Part shown: one piece after another, positions 1 through 64,000 of the stretch
Position numbering within the stretch: position 1 is the stretch's first letter
Layout: each line of letters begins with the position of its first letter
Assembly (NCBI RefSeq): GCF_006345805.1
Contig: NW_021831286.1
Span: 1-64,000 of the forward strand
Source of the DNA: Octopus sinensis
Lineage: Eukaryota
Direction: 5' to 3'
DNA length: 64,000 nucleotides
Notes under the pieces: model-generated
Databases searched by the model: none
Seen by the model: the letters and a program-made list of their open reading frames with translations, nothing else
What the model was told of the DNA's origin: nothing
Program-made: the position numbers and the translations under genes

Positions 1-410
1 CCTTTTAGGCCCTCTTGCAATAATATGAGTAATTGTTGGCTTAATTGCTATAAACTTTTTGACCACAAATAATTCAATACATACTCACCTGAAACTGAAT
101 ACATTTTGAGATCACTGCAGTAATTTTAATTTCAGTTCCTTTTCTCCTTCGGCGAAAAACTGTAACCGCTAGTTTTTGTATTTTATAAAAATTATCCCTT
201 CGTTTTCAAAAATTAACTGTTCTGATAATTTTCTTTATCTTTTTTTAGATTTTTCAAATCGATAGATAAAAAATCCCTGTAATTTAATTTTTTGATTTTA
301 GCAAGTCCATCTTTAGTAAGTTTAAGCAAAATTATTTCTGTAGTATATATTTGATCAATAATACCTATTATTTTTTTAAATTGGAAAACTTAAATAACGA
401 GAACAAATAC

Positions 411-1140
411 AAGGGGTAAAGGGGAATCAGGATTCGAGTTCTGAGAGGGAGCATGAGAATTGGCTGCCAGATCAGCAGGTGCGTAAATTATTCACTTTTG
501 GCATAAAGACATAGTGATCATGTATAGCGGATCCTGGCATTTGCCAGGAGATTGTAATGAAATAATTTTAAAGCTTTAATGCATGTAATTGGAGGACAAG
601 TCTGATGTCAGCTGCCTTCGGCAATTACTGTTTACTAAAGTTGCTACAGTTGAAAAGTTCGTAGTTGGATATCTGTGTGTTAGTATGTAATCGTGTGCTA
701 GTAGGCCTTTGCTATTGTTAGACTATGGCTTTACCTTCAGGTATCAAATGACCACAGATTATCAAAAATGACACTCTCTAAAAATTATGTAAATGCAAGC
801 CGATAATCAAGGAAATTACTACCTTACGCTGAAGACTTTTCAGACATGTTCTGAGAATGAACGAACTGATTCCTTGTAATTAAATCATGTAGGATTACTT
901 TTCTAATCACGGAATTGGATTTCGGAATTGATCAAAATGTACACTTTTTTTCTGCCTGAATGATTACGCAAGAATTGACGGCCAGCTCAAAACTGGTGAC
1001 GATCTTGAGGATATTCGTAAACGCGGGAGTAACAAGGCTAGATGGAAAGGACTGACTGAGAGGATAGTTAAGATTACGACTCAGGCGATACCTTAGGTAT
1101 TTACTTATAGGAACGCGGAAGTGGTATTAACTAACTTAAC
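411..1140 (+). pseudogene. Degenerate, heavily deleted rDNA relic (18S motifs, then possible 28S 5' motif)
   Basis: Ordered matches to conserved SSU motifs: GGGGAATCAGG..TTC.GAGAGGGAGC.TGAGAA, CAGCAGG.GCG.AAATTA, ATTGGAGG.CAAGTCTG.TG.CAGC.GCC, AAAGTTG.T.CAGTT.AAAAG.TCGTAGTTGGAT (411-670, strong). Weaker later matches: CGCAAG/GAATTGACGG (~967-980), GTAACAAGG (~1029) and an LSU-like TCAGGCG...AACTAAC (1081-1134). Confidence 0.7.
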
Positions 1141-2683
1141 TTACAGAATGTTGTTTTTAATATAACATCAAGTAAAAATGACTTCTATAGTTTTCTTAAT
1201 GCTCCAGTTAATTTTTCATCACAGGTCTGATCGATTAAAACCCCTGGCTAATTGTGATCCATAAATTTCATAAATAGTGAGTTGAAAAAAACATTCATTT
1301 TCTGGCTTAGGTGTGACTATAAACCACGCAAGACCATGTTAGTTTTTCTCACGTTGTAAGCAACGACTTTTGAGATGCTGTTGTTCCATAGATGCTATCG
1401 AAAGTTGGGGGCCTTCATCGCATTCAAAATCCTTTAAATATGATTCTTGAAGTAATATTCCAGTAACTTCTAGAACTCAGAACATTTTAGTGAAAATCAA
1501 TAAGCTTAGAGAAGCCATGTCAAGTCAATCAAAAATGTTGCACAGAATCCTCCACGAGATAAAGGAACAAAACTATAATTAGTTCAAAATGAAAATTATT
1601 TTTATAATGATAATTTAAATTTAAATTAATCTCGCCAAAGAACAAACTTATTCTTGTTGTGAGTTTTTTCTGAGTAAAATATAGTTTCTAGAATAATTTT
1701 TGGTGACAATGGAGCAATTTCTTAAACTTAAACGAAACAAAACTGAAAGTCCCATGGTAATATCCTACCAAAAGCGTCAATTTCCCAAACAACCATTCGT
1801 ACATACTCCTTCGTTCACCAACATAAAAACAACACCTGGCTTAATGGAAAAAGCCCAAAAATCAAATTTTCTAAGAAAAACACTTGTTAATTATTTCTAA
1901 AATAAAACCAGGAATCTCAAGGTCACCTCAAGTGGTCAATCTCGGACAAATCAGCACTTTTTTATAACAAAATTGACCAAAACCAAATTCATTGTTCGGC
2001 TCGGAAGTACTATAACATTCACTTTTTTAGAAATGTCATTCACCGAACATTTCAATTTGGCCAAAATGCTAACACGGAATCTACAGTACGCCTAACTACC
2101 TCCCATTTATAACTACTCTCCTGAATGCTGCCACCGAGCACGCCATCGATATAATATCCGTAGGCTTGGACGACATGTCATTGAGTACAAGCAATTTTAA
2201 GTTTTTTTAATTTTTTGATTTTTAGTTCACCTATTCCTGATTTCAGAAATAACTCTAATTTGGTTAATTGTTCATATAATCGCTTTACTTTATGACTTCC
2301 ACTCCTTTCGATGACAAAGTTGAAAAAAAAACCAAGAATTCTGAAAACCATGCTCTTAGGGGCTCTCGCGATTACACGGAGTAGTCTATTTTTACGTAAT
2401 ATAATTGATTAAGGTGTAATTCTTTTTTATAACTATCTTTTTAAAACAAATGGAAGCCATTTGGGTGAACAATAGTTCGATTTTTACCGGTTACCGAGCG
2501 CTACGGGTTACTGAATGCTCAAATTTAACATTTAAAGAATTTTTTATAAAAATTAAACCTAAATTTTTTTAGTTATTATATTTAAAATTAATAAATATAT
2601 AATTTCAATATTTTTAAAAGGCGCAGCATTTGATAATTTTTAAATAGATAATTTACCATGCGTATTCTATAAAGTTTTCTTGA

Positions 2684-3137
2684 TGTCTCGCTTTTTTGTC
2701 AAAACTGTACAAGAATATGATCATATAGTTAAAATATTGGAAGAGCAGGGGATCATTGGAATATCTAAACAAAAAAATACAGATTAACTCGAAAGTCCAA
2801 GAATTTTACTTTCATTACCGGGCGGCTATATCTTAAAGACTCACGTGGAAACCATAAAATAGTCATTTCTGCAGACAATCATGAGGAGATGCAATTAGTG
2901 GCTACGCAAATTCATCAAATGACTCATTGCGGACATAACACGTTGGAAGAGTTTTGTAATCAGAGATATTTTGTTGTTAAACGCAAAATCATCAGGAAAG
3001 TAGTATCGGAATGTGATATATGTCGATTTGCGACACCACTAAAAATAGTTGATCCTGAAAACCACATTATAGCCTCACAACCAAATGAGAGATTTCAGAT
3101 AGATCTGATTGATCTCGAATGTCCGACGGAACAATGA
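2684..3137 (+). mobile_element. Ginger-like integrase fragment (H2C2 zinc-binding domain and start of core)
   Basis: ORF 2889-3137 has HQMTHCG...CDIC followed by IIASQPNERFQIDLIDL, homologous to the integrase at 46954-47745; disrupted upstream. Confidence 0.7.
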
Positions 3138-3399
3138 AAAAAACCCACATGAAACGAATCAAAAAAATAAATAAAGATCACAAATAATTAAAATTTTAGT
3201 TATGATCCATAAAAAAAGTTTTTTCAATTTCTGTGTAACGTTATATGAAAATTTTGGAGCCTTAGTGCTTAAACGTATGAGGAATGAGGCTATAATGTGG
3301 AGTTGAATGCTGATTCCACTCCCCGTACAATGTCTTCAATGTAAAAACAAGCAGATATGATCTTAGGGGATCTCCTAGCACATCAGGCTGTAAAAGAAC

Positions 3400-4166
3400 A
3401 ATTTTTTTCAATAACAAGCGAAATTGTAAAGTAATAAAAGAGATCTACTAGATGGGCAATCTTAGAGGTTTTTGGAATGCAAGTCTGAATAATTCGATCC
3501 CTCTTGACGCTGTTAAAAGCGTTTTTGAAACCGAATCTGACACCGACCAGAGTAAAAACATGAGTTGAGTTGCAGAATTTACAAGCTACTTGTATTGGGT
3601 CCTGCAGTTTTCCCATGTTCAGAGCGAATTCATCACATTGTCACTAGGCTTTTTATCAAAGGAAAATGTTTGCAGAGAAAAAAATTACTGGCCAAGGGAG
3701 TGATGTCTCCTGTCCAATTTCGGCTGACCAGACTAGTAATGGCCGAAAAAAGAGATGAAATTATATTGAAACTTATCTTCATTTCTAATTCTACCAGAGA
3801 TTGGGCTTTGGTCTTGTTCTGCATCGTGAGTTTTGCCACCGGAAAAGGCATTCCTTTACAAACGAATCTCTCCACAATGAAACTAGGAGAGATTGAACAG
3901 GATACCAGGTTGAGCAGGTCTACCAAAGCATTTTCTGTTACCCAGTAAGGCAGGTTTAGTATTACTAGTTTTTAGTTCCGCGGTGTCAAGTATTCAATTG
4001 AGTGTCCATAAAGACTTAAAAGAAGATTCCGCTCCCAATCATAAATAAAATCGTTTATATCATCTGCATTCTTAAGTAGAAGTTCGTAAAGATTCATTAT
4101 GGTGTTGCGAAGTCCGGGCCCTCGGGCGGTTGGAGATTTACAAATTACATTTGCGACTTGGATCAA
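3400..4166 (-). mobile_element. Degenerate reverse-transcriptase remnant, possibly CRE-like
   Basis: Minus-strand pieces FKNAFNSVKRDRII and KSPTARGPGLRN resemble RT motifs; many disruptions. Confidence 0.4.
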
Positions 4167-5051
4167 ATCAATTGTAGCGTTAGTCGAACATACAAGAATA
4201 GTTAGTAGAATATTCTAACCCCAACAAACTTCTAACAACAACGTGATTCATACAAAATGGCGCATGCTTTTGAAATTGTTAAGATCGCTGACTTTGCTGA
4301 AACCTTTACCTTTAAATGGCTCCGCTCTAGCCACGTGGCAAAAGCAAAGAAAAAACAAGACTCCTAAATATCAAAAATTCACAATTCAAAACACATTGGA
4401 TTCGTATTTGACCATTTATTCTTTCACGTTTTTCGTTTTTTTGTTACGCTTGACTCTTCTTTTAAAACACTTTAATCCGATCGATTAAATTGGAGGGAGT
4501 TAAATTGATAATTATATATTTTAGTGGTACACTATAATAAGCGCATGCCATCAAATCTGGTTCCAACATTAAGATTCGATTCAAAGATGACACTCCTCTC
4601 CAATATATTTTCACTGCAAAAAAGATGCATTCATTTAGAGCATAAATCAGATTGTAAACTATTGATTAGTGTCAATACTAGACATAATTGAAATCATATT
4701 TACAATATTTCGCAAAATAAATTAAAACTAATCGGCAGTTAAAATAAATTATAGTGATTTACAGTAATTAATATGCTAAAATCATACTGAACTATCACGT
4801 GTTAATGACCTAGTCAACAACAATATATTGGATGAAGGTAACTTTGCTTTTCCAAATATAGACTTGCTTGCTAAAAGTAAAAAACCAGGTAGACCCCAAT
4901 CATCAAATAAATCTGAAAATCGAAACAGTTCAGCAAAGTACTTTTTTTAGATACTTTATTGCTCAGTATTTAAAAAAAGAGAAAACATGCAGATCATGAA
5001 AAACAAAGACGAAAAAAAGAAAATGAAGACATCGAAGAATTAAAAGCGCTG

Positions 5052-5840
5052 ATGAATATTCCATCTAAGCCAAGATTCAAGAATCGTGAAATGACCAATC
5101 TATGTGAGGAATTCAATATCAAACGAATTCACGGAAGGCCAAACAATCCCCGCTCACAAGGGATTGTCGAACGCTTCAACCAGTCAATTACAAGAAAAAT
5201 GGCAAAAATGATCGACAATGATAATAAAAAGTGGCTGGAAAAATTAGAAAATGCAATGTACAATTATAACATTTCTGTCCACTCATCTTCTAATGAGAGC
5301 CCTTTTGAAAGATACCGGGGAATAAGTGGAATGAATACAATATTTTATGGTTGTAATTATAAAATTATTCCTTAGATAATTCAGGTAATGATTTGTTGAG
5401 TTCTGATCAAGTCGATGATGCAAACAATTGTCTGAGTCCAATTGAAAATTCATGTAATTTGAATTTCTATATGTAGATGATTGTAATTATTCGTTTACAA
5501 GTCCGAAAAGATTTCAGTTCGAAATTAACCCCATTGATCCTAATTCTAATTATTACAAAGCGATGAACAGAAAAATGAATGTTCACAATAGTAAGTATGA
5601 ATTTAGTGTTGGTGATAAAGTATGCATAAAAATTAATGTTTAGGTTCGAGTTAAAAAAGACTTTGGAACAAATACTTCGTTGCGACTGGATAAGTTTGAA
5701 TCTCCATATTATCCATCTGCAGAAATTATCAGTATTTTATCAAACAATCGCGTTGAGGTAGTTTAAACATTTAAATTTAATAGATAAAAAATTCAATGAG
5801 CGAAATTTCGATTGTGCCAATGTCCAGACTTAAAAAATAA
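5052..5840 (+). mobile_element. Ginger-like integrase, core and C-terminus, with three micro-introns
   Basis: IKRIHGRPNNPRSQGIVERFNQSI core. Introns at 5350-5375 (26 nt), 5620-5643 (24 nt) and 5758-5783 (26 nt); the spliced C-terminus aligns with the intronless paralog at 46349-46600. Stop at 5838-5840. Confidence 0.75.
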
Positions 5841-5884
5841 TTAACAAGTTATTATTCTTTGAAGTTTAATATTAATTACAATAT

Positions 5885-6288
5885 CTAACGACCTTCCCAT
5901 TTGAAAATGGCAAGTCTCTCATCTGGGACGCCACTTGCACGGATACCTTCTCCGCCGGGAACATCTTGACGTCGGCTTCAGAGCCGGGCTCCGCAGCCAA
6001 CCTGCCCGAAACGCTAAAAATCAAGAAATACAGTACATTATCTCACCGCCATATCTTTGCCCCGATCGCAGTGGAGACATCGGGAGTCCTCGACCCCAGA
6101 ACTAAAAAATTTCTTATTAAACTGGGGGATTTGGCAAGCAGAAGAAGAAATGATCATCGGGAACGGACATGGCTTTTCCAACGCATATCAATAGCCATCT
6201 TGCGTGGGAATTGCCATTCCATCCTATCCTCTGCTGCTAATTAAATATACATATAATTGTGCTTTAAATTGAGTAATCTGTCAAAAAA
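5885..6288 (+). mobile_element. 5'-truncated CRE-like non-LTR retrotransposon (RLE C-terminus)
   Basis: FPFENGKSLIWDATCTDTF...AVETSG...RERTWLFQRISIAILRGN; A8 tail; 11-bp TSD AATTACAATAT at 5874-5884 and 6289-6299; nearly identical to 28823-29535. Confidence 0.9.
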
Positions 6289-6425
6289 AATTACAATATT
6301 GACATTAAGTTAAGCTTCAAGGTCACGTCAGGTATCACGCGGCCCATAGGTGTCACGCAAACCATGTCACATAATATAATTTCATAGTGCACGTTTCTTC
6401 GGTTTTTGTTGACTGCTTTTTTACA

Positions 6426-7900
6426 ATGCCTAAAAACAGGAGTTCCAACACTAAGCGAATTTCTTCTATTGTTAAAAAATATCCTAAGGAGTTTTCATCT
6501 TCACTGGATGGAAAATTATTCTGCAAATTATGTAATTCTTACGTAACTACTAATAAGGAATGGTTTATTGATAAGCACAGACATTCTAAAAAGCATATTC
6601 TGAGAATCCCAGATACGAATAATACTTTGGATACTCATAGTAAAAATGAGGTTACTGCTGATTGTTTTGCCGTGGATCTTGCAAATGCATTTTTATCAGC
6701 AAATATTCCACTTCATAAGTTACGAAATACATCGATTATTGATTTTTTAATAAATATGGACATTATGTTCCTTCGGAAACCAAATGCAGAGACATTGTTA
6801 CATTTCTTGGTGAAAGGATGGTTTCACAAATTATTAACACAGTTTCAAGTGAATAAATTGTTTTAATGATTGACGAAAGTGATTTTGGAATTGTCTTGTT
6901 GGAACGTTAAAAAATCCACAAGAATATTTTTTAATTGATTGTATTGCAATTAATATAGCTCCCAATTCCGCGATTATATGTCAAATTATTGATGACGTCA
7001 TTCGCAAACTCAATGTTGATAGGAAAAATTTTTATTTACTTATTTCTGATGCTGCTTCATATATGGTTTCTTCTGGAAAAGTATTATAGCAATTATATTC
7101 AAATCTATTCCATGTCACTTGTGTGCCGCATTTATTACATAATTGTGCCTTCAGAATAAATCACATTATCCAGAGGTAGATAAATTAATATCGTGCGTCA
7201 AAGCACTTGTTGTCAAAAATAATTCACGACGTCAATTATTTACAGAAATTGATATCCACCCGAGCCCATTGTAACTAGATTGGGCTGTTGGTTAAATGAT
7301 GCTGACTATTATGCAAAAAATTTAACACAAATCATCAATATTTGTAATGGTATAGAAGAGGAATCTTTATTGATACAAAGAGCAAAGTAATCCGTTATGA
7401 ATGAATTTCTTCATATGAATTTAGAAGACATAAGCCGGGAATATCATTTATTAACAGATATTTTAATGGAAATTGAATCTAATAAATTCACTATTTCAAG
7501 AGCGTATCATTTTTTGAAAAATGTTGATTTTAAAGAAGATTCCTGCAAAATTCGAGACTATATAAGCTTACGAATTTCAAGAAACGACATTTTCAAAATA
7601 ATGGAGTTATCTAAGCTACCAATTACTCCATTTCACCACGCATTATTATTGGATTGCCCGGCAACATCGTGTGAAATAGAAAGATCATTTTCTATTCTTC
7701 ACAAAATTTTAACCAAAGATAGAAATTTCCTACCTGAAAATGTTAAATATTATTTAATGTTGTGCTTTAATAAATAAATTTCTGTTTCTTAGGGCAACTT
7801 TTTATGCATATTATGTCAACTTTTTTATTTTTTAAAGCAATTTAGTTGACTTTTAAGGTCAATTTTTTACATTTTTAAGAGCAACTTTCCGGTTGCCCTA
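6426..7900 (+). mobile_element. hAT-like transposon, disrupted transposase with right terminus
   Basis: N-terminal zinc finger (FCKLC...HRHSKKH), C-terminal PATSCEIERSFS dimerisation motif, terminus ...CCGGTTGCCCTA at 7889-7900; left TIR not found. Confidence 0.75.
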
Positions 7901-8081
7901 CTTATAAGTTAGATTGTTCTAAAACACGCTTCGGCAAAACGCGGCCCGCCAAGAAATTTTTCCAACTAACATGGCCCGCGGGCAAATTAATATTTATATA
8001 TAAATTTTATCTATTATTAAAAATTAAATAAATTTCTAAACGTGTTATAATTCTTTGTGGTAAATTTTATATGACGCTCAA

Positions 8082-8440
8082 GTGAAAATAATTCTACTGG
8101 TTTTGACTTGGGACGGGCTCGTTTCCAAGTTTTTTAAGAATTACATTGAAATCTTGGCTATCGAAGACGGAATTCAGTCTTATATACAGTCAATTGTGTT
8201 GAATAAAACCTTGGAGAGTATGATTGTCGAGTACAGGCACGGGATAAGAGTCACTGAAGAGGAGATAAATTCAGCCAGTAGCCTCTTAATTGAGGCAAGT
8301 CATTCGTACGAAGATGATATGTTGAATGAGTGAAAAAGAGTCGTAACTAACTTGGAGATAGAGGAGCATGGAGATTTGTTAGTTACTTCCTCTTCTAAAA
8401 AAAGGAGATTAACCTCCAGCGGACAACGGTCAGATTAACA
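8082..8440 (+). mobile_element. 3' tail of an RLE-type non-LTR retrotransposon (TWDG...YIQSIVL family)
   Basis: VLTWDGLVSKFFKNY...YIQSIVLNKTLES is homologous to 24470-24760 and 63560-64000, the latter showing the endonuclease motif. Confidence 0.65.
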
Positions 8441-8575
8441 TAAGTTAAATAATATTAACTTAATTAATCTATGTATGTTTTAAATTTTATTAAAATAATA
8501 CTAAATTTAGTTAAAATATGCAAGCGTTCCATGAATTTTTTGCCCTACTGTTTTTACAGATAAAATCAAAAATAA

Positions 8576-9443
8576 TTATATAAATTTATAAACAAAGTCT
8601 ACTCTCATAAAAACAGCAGGAAATTTATTCCCCTTATTTGAACTGACTTTCTTAGCCTCCTCACTCGAATCAAAAATACAAGAATACGCCTCATCGTTAG
8701 CCTTACAGTAAACAAATATCCACCAACCAATTCTTCTTCCCATCTTTCTGAATAAATGATGATGATAACAGATCATTCATCCACTGGTAGAGTTCTTCGA
8801 CATCCGTGATAGTATAAAGAATTCCCTACCACTAAATAACCCATATCTAACCCCCACAGCCATAAGATAGGCCAGTTCGTCCACTGTACTAGAATTAACC
8901 AGTCTCCATTTATGCTTTGATTTTTTAAACTGAGGGTCTGGAAAGAGGATGAAAACTCGCTCCAACTAAATTAATAGATTTTTATACCCAAAACCTGGCC
9001 TTTTGAAAAATAGTTAACTAGATATTTCATGGCATTGGTTCTTATGCAGGCAATGTTTGACAATTCTCCTTCCTCTGCTTTCTGGACCCTCAGTGCTTCT
9101 ATTTTCTGTCTGACAAAATTTGAAACTTTTTTGCGTATTTCCATTCCGATTATTAATTTATCGGGAAAAATATTTGAGAGTTTAACTATTGATTATTTAT
9201 AAATATATTTATTACAGAGAAGGCCTCCAAAACCACAGCCTATGTCTACTATTTTGATTGAACTGCTCTCATTACAAGGTAGAGAGAGAGAACTGTATAG
9301 TGGTCTCCAATTCCATTCTGATGGTCTTATCGGACTATTTTAAGTTAAATGGGTAAAGTACATTTCAAAGTTGTCGTCCGACATTGGATTGCAGTGAGCC
9401 CTCTGACGGAAAAATTTTTTTGAGGAAGTTTAACGTGGACCAT
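8576..9443 (-). CDS. METTL1: tRNA (guanine-N7)-methyltransferase (Trm8/METTL1), six exons
   Basis: Spliced: [20 protein letters not shown]...[11 protein letters not shown]...IIGMEIR...RTNAMKYL...[15 protein letters not shown]...TITDVEEL...SSEEAKKV. Introns 9335-9361 (27), 9186-9215 (30), 8966-8994 (29), 8826-8851 (26), and 8702-8723 or 8702-8727 (22 or 26). Confidence 0.93.
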
Positions 9444-9539
9444 CACTAAATAAAATTAAAATATTTTAACAATTAATTTAAAGAAAATAATATTTTGGTT
9501 TAAATTAACCAATTAACCAAGAATTAGAATAGAATAGAC

Positions 9540-10345
9540 TGCCTATCGGGGTTTGTGGAACTTAGAAGGGGAGTCCCGCAGGGTTCTATCTTGAGTCCAC
9601 TTCTGTTCAACCTCTTCTTGGCGGACATTCCTCTGCCGTCGATACGTACTGGCAAGCTCGTCATCTATGCTGACGATATCCTGGTCATGGATACCTCGAA
9701 AAGGATATCGCAGTCTTGGAGACGACTTAAATCATACATTGCAACGCTAAAGATGTGAACTATAGAGAAGGGTTTGATCCTAGCACCGGAGAAGAGCACC
9801 ATTTCATGGTTGCGGAGAGGGAGTCGCTATGCGGAGTCGTGTGCATATGCCATGAGTAGTTATGTGATGGATCTCTCAAAAAGCAAAAATCTTTCTTACC
9901 TGGGAGCAACCATCAACTGTCGTAGCTTGTACGCAGATCATATAGCAAATCAGAGAAAGAGGAGTGTGAGGATCCTCAAAAGCTTAACCAGGTTCCATCT
10001 AGATCCGGAAACGTACATCTACGTATACAAAACGTGTGTCCAGCCAGTCCTCACATATGGCTACGAGGGCTGGTACGGTACGGAAAGAGTGACTACCTGA
10101 TCGAACAGTTGGAAAAGACAAGACGTTTCGCTATAAAATTGGCTTACGGAGTACAACTTGACGGAAGGTTAAAAGACTCACAAGAATCCTCTGTGTCCAC
10201 GATCCGGATGGTCTTGGAGAATTGTTGTCAACTATGACTACAATTGGGGATACGCATGGAAAGAGACACTTCGGTGCCTTGTTTTTATCTCCCCGTTAAT
10301 GATTTCTTCCTTGTTTTTCTTTTCGGTCAATAAATACTATTCTAA
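9540..10345 (+). mobile_element. 5'-truncated Jockey/I-like LINE (RT C-terminal half and 3' UTR)
   Basis: RGVPQGSILSPLLFN...YADD; homologous to 21130-22433; 3' UTR CTTCGGTGCCTTGTTTTTATCTC shared with 15620-15775. Confidence 0.85.
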
Positions 10346-10365
10346 ATTAATTTTCTAATTTTCCA

Positions 10366-12060
10366 ATGATCGGCTATATTTTCAAAGTAATTAAATATTC
10401 TAACAAATATTGTTCAAAAAAACATGGATTGATTGAAAAAGACCTCACTGAGATAGACTTGTTCTACTCTTGCCTGTCTGAATCTTATTCTGAACTTGTT
10501 TACTCGTCAATAACTATCATTGCCTGCGACATTAACGCCAAATTGGGATTACGAAGAAGCCTGGGTAAAACCTTCATGGGAAAACACGGGAGGGGAATAA
10601 GGAACGTGGCAGGAATATTACTCGCCGATTTTTGTCAGGTAAATTTTGCCGATTTTTGTCGGTCTATTCTTTTGCAACACTGCATTCATGCACCCCGCAA
10701 GACACAAAACTACTTGGATAAATGACAAAAATTGAAGACGAATTGCAGATTCCGCAGAATTAGCAGAACTAATCGCCGGCCACTTCGAGAAACTGTTTAG
10801 ATTTAACAGCAAAGGAATTGATGGATATACCGAGCATCCCAGGAAATTGGAGTTGGAAATAACTCCTGCAGAAGTGCAAAGAGCATGTGCTAAACTCAAA
10901 AACAATAAAAGCCCAGGACCAGACGGACTAGGACCAGAGCTACTCAAGTATGGAAGTGAAAAACTAAATGTCCTCATTGCGGACCTCTTCGACGGAATGT
11001 TTAAAACAAACAACCATTTACCTCTTGGACAAGGGATACTGGTCTCTGTCCAAAAACCAAACAAAGCTAAGGGAAAAGTGGAGAATCTGAGGCCAGTAAT
11101 TCTTATGAATAGCATACGGAAAGTTCTTGCAATCATTACGCTAGAAAGAATAAAACCTCGCACCGAACTATTTATATCCGCTTTCACAGCGGATTTCGGG
11201 AAGAAAGATCGACTTCTGACATCGTGTGGACTTATAGATGGCATTGTTCCACCATTCAAAGGTTTAAAAATGCGACATACATTCTCGGCATATATATCTC
11301 AAGAGCTTTTGACTCGATTAATCGTCAGAAATTAATGAAAGTTCTTTGCAGGATTTCTTGATGAATCTTCTATTCTGATGATCAGGGCACTCTTATCAGA
11401 AACCTATCTATCGGTCAGGGTACGAGACAAGTGCTCTAAACCATTTGAAACAACATCTGGAACACCTCAAGGGGATCCGTTATCTCCTATACTGTTTGTT
11501 ATATATCTGGAAGCTGCATTGAGAGAACTAAAACCATACTATGAAAGAAAGATCAATTTGGTGGAATACGCAGATGACGTGGATTTTATTTCTTCCGACA
11601 GGGACCCTCTGGAAAGCCTACTGGAGGTGATGCTAGATAGACTTGCTGAGTGGTTCCTCAATGTAAATGTGGAAAAAAAAAAATTTACTGAACTAGCAAG
11701 ACAGAAGTCTAAGCTGGACAAACATTGGAGAAAAGTAAAGAAACTCGGATCTCTATTGGGTGACGAACAATACGTGATTATGCGAAAAACACATGCAAAC
11801 AGTGCACTACGCAGCTTAAAGGAAAATTGGCTAAAACGCAAAGGACTCGGCACAAAAACACGGATACGACTATACAATTCATTAGTGAAGCCTATACTCT
11901 TATAACGCCGGAACTTGGGGACTTTCCGCTACAGACAATGAAAACCTAGACTCTTTCCATAGAGATCACCTCCGACGTACTCTAGCCTTTAAGTGGCATT
12001 CAAGGCTGAGTAGCAGAACACTATATGCCAGAACATCAAGCAAACCAATCTTGGTCGAAA
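10366..12060 (+). mobile_element. RTE-like LINE (APE remnant and RT), disrupted
   Basis: IIACDINAKLG (APE), KNNKSPGPDG, KPNK..GKVENLRPVIL, GTPQGDPLSP, YADD, LYNSLVKPILLYNAGTW. Confidence 0.85.
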
Positions 12061-12069
12061 TTATCGAAT

Positions 12070-15065
12070 TTCTTCTAAAGTTAAGCTCCCAAGAACTTCT
12101 TTGCTTATCAAACTCACCCTTCTCCTTTTTGGAGACATTGAACTAAATCCTGGCCCCAGCAAGAAGAACCTATTACGTATCTTGCAGATCAATATCAATG
12201 GAATTGCTCAGAAGACTGCTGAACTTTATTCCTTCCTGGAGAAGCATGACGTGGACATTGCTTTGGTGCAAGAAACGAAGCTCTCGACCAAAAATCGCTT
12301 GCCAGATTTCCCTGGTTATTCATACATCCGTCGGGACAGACCGGGCTCTGTATTGGCAACGATCAAGTGATTGAAATGACAGCTATGACTGTCTCTACAG
12401 GATCATCAACCAGAAGACTCACCAATTTATACATACCTCCTCACTTGTCATGTCCTCATGGATGGACCCCTTCTATTCAAAACCTCCAGTCCCTCAACAA
12501 AGTCATTATTTATGTTGATATGAACGCAAAGAGCCCGATATGGCTAAAAAATCAATCTCTCAACTAAAGAGGATCTCTACTTTTCGACGAATTTGATGGT
12601 TTAGTTATCCTCAACAATCCCTCATCTCACACCAGAACACCGTCAAGGAAAGGCGACGCAATTTCTTCTCCTGACATCTCGCTGTTTACTCCAATTCTGG
12701 CCCCTGTTACTTCTTGGAAGGTCATTTACGACCTAAATTCTGATCACAACCCGATTATTATTGAGAATTCACTAAAATCCAACATCGACATTCAACGGCG
12801 TTGTAATACGAATTACAAAAGAGCTTCCTGGGACGACTACCGTCTCGCTCTAGAAAAATCATTAAATGATTTCGACATTATCAACTTTCGTTTGACTAAC
12901 GCAGCAGTAAATTATCTCAATGCACTTATCATCTCCACCTTCAAAAAATTCATTCCTCAAGGAATTATACAAAATTTCTCCCAAAGTTACAGCCACTAAG
13001 TAAACGCCATTATAAAGACCCGTAACAAACTGAAACGGGAAAATGGACAATCTGGTGTGTCCTTTATAGAACTGAGAAATCTAAACAAACAAATCACTGT
13101 TGCCATAAATCGGCATATTAACTCGAAGTGGAATCAATTTATTGCTTCTATTGATTACAGATCCAATTCCTCCAAAATTTGGTCAACCCTTAAAGGGATG
13201 AATCAACTGATGTTTGAAAAGCCAAAATCGCATGAATCTGTTGTTTATCGTCCCCGTTCAATGCGCCACTCAATCCGGTTCAGCAGGCTAACACACTAAT
13301 GAAATATTACACTTCATTAAGTCACAAAACATCTAACAAAAACGACCGGAAAGTAACCAAATCTCTTAGAAGACTTCCCGTCAAAGATTCTATACCGACT
13401 TTCACTGCGGAGGATGTCTCGCAATGCATTAAAAACTCCAAAATTCCCCTGCAAATCGCCCTGACAACATTTCAATCTATCATCTCAAAAGACTAGGCCC
13501 TAATGCTATCAAAGCAATAGTCTCTATTTTAATCCCTTCCCAAACATTTTCCAACGTCCCATAGTCAACATGGTTTTAAGCCACTGCACTCAACAACTAC
13601 TCACTTAACAACACTTTCGCAATCTGTCCTGGACGGCTTCAATGAGAAGAGACCCCCAAAACGAACAGTACTAGTTTCAATCGATGTCTCAAAGGCGTTT
13701 GACAGCGTCCCTCGGTGTGGACTCATCCACAAAATTTTAAAAACAGACCTAAACTCAAACCTCAAATCCTGGCTTGCAAACTTCTTATCGGGTCGAATGG
13801 GATACGTCTCCCTTATGGACCACTGTTCAAAACAACGCTATCTTTCAAATGGGGTACCGAAGGGTTCTGTGTTGTCCCCTTCCCTGTTCAACTTATATTT
13901 ACATGACTTTCCGGCTAATGCCCCAAACAACTTGACATTATCTTACGCAGATGACATTATCATTGCTTCTAAACACGCAGATTACATATCAGCCTCTCTC
14001 AACATCCAGCAACAATTATACTCTGTTGAGAATTGGTTCATTGAAAACAGACTCGAGGCTTCACCCTCGAAATTGTCGGTCACCTTATTTTCTTCCGACA
14101 GAAGATAATCAAACCTTCACCCGAAGTTATCTCTCTTTGTTTTGACCTCCCACTATGCAAAAACCCTACTATCCTCGGACTTACTTTTGATCCAACTATG
14201 TCCTTCAACAAGCATGTCTCTAACATTTCTGACAAGGCAAACAGACGCACAAACATACTAAAAGCAATAATTGGTCACATTACAGGCGCCCAGAAGTCAC
14301 TTCTCAAACGAGTTTACAAACAATACATTACAGGCCCCCAGAAGCCCGTATTAGGTTATGCGAGTCCAAGCTGGGCGCCCTGTCTATTCATAAACTCGAC
14401 AATGGCACTTCAATCAGTACAAAACAAGGCCATGCGCACAATATCTGGGTGTCTGAAATTAACCCAAATTGATAACCTTCACTGTGAAACGAACCTTTCG
14501 CCAATTGAAGATCATCTAAACATGAGAGGAGCGCAATTTTTATTTGCATCTCGAATTCCCTATCATCCATTTTCTGCTCTAAATGTGCTAAACGGAAGAA
14601 CACGGCGGCGAATCTATATTCCCGGATCCTTGCAAAAATCGACGGCTTGCACCAATTTCCATACCCGATGAGGAAAATTCACAATTTGATATCCACATCA
14701 GCTATTCTTAACTGACGCCCAACTCTGTACTCAATAAACCTCCTCCTGACGTTCACTATTCTGAATTGCTTCTCGACCGTTCAGCTCAGACAAACTTGAC
14801 TCGTTTCCGTTCTGGTCATCACTCCTCATTAAACCACTATGAACACAAAATGGACATCTCGATCTTCCCCTTTTGTCCCATTTACCATGCTGACGAGCAC
14901 ACAACTGCGTATCTATTCCGCTGTCCTGGTCTTCCTTCGCTCCGTAAAAAATTTGCCATTCACTCCCCGGAGGTCCTATGGAAGCAACCTGGGAGGGCAG
15001 TGTTGTTTCTGCAAGCTGCTGGTCTCATAACTTAATGTGAAATCGGGTTTATGCAACAACAACAA
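12070..15065 (+). mobile_element. Near full-length I/Ingi-like LINE (2A-like motif, APE, RT, C-terminal zinc-finger-like region, (CAA)4 tail), disrupted
   Basis: GDIELNPGP at 12131-12157; LQININGI...QETKL (APE); GVPKGSVLSP, YADD; LTRFRSGH...CP..H...HTT.YLF.CP; CAACAACAACAA at 15054-15065. Confidence 0.85.
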
Positions 15066-15619
15066 GTAAGTTGAAGATTCGCCAATATTTATGTCGAGGA
15101 GTGTATTGTAGTCGAGATCCAGTCGAAAGACTTTCATGAAACCTTTCAGAGTTTGGCCTATCTAGTGACCCAGAGAACAACTTAATTTCATTTATGAAGA
15201 TGAGATGTTGGTGCTAAAACACCGTCTATCGTGTGCAGCCGACATTTGTTAAGTTGGGATACTTCGGCAAGAGATATATTTATAAAAGCGGTTTCAACCC
15301 ACCATGGTAAATTTTTCAGATCTGAGTCATATGTCAAATCAATCATTTCCAATTGTAAGTTAGCTGCTAGATGCGAAATATTTGTAGTAAATATGATCAC
15401 TGCATATTCCCGTAAAAGTTCACAGAAAATTTCAAAACATGTCTAGAATTGTCGAAGCAATCCTCTTATTTTCTTCCAATAACGATACATATCAAAATTT
15501 GATGTTGTGGAAATTACAACTTTCAAAAAAGAAAAATGTCCAGTGTTTCTCACTGTCAATTGTGTCTCCTTCAACATTAGTTTCATAATGAAAGCATGTA
15601 TTTTGACCCTCACATATGG

Positions 15620-15775
15620 CGACGAGGACTGGTTCGGTACTTTAAATAATTATAATTAGGGTTAGCATGGAAAAAGACGCTTCGGTGCCTTGTTTTTATC
15701 TCTCCGTTAATGATCTTTCCTTTATTTTATTGGTTATGGTTTTTCCTGAACAATAAAAAACTATTCTATTCTATC
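15620..15775 (+). mobile_element. Isolated 3' end of the Jockey/I-like LINE family
   Basis: GCATGGAAA.AGAC.CTTCGGTGCCTTGTTTTTATCTC.CCGTTAATGAT matches 10254-10304; ends AATAAA..CTATTCTA. Confidence 0.7.
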
Positions 15776-15864
15776 TTCAAAAAGGAGATAGTTTGAATTT
15801 GAATCATTTTTGTCGAGAAGTGAAGAACAAGGTCTCTACACGGTTAGATTTTAACGGTAATATA

Positions 15865-16860
15865 TTATTCTCCACATAAACCAATAAATATATTAGCAGT
15901 GATATCAGCAGAGGAGAGCCTGAAATAAACATCATGAATGAGACACTCATCTCGGCACTGTTCAATAATATGTCTGTAATCCCAAGTGGTATTTGTCTCC
16001 AACGGCTCCTTGGTTATAAACCCAAAGGCGTAGATATCCAGTCGATAGTTTATACTCCCTTCCACAACTCGGGCGCCATGTATGCAGAGGATCCTACTTT
16101 TGAATGACAAAGACTCCTGAGGTAGCTTGAAGCAATGGGCAAATTCAAAGTAACAGAGGACGACATTCTTGCAGTCATCTGAGACCAGAAAGTTGTCAGG
16201 TTTTATGTCTTTGAACAATCGAACGCGAATGAATATAAGCCACATAAGTTGCGGCACATGCCATCAACCAAACCAAGTTTCCAGGATTTGAATTTTTTTC
16301 TACGAATAAAATCAAGTTTGCTACATTATGTATGTGCCAGGACAGTGATGCTTGGAGATTATGTGAAACCAACACAGCCTACGCAGTGTTGCCGATGGTC
16401 CTTTGAAATGGCAAGGTACCCAAATATTGTTAAATCATTGTGAAATAAGTCGCTGTTCGCGTATCTTATAATAGCTACGTCATGATTGCCAAATTTCTCA
16501 TGCAAAATTCCACTTTCATTTAATAGGTACTGTGGCGTAAATATATATGATAACACTTTCATCAAATCAAACACAGCAAAACAAACTACGGACTCTTTCA
16601 CTACGCTTTTCACATTTGAATTGGGAAGCAGCGTGTTTGGGACGTCACCTGTGCCGACTCTTTTGCCAAGGGAGCCTTGAATTCCACTGCTTGTTGACCG
16701 GTTCGTCGGCCGAGGAGGTCTAATCCACGAAACTCACGAAATACAAGGATTTGTGCGATCGCCTTTGCTTTTTGGCAATTCACGTTTAGACTTCACTGTG
16801 TTTTCGGGGCCAAGACGCTTACTCATCAAAAGAAACTTGGCCGTCTGTGCACCCATCGCT
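15865..16860 (-). pseudogene. Degenerate protein kinase-like sequence
   Basis: DIKPDNFLV catalytic-loop motif followed by a decayed DFG-like region and a ..LDIYAFG motif; multiple stops and frameshifts; no clear micro-introns. Confidence 0.5.
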
Positions 16861-17073
16861 CCAGAGATCCCAGGGAATTTATATTCCTTATTCAGAGAAT
16901 CAAGTTGGCTGTTTTACGCGTGAAATGTCTCTCAATCCTGCGAGCCGGTACTTAATAACTAGCTTATTCCGTTTTCCATTTAGTTATAAATGTTTAAAAA
17001 AATGTGTTTAACACAAAATTAATGTAATATATATAAATTATTTTTATTATAAAAATTAATTCGTAAAATAGCA

Positions 17074-19888
17074 TTAATAATTTAAATCGTTGCTTAGCTC
17101 GCTCATTTGAATAAACATTTGTTCGAACAGTTCATTTAAATAATGTCCACTGACACTGAGTTTGAGGTCTTTAATCATCTACCACTGACTTTTATTATTA
17201 CTTGGTCTATTTTCAACTTTGTATCTTCTAAAACTGCCTTGTCTGTTTGATCTGCAGAATGCAGTATGGTTGCAATTTTTTCCCAAACTTCCTCTGTATT
17301 CTCAGACTATGGCAAAAAGAATACCTTAATTGGGGAGAGCGACTCCACTTGTCCTGATAAACAGCATACAGTCGTTAGATATAATTCAATGTTGCTAATA
17401 ATAAAAGATGTTTTCTACAATTAACACAACTAGTTACTTCTCGGCCAAATTTTAAAATATTAGAAAGATTTGATAAATTTAATGCAAGCTTGGAGCCAAC
17501 AGACCGTGTATATTTGAAGATAAAACTCTCTGGGTTATAATAATACTTGAATACTAATCAAAATAATACATTAATTGCTGCATTCAGTTTGTAATAGTCG
17601 TCGGATAGATTATGGACATAGTGTTCCAATTGGCTTTGTATTAACGTGTAATAGAGCGTTTTCCCCAAAGCCTTTTAATTATAATCACAAGAATACTTTT
17701 CCCGCCGAAATCAGTCTTTTTGTGTTCACGGAGCACGTGTTTAATATATTTTTCACGTTTACAGTCAAATTGTTTGATAGAGTTGACAAAAATTCGAATG
17801 CTTGGTCTGAAATTTCTTGTATGTGAGCATTCACATTATTCTAGAGCATGTTTTATTCAACTGACCTGAATTTCCCCCATTGATTGCACTCTGTCAGGTA
17901 GTGCAAGCATGACTATCACGGTGTCAAGAGTATCTCCAATATCCGCCACGGATTCTGCCAGTCGACTGTCCCTCTTGTGGATACAGTCAGTGTAAACGAA
18001 GAATTCTGTCACACGTCTCTTCAAATCTTGCCAGAGCTGCTCAATTTGCTCATTATTTCCTTTCATTGAGTCAAGGAGCTGATAGAGCCGGTTCAAGAAT
18101 ATAACTCTAAACATGAGAGAGAGAACTGTACATTCCATCAACCAGAACACATCCCCCTCCCGTAGATTCCTCGACCACTAGTCCTTCCAATCGAATGAAA
18201 GAAGAGAGCAAAAAGAACACGAGTGCAACTCCACACTTCCTAATTTTTGACTGGTTCATGTTTGTTGAGAAATGAAATTTTTTTTCAAACAGGTTCCCGC
18301 TCTTTTTTATAAATCGATTGTTAATTGATTCATTTTTTTCAAAAATTGTCCGCATCTTGGCGACATGGCGATGTTCCTCCCCAAAAAACGAATTGCAAGA
18401 TTCTCTGAACGTCGAGTCTGATTCGACGGAAGTCTTAGAAACCCTCACGTTATCGTAAAAATCTTTGATCGATCCATTCTGAGTTGGCACAGTATTCCCC
18501 AAAGATTGCTGAAGAGAGGAGACAGAATTGAAGATTTTGTAATGTAAATGAGAGTAGTGTCGCAAGAGGAATTCAATATTGTCAATTTCAGTAGTTAAAA
18601 TGTTGTATTTGGAAGTAAAGTTACGCCCAAAATCGAAAATGAATCGTCCTTTGCCGTATCCCCATTTTTCAACGTTCCCTACCGGCCAGGCGTGCTTTAA
18701 ACTTCTTGATTTGACTTTATAAATCAAAATATATTTGGGGGAAATTGAGAGAATGCGAGGAATCAACTTTCCATGTTTCAAATTAATTTCCTTAAGTTCA
18801 CCAATTTGGCCAAACTTGAATGTAAAAAAATGTAGCTCCGAAAAAGGGTTTCCCACAGCATTCTTTTACATAGTCCGACTTGATGACATCTCCAACTGAT
18901 CCTCGGAACAGTTTGTATTGCTGTAAAAAAAAATGCACCAAATTCAACCTCAGCCACTTTACGTTCAATCTTTCTATTTCTTTGATATATTTCGGGCAAG
19001 TAGTTCTGGAAGCTGCATATGTTAGAAATGAGTCACCACTTTATCGACTTGGCAGAGAAATCACCTACTTCAATTTGGCATTGCATGGCTGCTAATTTTA
19101 TGGCCGGTCCAGTATCGATTTGGCAAGTTCCTGAGAGAATTAGTCCAGAAAGCTTAAATAAAAGCAAATAACTACATGTTGGTAGAGAATATCTAATTCA
19201 ATGTAATTTCTTGGAATATTCTCGCTTATGTAAAGTCTTCTTTCCAATGTGATGATTTCGTTGGGAGAAATTCCTTGCTCGGGTAAACTCAGCCCATTTA
19301 GTAGCCAAACCACTGAAATATACGTAAATATTATGCCATTATTGTCAATATGTGATATAATTGGGTTATTCGGTTTTTTTATTGTGGTATGTCGGACTAG
19401 TTATCGCGGTTCTCTCCTAAGATAATACTCTTTCCAAACGTGAATTCCTATGAATTAATGACCATCATCAACCGTATAGTTTGCAAAATATAGGAATTAA
19501 ATCTCCTACCAGGCGAGAACAATTATATTTGACTGTCCTCAGGATCCCGGTCGATAACTTTATTTTTGCATATTGATGGTTGCATTTATATTCAAGGTAT
19601 TCCTATTCTTTTAATTATTTTATAAACTGTTGGTTTAGTTTGAATATAGTATCCAATCGGTTTATCATTCACCAACCAAATTTCCTTGTTGAGATCACTG
19701 GTCTTCATCATAAGGCTATAGTCTTCTAATTGTTAAAATTGAGACATGCCTTCGTCGAGGACTCTCAATTTTCGCACACTTGCTCGAAGAATTGCTATTA
19801 CTTGACGGACTGGCATTTTTAAGTCGACATTGATTCTCTCAACCGAGGCAATTTCGTGAGCAATTACCTTAATCGAAATAACAGGCAT
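17074..19888 (-). CDS. TLN1: Talin-like protein: complete FERM head (F0-F3) and a short helical C-terminus; at least 13 micro-introns
   Basis: Spliced segments align in register with talin: DYSLMMK..EIWL, IKLSTGILRTV, GIHVWKEYYLRRE, WLLNGLSLPEQGI..NEIITLERR, LAAMQCQIEVGD, FFGATFFYIQ|EINLKHGKLIPRILSI, WPVGNVEKW....FIFDFG. ATG at 19888, TAA at 17074. One apparent 1-nt deletion at ~19410. Confidence 0.85.
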
Positions 19889-20099
19889 TTAGTCTCTACA
19901 ATAATTGAATAATATTTTTACATTTTGATAATTCAAGCCTTATCATTAATGGTGATGAGATGTCAAACTACAAAACATTTATTTGATTTCGATAAATCGA
20001 ACAGTTAATATTAAATTTAAATTATTTTGTATATATTTTAAAACTAATTATAATCAGAATCATAATAATAAAGACAAACAACAAAGACTAATTAATAAT

Positions 20100-20990
20100 T
20101 GATTTAAGATATTTTGACAAACCGATGAGAAGCTGACTAGCATTCAATATCATCTAATTAATATTATTCACTACGTTCTCTGATTACTAAGTAATTCAAA
20201 AAACTGAGAGCTTTTGAAAAGATGATAAAAATTATATGTACCATTCGTTTTTTAAAAACGATTTCGGATTCGATGATAGGATCATTCTTGCACAGACAGC
20301 ATTAATTCACTTTATAATCAACCCCATACATCCTAAACAATTTTTTTAAGTTTTTTCTTTGAATGAGAGGAGTTGCCGAAGGTACTTTGAAACTTCTATC
20401 TTGGTAGAATGTTACTTATATGTGTTTCATATGGATTAAACCTCTGAAAACTTAGTCATCAGAGTAAATTACTTTAATGAACCTTCATATGAGCTTCTCA
20501 GCTTTTGCAAAGCGGCCTCAAGGTAGATATAAAAACTTAGGGCAGCATCCGATTCTGCAGTAGATAGAGATCACAAACAGCAGTGGCGAGAGAGTCACCT
20601 TGATGGGTTCCCACATTTGTCGAGAAAGATCTTTGTCTAAAGGCAAACAGTAAGTTCCGTTTTTGTCAGTAACACTTTTATGATTTCTATATCTTCGTTA
20701 AAGAAGCTCCGCAAGACCTTCATGAGCAAGTCTCGACGGACGGAGTTGAAGGGTCTTGACACATCGATGCTCACATAGTGACTACAAATTGGTCATCACT
20801 CGAATTACTCCTACATAAGAAATATTCCCCCGTTGTAACAAGTCAGTTTAAACAAAGATAAATCTCGCCACAGAAAACTCATTTGGAATGAACCCAATAG
20901 GCTTATATCTCGAAAGTGTTAGTGCAAGTCTTGCTAACATTCTACGAAAAGAGTACCCAGATGAACTACAAAAATAAGTGCAGCAAACAA
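20100..20990 (-). mobile_element. Decayed RTE-like RT remnant
   Basis: DVSRPFNSVRRDLLMK and QGDSLSPLLFVI..YLEAALQKL, matching the family at 11378-11905. Confidence 0.65.
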
Positions 20991-21129
20991 ATATATAGGA
21001 CTATTTCTCCTAAAAATTAAGCCCTAAAACTGCATAATTTGATCTCATATTATAAAGGAAAAAAATTCACGTCTTGTTTTTAAAAAATGCAGCACAATAA
21101 AAAAGAGGCAAAAGAATGAATGAATATGG

Positions 21130-22433
21130 TTTATTTATTACAATAGGTCCAAAAAAAAGTGGCCGAGGAATTAGAGCTTAGGGGGCTTGATAACGAGAGC
21201 CACGAAGGTCTCAACTTCGGTTTTGCCCCAGGAGACTGTCTTATCTCCCTCAGCGAGTTCGAGTTTTTGCCAGGATCGCGTCAATCGTGTCAACACTCCG
21301 CTCATGCAGGTCTTCCAGCGGACTGCTGAGCTCCAGGCCGAATGCCAGTTTGATGGCAAATCGTCTGGTTTTTTCGAGTTTGGCGATTAGAAGGTCCCTT
21401 TCATCAGTTTGGTACCAGCCCTCCGAGCCATAGATTATTAGTGGCTGAACACAAGTCTGGTAGATGTGTAGAAACGTTTCTGCGCTTAGACAAAAACGCC
21501 TCAGTCCTTTTAGGATTTTCGCTCCTTGTTTCCGCTTTGCATGCACATGGGGTTTGTATGACCCGGTGGGGTCTATAGTTACTCCCAGGTAACGTAGGTT
21601 CTTCGATATAATCAGGTTCCCATAATCCTCGAAAGTCGGTTTTTTGTCACGACCCATTGAAATCCAACAAATGGTACTTTTGTCCAGGGCGAGATTCAAG
21701 CCTTTACCATTGCACCAGATTTCAAGTTCCTCCAAGTACGGTTCTAGTCTGCTCCAGGACAGCCTTCTTCTGTGTCGGGGTCCCCACATCGAGACATCCG
21801 TAACCAAGATATCGTCTGCGTAGATAATTAGTCTGCTCGTAGGAAAATGTGGTTTCGGGACGTCGGCCAGAAATATATTAAAGGCAAGGGGCTGAGAACC
21901 GATCCCTGAGGAACACCTCTCCTCAGATTCACGGCCTTCGATAGCAAATTTCCACAACGAATGAACGATTTTCTCTCGCACAAGAAGTCCTTAAGCCATC
22001 CGACAGTTTTTCGCCCAGCACCCAACTCCGCTACTTTATCTAACAACCCCAAGTGCCAGACACTGTCAAAGGCCTTGCAGACGTCCAGGCAGACCGCCGT
22101 TAGGCAGGCTTTATGTTGTTTGGCCCGAGTCAGTTCTTCCTCAAGAAGCGAGAAACAGTGACCGGTTGATCGACCAGGTCTAAAACCCCACTGTTCCTCC
22201 GCGAGTATATTATTTTGTTCCACGTAAGCCGATAAACGATTGAAAATAATTCTTTCCATTATCCTCGACGTTGTGCAGATAAGGCTAATTGGCCTATAAC
22301 TTCCTGCCTGCGTATTTGGTTTTCCAGGTTTTGGGATCATTCGGACGATTGTTCGTTTCCAGCTAGGTGGGACGTGACCATTGTCCCAACTGGCATTGAA
22401 TAGTTTCACCAGAATACGAAGAGGCAAAAGCAT
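21130..22433 (-). mobile_element. 5'-truncated Jockey/I-like LINE (RT)
   Basis: IPKPGKP..SYRPISL, EQWGFRPGRST, LDVCKAFDSVWH, GVPQGS, YADD; TAATAAATAAA tail at 21130-21140. Confidence 0.88.
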
Positions 22434-23089
22434 AACTGAATAAAAACTGAGGGCAGCATCCGCTTCTGCATCAGATAGAGAAGGAATATTGGAGATTTGA
22501 TATCAAAAAAGAAAAAAACTTAGACGAGAGAAAACTCACTCATTTCAGATTAAATTTCTAGACGGGAACAAATTTTCGACAAACATACCCGGAGATCGTC
22601 TTCAATTGAGAACAACCTGTTTCTGTTTTTTGATTTAATCTCGACTGGACAAGAGAAAGCTTGTTCACACTTATAAAATGTTAAGAACTAAAGCAATATT
22701 TTAATTGATTTTTAAAATTTGAAGGATAAGAATCTTTTATGGAAATATAAAGCATATCTGTCGACAATTCAGCAAAACTGAAAGAGAAGATCTAAGCTTA
22801 CAAATTGACACTTCAAAGTTAATTAAAATCTTTTTGGTGAGTCAAAAATAAAGGGTTTCTCGATCTATTTAAGATTTGTCCTAACAAAAATTAGAATTGT
22901 TGCAAATAAAAAAAAGAATAGTTTCAACATACCTGATTGTTCCAATAAAAATCAGAAAAGTTAAAAACAACATTTATATTAAAAGAACTCTTATTCATTA
23001 ATTATATAAACTTAATTAAACAAGTATTACATTTTAATAACCAGAAGCACTGTTGAACGGATACTTAATCATTTTTATTATAAAATGAA

Positions 23090-23350
23090 ATCTGTAGTTC
23101 CAGTGGCAGAAAAAGAAATGCTGATCTTGTTAAAAATTTAAAATTGGACTACGTTTCAAAATTTTGGTTACTCGAAACAGAATCTTGAAATTTAAGTTTT
23201 ATTTGTATTGACGAAGTTGGTTTTAAGTCAAAAAGAAGTCAATCTAATGAAGAAACTTTACCTTATGTTAGGATCGCAGCTGAAAGAAGTCGTAAATTTC
23301 TGTTTTGGCAGCAATTAATAAATATTGAACGATATTCTTTAAAATTTACA
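23090..23350 (+). mobile_element. Tc1/IS630-like transposase remnant
   Basis: RKRNADLVKNLKLDYV...FICIDEVGF resembles the first Asp motif of DDE_3 transposases. Confidence 0.45.
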
Positions 23351-23399
23351 CGTGTTTGATGCATTTGTTAGAATTGACTAGGGAACAACTTGAAAAAAT

Positions 23400-24420
23400 T
23401 GAGAAATTTTAAATTTCATCAATAGCTGAGAATTCATTAGACAAGAAACAACGATTTCGATTAAAAAGCTATCGCAAAAATTTTTTTTTGAAGACGGTAA
23501 AGCGTTTTTATTGAAGGATGGCCTAAAATTACGGTTCTTTGCAGTTGAAAATAGTGAACTGAAATTGAAGATAATTGAGGTAGTGTATCTGCTTTATTGA
23601 AATCTGAGCTAATAAACAATTTTGGCCGAGATAGACTTAGTAGTATGTGGAGGAATAGTTTCTACAACATAATGACAGAAGATATCCGCTTTGTTTTAAA
23701 AAAATGTGTTTATTGCCAAGTATTGGCTATTTATTTATTAGCTAGTCAAAAAAATTGATGGCAACCAAGCCAACTATCAGTCCAATCATTGCCAGAAGTC
23801 CTAGAGACCATTATATCCCAGATCTTATAGATCTCAGAAGATATTCAGAAACAAATCGATCAAACTCGTGGTATGCTGTTGTGAACTAGTAAGCTGTTGT
23901 AGAACTAGCAAAGAATAAAAGTGCATTGGAAATTTCATCTCTACTTGAGAATATATTCTACGTTATTGGAGATTGGAAATTTCATATCCCTAACCCGTTA
24001 TTCTCCAAATTGATAACGGAAGAGAGTTTCGCAATTCTGAAATGGATAAGCTGTGTGAATTTTTTAAAATAAAGCATATCTGTGAAAGACCTAGAGCACC
24101 TTGGGTACAAGGACAAGTTGAAAGGTTTTTTTAAAGCTATAATAAAAAGGTTCAACCAATCAATAAAACGATGAAAATCCTCAACAAGTGTTTCAGCCGG
24201 AAATTTTGGAGTTTACTTCAACATTATAAAGAGGATCGTATATGATTACAATCGAACAAAACATGACACGACCAGGAATATTCCTTTTCAAAGTTTTATG
24301 AGAATCAAAAAAACCAGACGAAAATTAAATAAACGAATTAATGGCATTCGGTGGAACTGACCCAGAAGTAGAAATAAATTACGAAAAAAATGAATGTGAC
24401 CGGCGACATTAAAATTTGGC
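23400..24420 (+). mobile_element. Decayed Ginger-like integrase with two micro-introns
   Basis: LRFFAVE..LKIIE|, FGRDRL, CVYCQ|, PIIARSPRDHY..DLIDLRRYS, DNGREF, RPRAPWVQGQVER. Introns 23580-23608 and 23720-23745 at the same positions as in 58878-59340. Confidence 0.75.
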
Positions 24421-24469
24421 CTTTATTAAAAAAGAAACTAATTAACTAAGTAATTTTTCTAACTAAGTT

Positions 24470-24760
24470 CAGAGCCTTCGAAGTGAGCAAAGGGTGGCAC
24501 TCCACGCACCTCCTCCCCTTCTTCCTCCTTTTCTCTGGCACTGTAGACTCTCGAGAAGGTGCAGTCCAGCGCCTCTCGCTGACTAAACGTCAGGAAAGGA
24601 CTGGATCGGCGAGCATCAAACAAGACACTCTCCAGAGTCCTCTTAAGAACAGTTGACTGTATAAGCCTGTAGAGACTTATCTACATCCAACTGTCTTAAG
24701 TACCGCTTGTGGTATTTGGTGACCAGTCCATCCCATTTCCATAACATTTGTCCACGGAAA
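24470..24760 (-). mobile_element. 3' tail of an RLE-type retrotransposon (TWDG family)
   Basis: Minus strand reads WDGLVTKYHKRYLRQLDVDKSLQAYIQSTVLKRTLES. Confidence 0.7.
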
Positions 24761-24762
24761 AT

Positions 24763-26584
24763 CTTATGCAATTAACCGATGTTTTAATAAAAATCAATAA
24801 TTTTTTTAATAGTCAAGAAAAGAAAATAATCAAAAACGTTTAAAAAAATCATTAATTTTGGACTGTCTAGTCTTCTGGCAAAGGCGTAGGACGCTTTTTT
24901 CTAGTTCATAGAAGTTGTCCATATCCATTTCACTTGTTAAATCGCTGTTAGTAAGAAACTGGCGTATTAATCTGCATGCACCCATAGCTTCCGAACTGGT
25001 TGTTTTCACGGGTATGGGATCTTCATCGTCCTCATCGTCTTCACAAGAAATATCTCTTGACATTAAACATATTTCTTCATCGGACATGATTCCGATATAT
25101 TCTTCATCCTCATTAGCAACATCCATCGTTATTTCGTCACATTCAATGTCACTAAACATATTTTCCTCCACTTCCTCATGGAATCCAGCCTTACGGAAAC
25201 AGTTGTAAATTGTTGCTATTTTGATTTCCCTCCAAGCCATTTTGAGCATGTGTAGCGCATCCAAAAGAGTGATAGAATTCACAACGGATTTGAGACAGGC
25301 ATCGTCTGAATCAATTACGGCAATCACTCTTTGTAAAAATGCCAATCTGTAGTTGTGCTTTAGACTTTTTATGATCCCCATATCACATGGCTGAATGCAT
25401 GCGGATGTGTTTGGTGGAATAAAATACAATTTAACATTTGATAGATTTTCTCCAGCATCTTTTGGATGCGCAGCACAATTGTCAAGGACCATGGCTATAT
25501 TTCTTTTTTGTATTTTCATTTTCTTGTTAACACATGACAACCAGTTTTTAAAAATGCGTGATGTCATCCATGCATTCTATAATTCTACTGAAATTGATAT
25601 GCTACCTTATTGACAACGTAGTTAACTGGAAGTGTTTTGATTCCTTTGAAGCACCTAGGATTCTTTCTTTTCCCAATGACCATCAATGGGTGTTTGTCCG
25701 AACCCGTCATATTGCAGGATACCATTACAGTTAATCTATCCTTCATTTTTTTACTTCCAATCGGTATTTCATTTTTAAATGATAGTGTCCGGTCGGGTAA
25801 ACCTCGGAATATGAGTCCTGTTTCATCACAATTATAAATGTTTTCCGGTGTATAATCTTTTAAAAGATCTTTTAATGTCCATTGGCACCAGTATTCAGCA
25901 GCATTTATATCGGAATCTTTTTTCTCCCCATAAATGCGTTTAAATGATATGTTGTTTCTTTCTTTCCAACGCTGAAGCCAACCTGAAGTAGGAATAAAGT
26001 CATCCATTTTCATTGTTTTAGCAAAGCTAGTAGCTTTGTGGGTTAATATGTTACCATTTATTGGTACATTTTTGGTCCTGGTTTGAGCAAACCAAACGGA
26101 CAATGCAGTTTCTACGTTCTTTTCTTTCCCATCGCGTCGTCTTTTTCGACTCAAATTGGTGCAATTAGATTCAGCCAATAGCATAATTTCTTCTCTATTC
26201 CTCAAAATCCGTGAGACTTAAGACTGAGAACAGTTGAATCTTGCAGATAGAGCTGATTGAGTTTGACCTCCTTGAATAAACAAATTGATTATTTCCAATT
26301 TTTGAGAAAGTGTAAGATCACGACGTAACGAAGATGACATGTGTAATAATAATTAAATTTTAAAATTACAAATTTAATTATGCAATTATGCGAAAATTTT
26401 TATAAGAAAAAATAGTAAATGTTCCCAATGAGAGTATGCAATTAACCGATTTATGCAATTAACCGATATGCAATTAGCCGATATTTTTTCAATGGAAACC
26501 ATGTAAGTTATGGTTTTAAACATGAATTTATGTCATTAACCGATTTATGCAATTAACCGATATGCAATTAACCGATGTTTACTG
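24763..26584 (-). mobile_element. pogo/Tigger transposon; transposase 24830-26340 with one 29-nt intron and one internal stop
   Basis: HTH (DLTLSQKLEII), CENP-B-type HTH, IYNCDETGL, NK|NAWMT across intron 25577-25605, LDNCAAH, QPCDMGII. Terminus CAGTAAACATCGG (on minus strand) ending at 26584 followed by TA. TAA replaces a codon at ~26218-26220. Confidence 0.9.
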
Positions 26585-27034
26585 TAATCCCATCACTTTT
26601 TTCCACATAAAATTTCACATTTTTCAAATAAAGTGCAGTTTCAATCATATTTATTTGAAATTCATGGAATTATTAATAGAAAATAGGTTAAAAAGAATGC
26701 ACAATTTCATTATAAAAATTATAAAAGCTATCAAAAATAGTACTCATTATAAAACATGTCAAATTAAAAAAAAGATAGGCGTTCCATGTCATGGCGAGAA
26801 TTTAAGCGAAATTTGATAAAAATTATTGAATCTTGTAAAATGAAAAACATTAAATCTTTAGTTTTTATAACCGATATTGCACGAATACATCATTATTTGG
26901 GTGTAAAGACATTTATCAGTTCTAACGATTTTAATTTATTTTTTTCTTTCCCCTAATTTGCACTTTAAATCCCTTTGAAAATATTTTCTCTGTCAGGAAA
27001 TATTTAGTTATAAAGCATAAGCTCAAGATGAAGC

Positions 27035-28695
27035 CGACAATTTTATTATGTCCGAAACTGGCATCCAACAAGGCGACCCTCTTGGGCCCCTTTTATTCTC
27101 ACTCGGGGTTGATCACATTGCCCGCCATTTGTCCTCCGAGGTAAACATTTGGTCCTCGATGATGTTACTCTCGGCGGGACTTTGGAGACCGTCAGGAAGG
27201 ATATGGAAAAAATTATTTCTGGTTTTGCGTCTATTGGACTCGCTTTGAATGGATCCAAATCCGAGCTTATATGCTTGTCTGCGAGCCCTTCGGAATTCAA
27301 ATTAATTTTTTCGACCTTATCTCGCCATATTGAAGGCCTGGGCATCACCCAGCTTGATGACCTCATCATTCTGGGTTTCCAATCAATAGCAAGGCTACTA
27401 AGAAGGCTTTATATGGCAGGCTCGAAGAATTGGAAACTTTAATCTCCCGCATTTCCAAACTCGAATCCCATTTAGGCCTTTTCTTGCTAAAGAACTATCT
27501 CTTCATACCGAGGCTAACTTATCTCTTGCGCTCATCGCCGTGCTTTCTCGAACAAAATCACTTATTTCGTCTCGACAACATGGTCTCCGAAGCTCTTGAA
27601 CTCCTCGTAAATATCAAATTCAAACCTTCAGACATGCGACGGGTTAATTTACCTATTCGTTACGGGGGCATCGGCATTCGTTCTTGTGTTGATTTATCCC
27701 TCCCATGTTACCTTTCCTCGTTGTCTGCCTCTGCTACTTCCTTCAACTCTGTTCTCTTCCCCTTCCCTGAACAGCCCGAGTTGTTGGAATATGCGGCGGG
27801 TGTCAACATGTGGATTTCTCGTGGGCTTAAAATCCCGGACGTCCCCTCAGTTCAAAAGAACTGGGATGAGATACATTGTTTGCATACACTCGAAGATATC
27901 CGCCTACGTGCTGACCAGTTTCAGTTGGCAAGCATCAATTGTGCCTGTCAACCCCACTCGGCCGATTGGCTTGACGCTTTGCCGATTTCCTCTGCTGGAA
28001 TGTTGCTGGACGACGAATCTGTCCGCATCGGAATCTGTTTACGGCTTGGCATAGAGATTTGCCTGCCACATCAGTGCAGATGCGGAAAGGTCATTGACAG
28101 GAGAGGGCTACACCCCCTCTCTTGTCGCCTCAGTACCGGCCGTATACCCAGACATGCCGCCTTGAATGATATTGTCAAGCGCGCGCTCAACGCCGCTGGA
28201 TTCCCTTCGGTCCTAGAGCCGGTTGGTTTAGACCGTGGCGACGGAAAACGTCCCGACGGGTCCACGCTATTCCCGTTCAAGGGGGGACTCGCTCTCGTTT
28301 GGGACGTGACCTGTGTCGACTCGTTTTCCTCGTCATCTCTCATGGACTCTGCTTCCCGTCCTGGCTCAGCCTCCGCACATGCCGAAACAAAAAAAATAAC
28401 AAAGTATGCCTCATTGGAGAACACCTGCCTTTTCGTCCCCCTGGCTTTCGAAACGAGCGGGATAATCGGCCCAAAAGCTCTTGAGTTCCTTTCGGAAATC
28501 GGCTTGATGATCTCAAGGAAGAGTCACGAGAGACGTGAGTCTAGTTGGCTTTTTCAGCGCATTTCGCTCGCGATATTGCGCGGAAACTGCCTATCTATTC
28601 GCGCGTCCTCTCAATCAAAGAATTAACATCATAAATTTACTTAATTAACAATTATTTAAAAAAAAACTAAAAATTTCAAAAAAAAAAAAAAAAAA
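27035..28695 (+). mobile_element. 5'-truncated CRE-like retrotransposon (RT C-terminus, CCHC, RLE, poly-A)
   Basis: GIQQGDPLGP, DD, LPIRYGGIG, CRCG..HPLSC, GDGKRPDG, WDVTC, ETSG; A18 at 28678-28695. Confidence 0.92.
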
Positions 28696-28822
28696 TTAAA
28701 GAACTTGATTTCGGATTAATTTGCTGAAATAAGCCGAGAACATTGTGATTTTTTCTATTGGAAAATGCTTGGTTATATTTGTATGTCTGAGAAAAGAGAA
28801 AAAAATTAATAAATAAGAGTTC

Positions 28823-29535
28823 TTTTTTTTTAATAAAGTGAATCAATTTATGATAATTATGTATATTTAATTAGCAGCAGAGGATAGGATGGAATGGCAA
28901 TTCCCACGCAAGATGGCTATTTATAGGCGTTGGAAAAGCCATGTCCGTTCCCGATGATCATTTCTTCTTCTGCTTGCCAAATCCGCCAGTTTAATAAGGA
29001 ATTTTTTAGTTCTGGGGCCGAGGACTCCCGATGTCTCCACTTCGATCGCGGCAAAGATGTGGCGGTGAGATAATGCACTGTATTTCTTGATTTTTAGCGT
29101 TTCGGCCAGGTTGGCTGCGGAGCCCGGCTCTGAAGCCGACGACAAGATGTTCCCGGCGGAAAAGGTATCCGTGCAAGTGGCGTCCCAGATGAGAGACTTG
29201 CCATTTTCAAATGGGAAGGTCGTTAGACCATCAGGACGTTTACCATCCCCCCGAGCCAGCCCGACCGGTTCCAGCTATGAAGGGAATCCGGCAGTTTCCA
29301 GAGTCCGCTTGACTATGTCGTTCAGAGCCGTATGTCGAGGGAAGCGTCCGGGACTTCTTTGGCACGATAACGGGTGCAATCCAAAGGGGTCAACGGTCGA
29401 TCCACAGCGACACCGATGTTCCCGGCATACGTTCAGACCTAGGCGCATTGATATGTCGATCCTCAGGCAATCATCGTCCAATAAGGTTCCAATAGAACCC
29501 ATTGGGATGGCGGTCAACCAAGCCCAGGAAAAATT
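28823..29535 (-). mobile_element. 5'-truncated CRE-like retrotransposon
   Basis: AWLTAIP..CREHRCRCG..HPLSC..GDGKRPDG..WDATC; T9 at 28823-28831; same subfamily as 5885-6288. Confidence 0.9.
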
Positions 29536-29965
29536 TTAATATGATCAATTATGTTTTATTATGTATAAATGTTGGGGCATATACATTTTTGATGGAAAGC
29601 ATTGAGTATCAAATAATTGTGCGTATCAAATAATTGTGCTATAATAAGTTTAGACACAATATATTGCAAAAAATGAAAGAACAATTCTTTAAATGGGAGT
29701 CACATCCTGGAAAATTTAAAACAATTTTGTACAGACATGGCATGAATTATCAGAGGAAACAATAGTCTTACTGTTGATTGAAAAAAAACTCGAAGTCCTA
29801 CCTGACTTGCCAGAAGAGTCGGTTTAATTACAGCAATACAGGTAGGATAAATGTCGGTGTAGTTGTTTTAAATGGATAAGAAATTAAATATTTGAATAAA
29901 ACTACATTGGTTCCATAATAAAGAGTAAAAATAAGTTTAAAAAAACAGATTACAAAAATGAAAAA

Positions 29966-31060
29966 TCAATGTTCACATTCCTTAGTGAGGCAAAGTTTCG
30001 ACAATAGCCCTGAAAGCTGAATTTCCGAGTCGAGTCCTACCGAAGACAGCCTAAGTTGTTGTAATCCAATCTCCTTCATAAACATGACTTGAATTGCCTC
30101 CTTCAAACCGGAATGTATTTTGCAGACTTTAAACAACATGGATATTATGTCCTGTCCAGAATAGCCCATTTCCAGGAATTTGTAGAGAATCCGTTCAGCC
30201 TCGTCTATTCGTCCAGACACACAGGCATCCAACATTTCCTTGACCAGACTAGGTCGAGGCTCATCACAAATCTGCCATGTCATCACAACACCACCGAAAA
30301 GACGTTATCGGCTGTGACATCGGCCAGACCAATCACGGTAGACTGGAGGTTGTTGATCGCATTCCTCATATCTCCATCCGCACAAAAAACCAGAGCTCGG
30401 AGACCTTCCTGGTCGTAGCAAACCTTTTCCTTTCTGCCACTCCTTGGACGCATTGATACACCTCATCGTCCAACATTCTGGTAAAGCGGACGATGGCACA
30501 ACGTGACTGGATTGGCTCTAATTTAATAATCCTTTCACGCATGCCGATCAGTTTGCTCGAGTCGTTGCAAGCAAAGAAGAACCGAGTGTGGTGTGAGTTT
30601 ATTTCCATTGTTCGGCGAAGGGCCTGTTGGGCAGAACTTGTTATACTGTCAGACTCGTCCAGGATTATCATTTTATGTAAGTTTTCTGGTAAATTTACTT
30701 TTTTCTGTGCAAAATCCTTGATTTTGTTCCTCACAACATCAATCCCTCTAAAAATAAAATACTACAGTACCGTTCATGAGACGCGTTTAATTCAAGGACG
30801 GCTTGGCTAAACAAATCTCCCAGTAACTCCCGAGCCATGCACAAAATGCTTGTTGTCTTTCCTGTCCCCGGAGGTCCCTTTAAAAATTATTGAATATTGC
30901 GTATTACAGAAATTATAAGGTTTGGAATATTCCCGGATTGAGCAAATATTTTGAAATGATCAATGGCTTCTTTATTACCAATTACATCCTCAAGTTTTTG
31001 AGGTCGATACTTCTCTACCCTTATTCGTAAAAATGGCACCACCAACCATGGGATTTTCAT
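29966..31060 (-). CDS. RFC2: Replication factor C subunit 2 (yeast Rfc4 ortholog), six exons
   Basis: MKIPW|VEKYRP...GPPGTGKTT...LELNAS..R|[13 protein letters not shown]...ILDESD...EPIQSRCA...[17 protein letters not shown]. Introns 31020-31046 (27), 30878-30907 (30), 30748-30770 (23), 30518-30544 (27, GC-AG), 30272-30294 (23). One apparent 1-nt deletion at 30431-30433. Confidence 0.95.
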
Positions 31061-31747
31061 TTGAATTATACAATTAATTTTTTTTATAAAATTAGAACTT
31101 ATTACAAACCTAATCATCCAAAAACTGTTGTTGAATTACCTAATTTTGAAAAAAGCAATTTACGTCTTCCGGGCTCAGAAGTTTGACTTGGAACTTCATT
31201 GGGGTCGGTTTACACTTTGGAAAAGTCAATATTTTTGGTGATTGCTCTTCCGATGCTCCTCATGTCTGACTGACGCAACAATAAATCGTTACTTATGTTC
31301 CCAAACAACACGTCTCACGTTTTTCAATTTCTTTGTTTAAAATCGAGATTTCGGTTGTCATATCAGTAATTTATCATGTCTCCCATAACTACAATACTCT
31401 CAAAGGAAAGTGGAACGAATTTAGATAGACTCCTTTTTGCTGCATCTCCTGCTGTCGCGGTGGCCTAGAGAAAGAAAATTTTCAATTTTTCGTCGGTGGT
31501 TTCTTCAATATTAAAATTTTGCAATTTTGGATTACATAATAAATCATTTCATTTTCGTATTGTTTAAGTGAATTAAATTAGAGAACAATATTTTTCATTG
31601 ATTTACTGTAATATAATTGTAAGTGACAAATCCATTTAAAATTAATATTACATTTTTTGCAATATAAGTATATTTATTTTCAAATAATATACGAATTAAA
31701 TATCGATTCGGCGACTATAAATTTGTGCGCACTACACTGAAGCTGAA

Positions 31748-32446
31748 ATGAAGCAGCCGTCTGTGCATTCTCATAGCAAACAAAGCAGCGAAAATCTAAT
31801 CACTCCCGAGTGTTCCATGAATAATTTTTCACGACAAATTGACCCGGCTGTATCTATCCAGTCCAACACTAACCACCAAGACCCCTCATTTCGAAATTCT
31901 AACGGAAGTTTTATTCCTTCTTGTATCTCTCTTAACAACCCTGCTTATTTTTATGACAATGTACAGAATAAGAACGTCCCCTCATTTTTGTCGACTCACC
32001 ACAATAAAGTTGCCTTGAAACCTCAATATTCTACTATTCCCGTCCCCGTTATATGTGAGAATGACAGAAAAACGTTTTCTTATCCCGACAACAGTGTCGC
32101 TCCTTCGGAAAAGCCTGTGTCCACTTTAAAAAACGGCAACAGTAATTTTGTGAAAAATGTTCAATTTGATGAACCCAATTCAACTCAAGTAGCCGATGAG
32201 AGAGGCTCCTCGTGCAAAAAGTCCAATAAAGTGTCATTCAAGACGATACAAACGTTGGCTTGTCTGTCTTTTTTAATGAATCCTATTTTTGGGTGTTTCG
32301 CTTTGATTTATGCCGGGAGGTACATTGAAGACGACGATTATTGCCATGCACGACGGATGGCTTGCATTTCTTATTCTCTGTCTATGGTTGGAATTTGTCT
32401 CACTCTTTTTGTTGTAGTTCCTCTTCTTGTTTTGTTTTTTAAATAA
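31748..32446 (+). CDS. CD225/dispanin-family membrane protein (PRRT-like)
   Basis: Low-complexity N-terminus followed by a hydrophobic LACLSFLMNPIFGCFALIYA segment, a DDY.HARR linker and a C-terminal TM helix. Confidence 0.62.
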   Translation: MKQPSVHSHSKQSSENLITPECSMNNFSRQIDPAVSIQSNTNHQDPSFRNSNGSFIPSCISLNNPAYFYDNVQNKNVPSFLSTHHNKVALKPQYSTIPVPVICENDRKTFSYPDNSVAPSEKPVSTLKNGNSNFVKNVQFDEPNSTQVADERGSSCKKSNKVSFKTIQTLACLSFLMNPIFGCFALIYAGRYIEDDDYCHARRMACISYSLSMVGICLTLFVVVPLLVLFFK

Positions 32447-32574
32447 ATTTTATTTATACTTTCAAGTGAATGTCACTTAAGTAAAAGATACACTACATTT
32501 CTGGTTATTATGGAATTGGATTTGAACTCATTATTCGTCGACAATTCTCACAAAAAAGATTGGTTTCGGGAATT

Positions 32575-34412
32575 GTACATTTGTCATGATTGTGGCAGTT
32601 GAGTAGCCGATCGGTAGTTACTAATATGGGTTTTTGACTAATCATATTTATTTTACAGTAGTAATAAGTCGCGACGTTAATGAGCGCATAAACTTTAAGT
32701 CCAAATCTAATTCAATGGAGCACGCCGTTGAATGGACCGACTACTTTTTATTAAAATAAAAATATAATTTTTATAAAATAGATGACGATCGAATTATTTT
32801 AAGTTAATGGATAATATTATTCCTAATAAAAAAATTATAATTAGGCATTACAAACGAAAAGAGTTAAAATGCGCAGCGGATCGACTGGCAATTCCCGCGC
32901 ATGATGGCCAATGAGATCCTTTGAAAGAGTCTGATCGACTCGTTGGGATCTTTCGTGGCAACCACGAGCTTAGATCCAAGGCGGCGGAGAAACGATAGCG
33001 TCTGCGGGCCGATGACTCCAGAGGTTTCCACCGCGACTGCAGTGAATTGGTGATTCTTTGCCAGGACCCGGTACTTCTTCTGCTTTGTTAGTTCCGCCTG
33101 CTTTGCAACTGAGCCCGGTTCCGCAGCGGAGACAATTAGATTCTTGGCGGAGAAAGTGTCGGAACAGGTGGCGTCCCAGAGAAGGCATTTCCACTTTTCA
33201 AACGGGAAGATTGACATGCCATCCGGGCGCTTACCGTCGCCTCTGTCGAGCCCGACTGGTTCGAGCTCATTAGGAAACCCCGCCGTCGTTAGGGCACGGC
33301 TCACGGTGTCGTTGATGGCGGCGTGTCGTGGGTAACGTCCGGCACTACGTGAGCAGGAGAGGGGATGATGGCCAAATGAGTCCACTCTTAAACCGCAGCG
33401 GCACTGGTGTGTTCTGCAAATGGGAAGTCCGAGGCGGAGAGAGACGGAAATCCTTACACAGTCGTTGTCCATTAAGGTGCCGATTGACGCCATAGGGATT
33501 GCTGTAAGCCATGCACCAGAATATGGTTGCGAGGCGGCCAATAAGCAAGCCAAGCGATGTTGATTGAGTTTCGGCTTGAGGCTGTTTATCTTGTGGTCGC
33601 AGAGGATCCGGTCCCATTGACCTTGAGCGTGTGTATTCTCCGGGATTTCCAGAGACATCCCTTGCCAGCAACTTTCGACAGCTCCCAATAAGTAAGGAGG
33701 AGCAGTGCATTTTCTGCAAAATGTGGATATCCTTTCAAAATCACGTATATGTCCGAAGGGACATCAGATGGAATTAGTCTTGGGACCGAAGCTCAATTGG
33801 AAATGCTCAAGAGTTGGTTGTAGAGTCCAATGTTCTATTAAAAAAGGTATAATTTCTCTCAAATAATTCTAGATACCTGGTTAGAGAATTGTAGATTGCC
33901 ATTGAGGATGTCATCGCCTACATATACTTATGGAGTTACGATAGGCATACCTTCAAATGGCTTCATCACGAATACAATTGGGGTGAACATACATATGTCG
34001 ATTGGGCTATGTTTTTACGTGAAGTGCACACCCAGACAGTAGAACGAATGTGGGGAAGTGCAAAATGCAAGAATAAAGCTCAAAGAGGAGCTGTAAGACA
34101 TCATCTGGGATCTTATTTCGCAGGTTTTTTTAGTTAGTTATTTTTTCAGAATTTATGTGGCGAAAACAAATACAGAACTATAAGGAATCTTTTGCACAGA
34201 TTGTAAAAGACATAAATTCCTTCTACAGTCCTGGAATTTGGATGCCGCGTACTAAAAATGACTAAATTGGTTAAATAAATTTTTAAATAATTTTAATAAC
34301 CATTTAAATTATTGATAGAGGGTTATAAATTAAATAATCTATTTTTCACTAAAAAAATTAATTAATTTTAATTATCTTCTAAAAAAACTGCGACCACTTC
34401 GACAAAAGTACC
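32575..34412 (+). mobile_element. Merlin (IS1016-like) transposon, internally deleted, two micro-introns, interrupted by a CRE copy
   Basis: AVHFLQNVDIL..RICPKGH..WKCSRVGC..SIKK|DTWLE and HTQTVERMWG..RG...HLGSYFA|EFMWR. Introns 33847-33872 and 34124-34149 (26 nt each). Right end ...CGACCACTTCGACAAAAGTACC; degenerate left TIR near 32575 (tentative). Confidence 0.7.
32864..33700 (-). mobile_element. CRE-like retrotransposon fragment (CCHC and RLE) inserted in the Merlin element
   Basis: Open 274-aa frame: QHRLACL..GAWLTAIP..CRTHQCRCG..HPLSC..GDGKRPDG..WDATC..ETSG..QRIS.AIMRGN; no poly-A seen. Confidence 0.9.
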
Positions 34413-35749
34413 GATTATTTTTTATGAAATACAACAAATTAAGGATTATTTTAATTCTGATTCCGATCCGTCATCTTTTAAAGATATCGATAAGAAAAAA
34501 AATACAGATTGAAAGAAATTTAGAATCTGATCCGGTTTTAAGACGGAAAACCCACATTCTGCAGAAAGATACTGACCTTCGTTTTTCGGCAGTCGAGGAA
34601 TATAACCTAACGCTCAAACACATTGAGGCTTCCTATTGTAAAACATGGTCAGTCAGAACATAATATGGATCACTTTGAACGACATCGTTTATTTGACAGG
34701 CTTCGTAGTTGACCCGAACTGAGGTTGCTCAGATTGTTTAAAAATGTTCATTTTCCAGGTAGTTTTTAGAACATTCTTAAAAAAATTGTCTTTAATTATA
34801 ACTCCATCGTTCAAAATCCCGTTCTATGTGTGTGTTGGCCAGAAACACTGTTCACGAGGGTATTTTGATTGGAGGCATATTTATATGGATAGAATTGATT
34901 AAAATTACATTCTTATGTTGGTCGATCAACGGCGTGGTCTGTTCATCGAATGGTGACAATAATAATTAAAAAATTGTATATAGGGAAAATCATTTGTTTT
35001 AAATTTTTCCATATGTTGTGACTAATTTTAAAATCAGTGGTGTTATGAACGACCCTTTCCTTCGCGATAAAGCTGACCATAAAGTCGAAAGAAATGCTAA
35101 AATACTTAATTTTTTTATTTACGGGCTCAGTCGACCGACTATCAACACTCAAATACTGACTGGGGCGGTACAGTAAAACATCAAAGCCCAATGGTCACCC
35201 AATCGTTTAGAATCAATTATAGCAAGACACAATTAAAGGCTTTAGCATTAAACTAAATTGGCTGGTTTTTTAATCAATAAGGGCTTTAATATACCTTTGA
35301 GAATTATTTTTTATTTAATTTTAAACCCCCAAACTTGCATAGCAAACCCAGCACAAACAGTCACAGCTAACTAATCAAATGAAGAATCCAAGGAAAGAAG
35401 GAACTGTCTGTGCCAATCAGCATTAGTTCCAAATTTTCAATACAGCCTTCCGGATCCAAAGAGAGGTGGGAATATCTGGTATGCCCATTTCCCATTTGTC
35501 AGCCTCCTACCGTCGCTCACCGAACATCATTTGTTTTCGGAAGGGTTTTACATAATGGAGATTTTTCATAGGTAATTTGATCAAGAGAAGGTAGAGATCC
35601 CCTTTCTACATCTGCTCGTGCCAGATGTACTCGTCGCCTCACGGATGGGAACGATGACAATACTTGACCCCAGCTGAAAACTTGCTTCTTTCGAAATCAA
35701 ACCCGCGAAATTCGTATTCCAAGATCTTCAGAATTTATAAAACTGAGAT

Positions 35750-36347
35750 TATTTATTTATTAAAGACCAAAGACGGGTAAGCCAGTTAATTATAATAATC
35801 CCCGTGATCGCCGATCCGAACGAGGGAGATCCTACTGAAAGGTTCGATCCTGCCCGCATGATCGGCCTGAGACGACGATGTCCCAGGGTCTGAGATTATT
35901 TATTTATTTATTTATTAAATCACCAAGACCACGCTAAAAACCGAACAAATGTCACGTGATCCCGATGCACTCAACCAGGGACCTCATCCTCGCTCGGTGG
36001 TCTTCCCACGAGCCCACACAAGATCAGCACAGGGCGGCAGGCCGTTTTTGGCGGAGCAGTCGCTGACGGGCCCAGGTTCAGCTTGATGAGGTCTTCCAAG
36101 AGGCTGGACGGGGCGTTGGCTATCATGTGACCAACGATCGGTAATCTGAGGGCCCTTTGTTGGGCCTCCTCGATTCGCCTCCTGTTGGACCACGATAGCC
36201 GCGGACCCCATGATCCGCAAGCGTACGCAACACAGGGTTCGAAGTACTGGCGGTAGATATTCGCCAGTACCGGGTGCGACCCGTTTTTCCAAATACCAGA
36301 TAGAGTTCGCAGAATGTTCAGTTTATGTTCGCATTTGCGAAGGAGGT
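35750..36347 (-). mobile_element. Two tandem 5'-truncated LINE 3' ends with (TAAA)n tails
   Basis: Tails at 35750-35761 and 35897-35916, each abutting CTGAGAT. The longer piece encodes NIYRQYFEPCVAYACGSW and RIEEAQQRALRL, similar to the Jockey/I C-termini in this window. Confidence 0.75.
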
Positions 36348-36531
36348 AAAAACTGAGATAAAACTGAGATATAAAATTTTATAAAGTCTACAATGAATAA
36401 TCAAAATTATAAAAAAAATAAATAATAATTTAGTCGAATTTAAAGATTTTTTAATCATGATTTAAACACTAATTTTACTAACAAATAATTCTAAAATTGT
36501 TGGAAAAATGGAAGAATCAATCGTGAATAAA

Positions 36532-37358
36532 TTACGGGTAAACATCCTTAAAAGTAAACAAAATCGTTTTTGAAGGAGAATGAGTACTCCCCAGACTAAA
36601 AGAAGGTGCCCGAGGCTTGTGTGCGACCACGAATTCCGGACGATAGTTGAGAGGAGAGGGGGTTGTAGTCGTGTTCATGGGTGATCGAGTCCTTTTCTGT
36701 ATTGAAAATTTCGGAGCTTGTTTTTTCACAATATTTTGATCAAATGAAGGGTATGTCCCAGGACCCGGACTTGAACTCTGATTAGTACGGAGAGGCGTCT
36801 TGAGTCCAAAAACATAAGAAGGTCTTTTTTCAAGAGTGGGATGCTGTGCTCCAATATCCCGGACAGGCCTATACTGATTCGGTGCAGGATTAGCGGAAGT
36901 TGAGATTCTCGTTGGCCTGAGCCCGAAGGAGAAAGAAGGCGGAATTCTATTCCGTGCACTGAGACGGCCTGAAGTGTTATATTCCTGGGGACTGGGTGTG
37001 TTTTCAATTCCTTAAAACATAGTTACTTGAATTAAAACTATTTCCCTTTAATTGGCCCTTTAGGGAGGGAGAAAGTGAACACACTTTTCCGAATCGATTG
37101 ACCGAGGGGTCCAGATTGTAGAATTCGGTGATACATTGAGTATTACCTCAAGTTGTACGACCAATACTACCTGATCTCAGTGTCCTGCCTGTCATTGTGT
37201 AGGCTGGCTTACGCACTCGGGTAAAGTCGTGGTTGTAGTACCCAATGGTCGAAGGGAGCAGATATAAACCTTCAGGGCTCACATTTATATTATTTACTTT
37301 TGTTGTTTTGATTTTTTATAGATTTATTGGGCAATTTCATTTGTGACTTTTCTTTCAT
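36532..37358 (-). CDS. ODF3: ODF3/SHIPPO-repeat ciliary microtubule-associated protein
   Basis: LYLLPSTIGYYNHDFTRVRKPAYTM and SSSPGPGTY....VKKQAPKFSI....TPSP.NYRPE..AHKPRAPSFSLG match ODF3 repeats; several micro-introns; start approximate. Confidence 0.8.
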
Positions 37359-37535
37359 TCGCAAAATAGTTTCGTAGTTACAATATTTGTTACAAATCTT
37401 GGTAAATCAAATTATTGTAAAATCTACTAATTAATTAATTCATAAAATAATTTATCAATTTTTGTTTATCAATACTAATACGCTTAATTAAATGCAATTA
37501 TAACAAATTTGTCTACGCACATTAGCAACTGAAAC

Positions 37536-38742
37536 ATGGATGGCAAGACGAGGGATTTCTAGAGAAATTGGCGACAGGACACGCAGAGACGGTGGCAGGG
37601 CTTATCTCAGACCGGCCCGGACTGGTAAATCTTAGGAACAAGGTACCCCAGCTCTTCATATTTCCAGGACGGAATTTCCGCTCTTCACCTTGCAGTCCAT
37701 AAAGGAAATGAAAAAATAGCCAGTTTACTCATTAAAAAAGGTGCCAATGTGGATTATGCAAATGAAACCGACGGGTACACGCCTTTAATGTTCGCTGCAG
37801 TGTCTGGTCTGACCTGGATTTATTTTTAGGGAACATGGAATGTGTGGAACTGCTGCTGGAAAACAATGCAGACCCCAAAAAGACGAATAAAATAGGAAAG
37901 ACTGCATCAATGTTGGCCCAGTTTTGTGGTAGTGGTTACTGCCGACTGACTTTCAGGAAATAACGAAATATCACGACAAATTAGGAACTACTTTCCAATC
38001 TCAGATCTCAACTGCTTTATTACGATAGAGGGTTGACCAAGTCTGTCAGTCCCCTTAGGTCCTGCCAAAATTGCCTCTAAATCGATAAAACCCCTCCACT
38101 CACTCCTTCGAGTCACCAACTACAACCCATTTGGGTAAATACAATATTTTATCGAGATAACAAAAAAAGTGAATGAATTGTTTGAAACAAGCGAATTGGA
38201 GTGCATTGAGCAAGTTATGTTAAAATTGTGCCACCGAGAACACCACAAACACGAGCAAGCTAACGACGCATTCAGTCTGAAATGCTTCTACATTGAACTC
38301 ATAGTCCAACGAATCAGGACTCAAACACCTCAAAAATGGCTCAAATGGTTTCGCTCACAGTCAGTCACGTGCTTAGGCTCCTCAGTAAAGAACAAATTGT
38401 CGACTGCACATTCGTCTGGAATAATTTAGAAAGTTTTATAAGGAGTTTGCCTCGGCTCTACATTCTACCATCGACTACAGCACTCTCACTCCTCCAGGTA
38501 CAGCTCAGGTCGACGAATGTGAGACGTGTCGCTGATTATTGTAGAAAAGTGCGTTGGAATGCCTTATTAATTCACTGGACGGTCAGAGTTGGAACACTGT
38601 AAGGTCATGTATGGTCTGCGATGAGGCAAACGGGCGGAGGAAAATGTGCAAATGTCGATTAGTGTTCTACTGTTCAGAAGAATGCCAGAAACTGCATTGG
38701 TTTCAGCACAGGAAACATTGCACTCAGCTGGCAAATAACTGA
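37536..38742 (+). CDS. ANKMY2: Ankyrin repeat and MYND domain protein 2
   Basis: DGISALHLAVHKG..IASLLIKKGANVD...DGYTPLMFAAVSG, IGKTASMLAQFCG, NYFP, C-terminal MYND finger CMVC...CKC..VFYCSEECQKLHWFQHRKHC; micro-introns; start codon frame uncertain. Confidence 0.88.
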
Positions 38743-38806
38743 TTTTGTGTTCGCCATTTAATAACAGCTTTATATTATAAAACAAACAATGTACATACAA
38801 AATATA

Positions 38807-39665
38807 TTACTTTAACACCGACACAAAATTGCCGGGAAAAAACCCTCTACTGGACTTGACAGACCCAAACCACCAATTGTCATCATTTTTGAAGAGAACA
38901 CAAATAACGTCGCCCTTCCTGAGACTCAACTCGTCCTCCCTCAAGGCCTCATAATCATAGTCAGCCACGACTAGAGAGTGAAATAATAACATCAACCGAT
39001 TTCAACGTGCTTTTGATCATCTATACCCGACACTGACATCTTATCATAAAAACTCTACAAAATAGAGGAAAATGAAAACATGATCAGTGGGTGAGTAGGT
39101 GGTCTTCCTCCCACAAAAAGTACTCCGAATGGTGTCGGGGGTGAAACTGCTGGTGGAGGACGGCACACGTGTGAGACTTGAGTTCTTAAAAAAAGAATTC
39201 TCTTGCAACAAATTGAGAGGGTTGTGAATGTACGGGCGAGTAGGAGGGACTGGGATTGGATTGGGGATGTGTTCTTTAAACGAGGTGGACACACCCAATA
39301 GACTGTCTTTTGGCATGTGTGAATCTTTATTGCACTTCAAGGTCAATTTCTGTTGTCTTAAGAAATGAATACTTTGAGCAGTTGGTCAGTGTCTTTTTCG
39401 AGCAGGGATACTGCAAATTCCTGAGATTGAAGTTTGTGACTGATTTGTTGGTAGGAATGGTTTATTGAGTCGGTCAGATCATAAAGTCCGTTTATGACTG
39501 CGTTTTTTGCAGAGGAAACGATGGCTCGAGATGAATTCTACGTTAAATCAATGAGGGGTCTACAAATTCCAACTCGGATGAGAATCCATCTGCCACTGAT
39601 CGAAGTGTTTCGGAATTTTTTAGGAAAAAATTTGAAAGTTCAAGTTCGTCTGATTTCTGAGACAT
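38807..39665 (-). CDS. ABI1: Abl-interactor (Abi)-like protein: N-terminal helical domain, proline-rich segment, C-terminal SH3
   Basis: NSETLRSVADGF..|..KNAVINGLYDLTDSIN....L.SQ..AV..LE aligns with the Abi N-terminus; PIPVPPTRP; ADYDYEALREDELSLRKGD...DNWW.G....GFFPGNFV. Confidence 0.72.
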
Positions 39666-39816
39666 GCGAGAATTATAGTTCAAAACACAACAAGAATCGT
39701 TATCAAATTATCCGCAACAAAACAAACTATACAATAAAATTAACTCAGATTAAACAATAATTTTAGTTATAACATTATCAAAGTTAAAATTATAATCTTA
39801 AATTATTTCATATATA

Positions 39817-41022
39817 CAGTCCGACCCCCAAATGGGGCACCAAGTGCCCCAAAATGCGGGGGTGCCCCAAAAACAGGGGTTTGTTATTTTTTTAAAAATT
39901 AAACCATTAATAAACATCAAAAAACATTTTTACTAAAATATTCAGTTATTTTCTTTTTATTTGTAGAGTTTTGTCTGATATTGTTCGTCAATTTCAGCCG
40001 AAAATCAAAAAAATCTCGGAGCATACTTGGTGCAACATTAGAAATTTTTTCTTCTAAATTGTTAAGCAGATCTTTTGTTTTTGCTACGACATTTTCACTA
40101 TTTTCGGTTTCTGAATATGTATCATAAACATTATTGTTCATGTCTTCGCATTCTCCATCAATTGTTTTGTTAACAACTTGATCTAAATGTTCATCTGTTA
40201 GACAGTTCTTTCTTTCCCTTGTTTATAACCAAAACACGGTTCGCCTTGTTCAACAAATGATTTTTGAGGAGTTCTTTTTATAAAAAGCGCAGTTTCATCA
40301 CAATTAAATATATTCTCAGGTCCATATTTTAATACTTTCTGGTCATATTTTTCAAAATAATTTTTCACATAAGATAAATCACATGAAGCTTTTTCACCAC
40401 ATATTGACTTGAATTGAAGTTCATGCCGCAATTTAAATCTATCAAGCCACCCATTGGAAGCTTTAAAAGAAGTAAATCCAATTTTTGAAGCTGTAACTAA
40501 GGCAATTTTTTTCAAAATAGGGCCTGAAATCGGAATTTTATCTACGCGTAGTCTTTGAAATATTTCAAAGACTTGATCATCAAATTTATCTTTATCGGCT
40601 TTAAATGTGTCATATTCCTCAGAAATAGTATTGCCGTGTTGCAAGAAAGGTACAATATTTCGTTTTATTCTTGATATTGTTCCTTTACTTGTGTTGTACT
40701 TTTTCATTAGTTGCCTCTCAGATAAATTTTTCTTCAAAATTTCTTTAGCAATCTTCAATTTAGTTTCGTAATCCATAACCACAACAATAAAAATATAAAT
40801 TGAAAATAAAACAAAAAATAATTAATTTATTATAATTTTATTTTATTTTTAATTCCTTATAAATGATTTTATGGTGCCCCAAAAATTCCATAATTTTTTA
40901 TCGATTTTTACTTTTTTTCTGCCAAAATGTACTTTTGGAATAAAGTGCCCCAAATTGCGGGGGTGCCCCAAAATCCGAGGGTGCCCCACCCCTGGGGTCT
41001 GCCCCATTTTGGGGTCGGACTG
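39817..41022 (-). mobile_element. pogo/Tigger deletion derivative with TIRs and TA TSD
   Basis: 23-bp TIRs CAGTCCGACCCC(C/A)AAATGGGGCA with one mismatch, flanked by TA. ORF 40198-40782 (HTH + IFNCDETAL) is fused directly to the C-terminal tail; GTGCCCCAAA subterminal repeats. Confidence 0.92.
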
Positions 41023-41471
41023 TATTTTTCTTTGCCAGACTCAGTCATTTTGTAGAGTTAGTTAAAACCTCTTTTCCGTAGTCCTTGAAGGGTTTCGTAT
41101 GAGCCATGCTTAGAGTCATCCTCCCCGCCATCTTGTTTCTGGCCCTCATTCAAACATCATTCGGATCTTCCGCCGTCACCAGTTTACCGCCGATTGTTGC
41201 GTAATCTTTTCAAAGTATGATGTAAGCATGTTCCTTGGCCGCCCTCGATACTCGTGACTTCCGAAGTGGAATTATTAAACTATTATATTGTTACGTAGCG
41301 TAATAAGGGTCTATCTAAGATTATGCCTAAATAGTTGTCATCTCAATGAAATAACGTCCATGCTGATTGATTCGTCCATCCATCTAGAACAGGGGTGCGC
41401 AAGTGCGGCCGCGAGTCGATGAATGTGCGGCCGTGGGCACAATTAGGTCATCGAGCAACTAATCTTAAATA

Positions 41472-42608
41472 CAGTGAAACCTCTCGAATCCGCTGCTTCT
41501 CGAATCCGCTTGTTTTAATCAAAAATTTGAAATTTCCTATGAATGATTCTTGAATCCGCTTGTTTCTCGAATCCGCTCCTCAAGTATTATGAAAAATAAT
41601 TTTTTTATCTAATTGTAAGTTAAATTAATTAACATTTTAAAATTCTTATTACACGTTAAATTGTATTTTTGTGATGCGTCGCTGTGTTAGACTTTCTATC
41701 AACGAAAAAATTTCTATACTACGTTGTATTTCTGACAACCCATTCGTTTCTGCACCTCAAATTTCCAAGATTTTTTCTTCACGGTTAAAAAAGAAAATTT
41801 CTCCGAAAACTATAAACGACCTTAAATCAAAATCGGACCTTTTGAATAGGACTGACATAAAAAAATTAAACATAATGAGAATTCCAAAACTCAAATTTAA
41901 TGAAATTGATGTAGCGATGATAACATGGATTAACTTAATGGAATCTAGTGGAGCAATTCTATCAGATTCAATGTTAATTGCAAAAGCTCTTAAGTTTGGA
42001 AAAAATTTTCCAGAATTTAAAGCAAGTCGTGGGTGGCTAGAAAAGTTTAAATTACGAAATGGTATCAAGTTAAGAAAATTTCACGGAGACAGTGGATCAG
42101 TAAATCATGATGAAAAATCTATTACTGATTTAATGAAACAATGAGTTTAAAAATTGAACAATATGGATTTGACAATGTTTATAATGCAGATGAAACTGGT
42201 GTTTTTTACAAGGCGATTCCTTCCAAAAGTGTGTGCACCAAATCACGGCCTGGAATAAAGTTGTAGAAGGATCGATTTTCGTTACTATTATGCGCAAATT
42301 GTTCTGGTTCGATAAAAGAAGGCCTGTGATGATAGGAAGATTCAAAAGTCCAAGGTGTTTTAAAAATTTCAACATTGGAAAATATGTTACCTACATCCAT
42401 TCAATAAGGCATGGATGAACCGTGAAATTTTTAACAAGTGGCTCAGTGATTTTGATTGTGAACTTGCAAAGAAAAAAGAAAAAAATCTACTTGTAATAGA
42501 TCAATGTCCATCTCATCAAATTTTAAATTGCCTCTCGAATCCGCCGATTTCTCGAATCCGCCGATTTTGGGACCGACCAAAAAATCGGCGGATTCGAGAG
42601 GTTTACTG
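41472..42608 (+). mobile_element. pogo/Tigger deletion derivative
   Basis: TIRs CAGT(G)AAACCTCTCGAATCCGC with TA flanks; HTH domains, VYNADETG, AWMN; C-terminal DDE part missing; CTCGAATCCGC subterminal repeats. Confidence 0.92.
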
Positions 42609-42722
42609 TATAATGCTCATAGTGTTAATTAATCAAGAAAAACCCTAAATAATAATTGTTACAGTAAATAGAGATACCAGGAAATACGATCCGAAGTAAA
42701 ATAATTATAAAATTTTATATTG

Positions 42723-45700
42723 GTTTTAAGCTCATTCTTCTTGGCATCGATTTTAATTTTTGTTATCGAATATATTTAATCCAAATCAAGCCTTGGTATT
42801 TGTAAATTTATAGATTTTTGATTGATTTTCATCTAGAAATTGGATGTGGGAATCTTGTAAAGAGCCTTACTGGTGTGCTGTGGTGTGATTAACGGAAACC
42901 TCAGATGGTAAATAAAGAACGAAGCGAAGACGAAGCACGAGGAACAAAGCCACTGAGGACAACTCGGGCATGTCTCTTTTGTGGGCAGTCGAATATCAGG
43001 AAATTTGGAATTAACTGCACGCCATGTGAATCATTCGCCCATTTGGGCTGCATAAAAATGAGCAAAGCCTGCGCCGAGACGCTGTCAAGCTGGCAGTGCC
43101 CCCCTGTATTGGAAACGAGGTCCCCAGGCGGGAACACAGCCCCCAGCCAAACTTTACATCACCACATACTGACCACATTCTCTTGAAGATCTCGAACCTC
43201 CGGAAAGCCAGGAAAATCCCAGTAAAAATCCCAAAAGGAGCACGTATTGCCGCAGCAACGTGCCTCTCAGACCTCATTGACAACGCACTGTCCTCTGACA
43301 GCTGGGAATCCTGGCTAAAACTTATATGCTTCGCACCTGTTGCACTCGGAACACCTACAACGGAATCTGATAACCAGAGTAAAGAAACAAACCCCCGGCT
43401 AAACTTAACCGGAAACTGAAAGGAAGAATATTGAATTACGGCAGTCATAGCATACACGCAATACTTGAACAGCCACTTATTGCCAATGCGGTCAAAACCA
43501 GAGGAGCATTCACCAAAGATGCCCCCAACAAACTGAAGGAGCGAGTGAATCGGAAACTTCTGGAGGGCGATGTGCGGGCAGCCCTACGGGTTATCACGTC
43601 CGATGACACCGTGCTGTCTAGCACCCCCGAGGTCCTGAATACCTTAATTCAGAAGCACCCAAGTGCACCGAGTGATTATGTAAAGTTCTCGAATCCTGAA
43701 GGAACCCAAGAGATTATGATTACCGAATCAGAAGTGCGGCGCGGAATCGCTTCCTTTGCCGCTAGCAGCAGCGGAGGCTTGGATGGGTTACGCCCCGGCC
43801 ATATCAAGGACCTAACGTCCACCTACACCTCGGAAGCAGGACGCTGTCTTGTTAAATCGATCACGGACCTAATAAGGAAAATGGTGAATGGCGACATCCC
43901 GGAGTATGCCAGAGAATTGCTCTTCTCCGCAAGGCTACTCGCGTTCAAAAAACCCAACGGAGGAATCCGCCCCATTGCGGTCGGAAACTATTTCAGAAGA
44001 CTCGCAGCGAAGATTGCTTCGACCCTCGTGAGCCGCCCACTCGGTGCGGAGTTCTTCCCAGAACAAATGGGTGTTAGTATCCAGAACGGATGTGAGGCAG
44101 CGGTTCATGCGGCAAGGCGTTTCTTCACACAGAAGAATACTGCAAACGAATGCATTGGAATCAAATTGGACATAACCAATGCATTCAATTCTCTCAGAAG
44201 AGACTCCATTATGGAAACGTGTTGGAAGAGGGCTCCCATGCTTTTCCCTCTTGTTAAATTGTCATACGGAGAAGATACGTCTCTGGTTTTTGATGATGAA
44301 ATCATCAAATCAAAAACTGGTGTCCAGCAGGGAGATCCCCTCTTATTTGCCCTGACAATTGATGATGTTGTGAGATCAATTGACGCACAACTAAATCTCT
44401 GGTATCTCGACGATGCCACAATTGGAGGATCATTCGAGGAAACATACAATTCTTTACGTCAAGCACTTCCCGCATTAAAACACTTGGGATTGGACATCAA
44501 TATTAACAAATCAGAGTTAATAAATGTCTCATACTCAAACACCGACTTTCTCTCTATCAAGGAGTTTTTCAACGAACTGCTTCCTGGGACCCCGACTGTG
44601 CTAGTTGATAAATTATATTTCCTCGGATGTCCACTTAGCAAAGAAGAACTCAAGAACCATCTGAAGAATTATCACGCCTCGCAATAAGATTGCCATGTCT
44701 CGACTCAAACACATCCTGCTTCCTGATGACAAACAAAACTGGACTACCCAAACTTTTATACTTACTCCGATGTTTACTCTGTTAAAGTCTAATTTTGATA
44801 GGCAAATCCCTCAAACAAACTGTTGAGTCACTAATCAAGGTCCGACGAACTTGGTCGGAAGTAATGTAAGCTTTCCTCTGGGTTTGGGAGTGTCGGTCAA
44901 GATCGGCGCTGGAGGTCGCGTACCCGGCATATCTTTCGTCTCTCTCAAGCTGCAACCATTTGACACGGCAAGTCCTTCGTCACACTATTGGACTTCGCTG
45001 GAATGAGTCATTTGATGAAGCTTGCCGGGATTGGAACGGGTCAGGACTCAAAATCCCCGAAGACACAACGAAACAAAGGAACTGGGATAACATTGTCTGC
45101 TCCAAAATTTCAGAAGGGCTTAAAAAAGAAGCAAATCAACATCGCCTTGCTTGCCTGGTGTCAGCCTCAAGTGGAGGGAGCGGAGCATGGCTTGGTGCAA
45201 TCCCTTGCCCAAATCTCGGGACTTTTTTGGACGACGATTCTTTGAGGATTGGAATCGGACAAAGACTTGGACTAGACGTTTGCCAGGAGCACCGATGCCG
45301 CTGCGGGAAAACGGTCGATGCGAAGGGATTGCACCCGCTATCCTGCAGGAGATCCGCCGGAAGAGGACCACGTCACGCCGCTCTGAACGACGTGATCGTC
45401 AGAGCTCTGAAGGCTGCAGGCTTCCCAGCACAGCTTGAACCAGTGGGTCTCGATCGAGGTGATGGAAAGAGACCTGACGGGATGACTCTTTTCCTTTCAA
45501 CTCCGGACGATCTTTGGTCTGGGACGCAACTTGCGTCGATACTTACTCAAGCACGAATCTCCTTAAATCGGTTCAGACACCTGGAGCAGCTGCCTCAATC
45601 GCGGAAAACCTTAAAACCAAAAAATATTCCTTCCTCGGGGACCGCTACAGATTCACCCCTGTTGCGGCTGAGTCATCAGGCTGTTGGCCCAGCGACTGCC

Positions 45701-45899
45701 GAGTTCTTGCGCGAACTCGGAAGAATGCTCGCCACAAAGAAAAATGATCCTCGTGAAGGAGTATGGCTAAGACAAAGGATCGGAATAGCCATACTCCGAG
45801 GGAACTCGCTTTCCATACAGGCAGCGGGCTTCCTCAATTGATTTCTCAAATCAATCTCTTCTCTGAATTATTAACTGACATTATTAATAATGAAATATT

Positions 45900-45931
<32 letters not shown>
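42723..45931 (+). mobile_element. Near full-length CRE-like retrotransposon: PHD finger, RT, CCHC, RLE, poly-A
   Basis: TSD (AAAA)TTTTATATTG at 42709-42722 and 45928-45941; A28 at 45904-45931; KIPKGARIAAA, GGIRPIAVG, LDITNAFNS, GVQQGDP, WYLDD, CRCG..HPLSC, GDGKRPDG; disrupted at 44690-44960. Confidence 0.93.
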
Positions 45932-45936
<5 letters not shown>

Positions 45937-47669
45937 TATTGTCCAAATAGAGAAATCTATAAAGACAAATAATGTGCAGGACGATTTTTTCGTTAATTTG
46001 ATAATTTTATAAATTAATAAATAGCTTACTACAAAATCTGCTTTAAAATCGTACAGGAATAATGAAAATATTTGCTTAAGAATAGATTCGTTTATTTGTT
46101 TTTGAATTGTTTAATTTTTTTAAATGTTTAAATGACGCTTTTTGTTAACAATTTAGTCAATTTCGCGTTTAAATCTTTATGGAGTGTATTTTAGTTTCGA
46201 TTTCATTTTATTTAAACAAAAATGAAAATATGGAAAAGTAATTCAAATTCTTTTTTTTTTGAAATAGCAAATAGTTGTCTATTTTCGATTGCAATCATAA
46301 AAGAACAAAAATTTAAGATATAAAGAAGTTTATTCCGAAACAAAATTTTTATAGTTTTCCAACGATAGCTAGTCTATTAATATCGATCTCGTAAGGGGCC
46401 TCATGATTGATCAACATATTCGTCGAACTAATTTGGACCCTGTCGTGCTGTAAAATCCCAACGACAGTATATTCAGTACAATCCAAATGTTCGTGGAATG
46501 GTCGACGGCGTGTTGTTGTATTCGTATCTGTGTCGGTGTGGATGACCACTTTCGTCCCCAGAGGAAAGTCAAGGATATCATTCCTCCAATTAGATCGTCT
46601 CCTCATGGATTCAGCAGCACTATTAGTATTCCTCCTCGCAATATCTCGTAAATCTTCGGCTGCTGCAGAAGCTACTACAAGTCGATCCATCTCGTTGTCG
46701 TTTGTTTCCACATCAAGTCCATGTAGTTCTTGTTGAATTTGCTCGGTTCTTGGCTCTTCATTGTAGTCAAGTTGATTGATGGAATCAATATATTCAATGA
46801 GTGCCTGAGTATGACCTCGAGCCATTTGTTCTCTAATCCGTGGGCCATACATCAAATGAACAGGAGAAAAGCGCGTTGTAGAGTGTATCCTTGTATTATA
46901 TGCGTATGTTATATTTTCGAGGATATCAATCCAACGAAATCCATTCCCGTTGGTTAATAACGTCGAACTGAGCATCCATTTGAGTGTCTGATTAAGTCGT
47001 TCCACTTGACCCTGTATCCAGGACATCGGGCCCTCCCCCTGACATGGCGAATTCCAAATTCTTCGCACAACTGCGTCATCCGCGAGTTGCAGAATTCAAG
47101 TCCATTGTCGGTATGTATTATGAATACTTCCCCCAAAGAAAGAACAACACTTCGTATCCTCGGTATCACATCAGCCGAGTTCTTTGATTTCAGTGCTGAA
47201 GTCCAACAGTATTTCGTAAACGAGTCCATTATCACCAGCAACCATTTTTCGCCACTATTTTGATCGCTGTAATATCTTAGGTCCACAAGATCGATAATCA
47301 GCCTTTCTCGTGAAAACTTGGCAATTATTGGAGTAATTTGTCTCCTGGTTGCGAGCGTACGACGAGCTATGCAAGTTGTACATGCACTTAGAACATGATT
47401 CACATGTTCTATGCTAATTCCATATGCCAAGTTCTTCATATGATTGAATAATTTATCTCGACCTGGATGCCCCGTATCCAGGTGACACAACCGGACATAA
47501 TCATAAAGTTGTTCTTGTTCTTCAACAGTAAAAAATCGGACAAAATGATCAACTCCACGTTTAAACATAAGATTCGGCGGAAAGTGAATAAACTTACTCG
47601 CCCGGAGCCTGAAGGAACGAATTTCATTGGCGGTACTGAGTGTTGACGGTAAATTCGCATTGACTAGAT

Positions 47670-49542
47670 CAGGGGTCACCAAACTTTTTGCACTCGCGGG
47701 CCGGATTGACCCCAACACAATGAACGGGCGCCGGAGCACGTGCATAGGATTATAATTTTACTAGAAATTCATAAGTGTGTTTTTTACAATAAAAACTAAT
47801 TTAAACAAAAATAAAGTAAACAAAAATTTTAATGAGAGCTATGGAACTGTGATCTTTTTTTGATAAGTTCATCAATATTTGTTTTAAATGCTGCATCCTA
47901 TCATGAGAATTGATTTTAAGTGTCCGTCAGTCAATCTTGCACGATGGGCAGACTTAACATATTTCATCCTCGAAAACGTTTGCTCACATTGGTAAGTTGT
48001 GCCAATATAGAAATCATCTTTATCGCAAAATTCTTTAGTCTCGGAAACTCATCATCCTTGAGATATTCGTAGAACTCAGCGAGTTTGGTCCGTCTGTGAC
48101 AATCTTTGAGCTGTTCATTTGATTGTAAGTCAATAACTTCTAATTGTAATTCATGTTGAACATTTTCAACATTACAAGAAAATGGATTTTCGAACAAAAT
48201 TATATCGCTTTCAATTTTGATAATTTTGATAGCCAAGCAAGATCTGATAATTCGGGATAATAGTTATTTTTACTGGTTAGAAAAATATCAATCTCACTTT
48301 GGAGTTTATAAAATCTATTTAATACATTACCACAGCTAAGCCATCTAACTGCAGTGTAATATGGTAAGTCAAAATATTCAGATCCAAAATCGTCAAGTAA
48401 AACTTTAAACTGACGGTGATTAAGTGAGCTCCCTCGAACAAAGTTTATTATGCGAATAACTGGATTCAACACACATGAAATATTAAGAGCCTTCGCACAT
48501 AGTGCGTGCTGATGAAGGATGCAATGAATGAACAAAGGTGTTTGAAATATGTAATTCCTCCAATTTATTAGTTATTTGCCCAACTAGACCCTTTTTAGAA
48601 CCAGCCATATTCTTTGCCCCGTCAATCGTAACACAACTCAGTTTCTCTCCATTCAAGGTTATAGTCACTTATAGTTTGTTCCAATTCATCAAAATATCTT
48701 TTCCAGTGGTTGTTCCATGAATAGAACAAACAGATGCCAGTTCTTCAGTTATGGAAATATTCTCATCAACTCCACGAATAAAAATAAGAAGTTGCGATGT
48801 TCCCGAAATATCAACTGACTCATCCAATGCAAGAGAATACCACAACATATTACTTGTCTTTTCACAAATTTGTAAATATATATTTTTTCCAGCTCTTCAT
48901 TTCTCCGTGATACAGAACTCGCCGACAAACTTATTCATCAAATAAGGAAGAATTTAGTGGGCACAACAATTAACTGCTTCAATAATGCAATTTTTGATAT
49001 ACATCCCATCACTAAAGGGTTTCCCGTGTTGTGAAATAATTTTCGTTATCTCGTATCCAGCTCTTGTTACATTTTCATTATTTTCAAATTTTTTTTTAAA
49101 GGCCTTGTTGAATTTGTAAAGTGCGTTTCAGTGATTCAACTTTATCCTCACGTAGCTTTCCAGTGTACTTGGAATATATCGGAGCATGATTCGTTTCATA
49201 ATGACGTCGAATGTTATACTCCTTCATACAGAGATATGTTCGTGGCATATTAAACAATAAGCTTTCTGCTTTAATTCATCTTTCGCAAAAAAATACTTCA
49301 ATTCCCATATTTATTGAATACACGGCATTCGCGGTCAACCTTTCTTTTCATATTAGACATAGCAACAAAGAAAAATTTAACGTTAATGCTGATAAGTTTT
49401 TTTTCGAATTAAATCTTGCAAAATAGTTTAATTTTTTAATTAAAGTTTTTATTTAAGTTAATATTAAGGTATTAATTGAATATCTCGAAATAGTGCGCGG
49501 GCCGGATAAAATGTTGTCGCGGGCCGTAGTTGGTGACGTCTG
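47670..49542 (-). mobile_element. hAT (GTF2IRD2/SPIN-like) element with disrupted transposase
   Basis: 8-bp TSD GACTAGAT at 47662-47669 and 49543-49550; imperfect TIRs CAGGGGTCACCAAACT / CAGACGTCACCAACT; SLALDESVD, TIDGAKNM, HCILHQHALC, VRWLSCG motifs. Confidence 0.92.
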
Positions 49543-52500
49543 GACTAGATAATCAATAATCTGATCCCTTTCATAATTGCACATCGATAGATATCCATGC
49601 TCAAATAAAAATTTATTATTTTTTGCAAAAATAAAAACATTTTCAAAAATAAAATGATTATTACTAATAGACATATAAATTGCTTAATTTATTTATATTT
49701 GAATACTATGCGCTCTATTACTACGGATCGCTATTTCCTGGAATCCCTTCATATTAAATAAAATTCTATTTTTATATAATGGTTAACCTTTTTTAAAAGT
49801 AATTATCATAAACGGCTTAATTTATTTATGTCATTACCTGTTAAAAGACGACGTTCTTTGAATGAAGAAAAAAGAAAATTTAATATCAACTGGGAAAGTG
49901 AATACTTCGTAGTCGAAACAGACAACAATAGCATGCAATGCTTATTGTGCCATGAGATTGTGAAAACTATAAAACGGGACAATGCTAAACAATATTTTCA
50001 AAGACATTTAGACCACCTAGTTGTCAAGTCCAAGTGTTCAAGAGAAGATCCGTCGAAAATTTGAAATACAAATTAAGACAACAAAAAAATGTTTAAAAAC
50101 TTTTTTAAATGTGGCAAATGCAAGTGTTGAAGCATCCTTTCGAGTTGCTCATATCCTTGGATCTGCTGGAAAACCTTTTTCAGACGGCGAACTTGTGAAA
50201 AGATGTATCATGGAATCAGTTAAATGCATTGATCCCGACAAGGAGCATAACTTTGAAGCAATTCCACTTTCACGTGACACAATTCAGCAAAATGAAATAT
50301 TTAAAAAGTCAATATAGATCTCGGATAACGGATGCAAACTTAGAGTCATGTTTGCGCATAATGATATCTATCCTACCAGTGGATTTCAATAAGCTCACAA
50401 AAAATACTAAAGATCCTGGCCTTCATTAGAATAACTTGTATAATACATTTCTTTTAATTAATTTTCCTTCTTTCTTATCTTTTGTCCATGAAATAATTAT
50501 TTATTTTAATAATATGATGTCCCTGATGAACGAGAGCATTTCCTGTCCAAGAACTCATTCGGTCTCGATGACAATGTGTGGTTTATTGATTGTCCTTATG
50601 CGGTCACTTGTAATAATTAAAAAAAATTACTATATTAATATCGAAAAAATAATGCAGAAAATGTGCGGCCGTGGAAGAGAAGGAAAAAAAAATGCTATGC
50701 GGCCGCAAACCCGAAAAGCTTGCGCACCCCTGATCTAGAATCTAGACTCTTGATTTACATAGATTGTATAATTTTTAAAAGATTCTGTCAATATACGGAG
50801 TTGGTTTTTGTAAAATGCATCTAGCTACTCTAAGTCGTTTTTGAGGGTCCCCGTGTTCCAGAATTATAGAGCAATATTGGCTTCACAAAAGTATCATATA
50901 ATCTGATGCAAATGTTCAGCGAAACTTGCTTTTTTCTTATCCAGGTTTTGGTCATTTTGTAAAAAAGATGGTGACAAGCATCTTTGTTCGGAAAATATCT
51001 TCGGCAACCCCAAGTGGCGAGACAACTTCAGTGCTCGTCATTCCTTGATTTTGTTCGTTCTATTCATTTACATTCAGTTTATGCGTAAATTCTATTTATT
51101 CAAGATATTTTCGGCCTCGAGTAATACTTTGTCAAAAGTCTAAATCGTTTGCGTATAGTATTTCAGTAATTTCTTCATATTTGGACCCCCCTATGTTGTC
51201 TCTCAGTTTTTAAGACTGCTTTAATGTATATGATAAATGGAATAGGAGATAGAGTCTCTTCGTGGAGTGCCATATTAGTGCTAAATTTCTCTGACTGGTT
51301 AGTTCCAATTTTTACAGATAGATCGGTTTCAGAAAGTAATAAACTTATTAGTCTTAGGCAGTCTTCTTCAAGCCGTTCCTTTAAAACATTCATGAGTTTT
51401 TCTTGTTATTGCTGCCGACGGCCTTCGTAAGGCCAATCCTAGGATGTATTTTTGGCATATTGATATCAGCCATCAATGCCTTCACGCGTTATCTGAGTTG
51501 GATCTTTTATTTCTAACCCGCTTTGCTTTGTAAAAAATATTTTTCCACAGGCTCTCATACGGTTAAGCACTATGATCGATAAAGTTTTCCTGATGGTTGA
51601 TATATAGTAATTGGCCGTAGTCCGTCTACTGATCATTTTTTTCCAGAGACTCCATGTATTGGAATATTGGAATAAATACTCCATGTCCTATTGGAAAAGA
51701 ACAATGAAGCACCATTGACTTGTTTGATATGTTTCTGATTATATTTCCAACTATACTTGGGGCGTGTTTTAGTAACTCATCTGGTATATCATCGTAGCCC
51801 GCTGACCGATTGGCTTTAAAGTGCATGAATGCATTAATTACTTCCAATGTTGTAATTTTGTTTATAGGAGATCTCGGATGTCCATTAAATTTAGTATATT
51901 TACCTTAGCTGATTAAAACTGCGTCTTTAAGTGTTTGCCAATATAGTTTGCTTTATCCTCTGGATTTTGCAAGTCATGGCCTATTTCAAGTCGCTTTTTC
52001 GCTCTACTTTGTGTAAGTAATTTGACAGCAGCAAACATTTGTCTTCCATACTGACAATCTTCTTATCAAATGTGATATTTGGCTACGTTTTTTTCTTAAT
52101 TTGTTTTTGTTCGAATTTAAGCTTTCGAGTTTTATTTAAACTTATTTTTTTTGTTGCTGGACAATTCTCTGATTACACGATCATGAATAATATTTCTGTT
52201 TTGGGGAATTCCCTGTTATCCAACAGTCTCAATCGCCGATTGTTTTAAAATAGCCAAGATATTCCCAAGATCAATTGAGAGGGTGCCACTGGTCTCAACT
52301 TCATGTAGACGTTTAGAGATATTTTGTTGGTATTTTTTTTCCAAATGTCAAAGTTTAACATTTCCACGGCCAAAGTCCATTTAGAGACTTTGCCAGACTC
52401 AGTCATTTTGTAGAATTTGACAATACAGTTGTTAGATTTTACTCATTTTTTTATTTGAGCATATACTAGTCTTTTAGTTGTATTGTCTTTATATTTAATG

Positions 52501-52599
52501 CCTTAAATATTTTTTTGAATCATTCAATAAATTGCTTTAAATACTTTTTTATTGTGCTATGTTTTATATTGACGGGAATCATATTCATCTCAATAATGA

Positions 52600-55400
52600 G
52601 CAGGACAAAAATATTTTGATTCAGCAAGGATTGAAATTTCCTGCACCTTTATACATATTTTGTGATAAAATTATTAATTATTTATCAATTCACTCTCAGG
52701 CACAACCATCTGGTAACAAATACGATTAAAATATTGTTCAGATTTTGATAAATCACTTTTGATGATATTTCACAACGCCTTAAATGCATTAACGACAAAG
52801 GAACACGTTTTGGACGTCTTTAAGGTCATATAATGTTATCACTTTAGGCTGTTCATTCGATGGCGATTTCCTGTGGAGGAAAATGTCAGTCGTGGGCTGA
52901 TTTGGTCAAAAATGTTCCGAACTATCAGCTTATCCTCGACGTTTTCAGAATTGTTTTTACTTTTTCGAATGAAATGTATTTTTGTTGCATATTGAAGTGC
53001 TTTCGAGCAACTCCATTTTTTGTCGTATTTGATTGATGTCTATGACGAGAATTATTCCTTTCTCTTCGACGGGCTTGTCCTTTCCGCCTGGTATTACGCG
53101 GTAATCAACTTAAGCACTCCACCCATGATCCCCGAATTCTTCAGAATTGTACTCCATAGGACATCCGTTCTGTTCTCATCCAAAATAAAGGGATCGTGGA
53201 TGCCCGACTACTTGGATTTCAGTGGTGGCCTGTCTTTTCTCTTCAACCTACTACGGGAGTTGATGGAATGTCACAGAGAGCAATGTGAGCCCGTCCTTCT
53301 AGATTTTGTTACTGTATTGCTGCTATATTCACGACAGTCTAGAAGCTCTGTGGTACTCGACGACTGGATATTACTTGTATATTTATTCTGCAATGGCAAC
53401 ATCAAAGTAGATCAGCAACTTGTCGAGTTCTTGGCCCGAAATTGTATTTTGTATTATCATTTTCAGTGACAACCTCCCAGATCGAAGGTCTACTTCACAT
53501 GTTCGGTAGTTGTGACAAATTGAATGTGCATCACGGTTTCCATTTTTAGTGACGTTGCCCAGATCAGATGGTTCTTTGCTTCTTTATTCACTGCGATTTT
53601 GTCCCAACACTTTTGAGTCTCCTTCGGGCGGCCTCCAAACAGTCTTCTCTGGTCGTCCAATACGCTAATAAACTGTTGGCAAAAATATCGACTGTCCTGT
53701 CCAATGCAGTCTTTGTGGGGGACCCCGAGGATCGTTCTTCTGGGACTGAGGACTGTCACACGGAGCTGGTAGAGGAGCCCCCTCTGTCTCTCGAAGACGG
53801 ACTGAGAGCCAAGTTTGGTTGTTTTGAGGATAATTTTGACTATTTCCGAAGTCTTGTTGCTTTTGTTCTTGATTGTGAATGCACGTGAGTTCATTTGTTG
53901 ACTTTAGAATGTTTGGAGAGTCGCTTCTTCAGTTTTTGTCAGTTTACGGACTCAAGTTAAAGGCCGGGCATTGTGGTCATGTTCTAAACTTTGTTTTTGA
54001 TTCTGTCCATCCCGATAACCTTAATACTTTCACGTTTTTTGTGAGCCTCGTCGAAAATTGGATTTACCGACATCCGACAGTCCTATCCGAATTTTTCCGA
54101 ATTCTTTTACGACCAATATCCCCTTCGGTGAAAAGGGGAACATTCTACTCCAAATTATCCACGTTTTTAAACATGACTTGTCCGTCCTCCATATTCCGGT
54201 ATTCGATTTTATACAATTCTTAGTATCAACTTGGTGAGGAGTCTGGTCCCCTATTGGGACGACTTGTTGTCTGCAGTCCTCCAATTGATGGAATATCCCT
54301 CCAACATTCGAGACCTATTGAGTGTCCTTGTCCTAGTGGACCACCCTCCTTCTTTTCCGTTTGTTTCAATAACTCGAATTGCCTGTTACACGGCTAGTTT
54401 GTTTGTTCAACTGCTCGCACTTGAATTGGCTGACATTCGTGGTTGTCTTGTACTTTTTTATTCAGATTTGTCCTCCATTTTGAAAAAGCTGGTCGTCAAG
54501 TTCCATTCCCAAGTGGAATTTAGATTTTTACTTTCGCGAGAAATCTTAAATCACGTGGTTGCGGGGGACGCCTGTCATTATGTAGACAAGTCTGAGGTGA
54601 TAAGGGAACTCGATTCCGACATGGTGCACACAATGATTGAACTCATGCCAGACGATTTGAAGGATTATTTTGATGGGGATGTGGAGATTAACACCTCTCA
54701 GTCGACCCACTCTCTGAGAAGATATCTTGTCATTTGGATTTTGTCGATTACACTAAAACACGATTCGTCTCCATTTTCCAAATTCTGCAGCAGCAAGACT
54801 TTTAGAAACCAACTGGGAACTCATTTTGTGAATTTAGTGAATCAGAGGGTGGGTTGGGTTATCCACGAGTCACATTTCGAATGGTTGTTTCTGTTATTTG
54901 ATCATTAGCCAAATCGACGTTTTCAAATTATTTAAGAACAACATTGTAATGTGGGATATTGTCTTGTTTCTATGTGCCCCCGGAGGTTGATTACCTGCAT
55001 TCTGATGGTTGCAGACACATCTGACGACTTGTCTCGTTTGGTCTTTGGAGTCCTGAATCACCTCAAGAACGACTACTCGGGAAAGAATCCCTCTTGTCGG
55101 GCCTCAATGATTCCGTTCTTCCGCGATCCAATTCGTTTCATGCTTAAAGTGACTGTGTTATCCTCACAGGGTAGAGAATAAGTCGACTCGATCTTGTCTA
55201 TCCTATATGTGAGATTGTGAGATTGGTTGACTACGTCGATGCTGGCGTTCTCATGCTAGCCTTGTGGAACTTTTCAGTTTTGTTTCGTGTTTATTTGTAG
55301 AGTCGGAAATACTCTGAGTGCCATGAAGACAAATGTTCGTTATAAAAACTAATGCTGATAGGTTTTTCTCCCGAATTTCGCAAAGTTTTGATGGAGATTT
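52600..55400 (+). CDS. Multi-exon gene for a large, probably alpha-helical protein of unknown identity
   Basis: Chain of plus-strand ORFs (53020-53469, 53568-53888, 53879-54223, 54231-54908, 54951-55181) joined by GT-AG micro-introns such as 54199-54223; no recognisable domain; ends approximate. Confidence 0.5.
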
Positions 55401-56174
55401 TTAGTCGTAATATAGTCGTCGTCGCTCAATACGTCAAGTATTTTGTTCATTGATTTTTGTAAAAATAATGCTTATATTTAATTTGCGGGTTTTTAACTAC
55501 TGCAAGGTAAGTCGAATCTTATTAAGTCTCAGACTAGGTCTGTCTGAAGCAGTCCAATAGTTTGAACAAGTTGTTTTTGATGCCTCATAACCAGGGCAAT
55601 TTTTTTCTAGCACTTAAAAAAATTTTTTTGCCATAAATCATACAATCTAGCATCTACTATCAAAAAAATTAGCACTTAAATGATTAAATCTAGCATTTAA
55701 CATTTTAAAATCATTTAAAATAAACTAACTTCTCTTCTCTAATTTTCTTGTTTCAGTTTAAAAAAAAATTTTAAATAATAAAATATAACATTAAAATTTT
55801 ATTTATGATATTGTTCCTATACTTTTTTAAAATATTTTCCAGTATTTTAATTGCTCTTTCAACAGATGCAGAGGATGCCTGACAGCGTAAAAGTAAAAAT
55901 AATCTTGTTGGCTAATTTTTGGTTTAGTCATTTCAATAATCGATTTTCCTCCATTCTTTAACTCATATAAATTTTTACTATTTGCCTTGTCATCATAAAA
56001 ATGTAGTCCTTTTATATCATATCTGACAGTCCGAATAATCTATACTTGTCACAAATGGCTGAAAAATAGAAATTTAAAAAATTAGAACATCTTAATAATA
56101 AAATGGTATGGTGTGTGTCTGTCTGTCTTTCTGTCTGTCTGTCTGTGTGTGCACACCAACTTCAAATTGGCAAT

Positions 56175-56890
56175 ACGATGTCCTCGACTTACATGATGAG
56201 GTCCTTAAAACCTTCCCCCCCAAAAAAAATTAAAAAAAAATTTTCTCCATTTTGGTTAAAATGAACAACTACAATGTCCTCGACTTACATGATGAAGTCC
56301 TTAAAACCTTCCCCCCCAAAAAAAATTAAAAAAAATTTTTCTGCATATTGGTTAAAATGAACAACTACAATGTCCTCGACTTACATGATGAAGTCCTTAA
56401 AACCTTCCCCCCCAAAAAAAATTAAAAAAAAATTTTCTGCATATTGGTTAAAATGAACAACTACAATGTCCTCGACTTACATGATGAAGTCCTTAAAACC
56501 TTCCCCCCCAAAAAAAATTAAAAAAAATTTTTCTGCATATTGGTTAAAATGAACAACTACAATGTCCTCAACTTACATGATGAAGTCCTTAAAACCTTCC
56601 CCCCCAAAAAAAATTAAAAAAAAATTTTCTGCATTTTGGTTAAAATGAACAACTACAATGTCCTCGACTTACATGATGAAGTCCTTAAAACCTTCCCCCC
56701 CAAAAAAAATTAAAAAAAAATTTTCTGCATTTTGGTTAAAATGAACAACTACGATGTCCTCGACTTACATGATGAGGTCCTTAAAACCTTCCCGCCAAAA
56801 AATCAAAAAATTATTTTCTGCATTTGATTAAAATGAATAACGTTAATGTCCTCGACATTCATGATGAGGTCCATTAAAACCTTCGAGGCA
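56175..56890. repeat. 96-bp tandem repeat, about 7.5 copies
   Basis: TCCTC anchors at 56181, 56277, 56373, 56469, 56565, 56661, 56757 and 56849; central copies almost identical, last copies degenerate. Confidence 0.95.
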
Positions 56891-57150
56891 AAAATCTCAC
56901 GTATTAAGAATATCCTTGATGAAAACGACAGCGAGAATATTAACAATGATGAACTCCCAATTATTCGCGATAAAGAAATTCAATTCATCCTATGATTTTC
57001 TCTTTAAAATTAAATGCATATATCATTATCGACCATGAATCAAAATTATAGCTATTATCATATTTGACTTTGACAGAATGTGCAATTACAGATTGCACGA
57101 CCTTGAATAGAGTGTGCAATTAACAGATTTTGAAAAACACTTTGATAGTT

Positions 57151-57671
57151 TTTTTTTTTTTTTTTTTTGAAACACAACAAAGAATTTAAAGCAATTGGGT
57201 GGCTAAGGGAATTGTCGAGAGCCTGAGGGTCAGCTCAACGATGCCGCGCTGCGTATTGAGTGGCAGTTTCCGCGGAGCACAGCAACCGAGATTCGCTGGA
57301 ACAGCCAGCTCGTCTCCCTCCGGTCGTATGTTTTTGTGGAGATTTTTCTACCAATGGCGGTGAGGAGTTGAGTCGCAGCCTTTCCGACGATTCCAGAGGT
57401 TTCGAAGGCGAGGGGGGCAAACTCAAAAGCGTCCGAAATACACCGGTATTTCGTCCTCTTTGTCTCTTCAGCCAGCGCACTGGCGGAACCCGGGTTTGCG
57501 ACAGTCCTGGGAAGCAATGTCGCCGAAAAAGAGTCGACACACGTGGCATCCCAAACCAGGGACTTGCCTTCCCTAAAAGGAAAGGTCGTCATCCCGTCGG
57601 GACGCTTGCCGTCGCTCCGGGAAAGGCCGACTGGCTCTAGGGTGGAAGGGAAACCAGCCGACTCTAGAGCC
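57151..57671 (-). mobile_element. 5'-truncated CRE-like retrotransposon inside the Helitron
   Basis: DGKRPDG..FPF..GKSLVWDATC..FETSG..QRISVAVLRGN; T-run of about 20 nt ending at 57168; TSD CTTTGATAG(TT) at 57140-57150 and 57672-57682. Confidence 0.93.
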
Positions 57672-58877
57672 CTTTGATAGTTAAAACCACATTAGCACAA
57701 TCATTAATACAATTTACCACCAATTGACAGCGCAATCAGAAGAATTTGCGTAAAAATATTAACTATTTAGTTAAGTTTTTCGTAAAGATAGAATTTGTTT
57801 TCGGTATGCCTCTTTTCCTAAACTTTTTTATTATTCAAAAATAATTTTTTAAATAGATAACCGAAGGAGGAAAAACGAAGCTGAAGAAAAAACGGTCAGC
57901 TTAAGGTAATTAATTAAATCTTTTTTGTGTGTCGCTTTTTTGGCTGCTGCTACTCTGCCTGCCGCATCTCCGGCTGCCCCATTTCCGCCAGTGGTTTGTC
58001 TAATCAAGGTCACTAAGCTAAATCTCCGGACTATAAAGGCTCTTAAGCATTATCTTAATTGGCTGTTAAAAAATTAGACTGGTTGTTGCCGTGGCGGCAG
58101 AGATTTTTTTTGTTTATACTATTTTACAAATTTTTAAAGTTTTTTTTTTGTTTTTTTATTTTTTTGTTTTTAAATTATTCATTTTTATTTGTTTTTCTTT
58201 ATTTTTTTGTTATTTTCTAAAAATTCAACCGGATTGAATTTTTAAACTCCTTAGATCCCTCTGGAATGCCGAATCATCTTTTAAAGTTAAAGATAGGCGT
58301 TCCAGTGGTTTTATTACGAAATCTTGCGCCACCTAAATTATGCAACGGAACGAGGTTAGTTATCAAAAATTTGATGGCTAACGTAATAGAGGCGACGATA
58401 TTAACAGGTAAGTATAGAGGTGAGGATGTTTATATTCCACGAATTCCGATAATTTCTGATGAATTACCATTTAGATTTAAAAGGCTGCAATTTCCTTTGA
58501 GGATGAGTTTTGCAATGACAATAAACAAGGCCCAGGGACAGTCATTAAAGGTAGTTGGGTTATTTTTAGAGAGTGAGTGCTTTTCATATGGACAGCTGTA
58601 TGTGGGATGCTCGAGGGTAGGCAGAAGAGAAAATTTATTCATATATGCCAAGGAAGGACGGACGACAAACATCGTTTATCAACAGGCGATAGAATAGGGT
58701 TACATTAAACCAGGTAGTTTTATACATCTACATAAACTTATAGTTGTTTGATGAAACAGGCCCTCCGCAGGAGCTAGGTCGCGGTGAGCGAAGCGAGCTG
58801 CCGAGCTAGTAATCAATAATTGATTATTTATTTTTATAGAATCACATTGTTATTTTTTATTTAAAAAAGCGCGAAAC

Positions 58878-59340
58878 ATGCCTGTAGTGAGACTATATAA
58901 GGAAACACAAGAAAAAATCAAAGAAATGAAGTACCCCAACTTTGATACATCGTCAATCAAGTGGCATGAACGATACAGGCTCACAAAATTGGGAAGGAAT
59001 TTCTATTTTGAAAATGGAAAAACATATTTTCGGAAGAATGGGCTTAAATTGCGTTTTTTCTGTGAAGATGAAATCGAATTAAAGCTTAAGTGCGTTGAGG
59101 TGCAACTTAATAAATACAAGTTAGGCGGAACATAACCATAACCACTTTGGGAGAGACCGACTTTTTTCGAAATTAAGAAATCTCTATTATGGATTGAATA
59201 GAGAAGAAATCTCTAAGGTGATTTCGCTTTGTGCTTTCTGTCAAGTAATAACTCCTTTCAGCAAATATTTTTAGTCGAAAAAATTATTGTCTACGGAGGC
59301 TCCAATTACGCCAATCATTGCAATCGATTGTGTAACTAAT
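58878..59340 (+). mobile_element. Ginger-like integrase N-terminal fragment with two micro-introns
   Basis: LKLRFFCEDE..LKLKCVE|AEH...FGRDRL...CAFCQ|; introns 59100-59124 (25) and 59245-59274 (30). Confidence 0.72.
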
Positions 59341-59647
59341 GAGAAACTCAAGTCACATGATTTTTATTGATGCATGTTATTATACAAAAAATAAATAGCA
59401 TTTAAAATTAAAAATTATATGCTTTTTAACAAAATTAAAAAAGAATTATTCCATATTCAATTTTATATTAAAAAAGTAAAAATAGCATTTTAGCACCTAA
59501 ATTGCCTTACTCATAACTTTTTCAAAAATAAAGAAAATAAATAGTAAAATGCTCACAAAGGCTGCCAATTCAACTTATTCGTTGTGTAAACTTAGCTTTT
59601 TGAGAAAGTTGGAAAATAGAGCTCTGCATCAAAAACACAATTATTTA

Positions 59648-60404
59648 TTAAATATAACATCGACGAGCACGATCAAGGGAGAAACGTCGAAGGACATTCC
59701 GAACATCGCGAGTAAAGCGAAGGGCGTCAAGGAATGGTAGAACATCCAATAAGTGAGTATCGAGGACATCGCCCATCCAAGACTTAATCAAAATCGAGTT
59801 TTGAGGGAAGGAATGGTGAATGAACAGGGAATCGTCCAAAATAAAAATAGAGGACAAGTCATTGCTGATCATACGAATGTCCTTGAATATATTATTCCTC
59901 TCCAACGAACAGTGCTGTCATAGAGACAAGGAGATAACCAAACGATGAAAGACAGAGCAGAAGACGGTCGAGTCCTCATCCAGTAGTTGGACTACTCTCC
60001 TAGCATATGCTTCCTGTGCGGCCGTGAAAACAACAACGTTGTACCACCCACTGATCTGGCAATTAAAATGGGTCACTAACACATGAAAGGAATTCTTGCA
60101 CGTGGGGTCGTTTGAGAATGTAAAAGTCTTCGAGTCCGTCCTTCGAGAAGTTCCTTACTGAGTGAACCAATGTCTCGTCCAAGTCGAGGACAATTGTCTT
60201 TCTCCTCACTTCATCTGAGCATGTTAGACATAAAAACAGACACAGCCTGGACGTGGAGGATGCACTCAAAGGAGATTCTATATAATTGGGAGCCTGTGGT
60301 ATAAACCACGTGGATACCTGACCTGGACGAAGTACTTGTGATAAAACAATCACCAAAGTACAGAACAAGTCTAAACAACAAGCACAGATACGGCCAAGAG
60401 TCAT
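59648..60404 (-). CDS. CTDNEP1: CTD nuclear envelope phosphatase 1 (Dullard)
   Basis: PLSASSTSRL..VRRKTIVLDLDETLVHS, KRPHV, DLSSIFILD, IKSW...LLDVLPFLDALRFTRDVRNVL; micro-introns. Confidence 0.88.
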
Positions 60405-60828
60405 TTAAATACTATTTTTAGTTATTAGTTCTATTAATATAATCAAATATTGTTGTTATTATTTCAAAATGTTATTAATGATAACTACAAAAGCATTTTT
60501 CCACTTTTTCTATTAGAATCAACTTGCGTACGTTCACCTAATGAGGCTATTTCTCCACCTATCATACACAAAAACACGATTCTTGCTCCCCACCTCATTT
60601 TCGTGTCTACCCTTATTTCCCACTACAGATTGTTCCTTAATGTGGTCAACTGCCTTCTTTTCAGTGATTGAATTTATGTTTTCATATCTATGTGCACGCG
60701 GTATTTTAAAAAGACTGTTTTCCTATTTTAGTAATCCTACCATTTGACCCCATAAAAAGATGCTTTCAGACTAGACTTGCCGTTATTTGGGGAATAGCAA
60801 ATAAATAAAATTAAATTGTATCATAGCA

Positions 60829-62690
60829 TCATGACTTTTCAATCTCATCGATGGTCTCAGGTAAATGTCTTTGGTGTGTCTCGGGCAGAAGGAATACCAA
60901 AGCACTGCTGAGAAGGCTCAGTATTCCAAAACATGATCTGGCCACCACTTCCATATTAGTCTACAAATATAAAGCTCACAATACCCCTGTTTGAGAAGCC
61001 GCGAGAATGGTTGTTGCCAATACCCCTCCTAGTCCTTCGGCAACTTTGAACACCCCGTCGGATATACTCCTGACGTGGCATACCCAACATTACCTAACAG
61101 GGGTCGGCATTATTTCCGAGGAAACCAAGCCGATGATCGAGTAGGCTGCAGTTATCCCAAACTTACCGACTATTGTACTTCCCAGAGCTACGTGTTCAAC
61201 GTTTTTCCAATTTACTTATAAATTAATTATTACATTTACCGATTTCTGGAACCATAAGAGAAGCCAGTATATTACATAAACCAGTGATTAAATAAAGAAT
61301 TGAAATGGCCCGTCGACCCCCTAATCTGGTGGAATTGCGATTTATATTATTTTTAATTAAGCTTCATAATATGAACTTTGAATTAAGTGCCATTGCAAGG
61401 ATGTATGCGGGGATTTCCACAACCGCGCTGAGAGTCATATTTAAATAAAAGTTGCCCTTGAAGTTCCCAATAGAATAAGTCAATCCAAAATAGACAATGG
61501 CAGTGACCATCCTTATACGTCACAAGTTGAGAGCTAACCATATAAACATCAAAATAAATGAAAATAGACGCATTTTGGGTGTCCGAAATAAATCAAAATG
61601 AGTGTGTTTCCTCGTTGGTGCATTCTGAACAGCTCTTCCAAATCAAGTAGAGATCTTACAAAGTTTCATCACGACAGAACTCTTCAAAGGGGACACGTCT
61701 CTTTCCCGCAGCCTTTAGAATTGTTTTTTTGGCACTTTGATATTTTCTGCGTGAAATAAGCCACACGACCGATTCAGGCATACCCCTAGATTAATGGAAA
61801 AAACAAGAAACCAAATAAACAGAACAGGAATCAGTCCAAATACCCCCAGACATACTTGAAAATATATCCAATCGGGGGTCAAATACCCAACTAACACTAA
61901 ACTCAGCATTCCGACACTCCACAAAGAAACCATTGGAATAAAAGCCTTTGCTCGTTGGGACCGAGAAAAGGATTCACTGAGGTATATATAGGCCAAATTA
62001 GACGACATCTAATGTGATTAGGTTAAATAACTCTATTGGTCATGCCAATAAAAAATCGAATGGCAATATAACTTTTCAACGAAGAAATGAATATGATTCC
62101 AAAGTTGAACACGCTCTGTAGCATTAGAAGGATAATGATTGGCCATTTCCTTCCATACCAATCACCCAGAGGCATGAAAATAAACCCAACCACAATTGCT
62201 CCAGACATGTAAGAGGTGTCGGCCAATTGTAGGAGATAAGCATTTTCGCACACGCCATTAAACTATTTTTTAATCAAATAACTTACTTTCGTGGTGAGCG
62301 TGGGTTTGTGTGGCGTAGTGAAATCCCACCCCTCAAAACCGCATGGTTGAGTAGTGTTTGTTTTATTTCCGAAATATACGTATTTTTGACACTTGGAAGG
62401 ATTTCCCTCCTCATTTAAAGGAATGTATTTTTCGATGGATAAATTTTCTTAATTTATTAAAATTTAAACGTGCCAGAGAGTTTGCAGTGGTATGACTCTG
62501 GGGTACGGCCAATAAAAATTGAACTCAACAAATTCCAGGATCCATTAATGGTAATAAAAGCGACGATAGAAAAAACAACAAAATGAAAAAATGTATATTT
62601 TCTTAGCCAGTCATAAAACTTGGAAATGTCAATTTTTCCTATCTCGTCTGAGTCGCTGCTGCTTGTTTGAATTGAAATATTTTCAATCAT
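60829..62690 (-). CDS. SLC22-like organic cation/anion MFS transporter
   Basis: TPESYHC, CENAYL, GDWYGRK, YIYLSESF..SQRA, DLFRTPKMR, YFGL, VEIPAY, GKFGITAAYSII..SSEIMPT, LLPET...LPETI.EIE; several micro-introns; stop at 60829-60831. Confidence 0.85.
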
Positions 62691-62908
62691 TATCAAAAAA
62701 TTAGTCACTAGAAAATGGGTTTTAATTGTTATATTTTTTATGGTTTAATATTACATTTTTGTTAGTCAAAAAGACTTTTATTTAAATGAATTAAAAATTC
62801 TAGTTTAAAATGACTATTTTCAATTCCAAAAAACCAGTTAATTTTATTTATTATTTAATCTTACCTATAAATAAATAAATAAAATAAATAAATAAATCTC
62901 ACCTATAC

Positions 62909-63352
62909 TCAAGCCTTTTGTCCATCGTGTGCTGAGAGCCCGGGATTGTCGTCTGGATAATACCAGCTGGGAAGAGTGAATGGTTCTTTTCTCGATGCTT
63001 TAGGAGCATTCTGTGCGCCTCCAGATTTGCAATAACTGGTGAATTTGCAACAATAACTGGTGAACCACATGACGTAATTAACACGTTAATTGATAAAATG
63101 AATACAAATTCACTTGCTTCTTAATGGCTTCTTAGCCATCCAACAAGACCACCTGCCAAAGGACTTTAACAACAAGAAGCACATCACCCCGATACAATTC
63201 CTCTCAAAAACTGTTCCCCGCCCGTCCCGCACTTGCGTTGGGTCCAGAGTCCAACATCGGGAAAAACTGAGAAGGATTTTGAGGATTGTTGGAATCACCT
63301 AATTAATTACCCTAATTAACTGTTGGTGATTCTTGGGTTAAATAATAATAAT
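62909..63352 (+). mobile_element. 5'-truncated LINE 3' end with (TAA)n tail and 14-bp TSD
   Basis: AATCTCACCTATAC at 62895-62908 and 63353-63366; tail TAAATAATAATAAT; the residual frame only weakly resembles the Jockey/I C-terminus. Confidence 0.72.
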
Positions 63353-63559
63353 AATCTCACCTATACATTTTATCCATTATTGATTCTTAAAGATATTAGT
63401 AAATAGACTTTATCACGGACAGTGCGTGTGACATAAACGAGTAAGGGGTTTCTAAGTTCCAATCCCGAGAGGGAAATGGCTGGCGAATATATATTTGGAA
63501 AGTGAATTGTCTTTTTATCCTTAATGACTACCTTTTGGAAACTGATATTTTATTTGAAG

Positions 63560-64000
63560 TCCAGATAAAATTGATTTTTAATTATTGCGTCTGCTTTCAG
63601 TCGATTCTCCTCCTCTTTGAGCCCGAGCAAATGTCTTCGACGGGTACACTTATCCATTTTACAGGGCAGGTCACTTTTGTGATTGCATGCTTCGCCGCTG
63701 TAGAAAGGAGTTTATACTCCGGGAGCATGCTTTCCAATGTTATCTCGATCACGATTGACTGGATATATGCTCGCGTAGATTCCTGGACTTGTAAGGAGTT
63801 CTGGTAGTGTTTATAGAATCTGGATGTTATTCCATCCCACGTAATAACCACGGTACGACATTCATCTTTGCATTATGGATTACCTTCAATTCGTTTGCCA
63901 AAAGTCATATTTAGTAATTTCTCAACTTCCACATGCTTGAGAAGTAATCCCAATTTCGATCAGCTTAATGATGTTCCGAACTTTGTCGTAGAAAAAAATA
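63560..64000 (-). mobile_element. RLE-type non-LTR retrotransposon C-terminus (TWDG family), continues beyond the window
   Basis: FFYDKVRNIIKLIEIGIT...VEVEK..KYD.LANEL...VITWDGITSRFYK...AYIQSIVIEITLES. Confidence 0.75.

What the first reader, a model, noticed from the sequence alone, without database searches (positions are those of the whole stretch)
5052..5840. Integrase transposon family carrying host-sized micro-introns at conserved positions
This copy needs introns of 26, 24 and 26 nt, and the spliced product (FSVGDK|VRVKKDF...NNRVE|IKN) aligns with the intronless paralog at 46349-46600 (FPLGTKVVIHTD...HDRVQIS). Two other copies (23580-23745 and 59100-59274) share introns after (I/V)E and after CxxCQ. 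Ginger elements are known to have introns; here intron-rich and intronless lineages coexist, and the introns match the host's 22-30 nt size range.
Basis: partly seen in the sequence, partly recalled or inferred. Interest (0 to 1): 0.7.

Follow-up and report, generated by a model that had tools for sequence, protein, structure and literature searches.

The report
Micro-introns in dicyemid integrase transposons
Dead copies of integrase-type (Ginger2-like) DNA transposons, in what is almost certainly a dicyemid parasite genome, carry genuine 23-30-base introns of the same tiny size as the host's own, so the finding is real but is a known kind of element shaped by an unusual host.

Summary
The window has five integrase (H2C2 + DDE) gene copies from three old lineages.

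- **Copy A** (2683-3137 and 5046-5840) has no introns in its N-terminal half. Its C-terminal half needs four GT..AG excisions, not three: 26, 23, 24 and 26 nt.
- **Copies B, C and fragment E** share two intron sites, after K(I/C/H)(I/V)E and after CxxCQ. B has a third inside QGQVER|FNQ.
- **Copy D** has no introns, and a 99%-identical second copy sits on another contig.

Removing the segments gives gap-free alignments to intronless relatives. The chance of GT..AG at each alignment-anchored insertion is 0.0025-0.02. B and C diverged under protein-level selection (codon-position identity 0.63/0.71/0.37) with the introns in place, so the introns were spliced.

Three host genes in the window (talin-like, NIF phosphatase, MFS transporter) use 19-25-nt introns. 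The host is a micro-intron animal, most likely Dicyema. Related contigs filed under Octopus sinensis look like parasite contamination.

Relatives include a 1.8-kb microsporidian element with 213-nt terminal inverted repeats, which points to Ginger2/TDD-type transposons. All intron-bearing copies here are dead, no inverted repeats were found in the window, and splicing was not seen directly. I rate it a new member of a known kind, of modest interest.

The parts
2683..3137 (+). Copy A, N-terminal half: start codon, H2C2 zinc finger and first catalytic D. It has no introns. There is one frameshift in an A-run near 2770, and homology ends after IDLIDL.
   Evidence: tblastn of intronless relatives P0036, P0037 and P0038 aligns residues 1-147 without gaps.
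3138..5045 (.). Unrelated DNA that splits copy A. About 60 codons of the catalytic core, including the second D, are missing.
   Evidence: Residues 148-207 of P0036 have no match in the window; sequence read.
5046..5840 (+). Copy A, C-terminal half. Five exons (5046-5349, 5376-5453, 5477-5619, 5644-5757, 5784-5840) give an intact 231-codon reading frame once spliced.
   Evidence: Scripted splicing. 41-45% identity to the Dictyocoela proteins P0036 and P0038.
5350..5375 (+). Intron A1: 26 nt, GT..AG, phase 1, in the variable linker.
5454..5476 (+). Intron A2: 23 nt, GT..AG, phase 1.
   Evidence: The exon between A1 and A2 is rich in D, N and S, like the linkers of the relatives.
5620..5643 (+). 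Intron A3: 24 nt, GT..AG, phase 0. In frame, but it ends in a TAG stop.
   Evidence: tblastn shows an 8-codon insertion exactly here relative to P0036, P0037 and P0038.
5758..5783 (+). Intron A4: 26 nt, GT..AG, phase 0.
23359..24360 (+). Copy B, a decayed full-length-type copy. It has an in-frame TAA at 23410, a frameshift in a T-run at 23483-23491, a deletion of the second-D region with stops near 23886, a frameshift before DNG, and an in-frame TGA after FNQSIKR.
23580..23608 (+). Intron B1: 29 nt, GT..AG, phase 0, after KLKIIE. Same site as C1 and E1.
23720..23745 (+). Intron B2: 26 nt, GT..AG, phase 0, after CVYCQ. Same site as C2 and E2.
24125..24149 (+). Intron B3: 25 nt, GT..AG, phase 2, inside QGQVER|FNQ. 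Copies A and D have no intron here.
   Evidence: The alignment to P0166 and P0178 has no gap at this point.
34547..34830 (+). Fragment E, a decayed N-terminal fragment of the B/C lineage. It keeps intron remnants at 34628-34652 (25 nt, GC..AG) and 34759-34779 (21 nt, acceptor lost).
45917..47676 (-). Copy D, an intronless integrase gene. Coding runs from about 47667 to 46349, with one 1-nt frameshift near 47030. The unit is repeated at 99% identity on another contig.
58878..59373 (+). Copy C: start codon and N-terminal 145 codons, then truncated. Introns C1 at 59100-59124 (25 nt) and C2 at 59245-59274 (30 nt), both GT..AG and phase 0.
59648..60404 (-). Host comparator: an NIF/CTD-phosphatase-like gene with introns at 60080-60056 (25 nt) and 59938-59915 (24 nt).
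   Evidence: After splicing, Pfam NIF matches profile positions 1-160 of 160, E = 2.8e-39.
18110..19888 (-). Host comparator: a talin-head-like FERM gene with introns of 25, 25, 23 and 24 nt (19627-19603, 19472-19448, 19175-19153, 19036-19013).
   Evidence: After splicing, Pfam matches FERM_f0, FERM_M and IRS-type PTB.
60800..62744 (-). Host comparator: an MFS/SLC22-like transporter gene with introns of 24, 23 and 19 nt (62286-62263, 62031-62009, 61804-61786).
   Evidence: Pfam Sugar_tr and MFS_1 match continuously across the junctions.

Best explanation
The window is DNA of an animal that splices ultra-short introns, most probably a dicyemid such as Dicyema japonicum, the kidney parasite of Octopus sinensis. 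It holds remains of three old lineages of integrase-only cut-and-paste transposons of the Ginger2/TDD type.

In two lineages (A, and B/C/E) the transposase gene carries ordinary GT..AG spliceosomal introns of 23-30 nt (mean 26). The host spliceosome removed these from the transposase mRNA, as it does for host genes. The third lineage (D) has none.

Shown:
- the integrase identity of the copies
- the positions and boundaries of the segments, and their colinearity with intronless relatives once removed
- shared positions in three diverged copies
- micro-introns in host genes of the same contig

Inferred:
- The introns were spliced. The argument is that B and C evolved under protein-level selection while both carried the frame-breaking segments.
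- The elements moved by terminal inverted repeats and a DDE mechanism. This rests on relatives.
- The host is a dicyemid.

All intron-bearing copies in this window are now dead.
For: Integrase identity:
- Pfam rve and Integrase_H2C2.

Intron properties:
- Nine segments of 23-30 nt are all bounded by GT..AG, and removing them restores the reading frames.
- After removal, the alignments to intronless homologues have no gap at A3, A4, B1/C1, B2/C2 and B3.
- Chance of GT..AG per anchored site is 0.0025-0.02.
- B, C and E have the same two sites in phase 0, with unalignable intron sequences of 29/25/25 nt and 26/30/21 nt.
- B versus C nucleotide identity by codon position is 0.63/0.71/0.37. That is purifying selection after their split.

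Host introns:
- 19-25 nt in the NIF, talin-like and MFS genes of the window.
- The literature gives 26.2 +/- 1.9 nt (PMC2222250) and a median of 27 nt (PMC6543705) for dicyemids.
- D. japonicum has 36.7% GC and 49% repeats, and its host is O. sinensis (PMC6736024).

Transposon nature:
- D exists as two copies about 99% identical in different flanks.
- Fragments of copy A's N-terminal half and its flanks recur at 85-90% identity in L002.
- Relative P0038 lies in a 1,816-bp element with 213-nt terminal inverted repeats at 98%.
- Relative P0002 has 17-nt terminal inverted repeats.
- Sources name the relatives 'KRAB-A domain-containing protein 2'. The KRBA2 integrase domain belongs to the Ginger2 clade (PMC3575427).
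Against: - No spliced transcript was seen.
- No terminal inverted repeats or target-site duplications were found around any window copy.
- Every intron-bearing copy is truncated or carries stops or frameshifts.
- A's four introns rest on a single copy, and A1 and A2 lie in a poorly conserved linker.
- Simply asking whether excisions can open the ORF is weak evidence: 17 of 256 boundary-dinucleotide pairs also succeed.
- The host's identity is indirect. No dicyemid reference sequence was available for comparison.
Confidence: 0.78

Rival explanations
1. The 23-30-nt segments are random insertions, filler DNA or small duplications that built up in dead pseudogene copies. They were never spliced.
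For: All the copies that carry them are dead. ORF rescue by arbitrary excisions is easy in AT-rich DNA.
Against: - All nine segments have GT..AG ends. The joint chance for the five alignment-anchored sites is about 3e-11.
- Their sizes fall in the narrow host intron range.
- Two sites are shared by three copies whose third codon positions are saturated while first and second positions are conserved. The segments therefore predate a long period of selection on the protein.
- A's C-terminal half has no lesion other than the four segments.
Confidence: 0.03
2. These are a host gene family of domesticated integrases (like KRBA2, SCAND3 or GIN) and its pseudogenes. They acquired introns as any host gene would and are not mobile elements.
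For: No terminal inverted repeats or target-site duplications were found in the window. NCBI names the D protein 'KRAB-A domain-containing protein 2-like'. The lineages are old and divergent.
Against: - There are many decayed fragments in a repeat-rich context.
- D occurs twice at 99% identity in different flanks.
- Fragments of copy A's N-terminal half and its flanks recur on another contig.
- The closest relatives are elements flanked by terminal inverted repeats.
- No KRAB, SCAN or other host domain is fused to the integrase.
Confidence: 0.1
3. The contig is true octopus DNA. The micro-intron-bearing copies arrived by horizontal transfer from the dicyemid parasite, so the octopus could not splice them.
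For: The nearest database copies are on contigs deposited as Octopus sinensis.
Against: - Ordinary cellular genes on the same window use 19-25-nt introns: NIF phosphatase, talin-like and MFS transporter.
- The 'octopus' contig L001 carries a PSMD14/RPN11 gene with a 23-nt intron and a compact DEAD-box helicase gene.
- Nine O. sinensis proteins, but none from other Octopus species, are among the best 120 hits of a window LINE ORF.
Confidence: 0.04
4. The integrase genes are the 3' ends of the pol genes of LTR retrotransposons, or the integrases of Maverick/Polinton elements.
For: The rve and H2C2 architecture is shared with Gypsy integrases. Some sources call the relatives 'Gag-Pol polyprotein'.
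Against: - Copies A, B and C start with their own ATG, and no RT or RNase H lies upstream on the same strand.
- The relatives are stand-alone proteins of 420-465 aa.
- One relative sits between 213-nt inverted, not direct, repeats in a 1.8-kb unit.
- Maverick integrases lack the N-terminal zinc finger (PMC2836005), and these proteins have it.
Confidence: 0.03

Closest known systems
Ginger2/TDD DNA transposons (Bao, Kapitonov & Jurka 2010, PMC2836005)
   Same: - A single transposase of about 450 aa with an H2C2 zinc finger and a DDE core related to Gypsy integrase.
- No GPY/F or YPYY motif.
- Relatives are short units (1.8 kb) flanked by terminal inverted repeats in AT-rich targets.
- The relatives are named KRBA2-like, and KRBA2 lies in the Ginger2 clade (PMC3575427).
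   Different: - Terminal inverted repeats, TGTNR termini and 4-bp target-site duplications could not be shown for the window copies.
- In the Dictyocoela relative, TGTCG starts 2 nt inside the repeat.
- In that paper, introns are described for Ginger1 only, not for Ginger2.
- I made no tree with reference Ginger2 sequences.
[quoted passage not shown]
   Same: They are integrase-type transposase genes interrupted by canonical GT-AG introns. Some intron positions are conserved between family members.
   Different: - Ginger1 has GPY/F and YPYY motifs plus OTU or Ulp1 domains, and CCGG targets. None of these is seen here.
- Intron sizes there are ordinary. Here they are 23-30 nt, and the positions are different.
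Host spliceosomal micro-introns of dicyemids (PMC2222250, PMC6543705, PMC6736024, PMC13644364)
   Same: Length (mean 26 nt here, 26.2 +/- 1.9 nt published), GT..AG ends, AT-richness and weak extended splice-site consensus. Host genes in the window show the same.
   Different: The published host introns sit at anciently conserved positions and are shrunken versions of older introns. The transposon introns have no counterpart in any relative found.
Integrase-only elements of the microsporidia Dictyocoela muelleri, D. roeselum and Nosema granulosis (annotated 'Gag-Pol' or 'KRBA2')
   Same: They are the closest relatives found for lineage A (41-45% identity over both halves). Further microsporidian proteins are among the relatives of lineage D (42-46%). 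P0038 has the same domain order and size, and 213-nt terminal inverted repeats.
   Different: They have no introns and are intact, in a very different host. Nothing here shows the direction or reality of any horizontal transfer.

Membership tests
Ginger2/TDD DNA transposons | Transposase with an N-terminal H2C2 zinc finger and a DDE integrase core | tested here: met
   Pfam rve E = 1.5e-13 (copy D). Integrase_H2C2 E = 4.3e-7 for copy C (above the Pfam cutoff) and 0.0014 for D (below the cutoff). D, D and E residues are present in copy D (DLVDL, MDSF, QGQVER).
Ginger2/TDD DNA transposons | No GPY/F module and no YPYY motif (these distinguish it from Ginger1 and Gypsy) | tested here: met
   Judged by inspecting the family alignment. 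There is no conserved GP[YF] in the C-terminal region and no YPYY at the N-terminus. No profile test was run.
Ginger2/TDD DNA transposons | Terminal inverted repeats of about 50-300 bp with TGTNR termini | tested here: inconclusive
   No credible inverted repeats were found around A, B, C, D or E; the copies are truncated or nested. Relative P0038 has 213-nt terminal inverted repeats at 98%, ending TATGTCG...CGACATA. Relative P0002 has 17-nt repeats starting CAGTCAG.
Ginger2/TDD DNA transposons | 4-5-bp target-site duplication in an AT-rich target | tested here: inconclusive
   No element ends are known for the window copies. In L003 a possible TTAT duplication flanks the element. That is one case only.
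Ginger2/TDD DNA transposons | Phylogenetic placement with reference Ginger2, TDD-4 and KRBA2 integrases | not tested
   No reference Ginger2 sequences were on hand. The only support is the sources' naming of relatives as KRBA2-like and the published placement of KRBA2 in the Ginger2 clade (PMC3575427).
Spliceosomal GT-AG introns | GT at the 5' end and AG at the 3' end | tested here: met
   9 of 9 in copies A, B and C. Fragment E has GC..AG at one site and has lost the acceptor at the other.
Spliceosomal GT-AG introns | Removal restores the reading frame and colinearity with intronless homologues | tested here: met
   A1 and A2 lie in a variable linker, so for those two only the frame and the amino-acid composition support them.
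Spliceosomal GT-AG introns | Position and phase conserved between diverged gene copies while the intron sequence is not | tested here: met
   Two sites are shared by B, C and E, both in phase 0. Exons are conserved at codon positions 1 and 2 only.
Spliceosomal GT-AG introns | Length compatible with the host's splicing machinery | tested here: met
   23-30 nt, against 19-25 nt in three host genes of the window and 26-27 nt published for dicyemids.
Spliceosomal GT-AG introns | Spliced transcripts exist | not testable with these tools
   No read or transcript data were accessible. The protein searches returned no dicyemid transcript-derived product.
LTR-retrotransposon (Gypsy) pol integrase | Integrase is the C-terminal domain of a pol ORF, with RT and RNase H upstream, between LTRs | tested here: not met
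   The copies have their own ATG and no RT or RNase H upstream on the same strand. The relatives are stand-alone proteins between inverted repeats.
Maverick/Polinton c-integrase | Integrase without an N-terminal H2C2 zinc finger, in a 15-20-kb element with polB and capsid genes | tested here: not met
   The H2C2 finger is present. The units are about 1.8 kb.

The most novel reading that the evidence does not exclude
The micro-introns were born inside the transposase genes after these elements colonised the dicyemid lineage. That would be at least seven separate gains in two lineages, each an insertion of about 25 nt with no counterpart in any relative. These transposons would then record recent creation of ultra-short introns in an animal whose host introns were previously known only as shrunken ancient ones. 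The intronless lineage D would be a later arrival.
Probability: 0.4. Interest if true: 0.6.

Novelty: new member of a known kind. Interest (0 to 1): 0.37.

Why it matters
- **Intron origins.** Transposase genes with host-style introns are well known. Here the host is one of only two animal groups known to splice introns under 30 nt. The elements therefore give independent, non-host test cases for what a 23-30-nt intron needs in order to be spliced. If the introns were gained in place, they also show how such introns arise.
- **Gene finding.** Gene finders and repeat annotators that ignore micro-introns will shatter these genes into fragments.
- **Database hygiene.** Contigs and RefSeq proteins filed under Octopus sinensis appear to be dicyemid DNA. 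This matters for anyone using that assembly or looking for host-parasite gene transfer.

Tried and rejected
- **ORF-rescue decoy test.** I asked whether 4 or fewer excisions of 20-32 nt can open copy A's reading frame, for all 256 pairs of boundary dinucleotides. 17 pairs succeed (41 with five excisions), so this test does not discriminate. I replaced it with the alignment-anchored boundary test. The run for copy C was invalid because I included the stop codon.
- **Inverted-repeat searches.** Around all five copies there were only weak AT-rich matches. One was a 44-nt pair at 70% (1858-1901 and 5830-5873), which I do not trust.
- **Looking up the window's own record.** The query was a 232-aa ORF; it is not on record.
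- **More dicyemid copies.** A word-indexed profile search and an exhaustive profile search returned no close copies, so copy A's four introns rest on one copy.
- **LINE ORF search to separate octopus from dicyemid.** It was suggestive only: hits are 62% identical or less.
- **Kinase-like region 16700-15800.** I expected a host gene with micro-introns. It is a frameshifted pseudogene.
- **One MFS junction (62469-62448, 22 nt).** It does not fit the reading frames. A homopolymer error is possible.
- **Variant genetic code.** In-frame TAA codons in the talin-like gene and in copy B made me consider a ciliate-type code. I rejected it because D, A and the NIF gene end at TAA exactly where their homologues end.
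- **IES-like excision.** Boundaries of the TA..TA type, as in ciliate internal eliminated sequences, do not fit. The boundaries here are GT..AG.

Full report
**Observation.** The region 5046-5840 (+) encodes the C-terminal half of an integrase. Read straight through, it breaks four times. Removing four GT..AG segments gives one 231-codon ORF ending at TAA. The segments are 5350-5375 (26 nt), 5454-5476 (23), 5620-5643 (24) and 5758-5783 (26). The junctions FSVGDK|VRVKKDF and NNRVE|IKN align without gaps to the intronless copy D at 47745-46349 (-) and to database proteins. tblastn with intronless relatives shows an 8-codon insertion exactly at 5620-5643. Copies B (23359-24360) and C (58878-59373) each have two GT..AG segments in phase 0 at the same codon positions, after K(I/C)(I/V)E and after CxxCQ. 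These are 23580-23608 (29 nt) and 23720-23745 (26) in B, and 59100-59124 (25) and 59245-59274 (30) in C. Pfam assigns rve and Integrase_H2C2.

**What else is there.** A self-search found more pieces.
- The N-terminal half of copy A lies at 2683-3137. It has its own ATG and no introns. About 1.9 kb of unrelated DNA separates it from the C-terminal half, and the roughly 60 codons around the second catalytic D are missing.
- B has a third intron at 24125-24149 (25 nt, phase 2) inside QGQVER|FNQ, where A and D have none.
- Fragment E (34547-34830) belongs to the B/C lineage. It keeps remnants at both shared sites: 34628-34652 (25 nt, GC..AG) and 34759-34779 (acceptor lost).
- B is heavily decayed, with TAA at 23410, frameshifts, a deletion of the second-D region and a TGA.
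- C is truncated after 145 codons.
- D has one 1-nt frameshift near 47030.

A second D copy, about 99% identical over 1.76 kb, lies in different flanks on another contig (L001). It has a different frameshift, so D was intact and duplicating recently.

**The host.** The 'host-sized' claim needed checking, because the nearest database copies are labelled Octopus sinensis and octopus introns are long. Three cellular genes on the window's minus strand settle it.
- An NIF/CTD-phosphatase-like gene becomes a clean 234-aa ORF after removing 25- and 24-nt GT..AG segments. It then matches Pfam NIF over profile positions 1-160 of 160, E = 2.8e-39.
- A talin-head-like FERM gene needs segments of 25, 25, 23 and 24 nt.
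- An MFS transporter needs segments of 24, 23 and 19 nt.

The 'octopus' contig L001 also carries a PSMD14/RPN11 gene. Its exons ...ALLK|MLKHGRAGVPMEV... are joined by a 23-nt intron. Among animals, introns this short are known only from dicyemids and myxobolid myxozoans (PMC13644364). Published values for Dicyema are a mean of 26.2 +/- 1.9 nt (PMC2222250) and a median of 27 nt (PMC6543705). D. japonicum has 36.7% GC and 49% repeats and lives in O. sinensis (PMC6736024), which matches this window. I infer that the window is dicyemid DNA. I also infer that at least contig VCDQ01009500.1, and probably VCDQ01000492.1 (which shares many repeats), is parasite contamination in the octopus assembly.

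**Are the segments introns?** Opening an ORF by excision is weak evidence: 17 of 256 arbitrary boundary-dinucleotide pairs also rescue copy A. Four stronger arguments apply.
- For insertions anchored by gap-free alignment to intronless homologues (A3, A4, B1/C1, B2/C2, B3), GT..AG among the equivalent placements has a chance probability of 0.0025-0.02 each. The product is about 3e-11.
- All nine lengths fall within 23-30 nt, with a mean of 26.0.
- B, C and E share two sites and the phase, while the intron sequences themselves cannot be aligned.
- B versus C nucleotide identity is 0.63, 0.71 and 0.37 at codon positions 1, 2 and 3. Most of their divergence therefore happened under selection on the protein.

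Both copies carry the frame-breaking segments, so by parsimony their common ancestor did too. A gene kept under selection with such segments must have had them removed from its mRNA. That last step is an inference; no transcript data were available.

**What the family is.** The copies have their own start codons and no RT or RNase H upstream. Their relatives are stand-alone proteins of 420-465 aa. A rough NJ tree and BLAST give three lineages.
- A groups with proteins of the microsporidia Dictyocoela muelleri and D. roeselum, at 41-45% identity over both halves.
- B and C group together, as sister to the clade that contains D.
- D groups with proteins that sources name 'KRAB-A domain-containing protein 2'.

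The A-like Dictyocoela gene P0038 lies in a 1,816-bp unit with 213-nt terminal inverted repeats at 98%. The repeats end TATGTCG...CGACATA, with a possible TTAT target duplication. A D-like Logan contig has 17-nt terminal inverted repeats. The KRBA2 and SCAND3 integrase domains belong to the Ginger2 clade (PMC3575427). Ginger2 is defined by H2C2 plus DDE, no GPY/F or YPYY motifs, terminal inverted repeats with TGTNR ends, and 4-bp duplications (PMC2836005). The protein features are met. Inverted repeats and duplications could not be found for the window copies, so membership is probable but not complete. LTR-retrotransposon pol and Maverick integrase were tested and do not fit.

**Gain or loss.** No relative found has anything at the intron sites. 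That covers 9 proteins in the profile search, 97 in the exhaustive search, and the closest B relatives P0166 and P0178. A's introns and the B/C introns are at different positions, and D has none. The simplest reading is several gains within dicyemid-resident lineages. The databases hold ORF-based predictions, however, so they would under-represent intron-bearing relatives. I put that reading at about 0.4.

**Comparison and verdict.** Introns in transposase genes, including Ginger1 (1-4 introns, some shared with GIN-1 and GIN-2; PMC2836005), are established. The introns here are micro-sized because the host's are. I found no paper on dicyemid transposons with introns. This is a new member of a known kind. 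It is of modest interest for intron-size limits and intron gain, and it yields a useful side result on assembly contamination.

**What led nowhere.** See Tried and rejected. Nothing in this work touched a virus, a toxin or anything needing referral.

Noticed in passing
L001 (GCA_006345805.1 contig VCDQ01009500.1) about 8720-9640 (-) and 9880-12100 (+); L002 (VCDQ01000492.1): Contigs deposited as Octopus sinensis carry a PSMD14/RPN11 gene with a 23-nt intron and a compact DEAD-box helicase gene. L002 shares many repeats with this window at 78-95% identity, and L001 holds the second copy of element D at about 99%. They look like dicyemid parasite DNA in the octopus assembly, and RefSeq proteins such as 'KRAB-A domain-containing protein 2-like [Octopus sinensis]' are probably mislabelled.
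   Followed up: partly
window 47674-47745 (-) and L001 about 940-1022: Two different hAT-like terminal repeats abut exactly the same nucleotide at the 5' edge of the D element in its two copies. One is CAGGGGTCACCAAAC..., the other CAGGTGTTCTCAACC.... Both D copies lack the first 16 or so codons found in relatives. I have no explanation.
   Followed up: partly
window 19888-18110 (-): The talin-head-like FERM gene has two in-frame TAA codons (near 19735 and 19403) and a frameshift in an A-run near 18866, in an otherwise well-spliced frame. It may be a pseudogene, or these may be assembly errors. Several other frameshifts in the window also sit in homopolymer runs (2770, 23483-23491).
   Followed up: no
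window 59648-60404 (-): An intact NIF/CTD small-phosphatase-like gene of 234 aa with two introns of 25 and 24 nt lies immediately downstream of truncated copy C.
   Followed up: yes
window 60800-62744 (-): An MFS/SLC22-like transporter gene has micro-introns of 24, 23 and 19 nt. The 19-nt intron would be unusually short even for a dicyemid. One further junction (62469-62448) does not fit the reading frames.
   Followed up: partly
window 15800-16700 (-): A protein-kinase-like region (HRDIKPDNFLV-type motif) is spread over three frames with no introns to explain it. It is a frameshifted pseudogene.
   Followed up: partly
L003 4756-6571 (Dictyocoela muelleri SDVU01000034.1): An intact 1.8-kb integrase-only element with 213-nt terminal inverted repeats sits in a microsporidian. 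Both window clades have their best named relatives in the amphipod microsporidia Dictyocoela and Nosema granulosis. This may be horizontal spread among parasites or a sampling effect.
   Followed up: partly
window 6387-8500 (+), 24830-26205 (-), 27430-28626 (+), 32864-33688 (-), 43431-45841 (+), 58266-58697 (+): The rest of the window is a mosaic of decayed hAT, Tigger/pogo (Tc5 HTH), LINE (RVT_1, with a conserved ...LFQRISLAILRGNC tail domain) and Helitron/Pif1-helicase fragments. No micro-introns were noticed in the parts of these that I read.
   Followed up: partly
protein P0167 (representative library, origin unknown): A relative of the B/C lineage has an 8-residue insert (FNFYYIKT) inside the zinc-finger region. 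It could be a read-through 24-nt intron at yet another position. Its contig could not be looked up.
   Followed up: no
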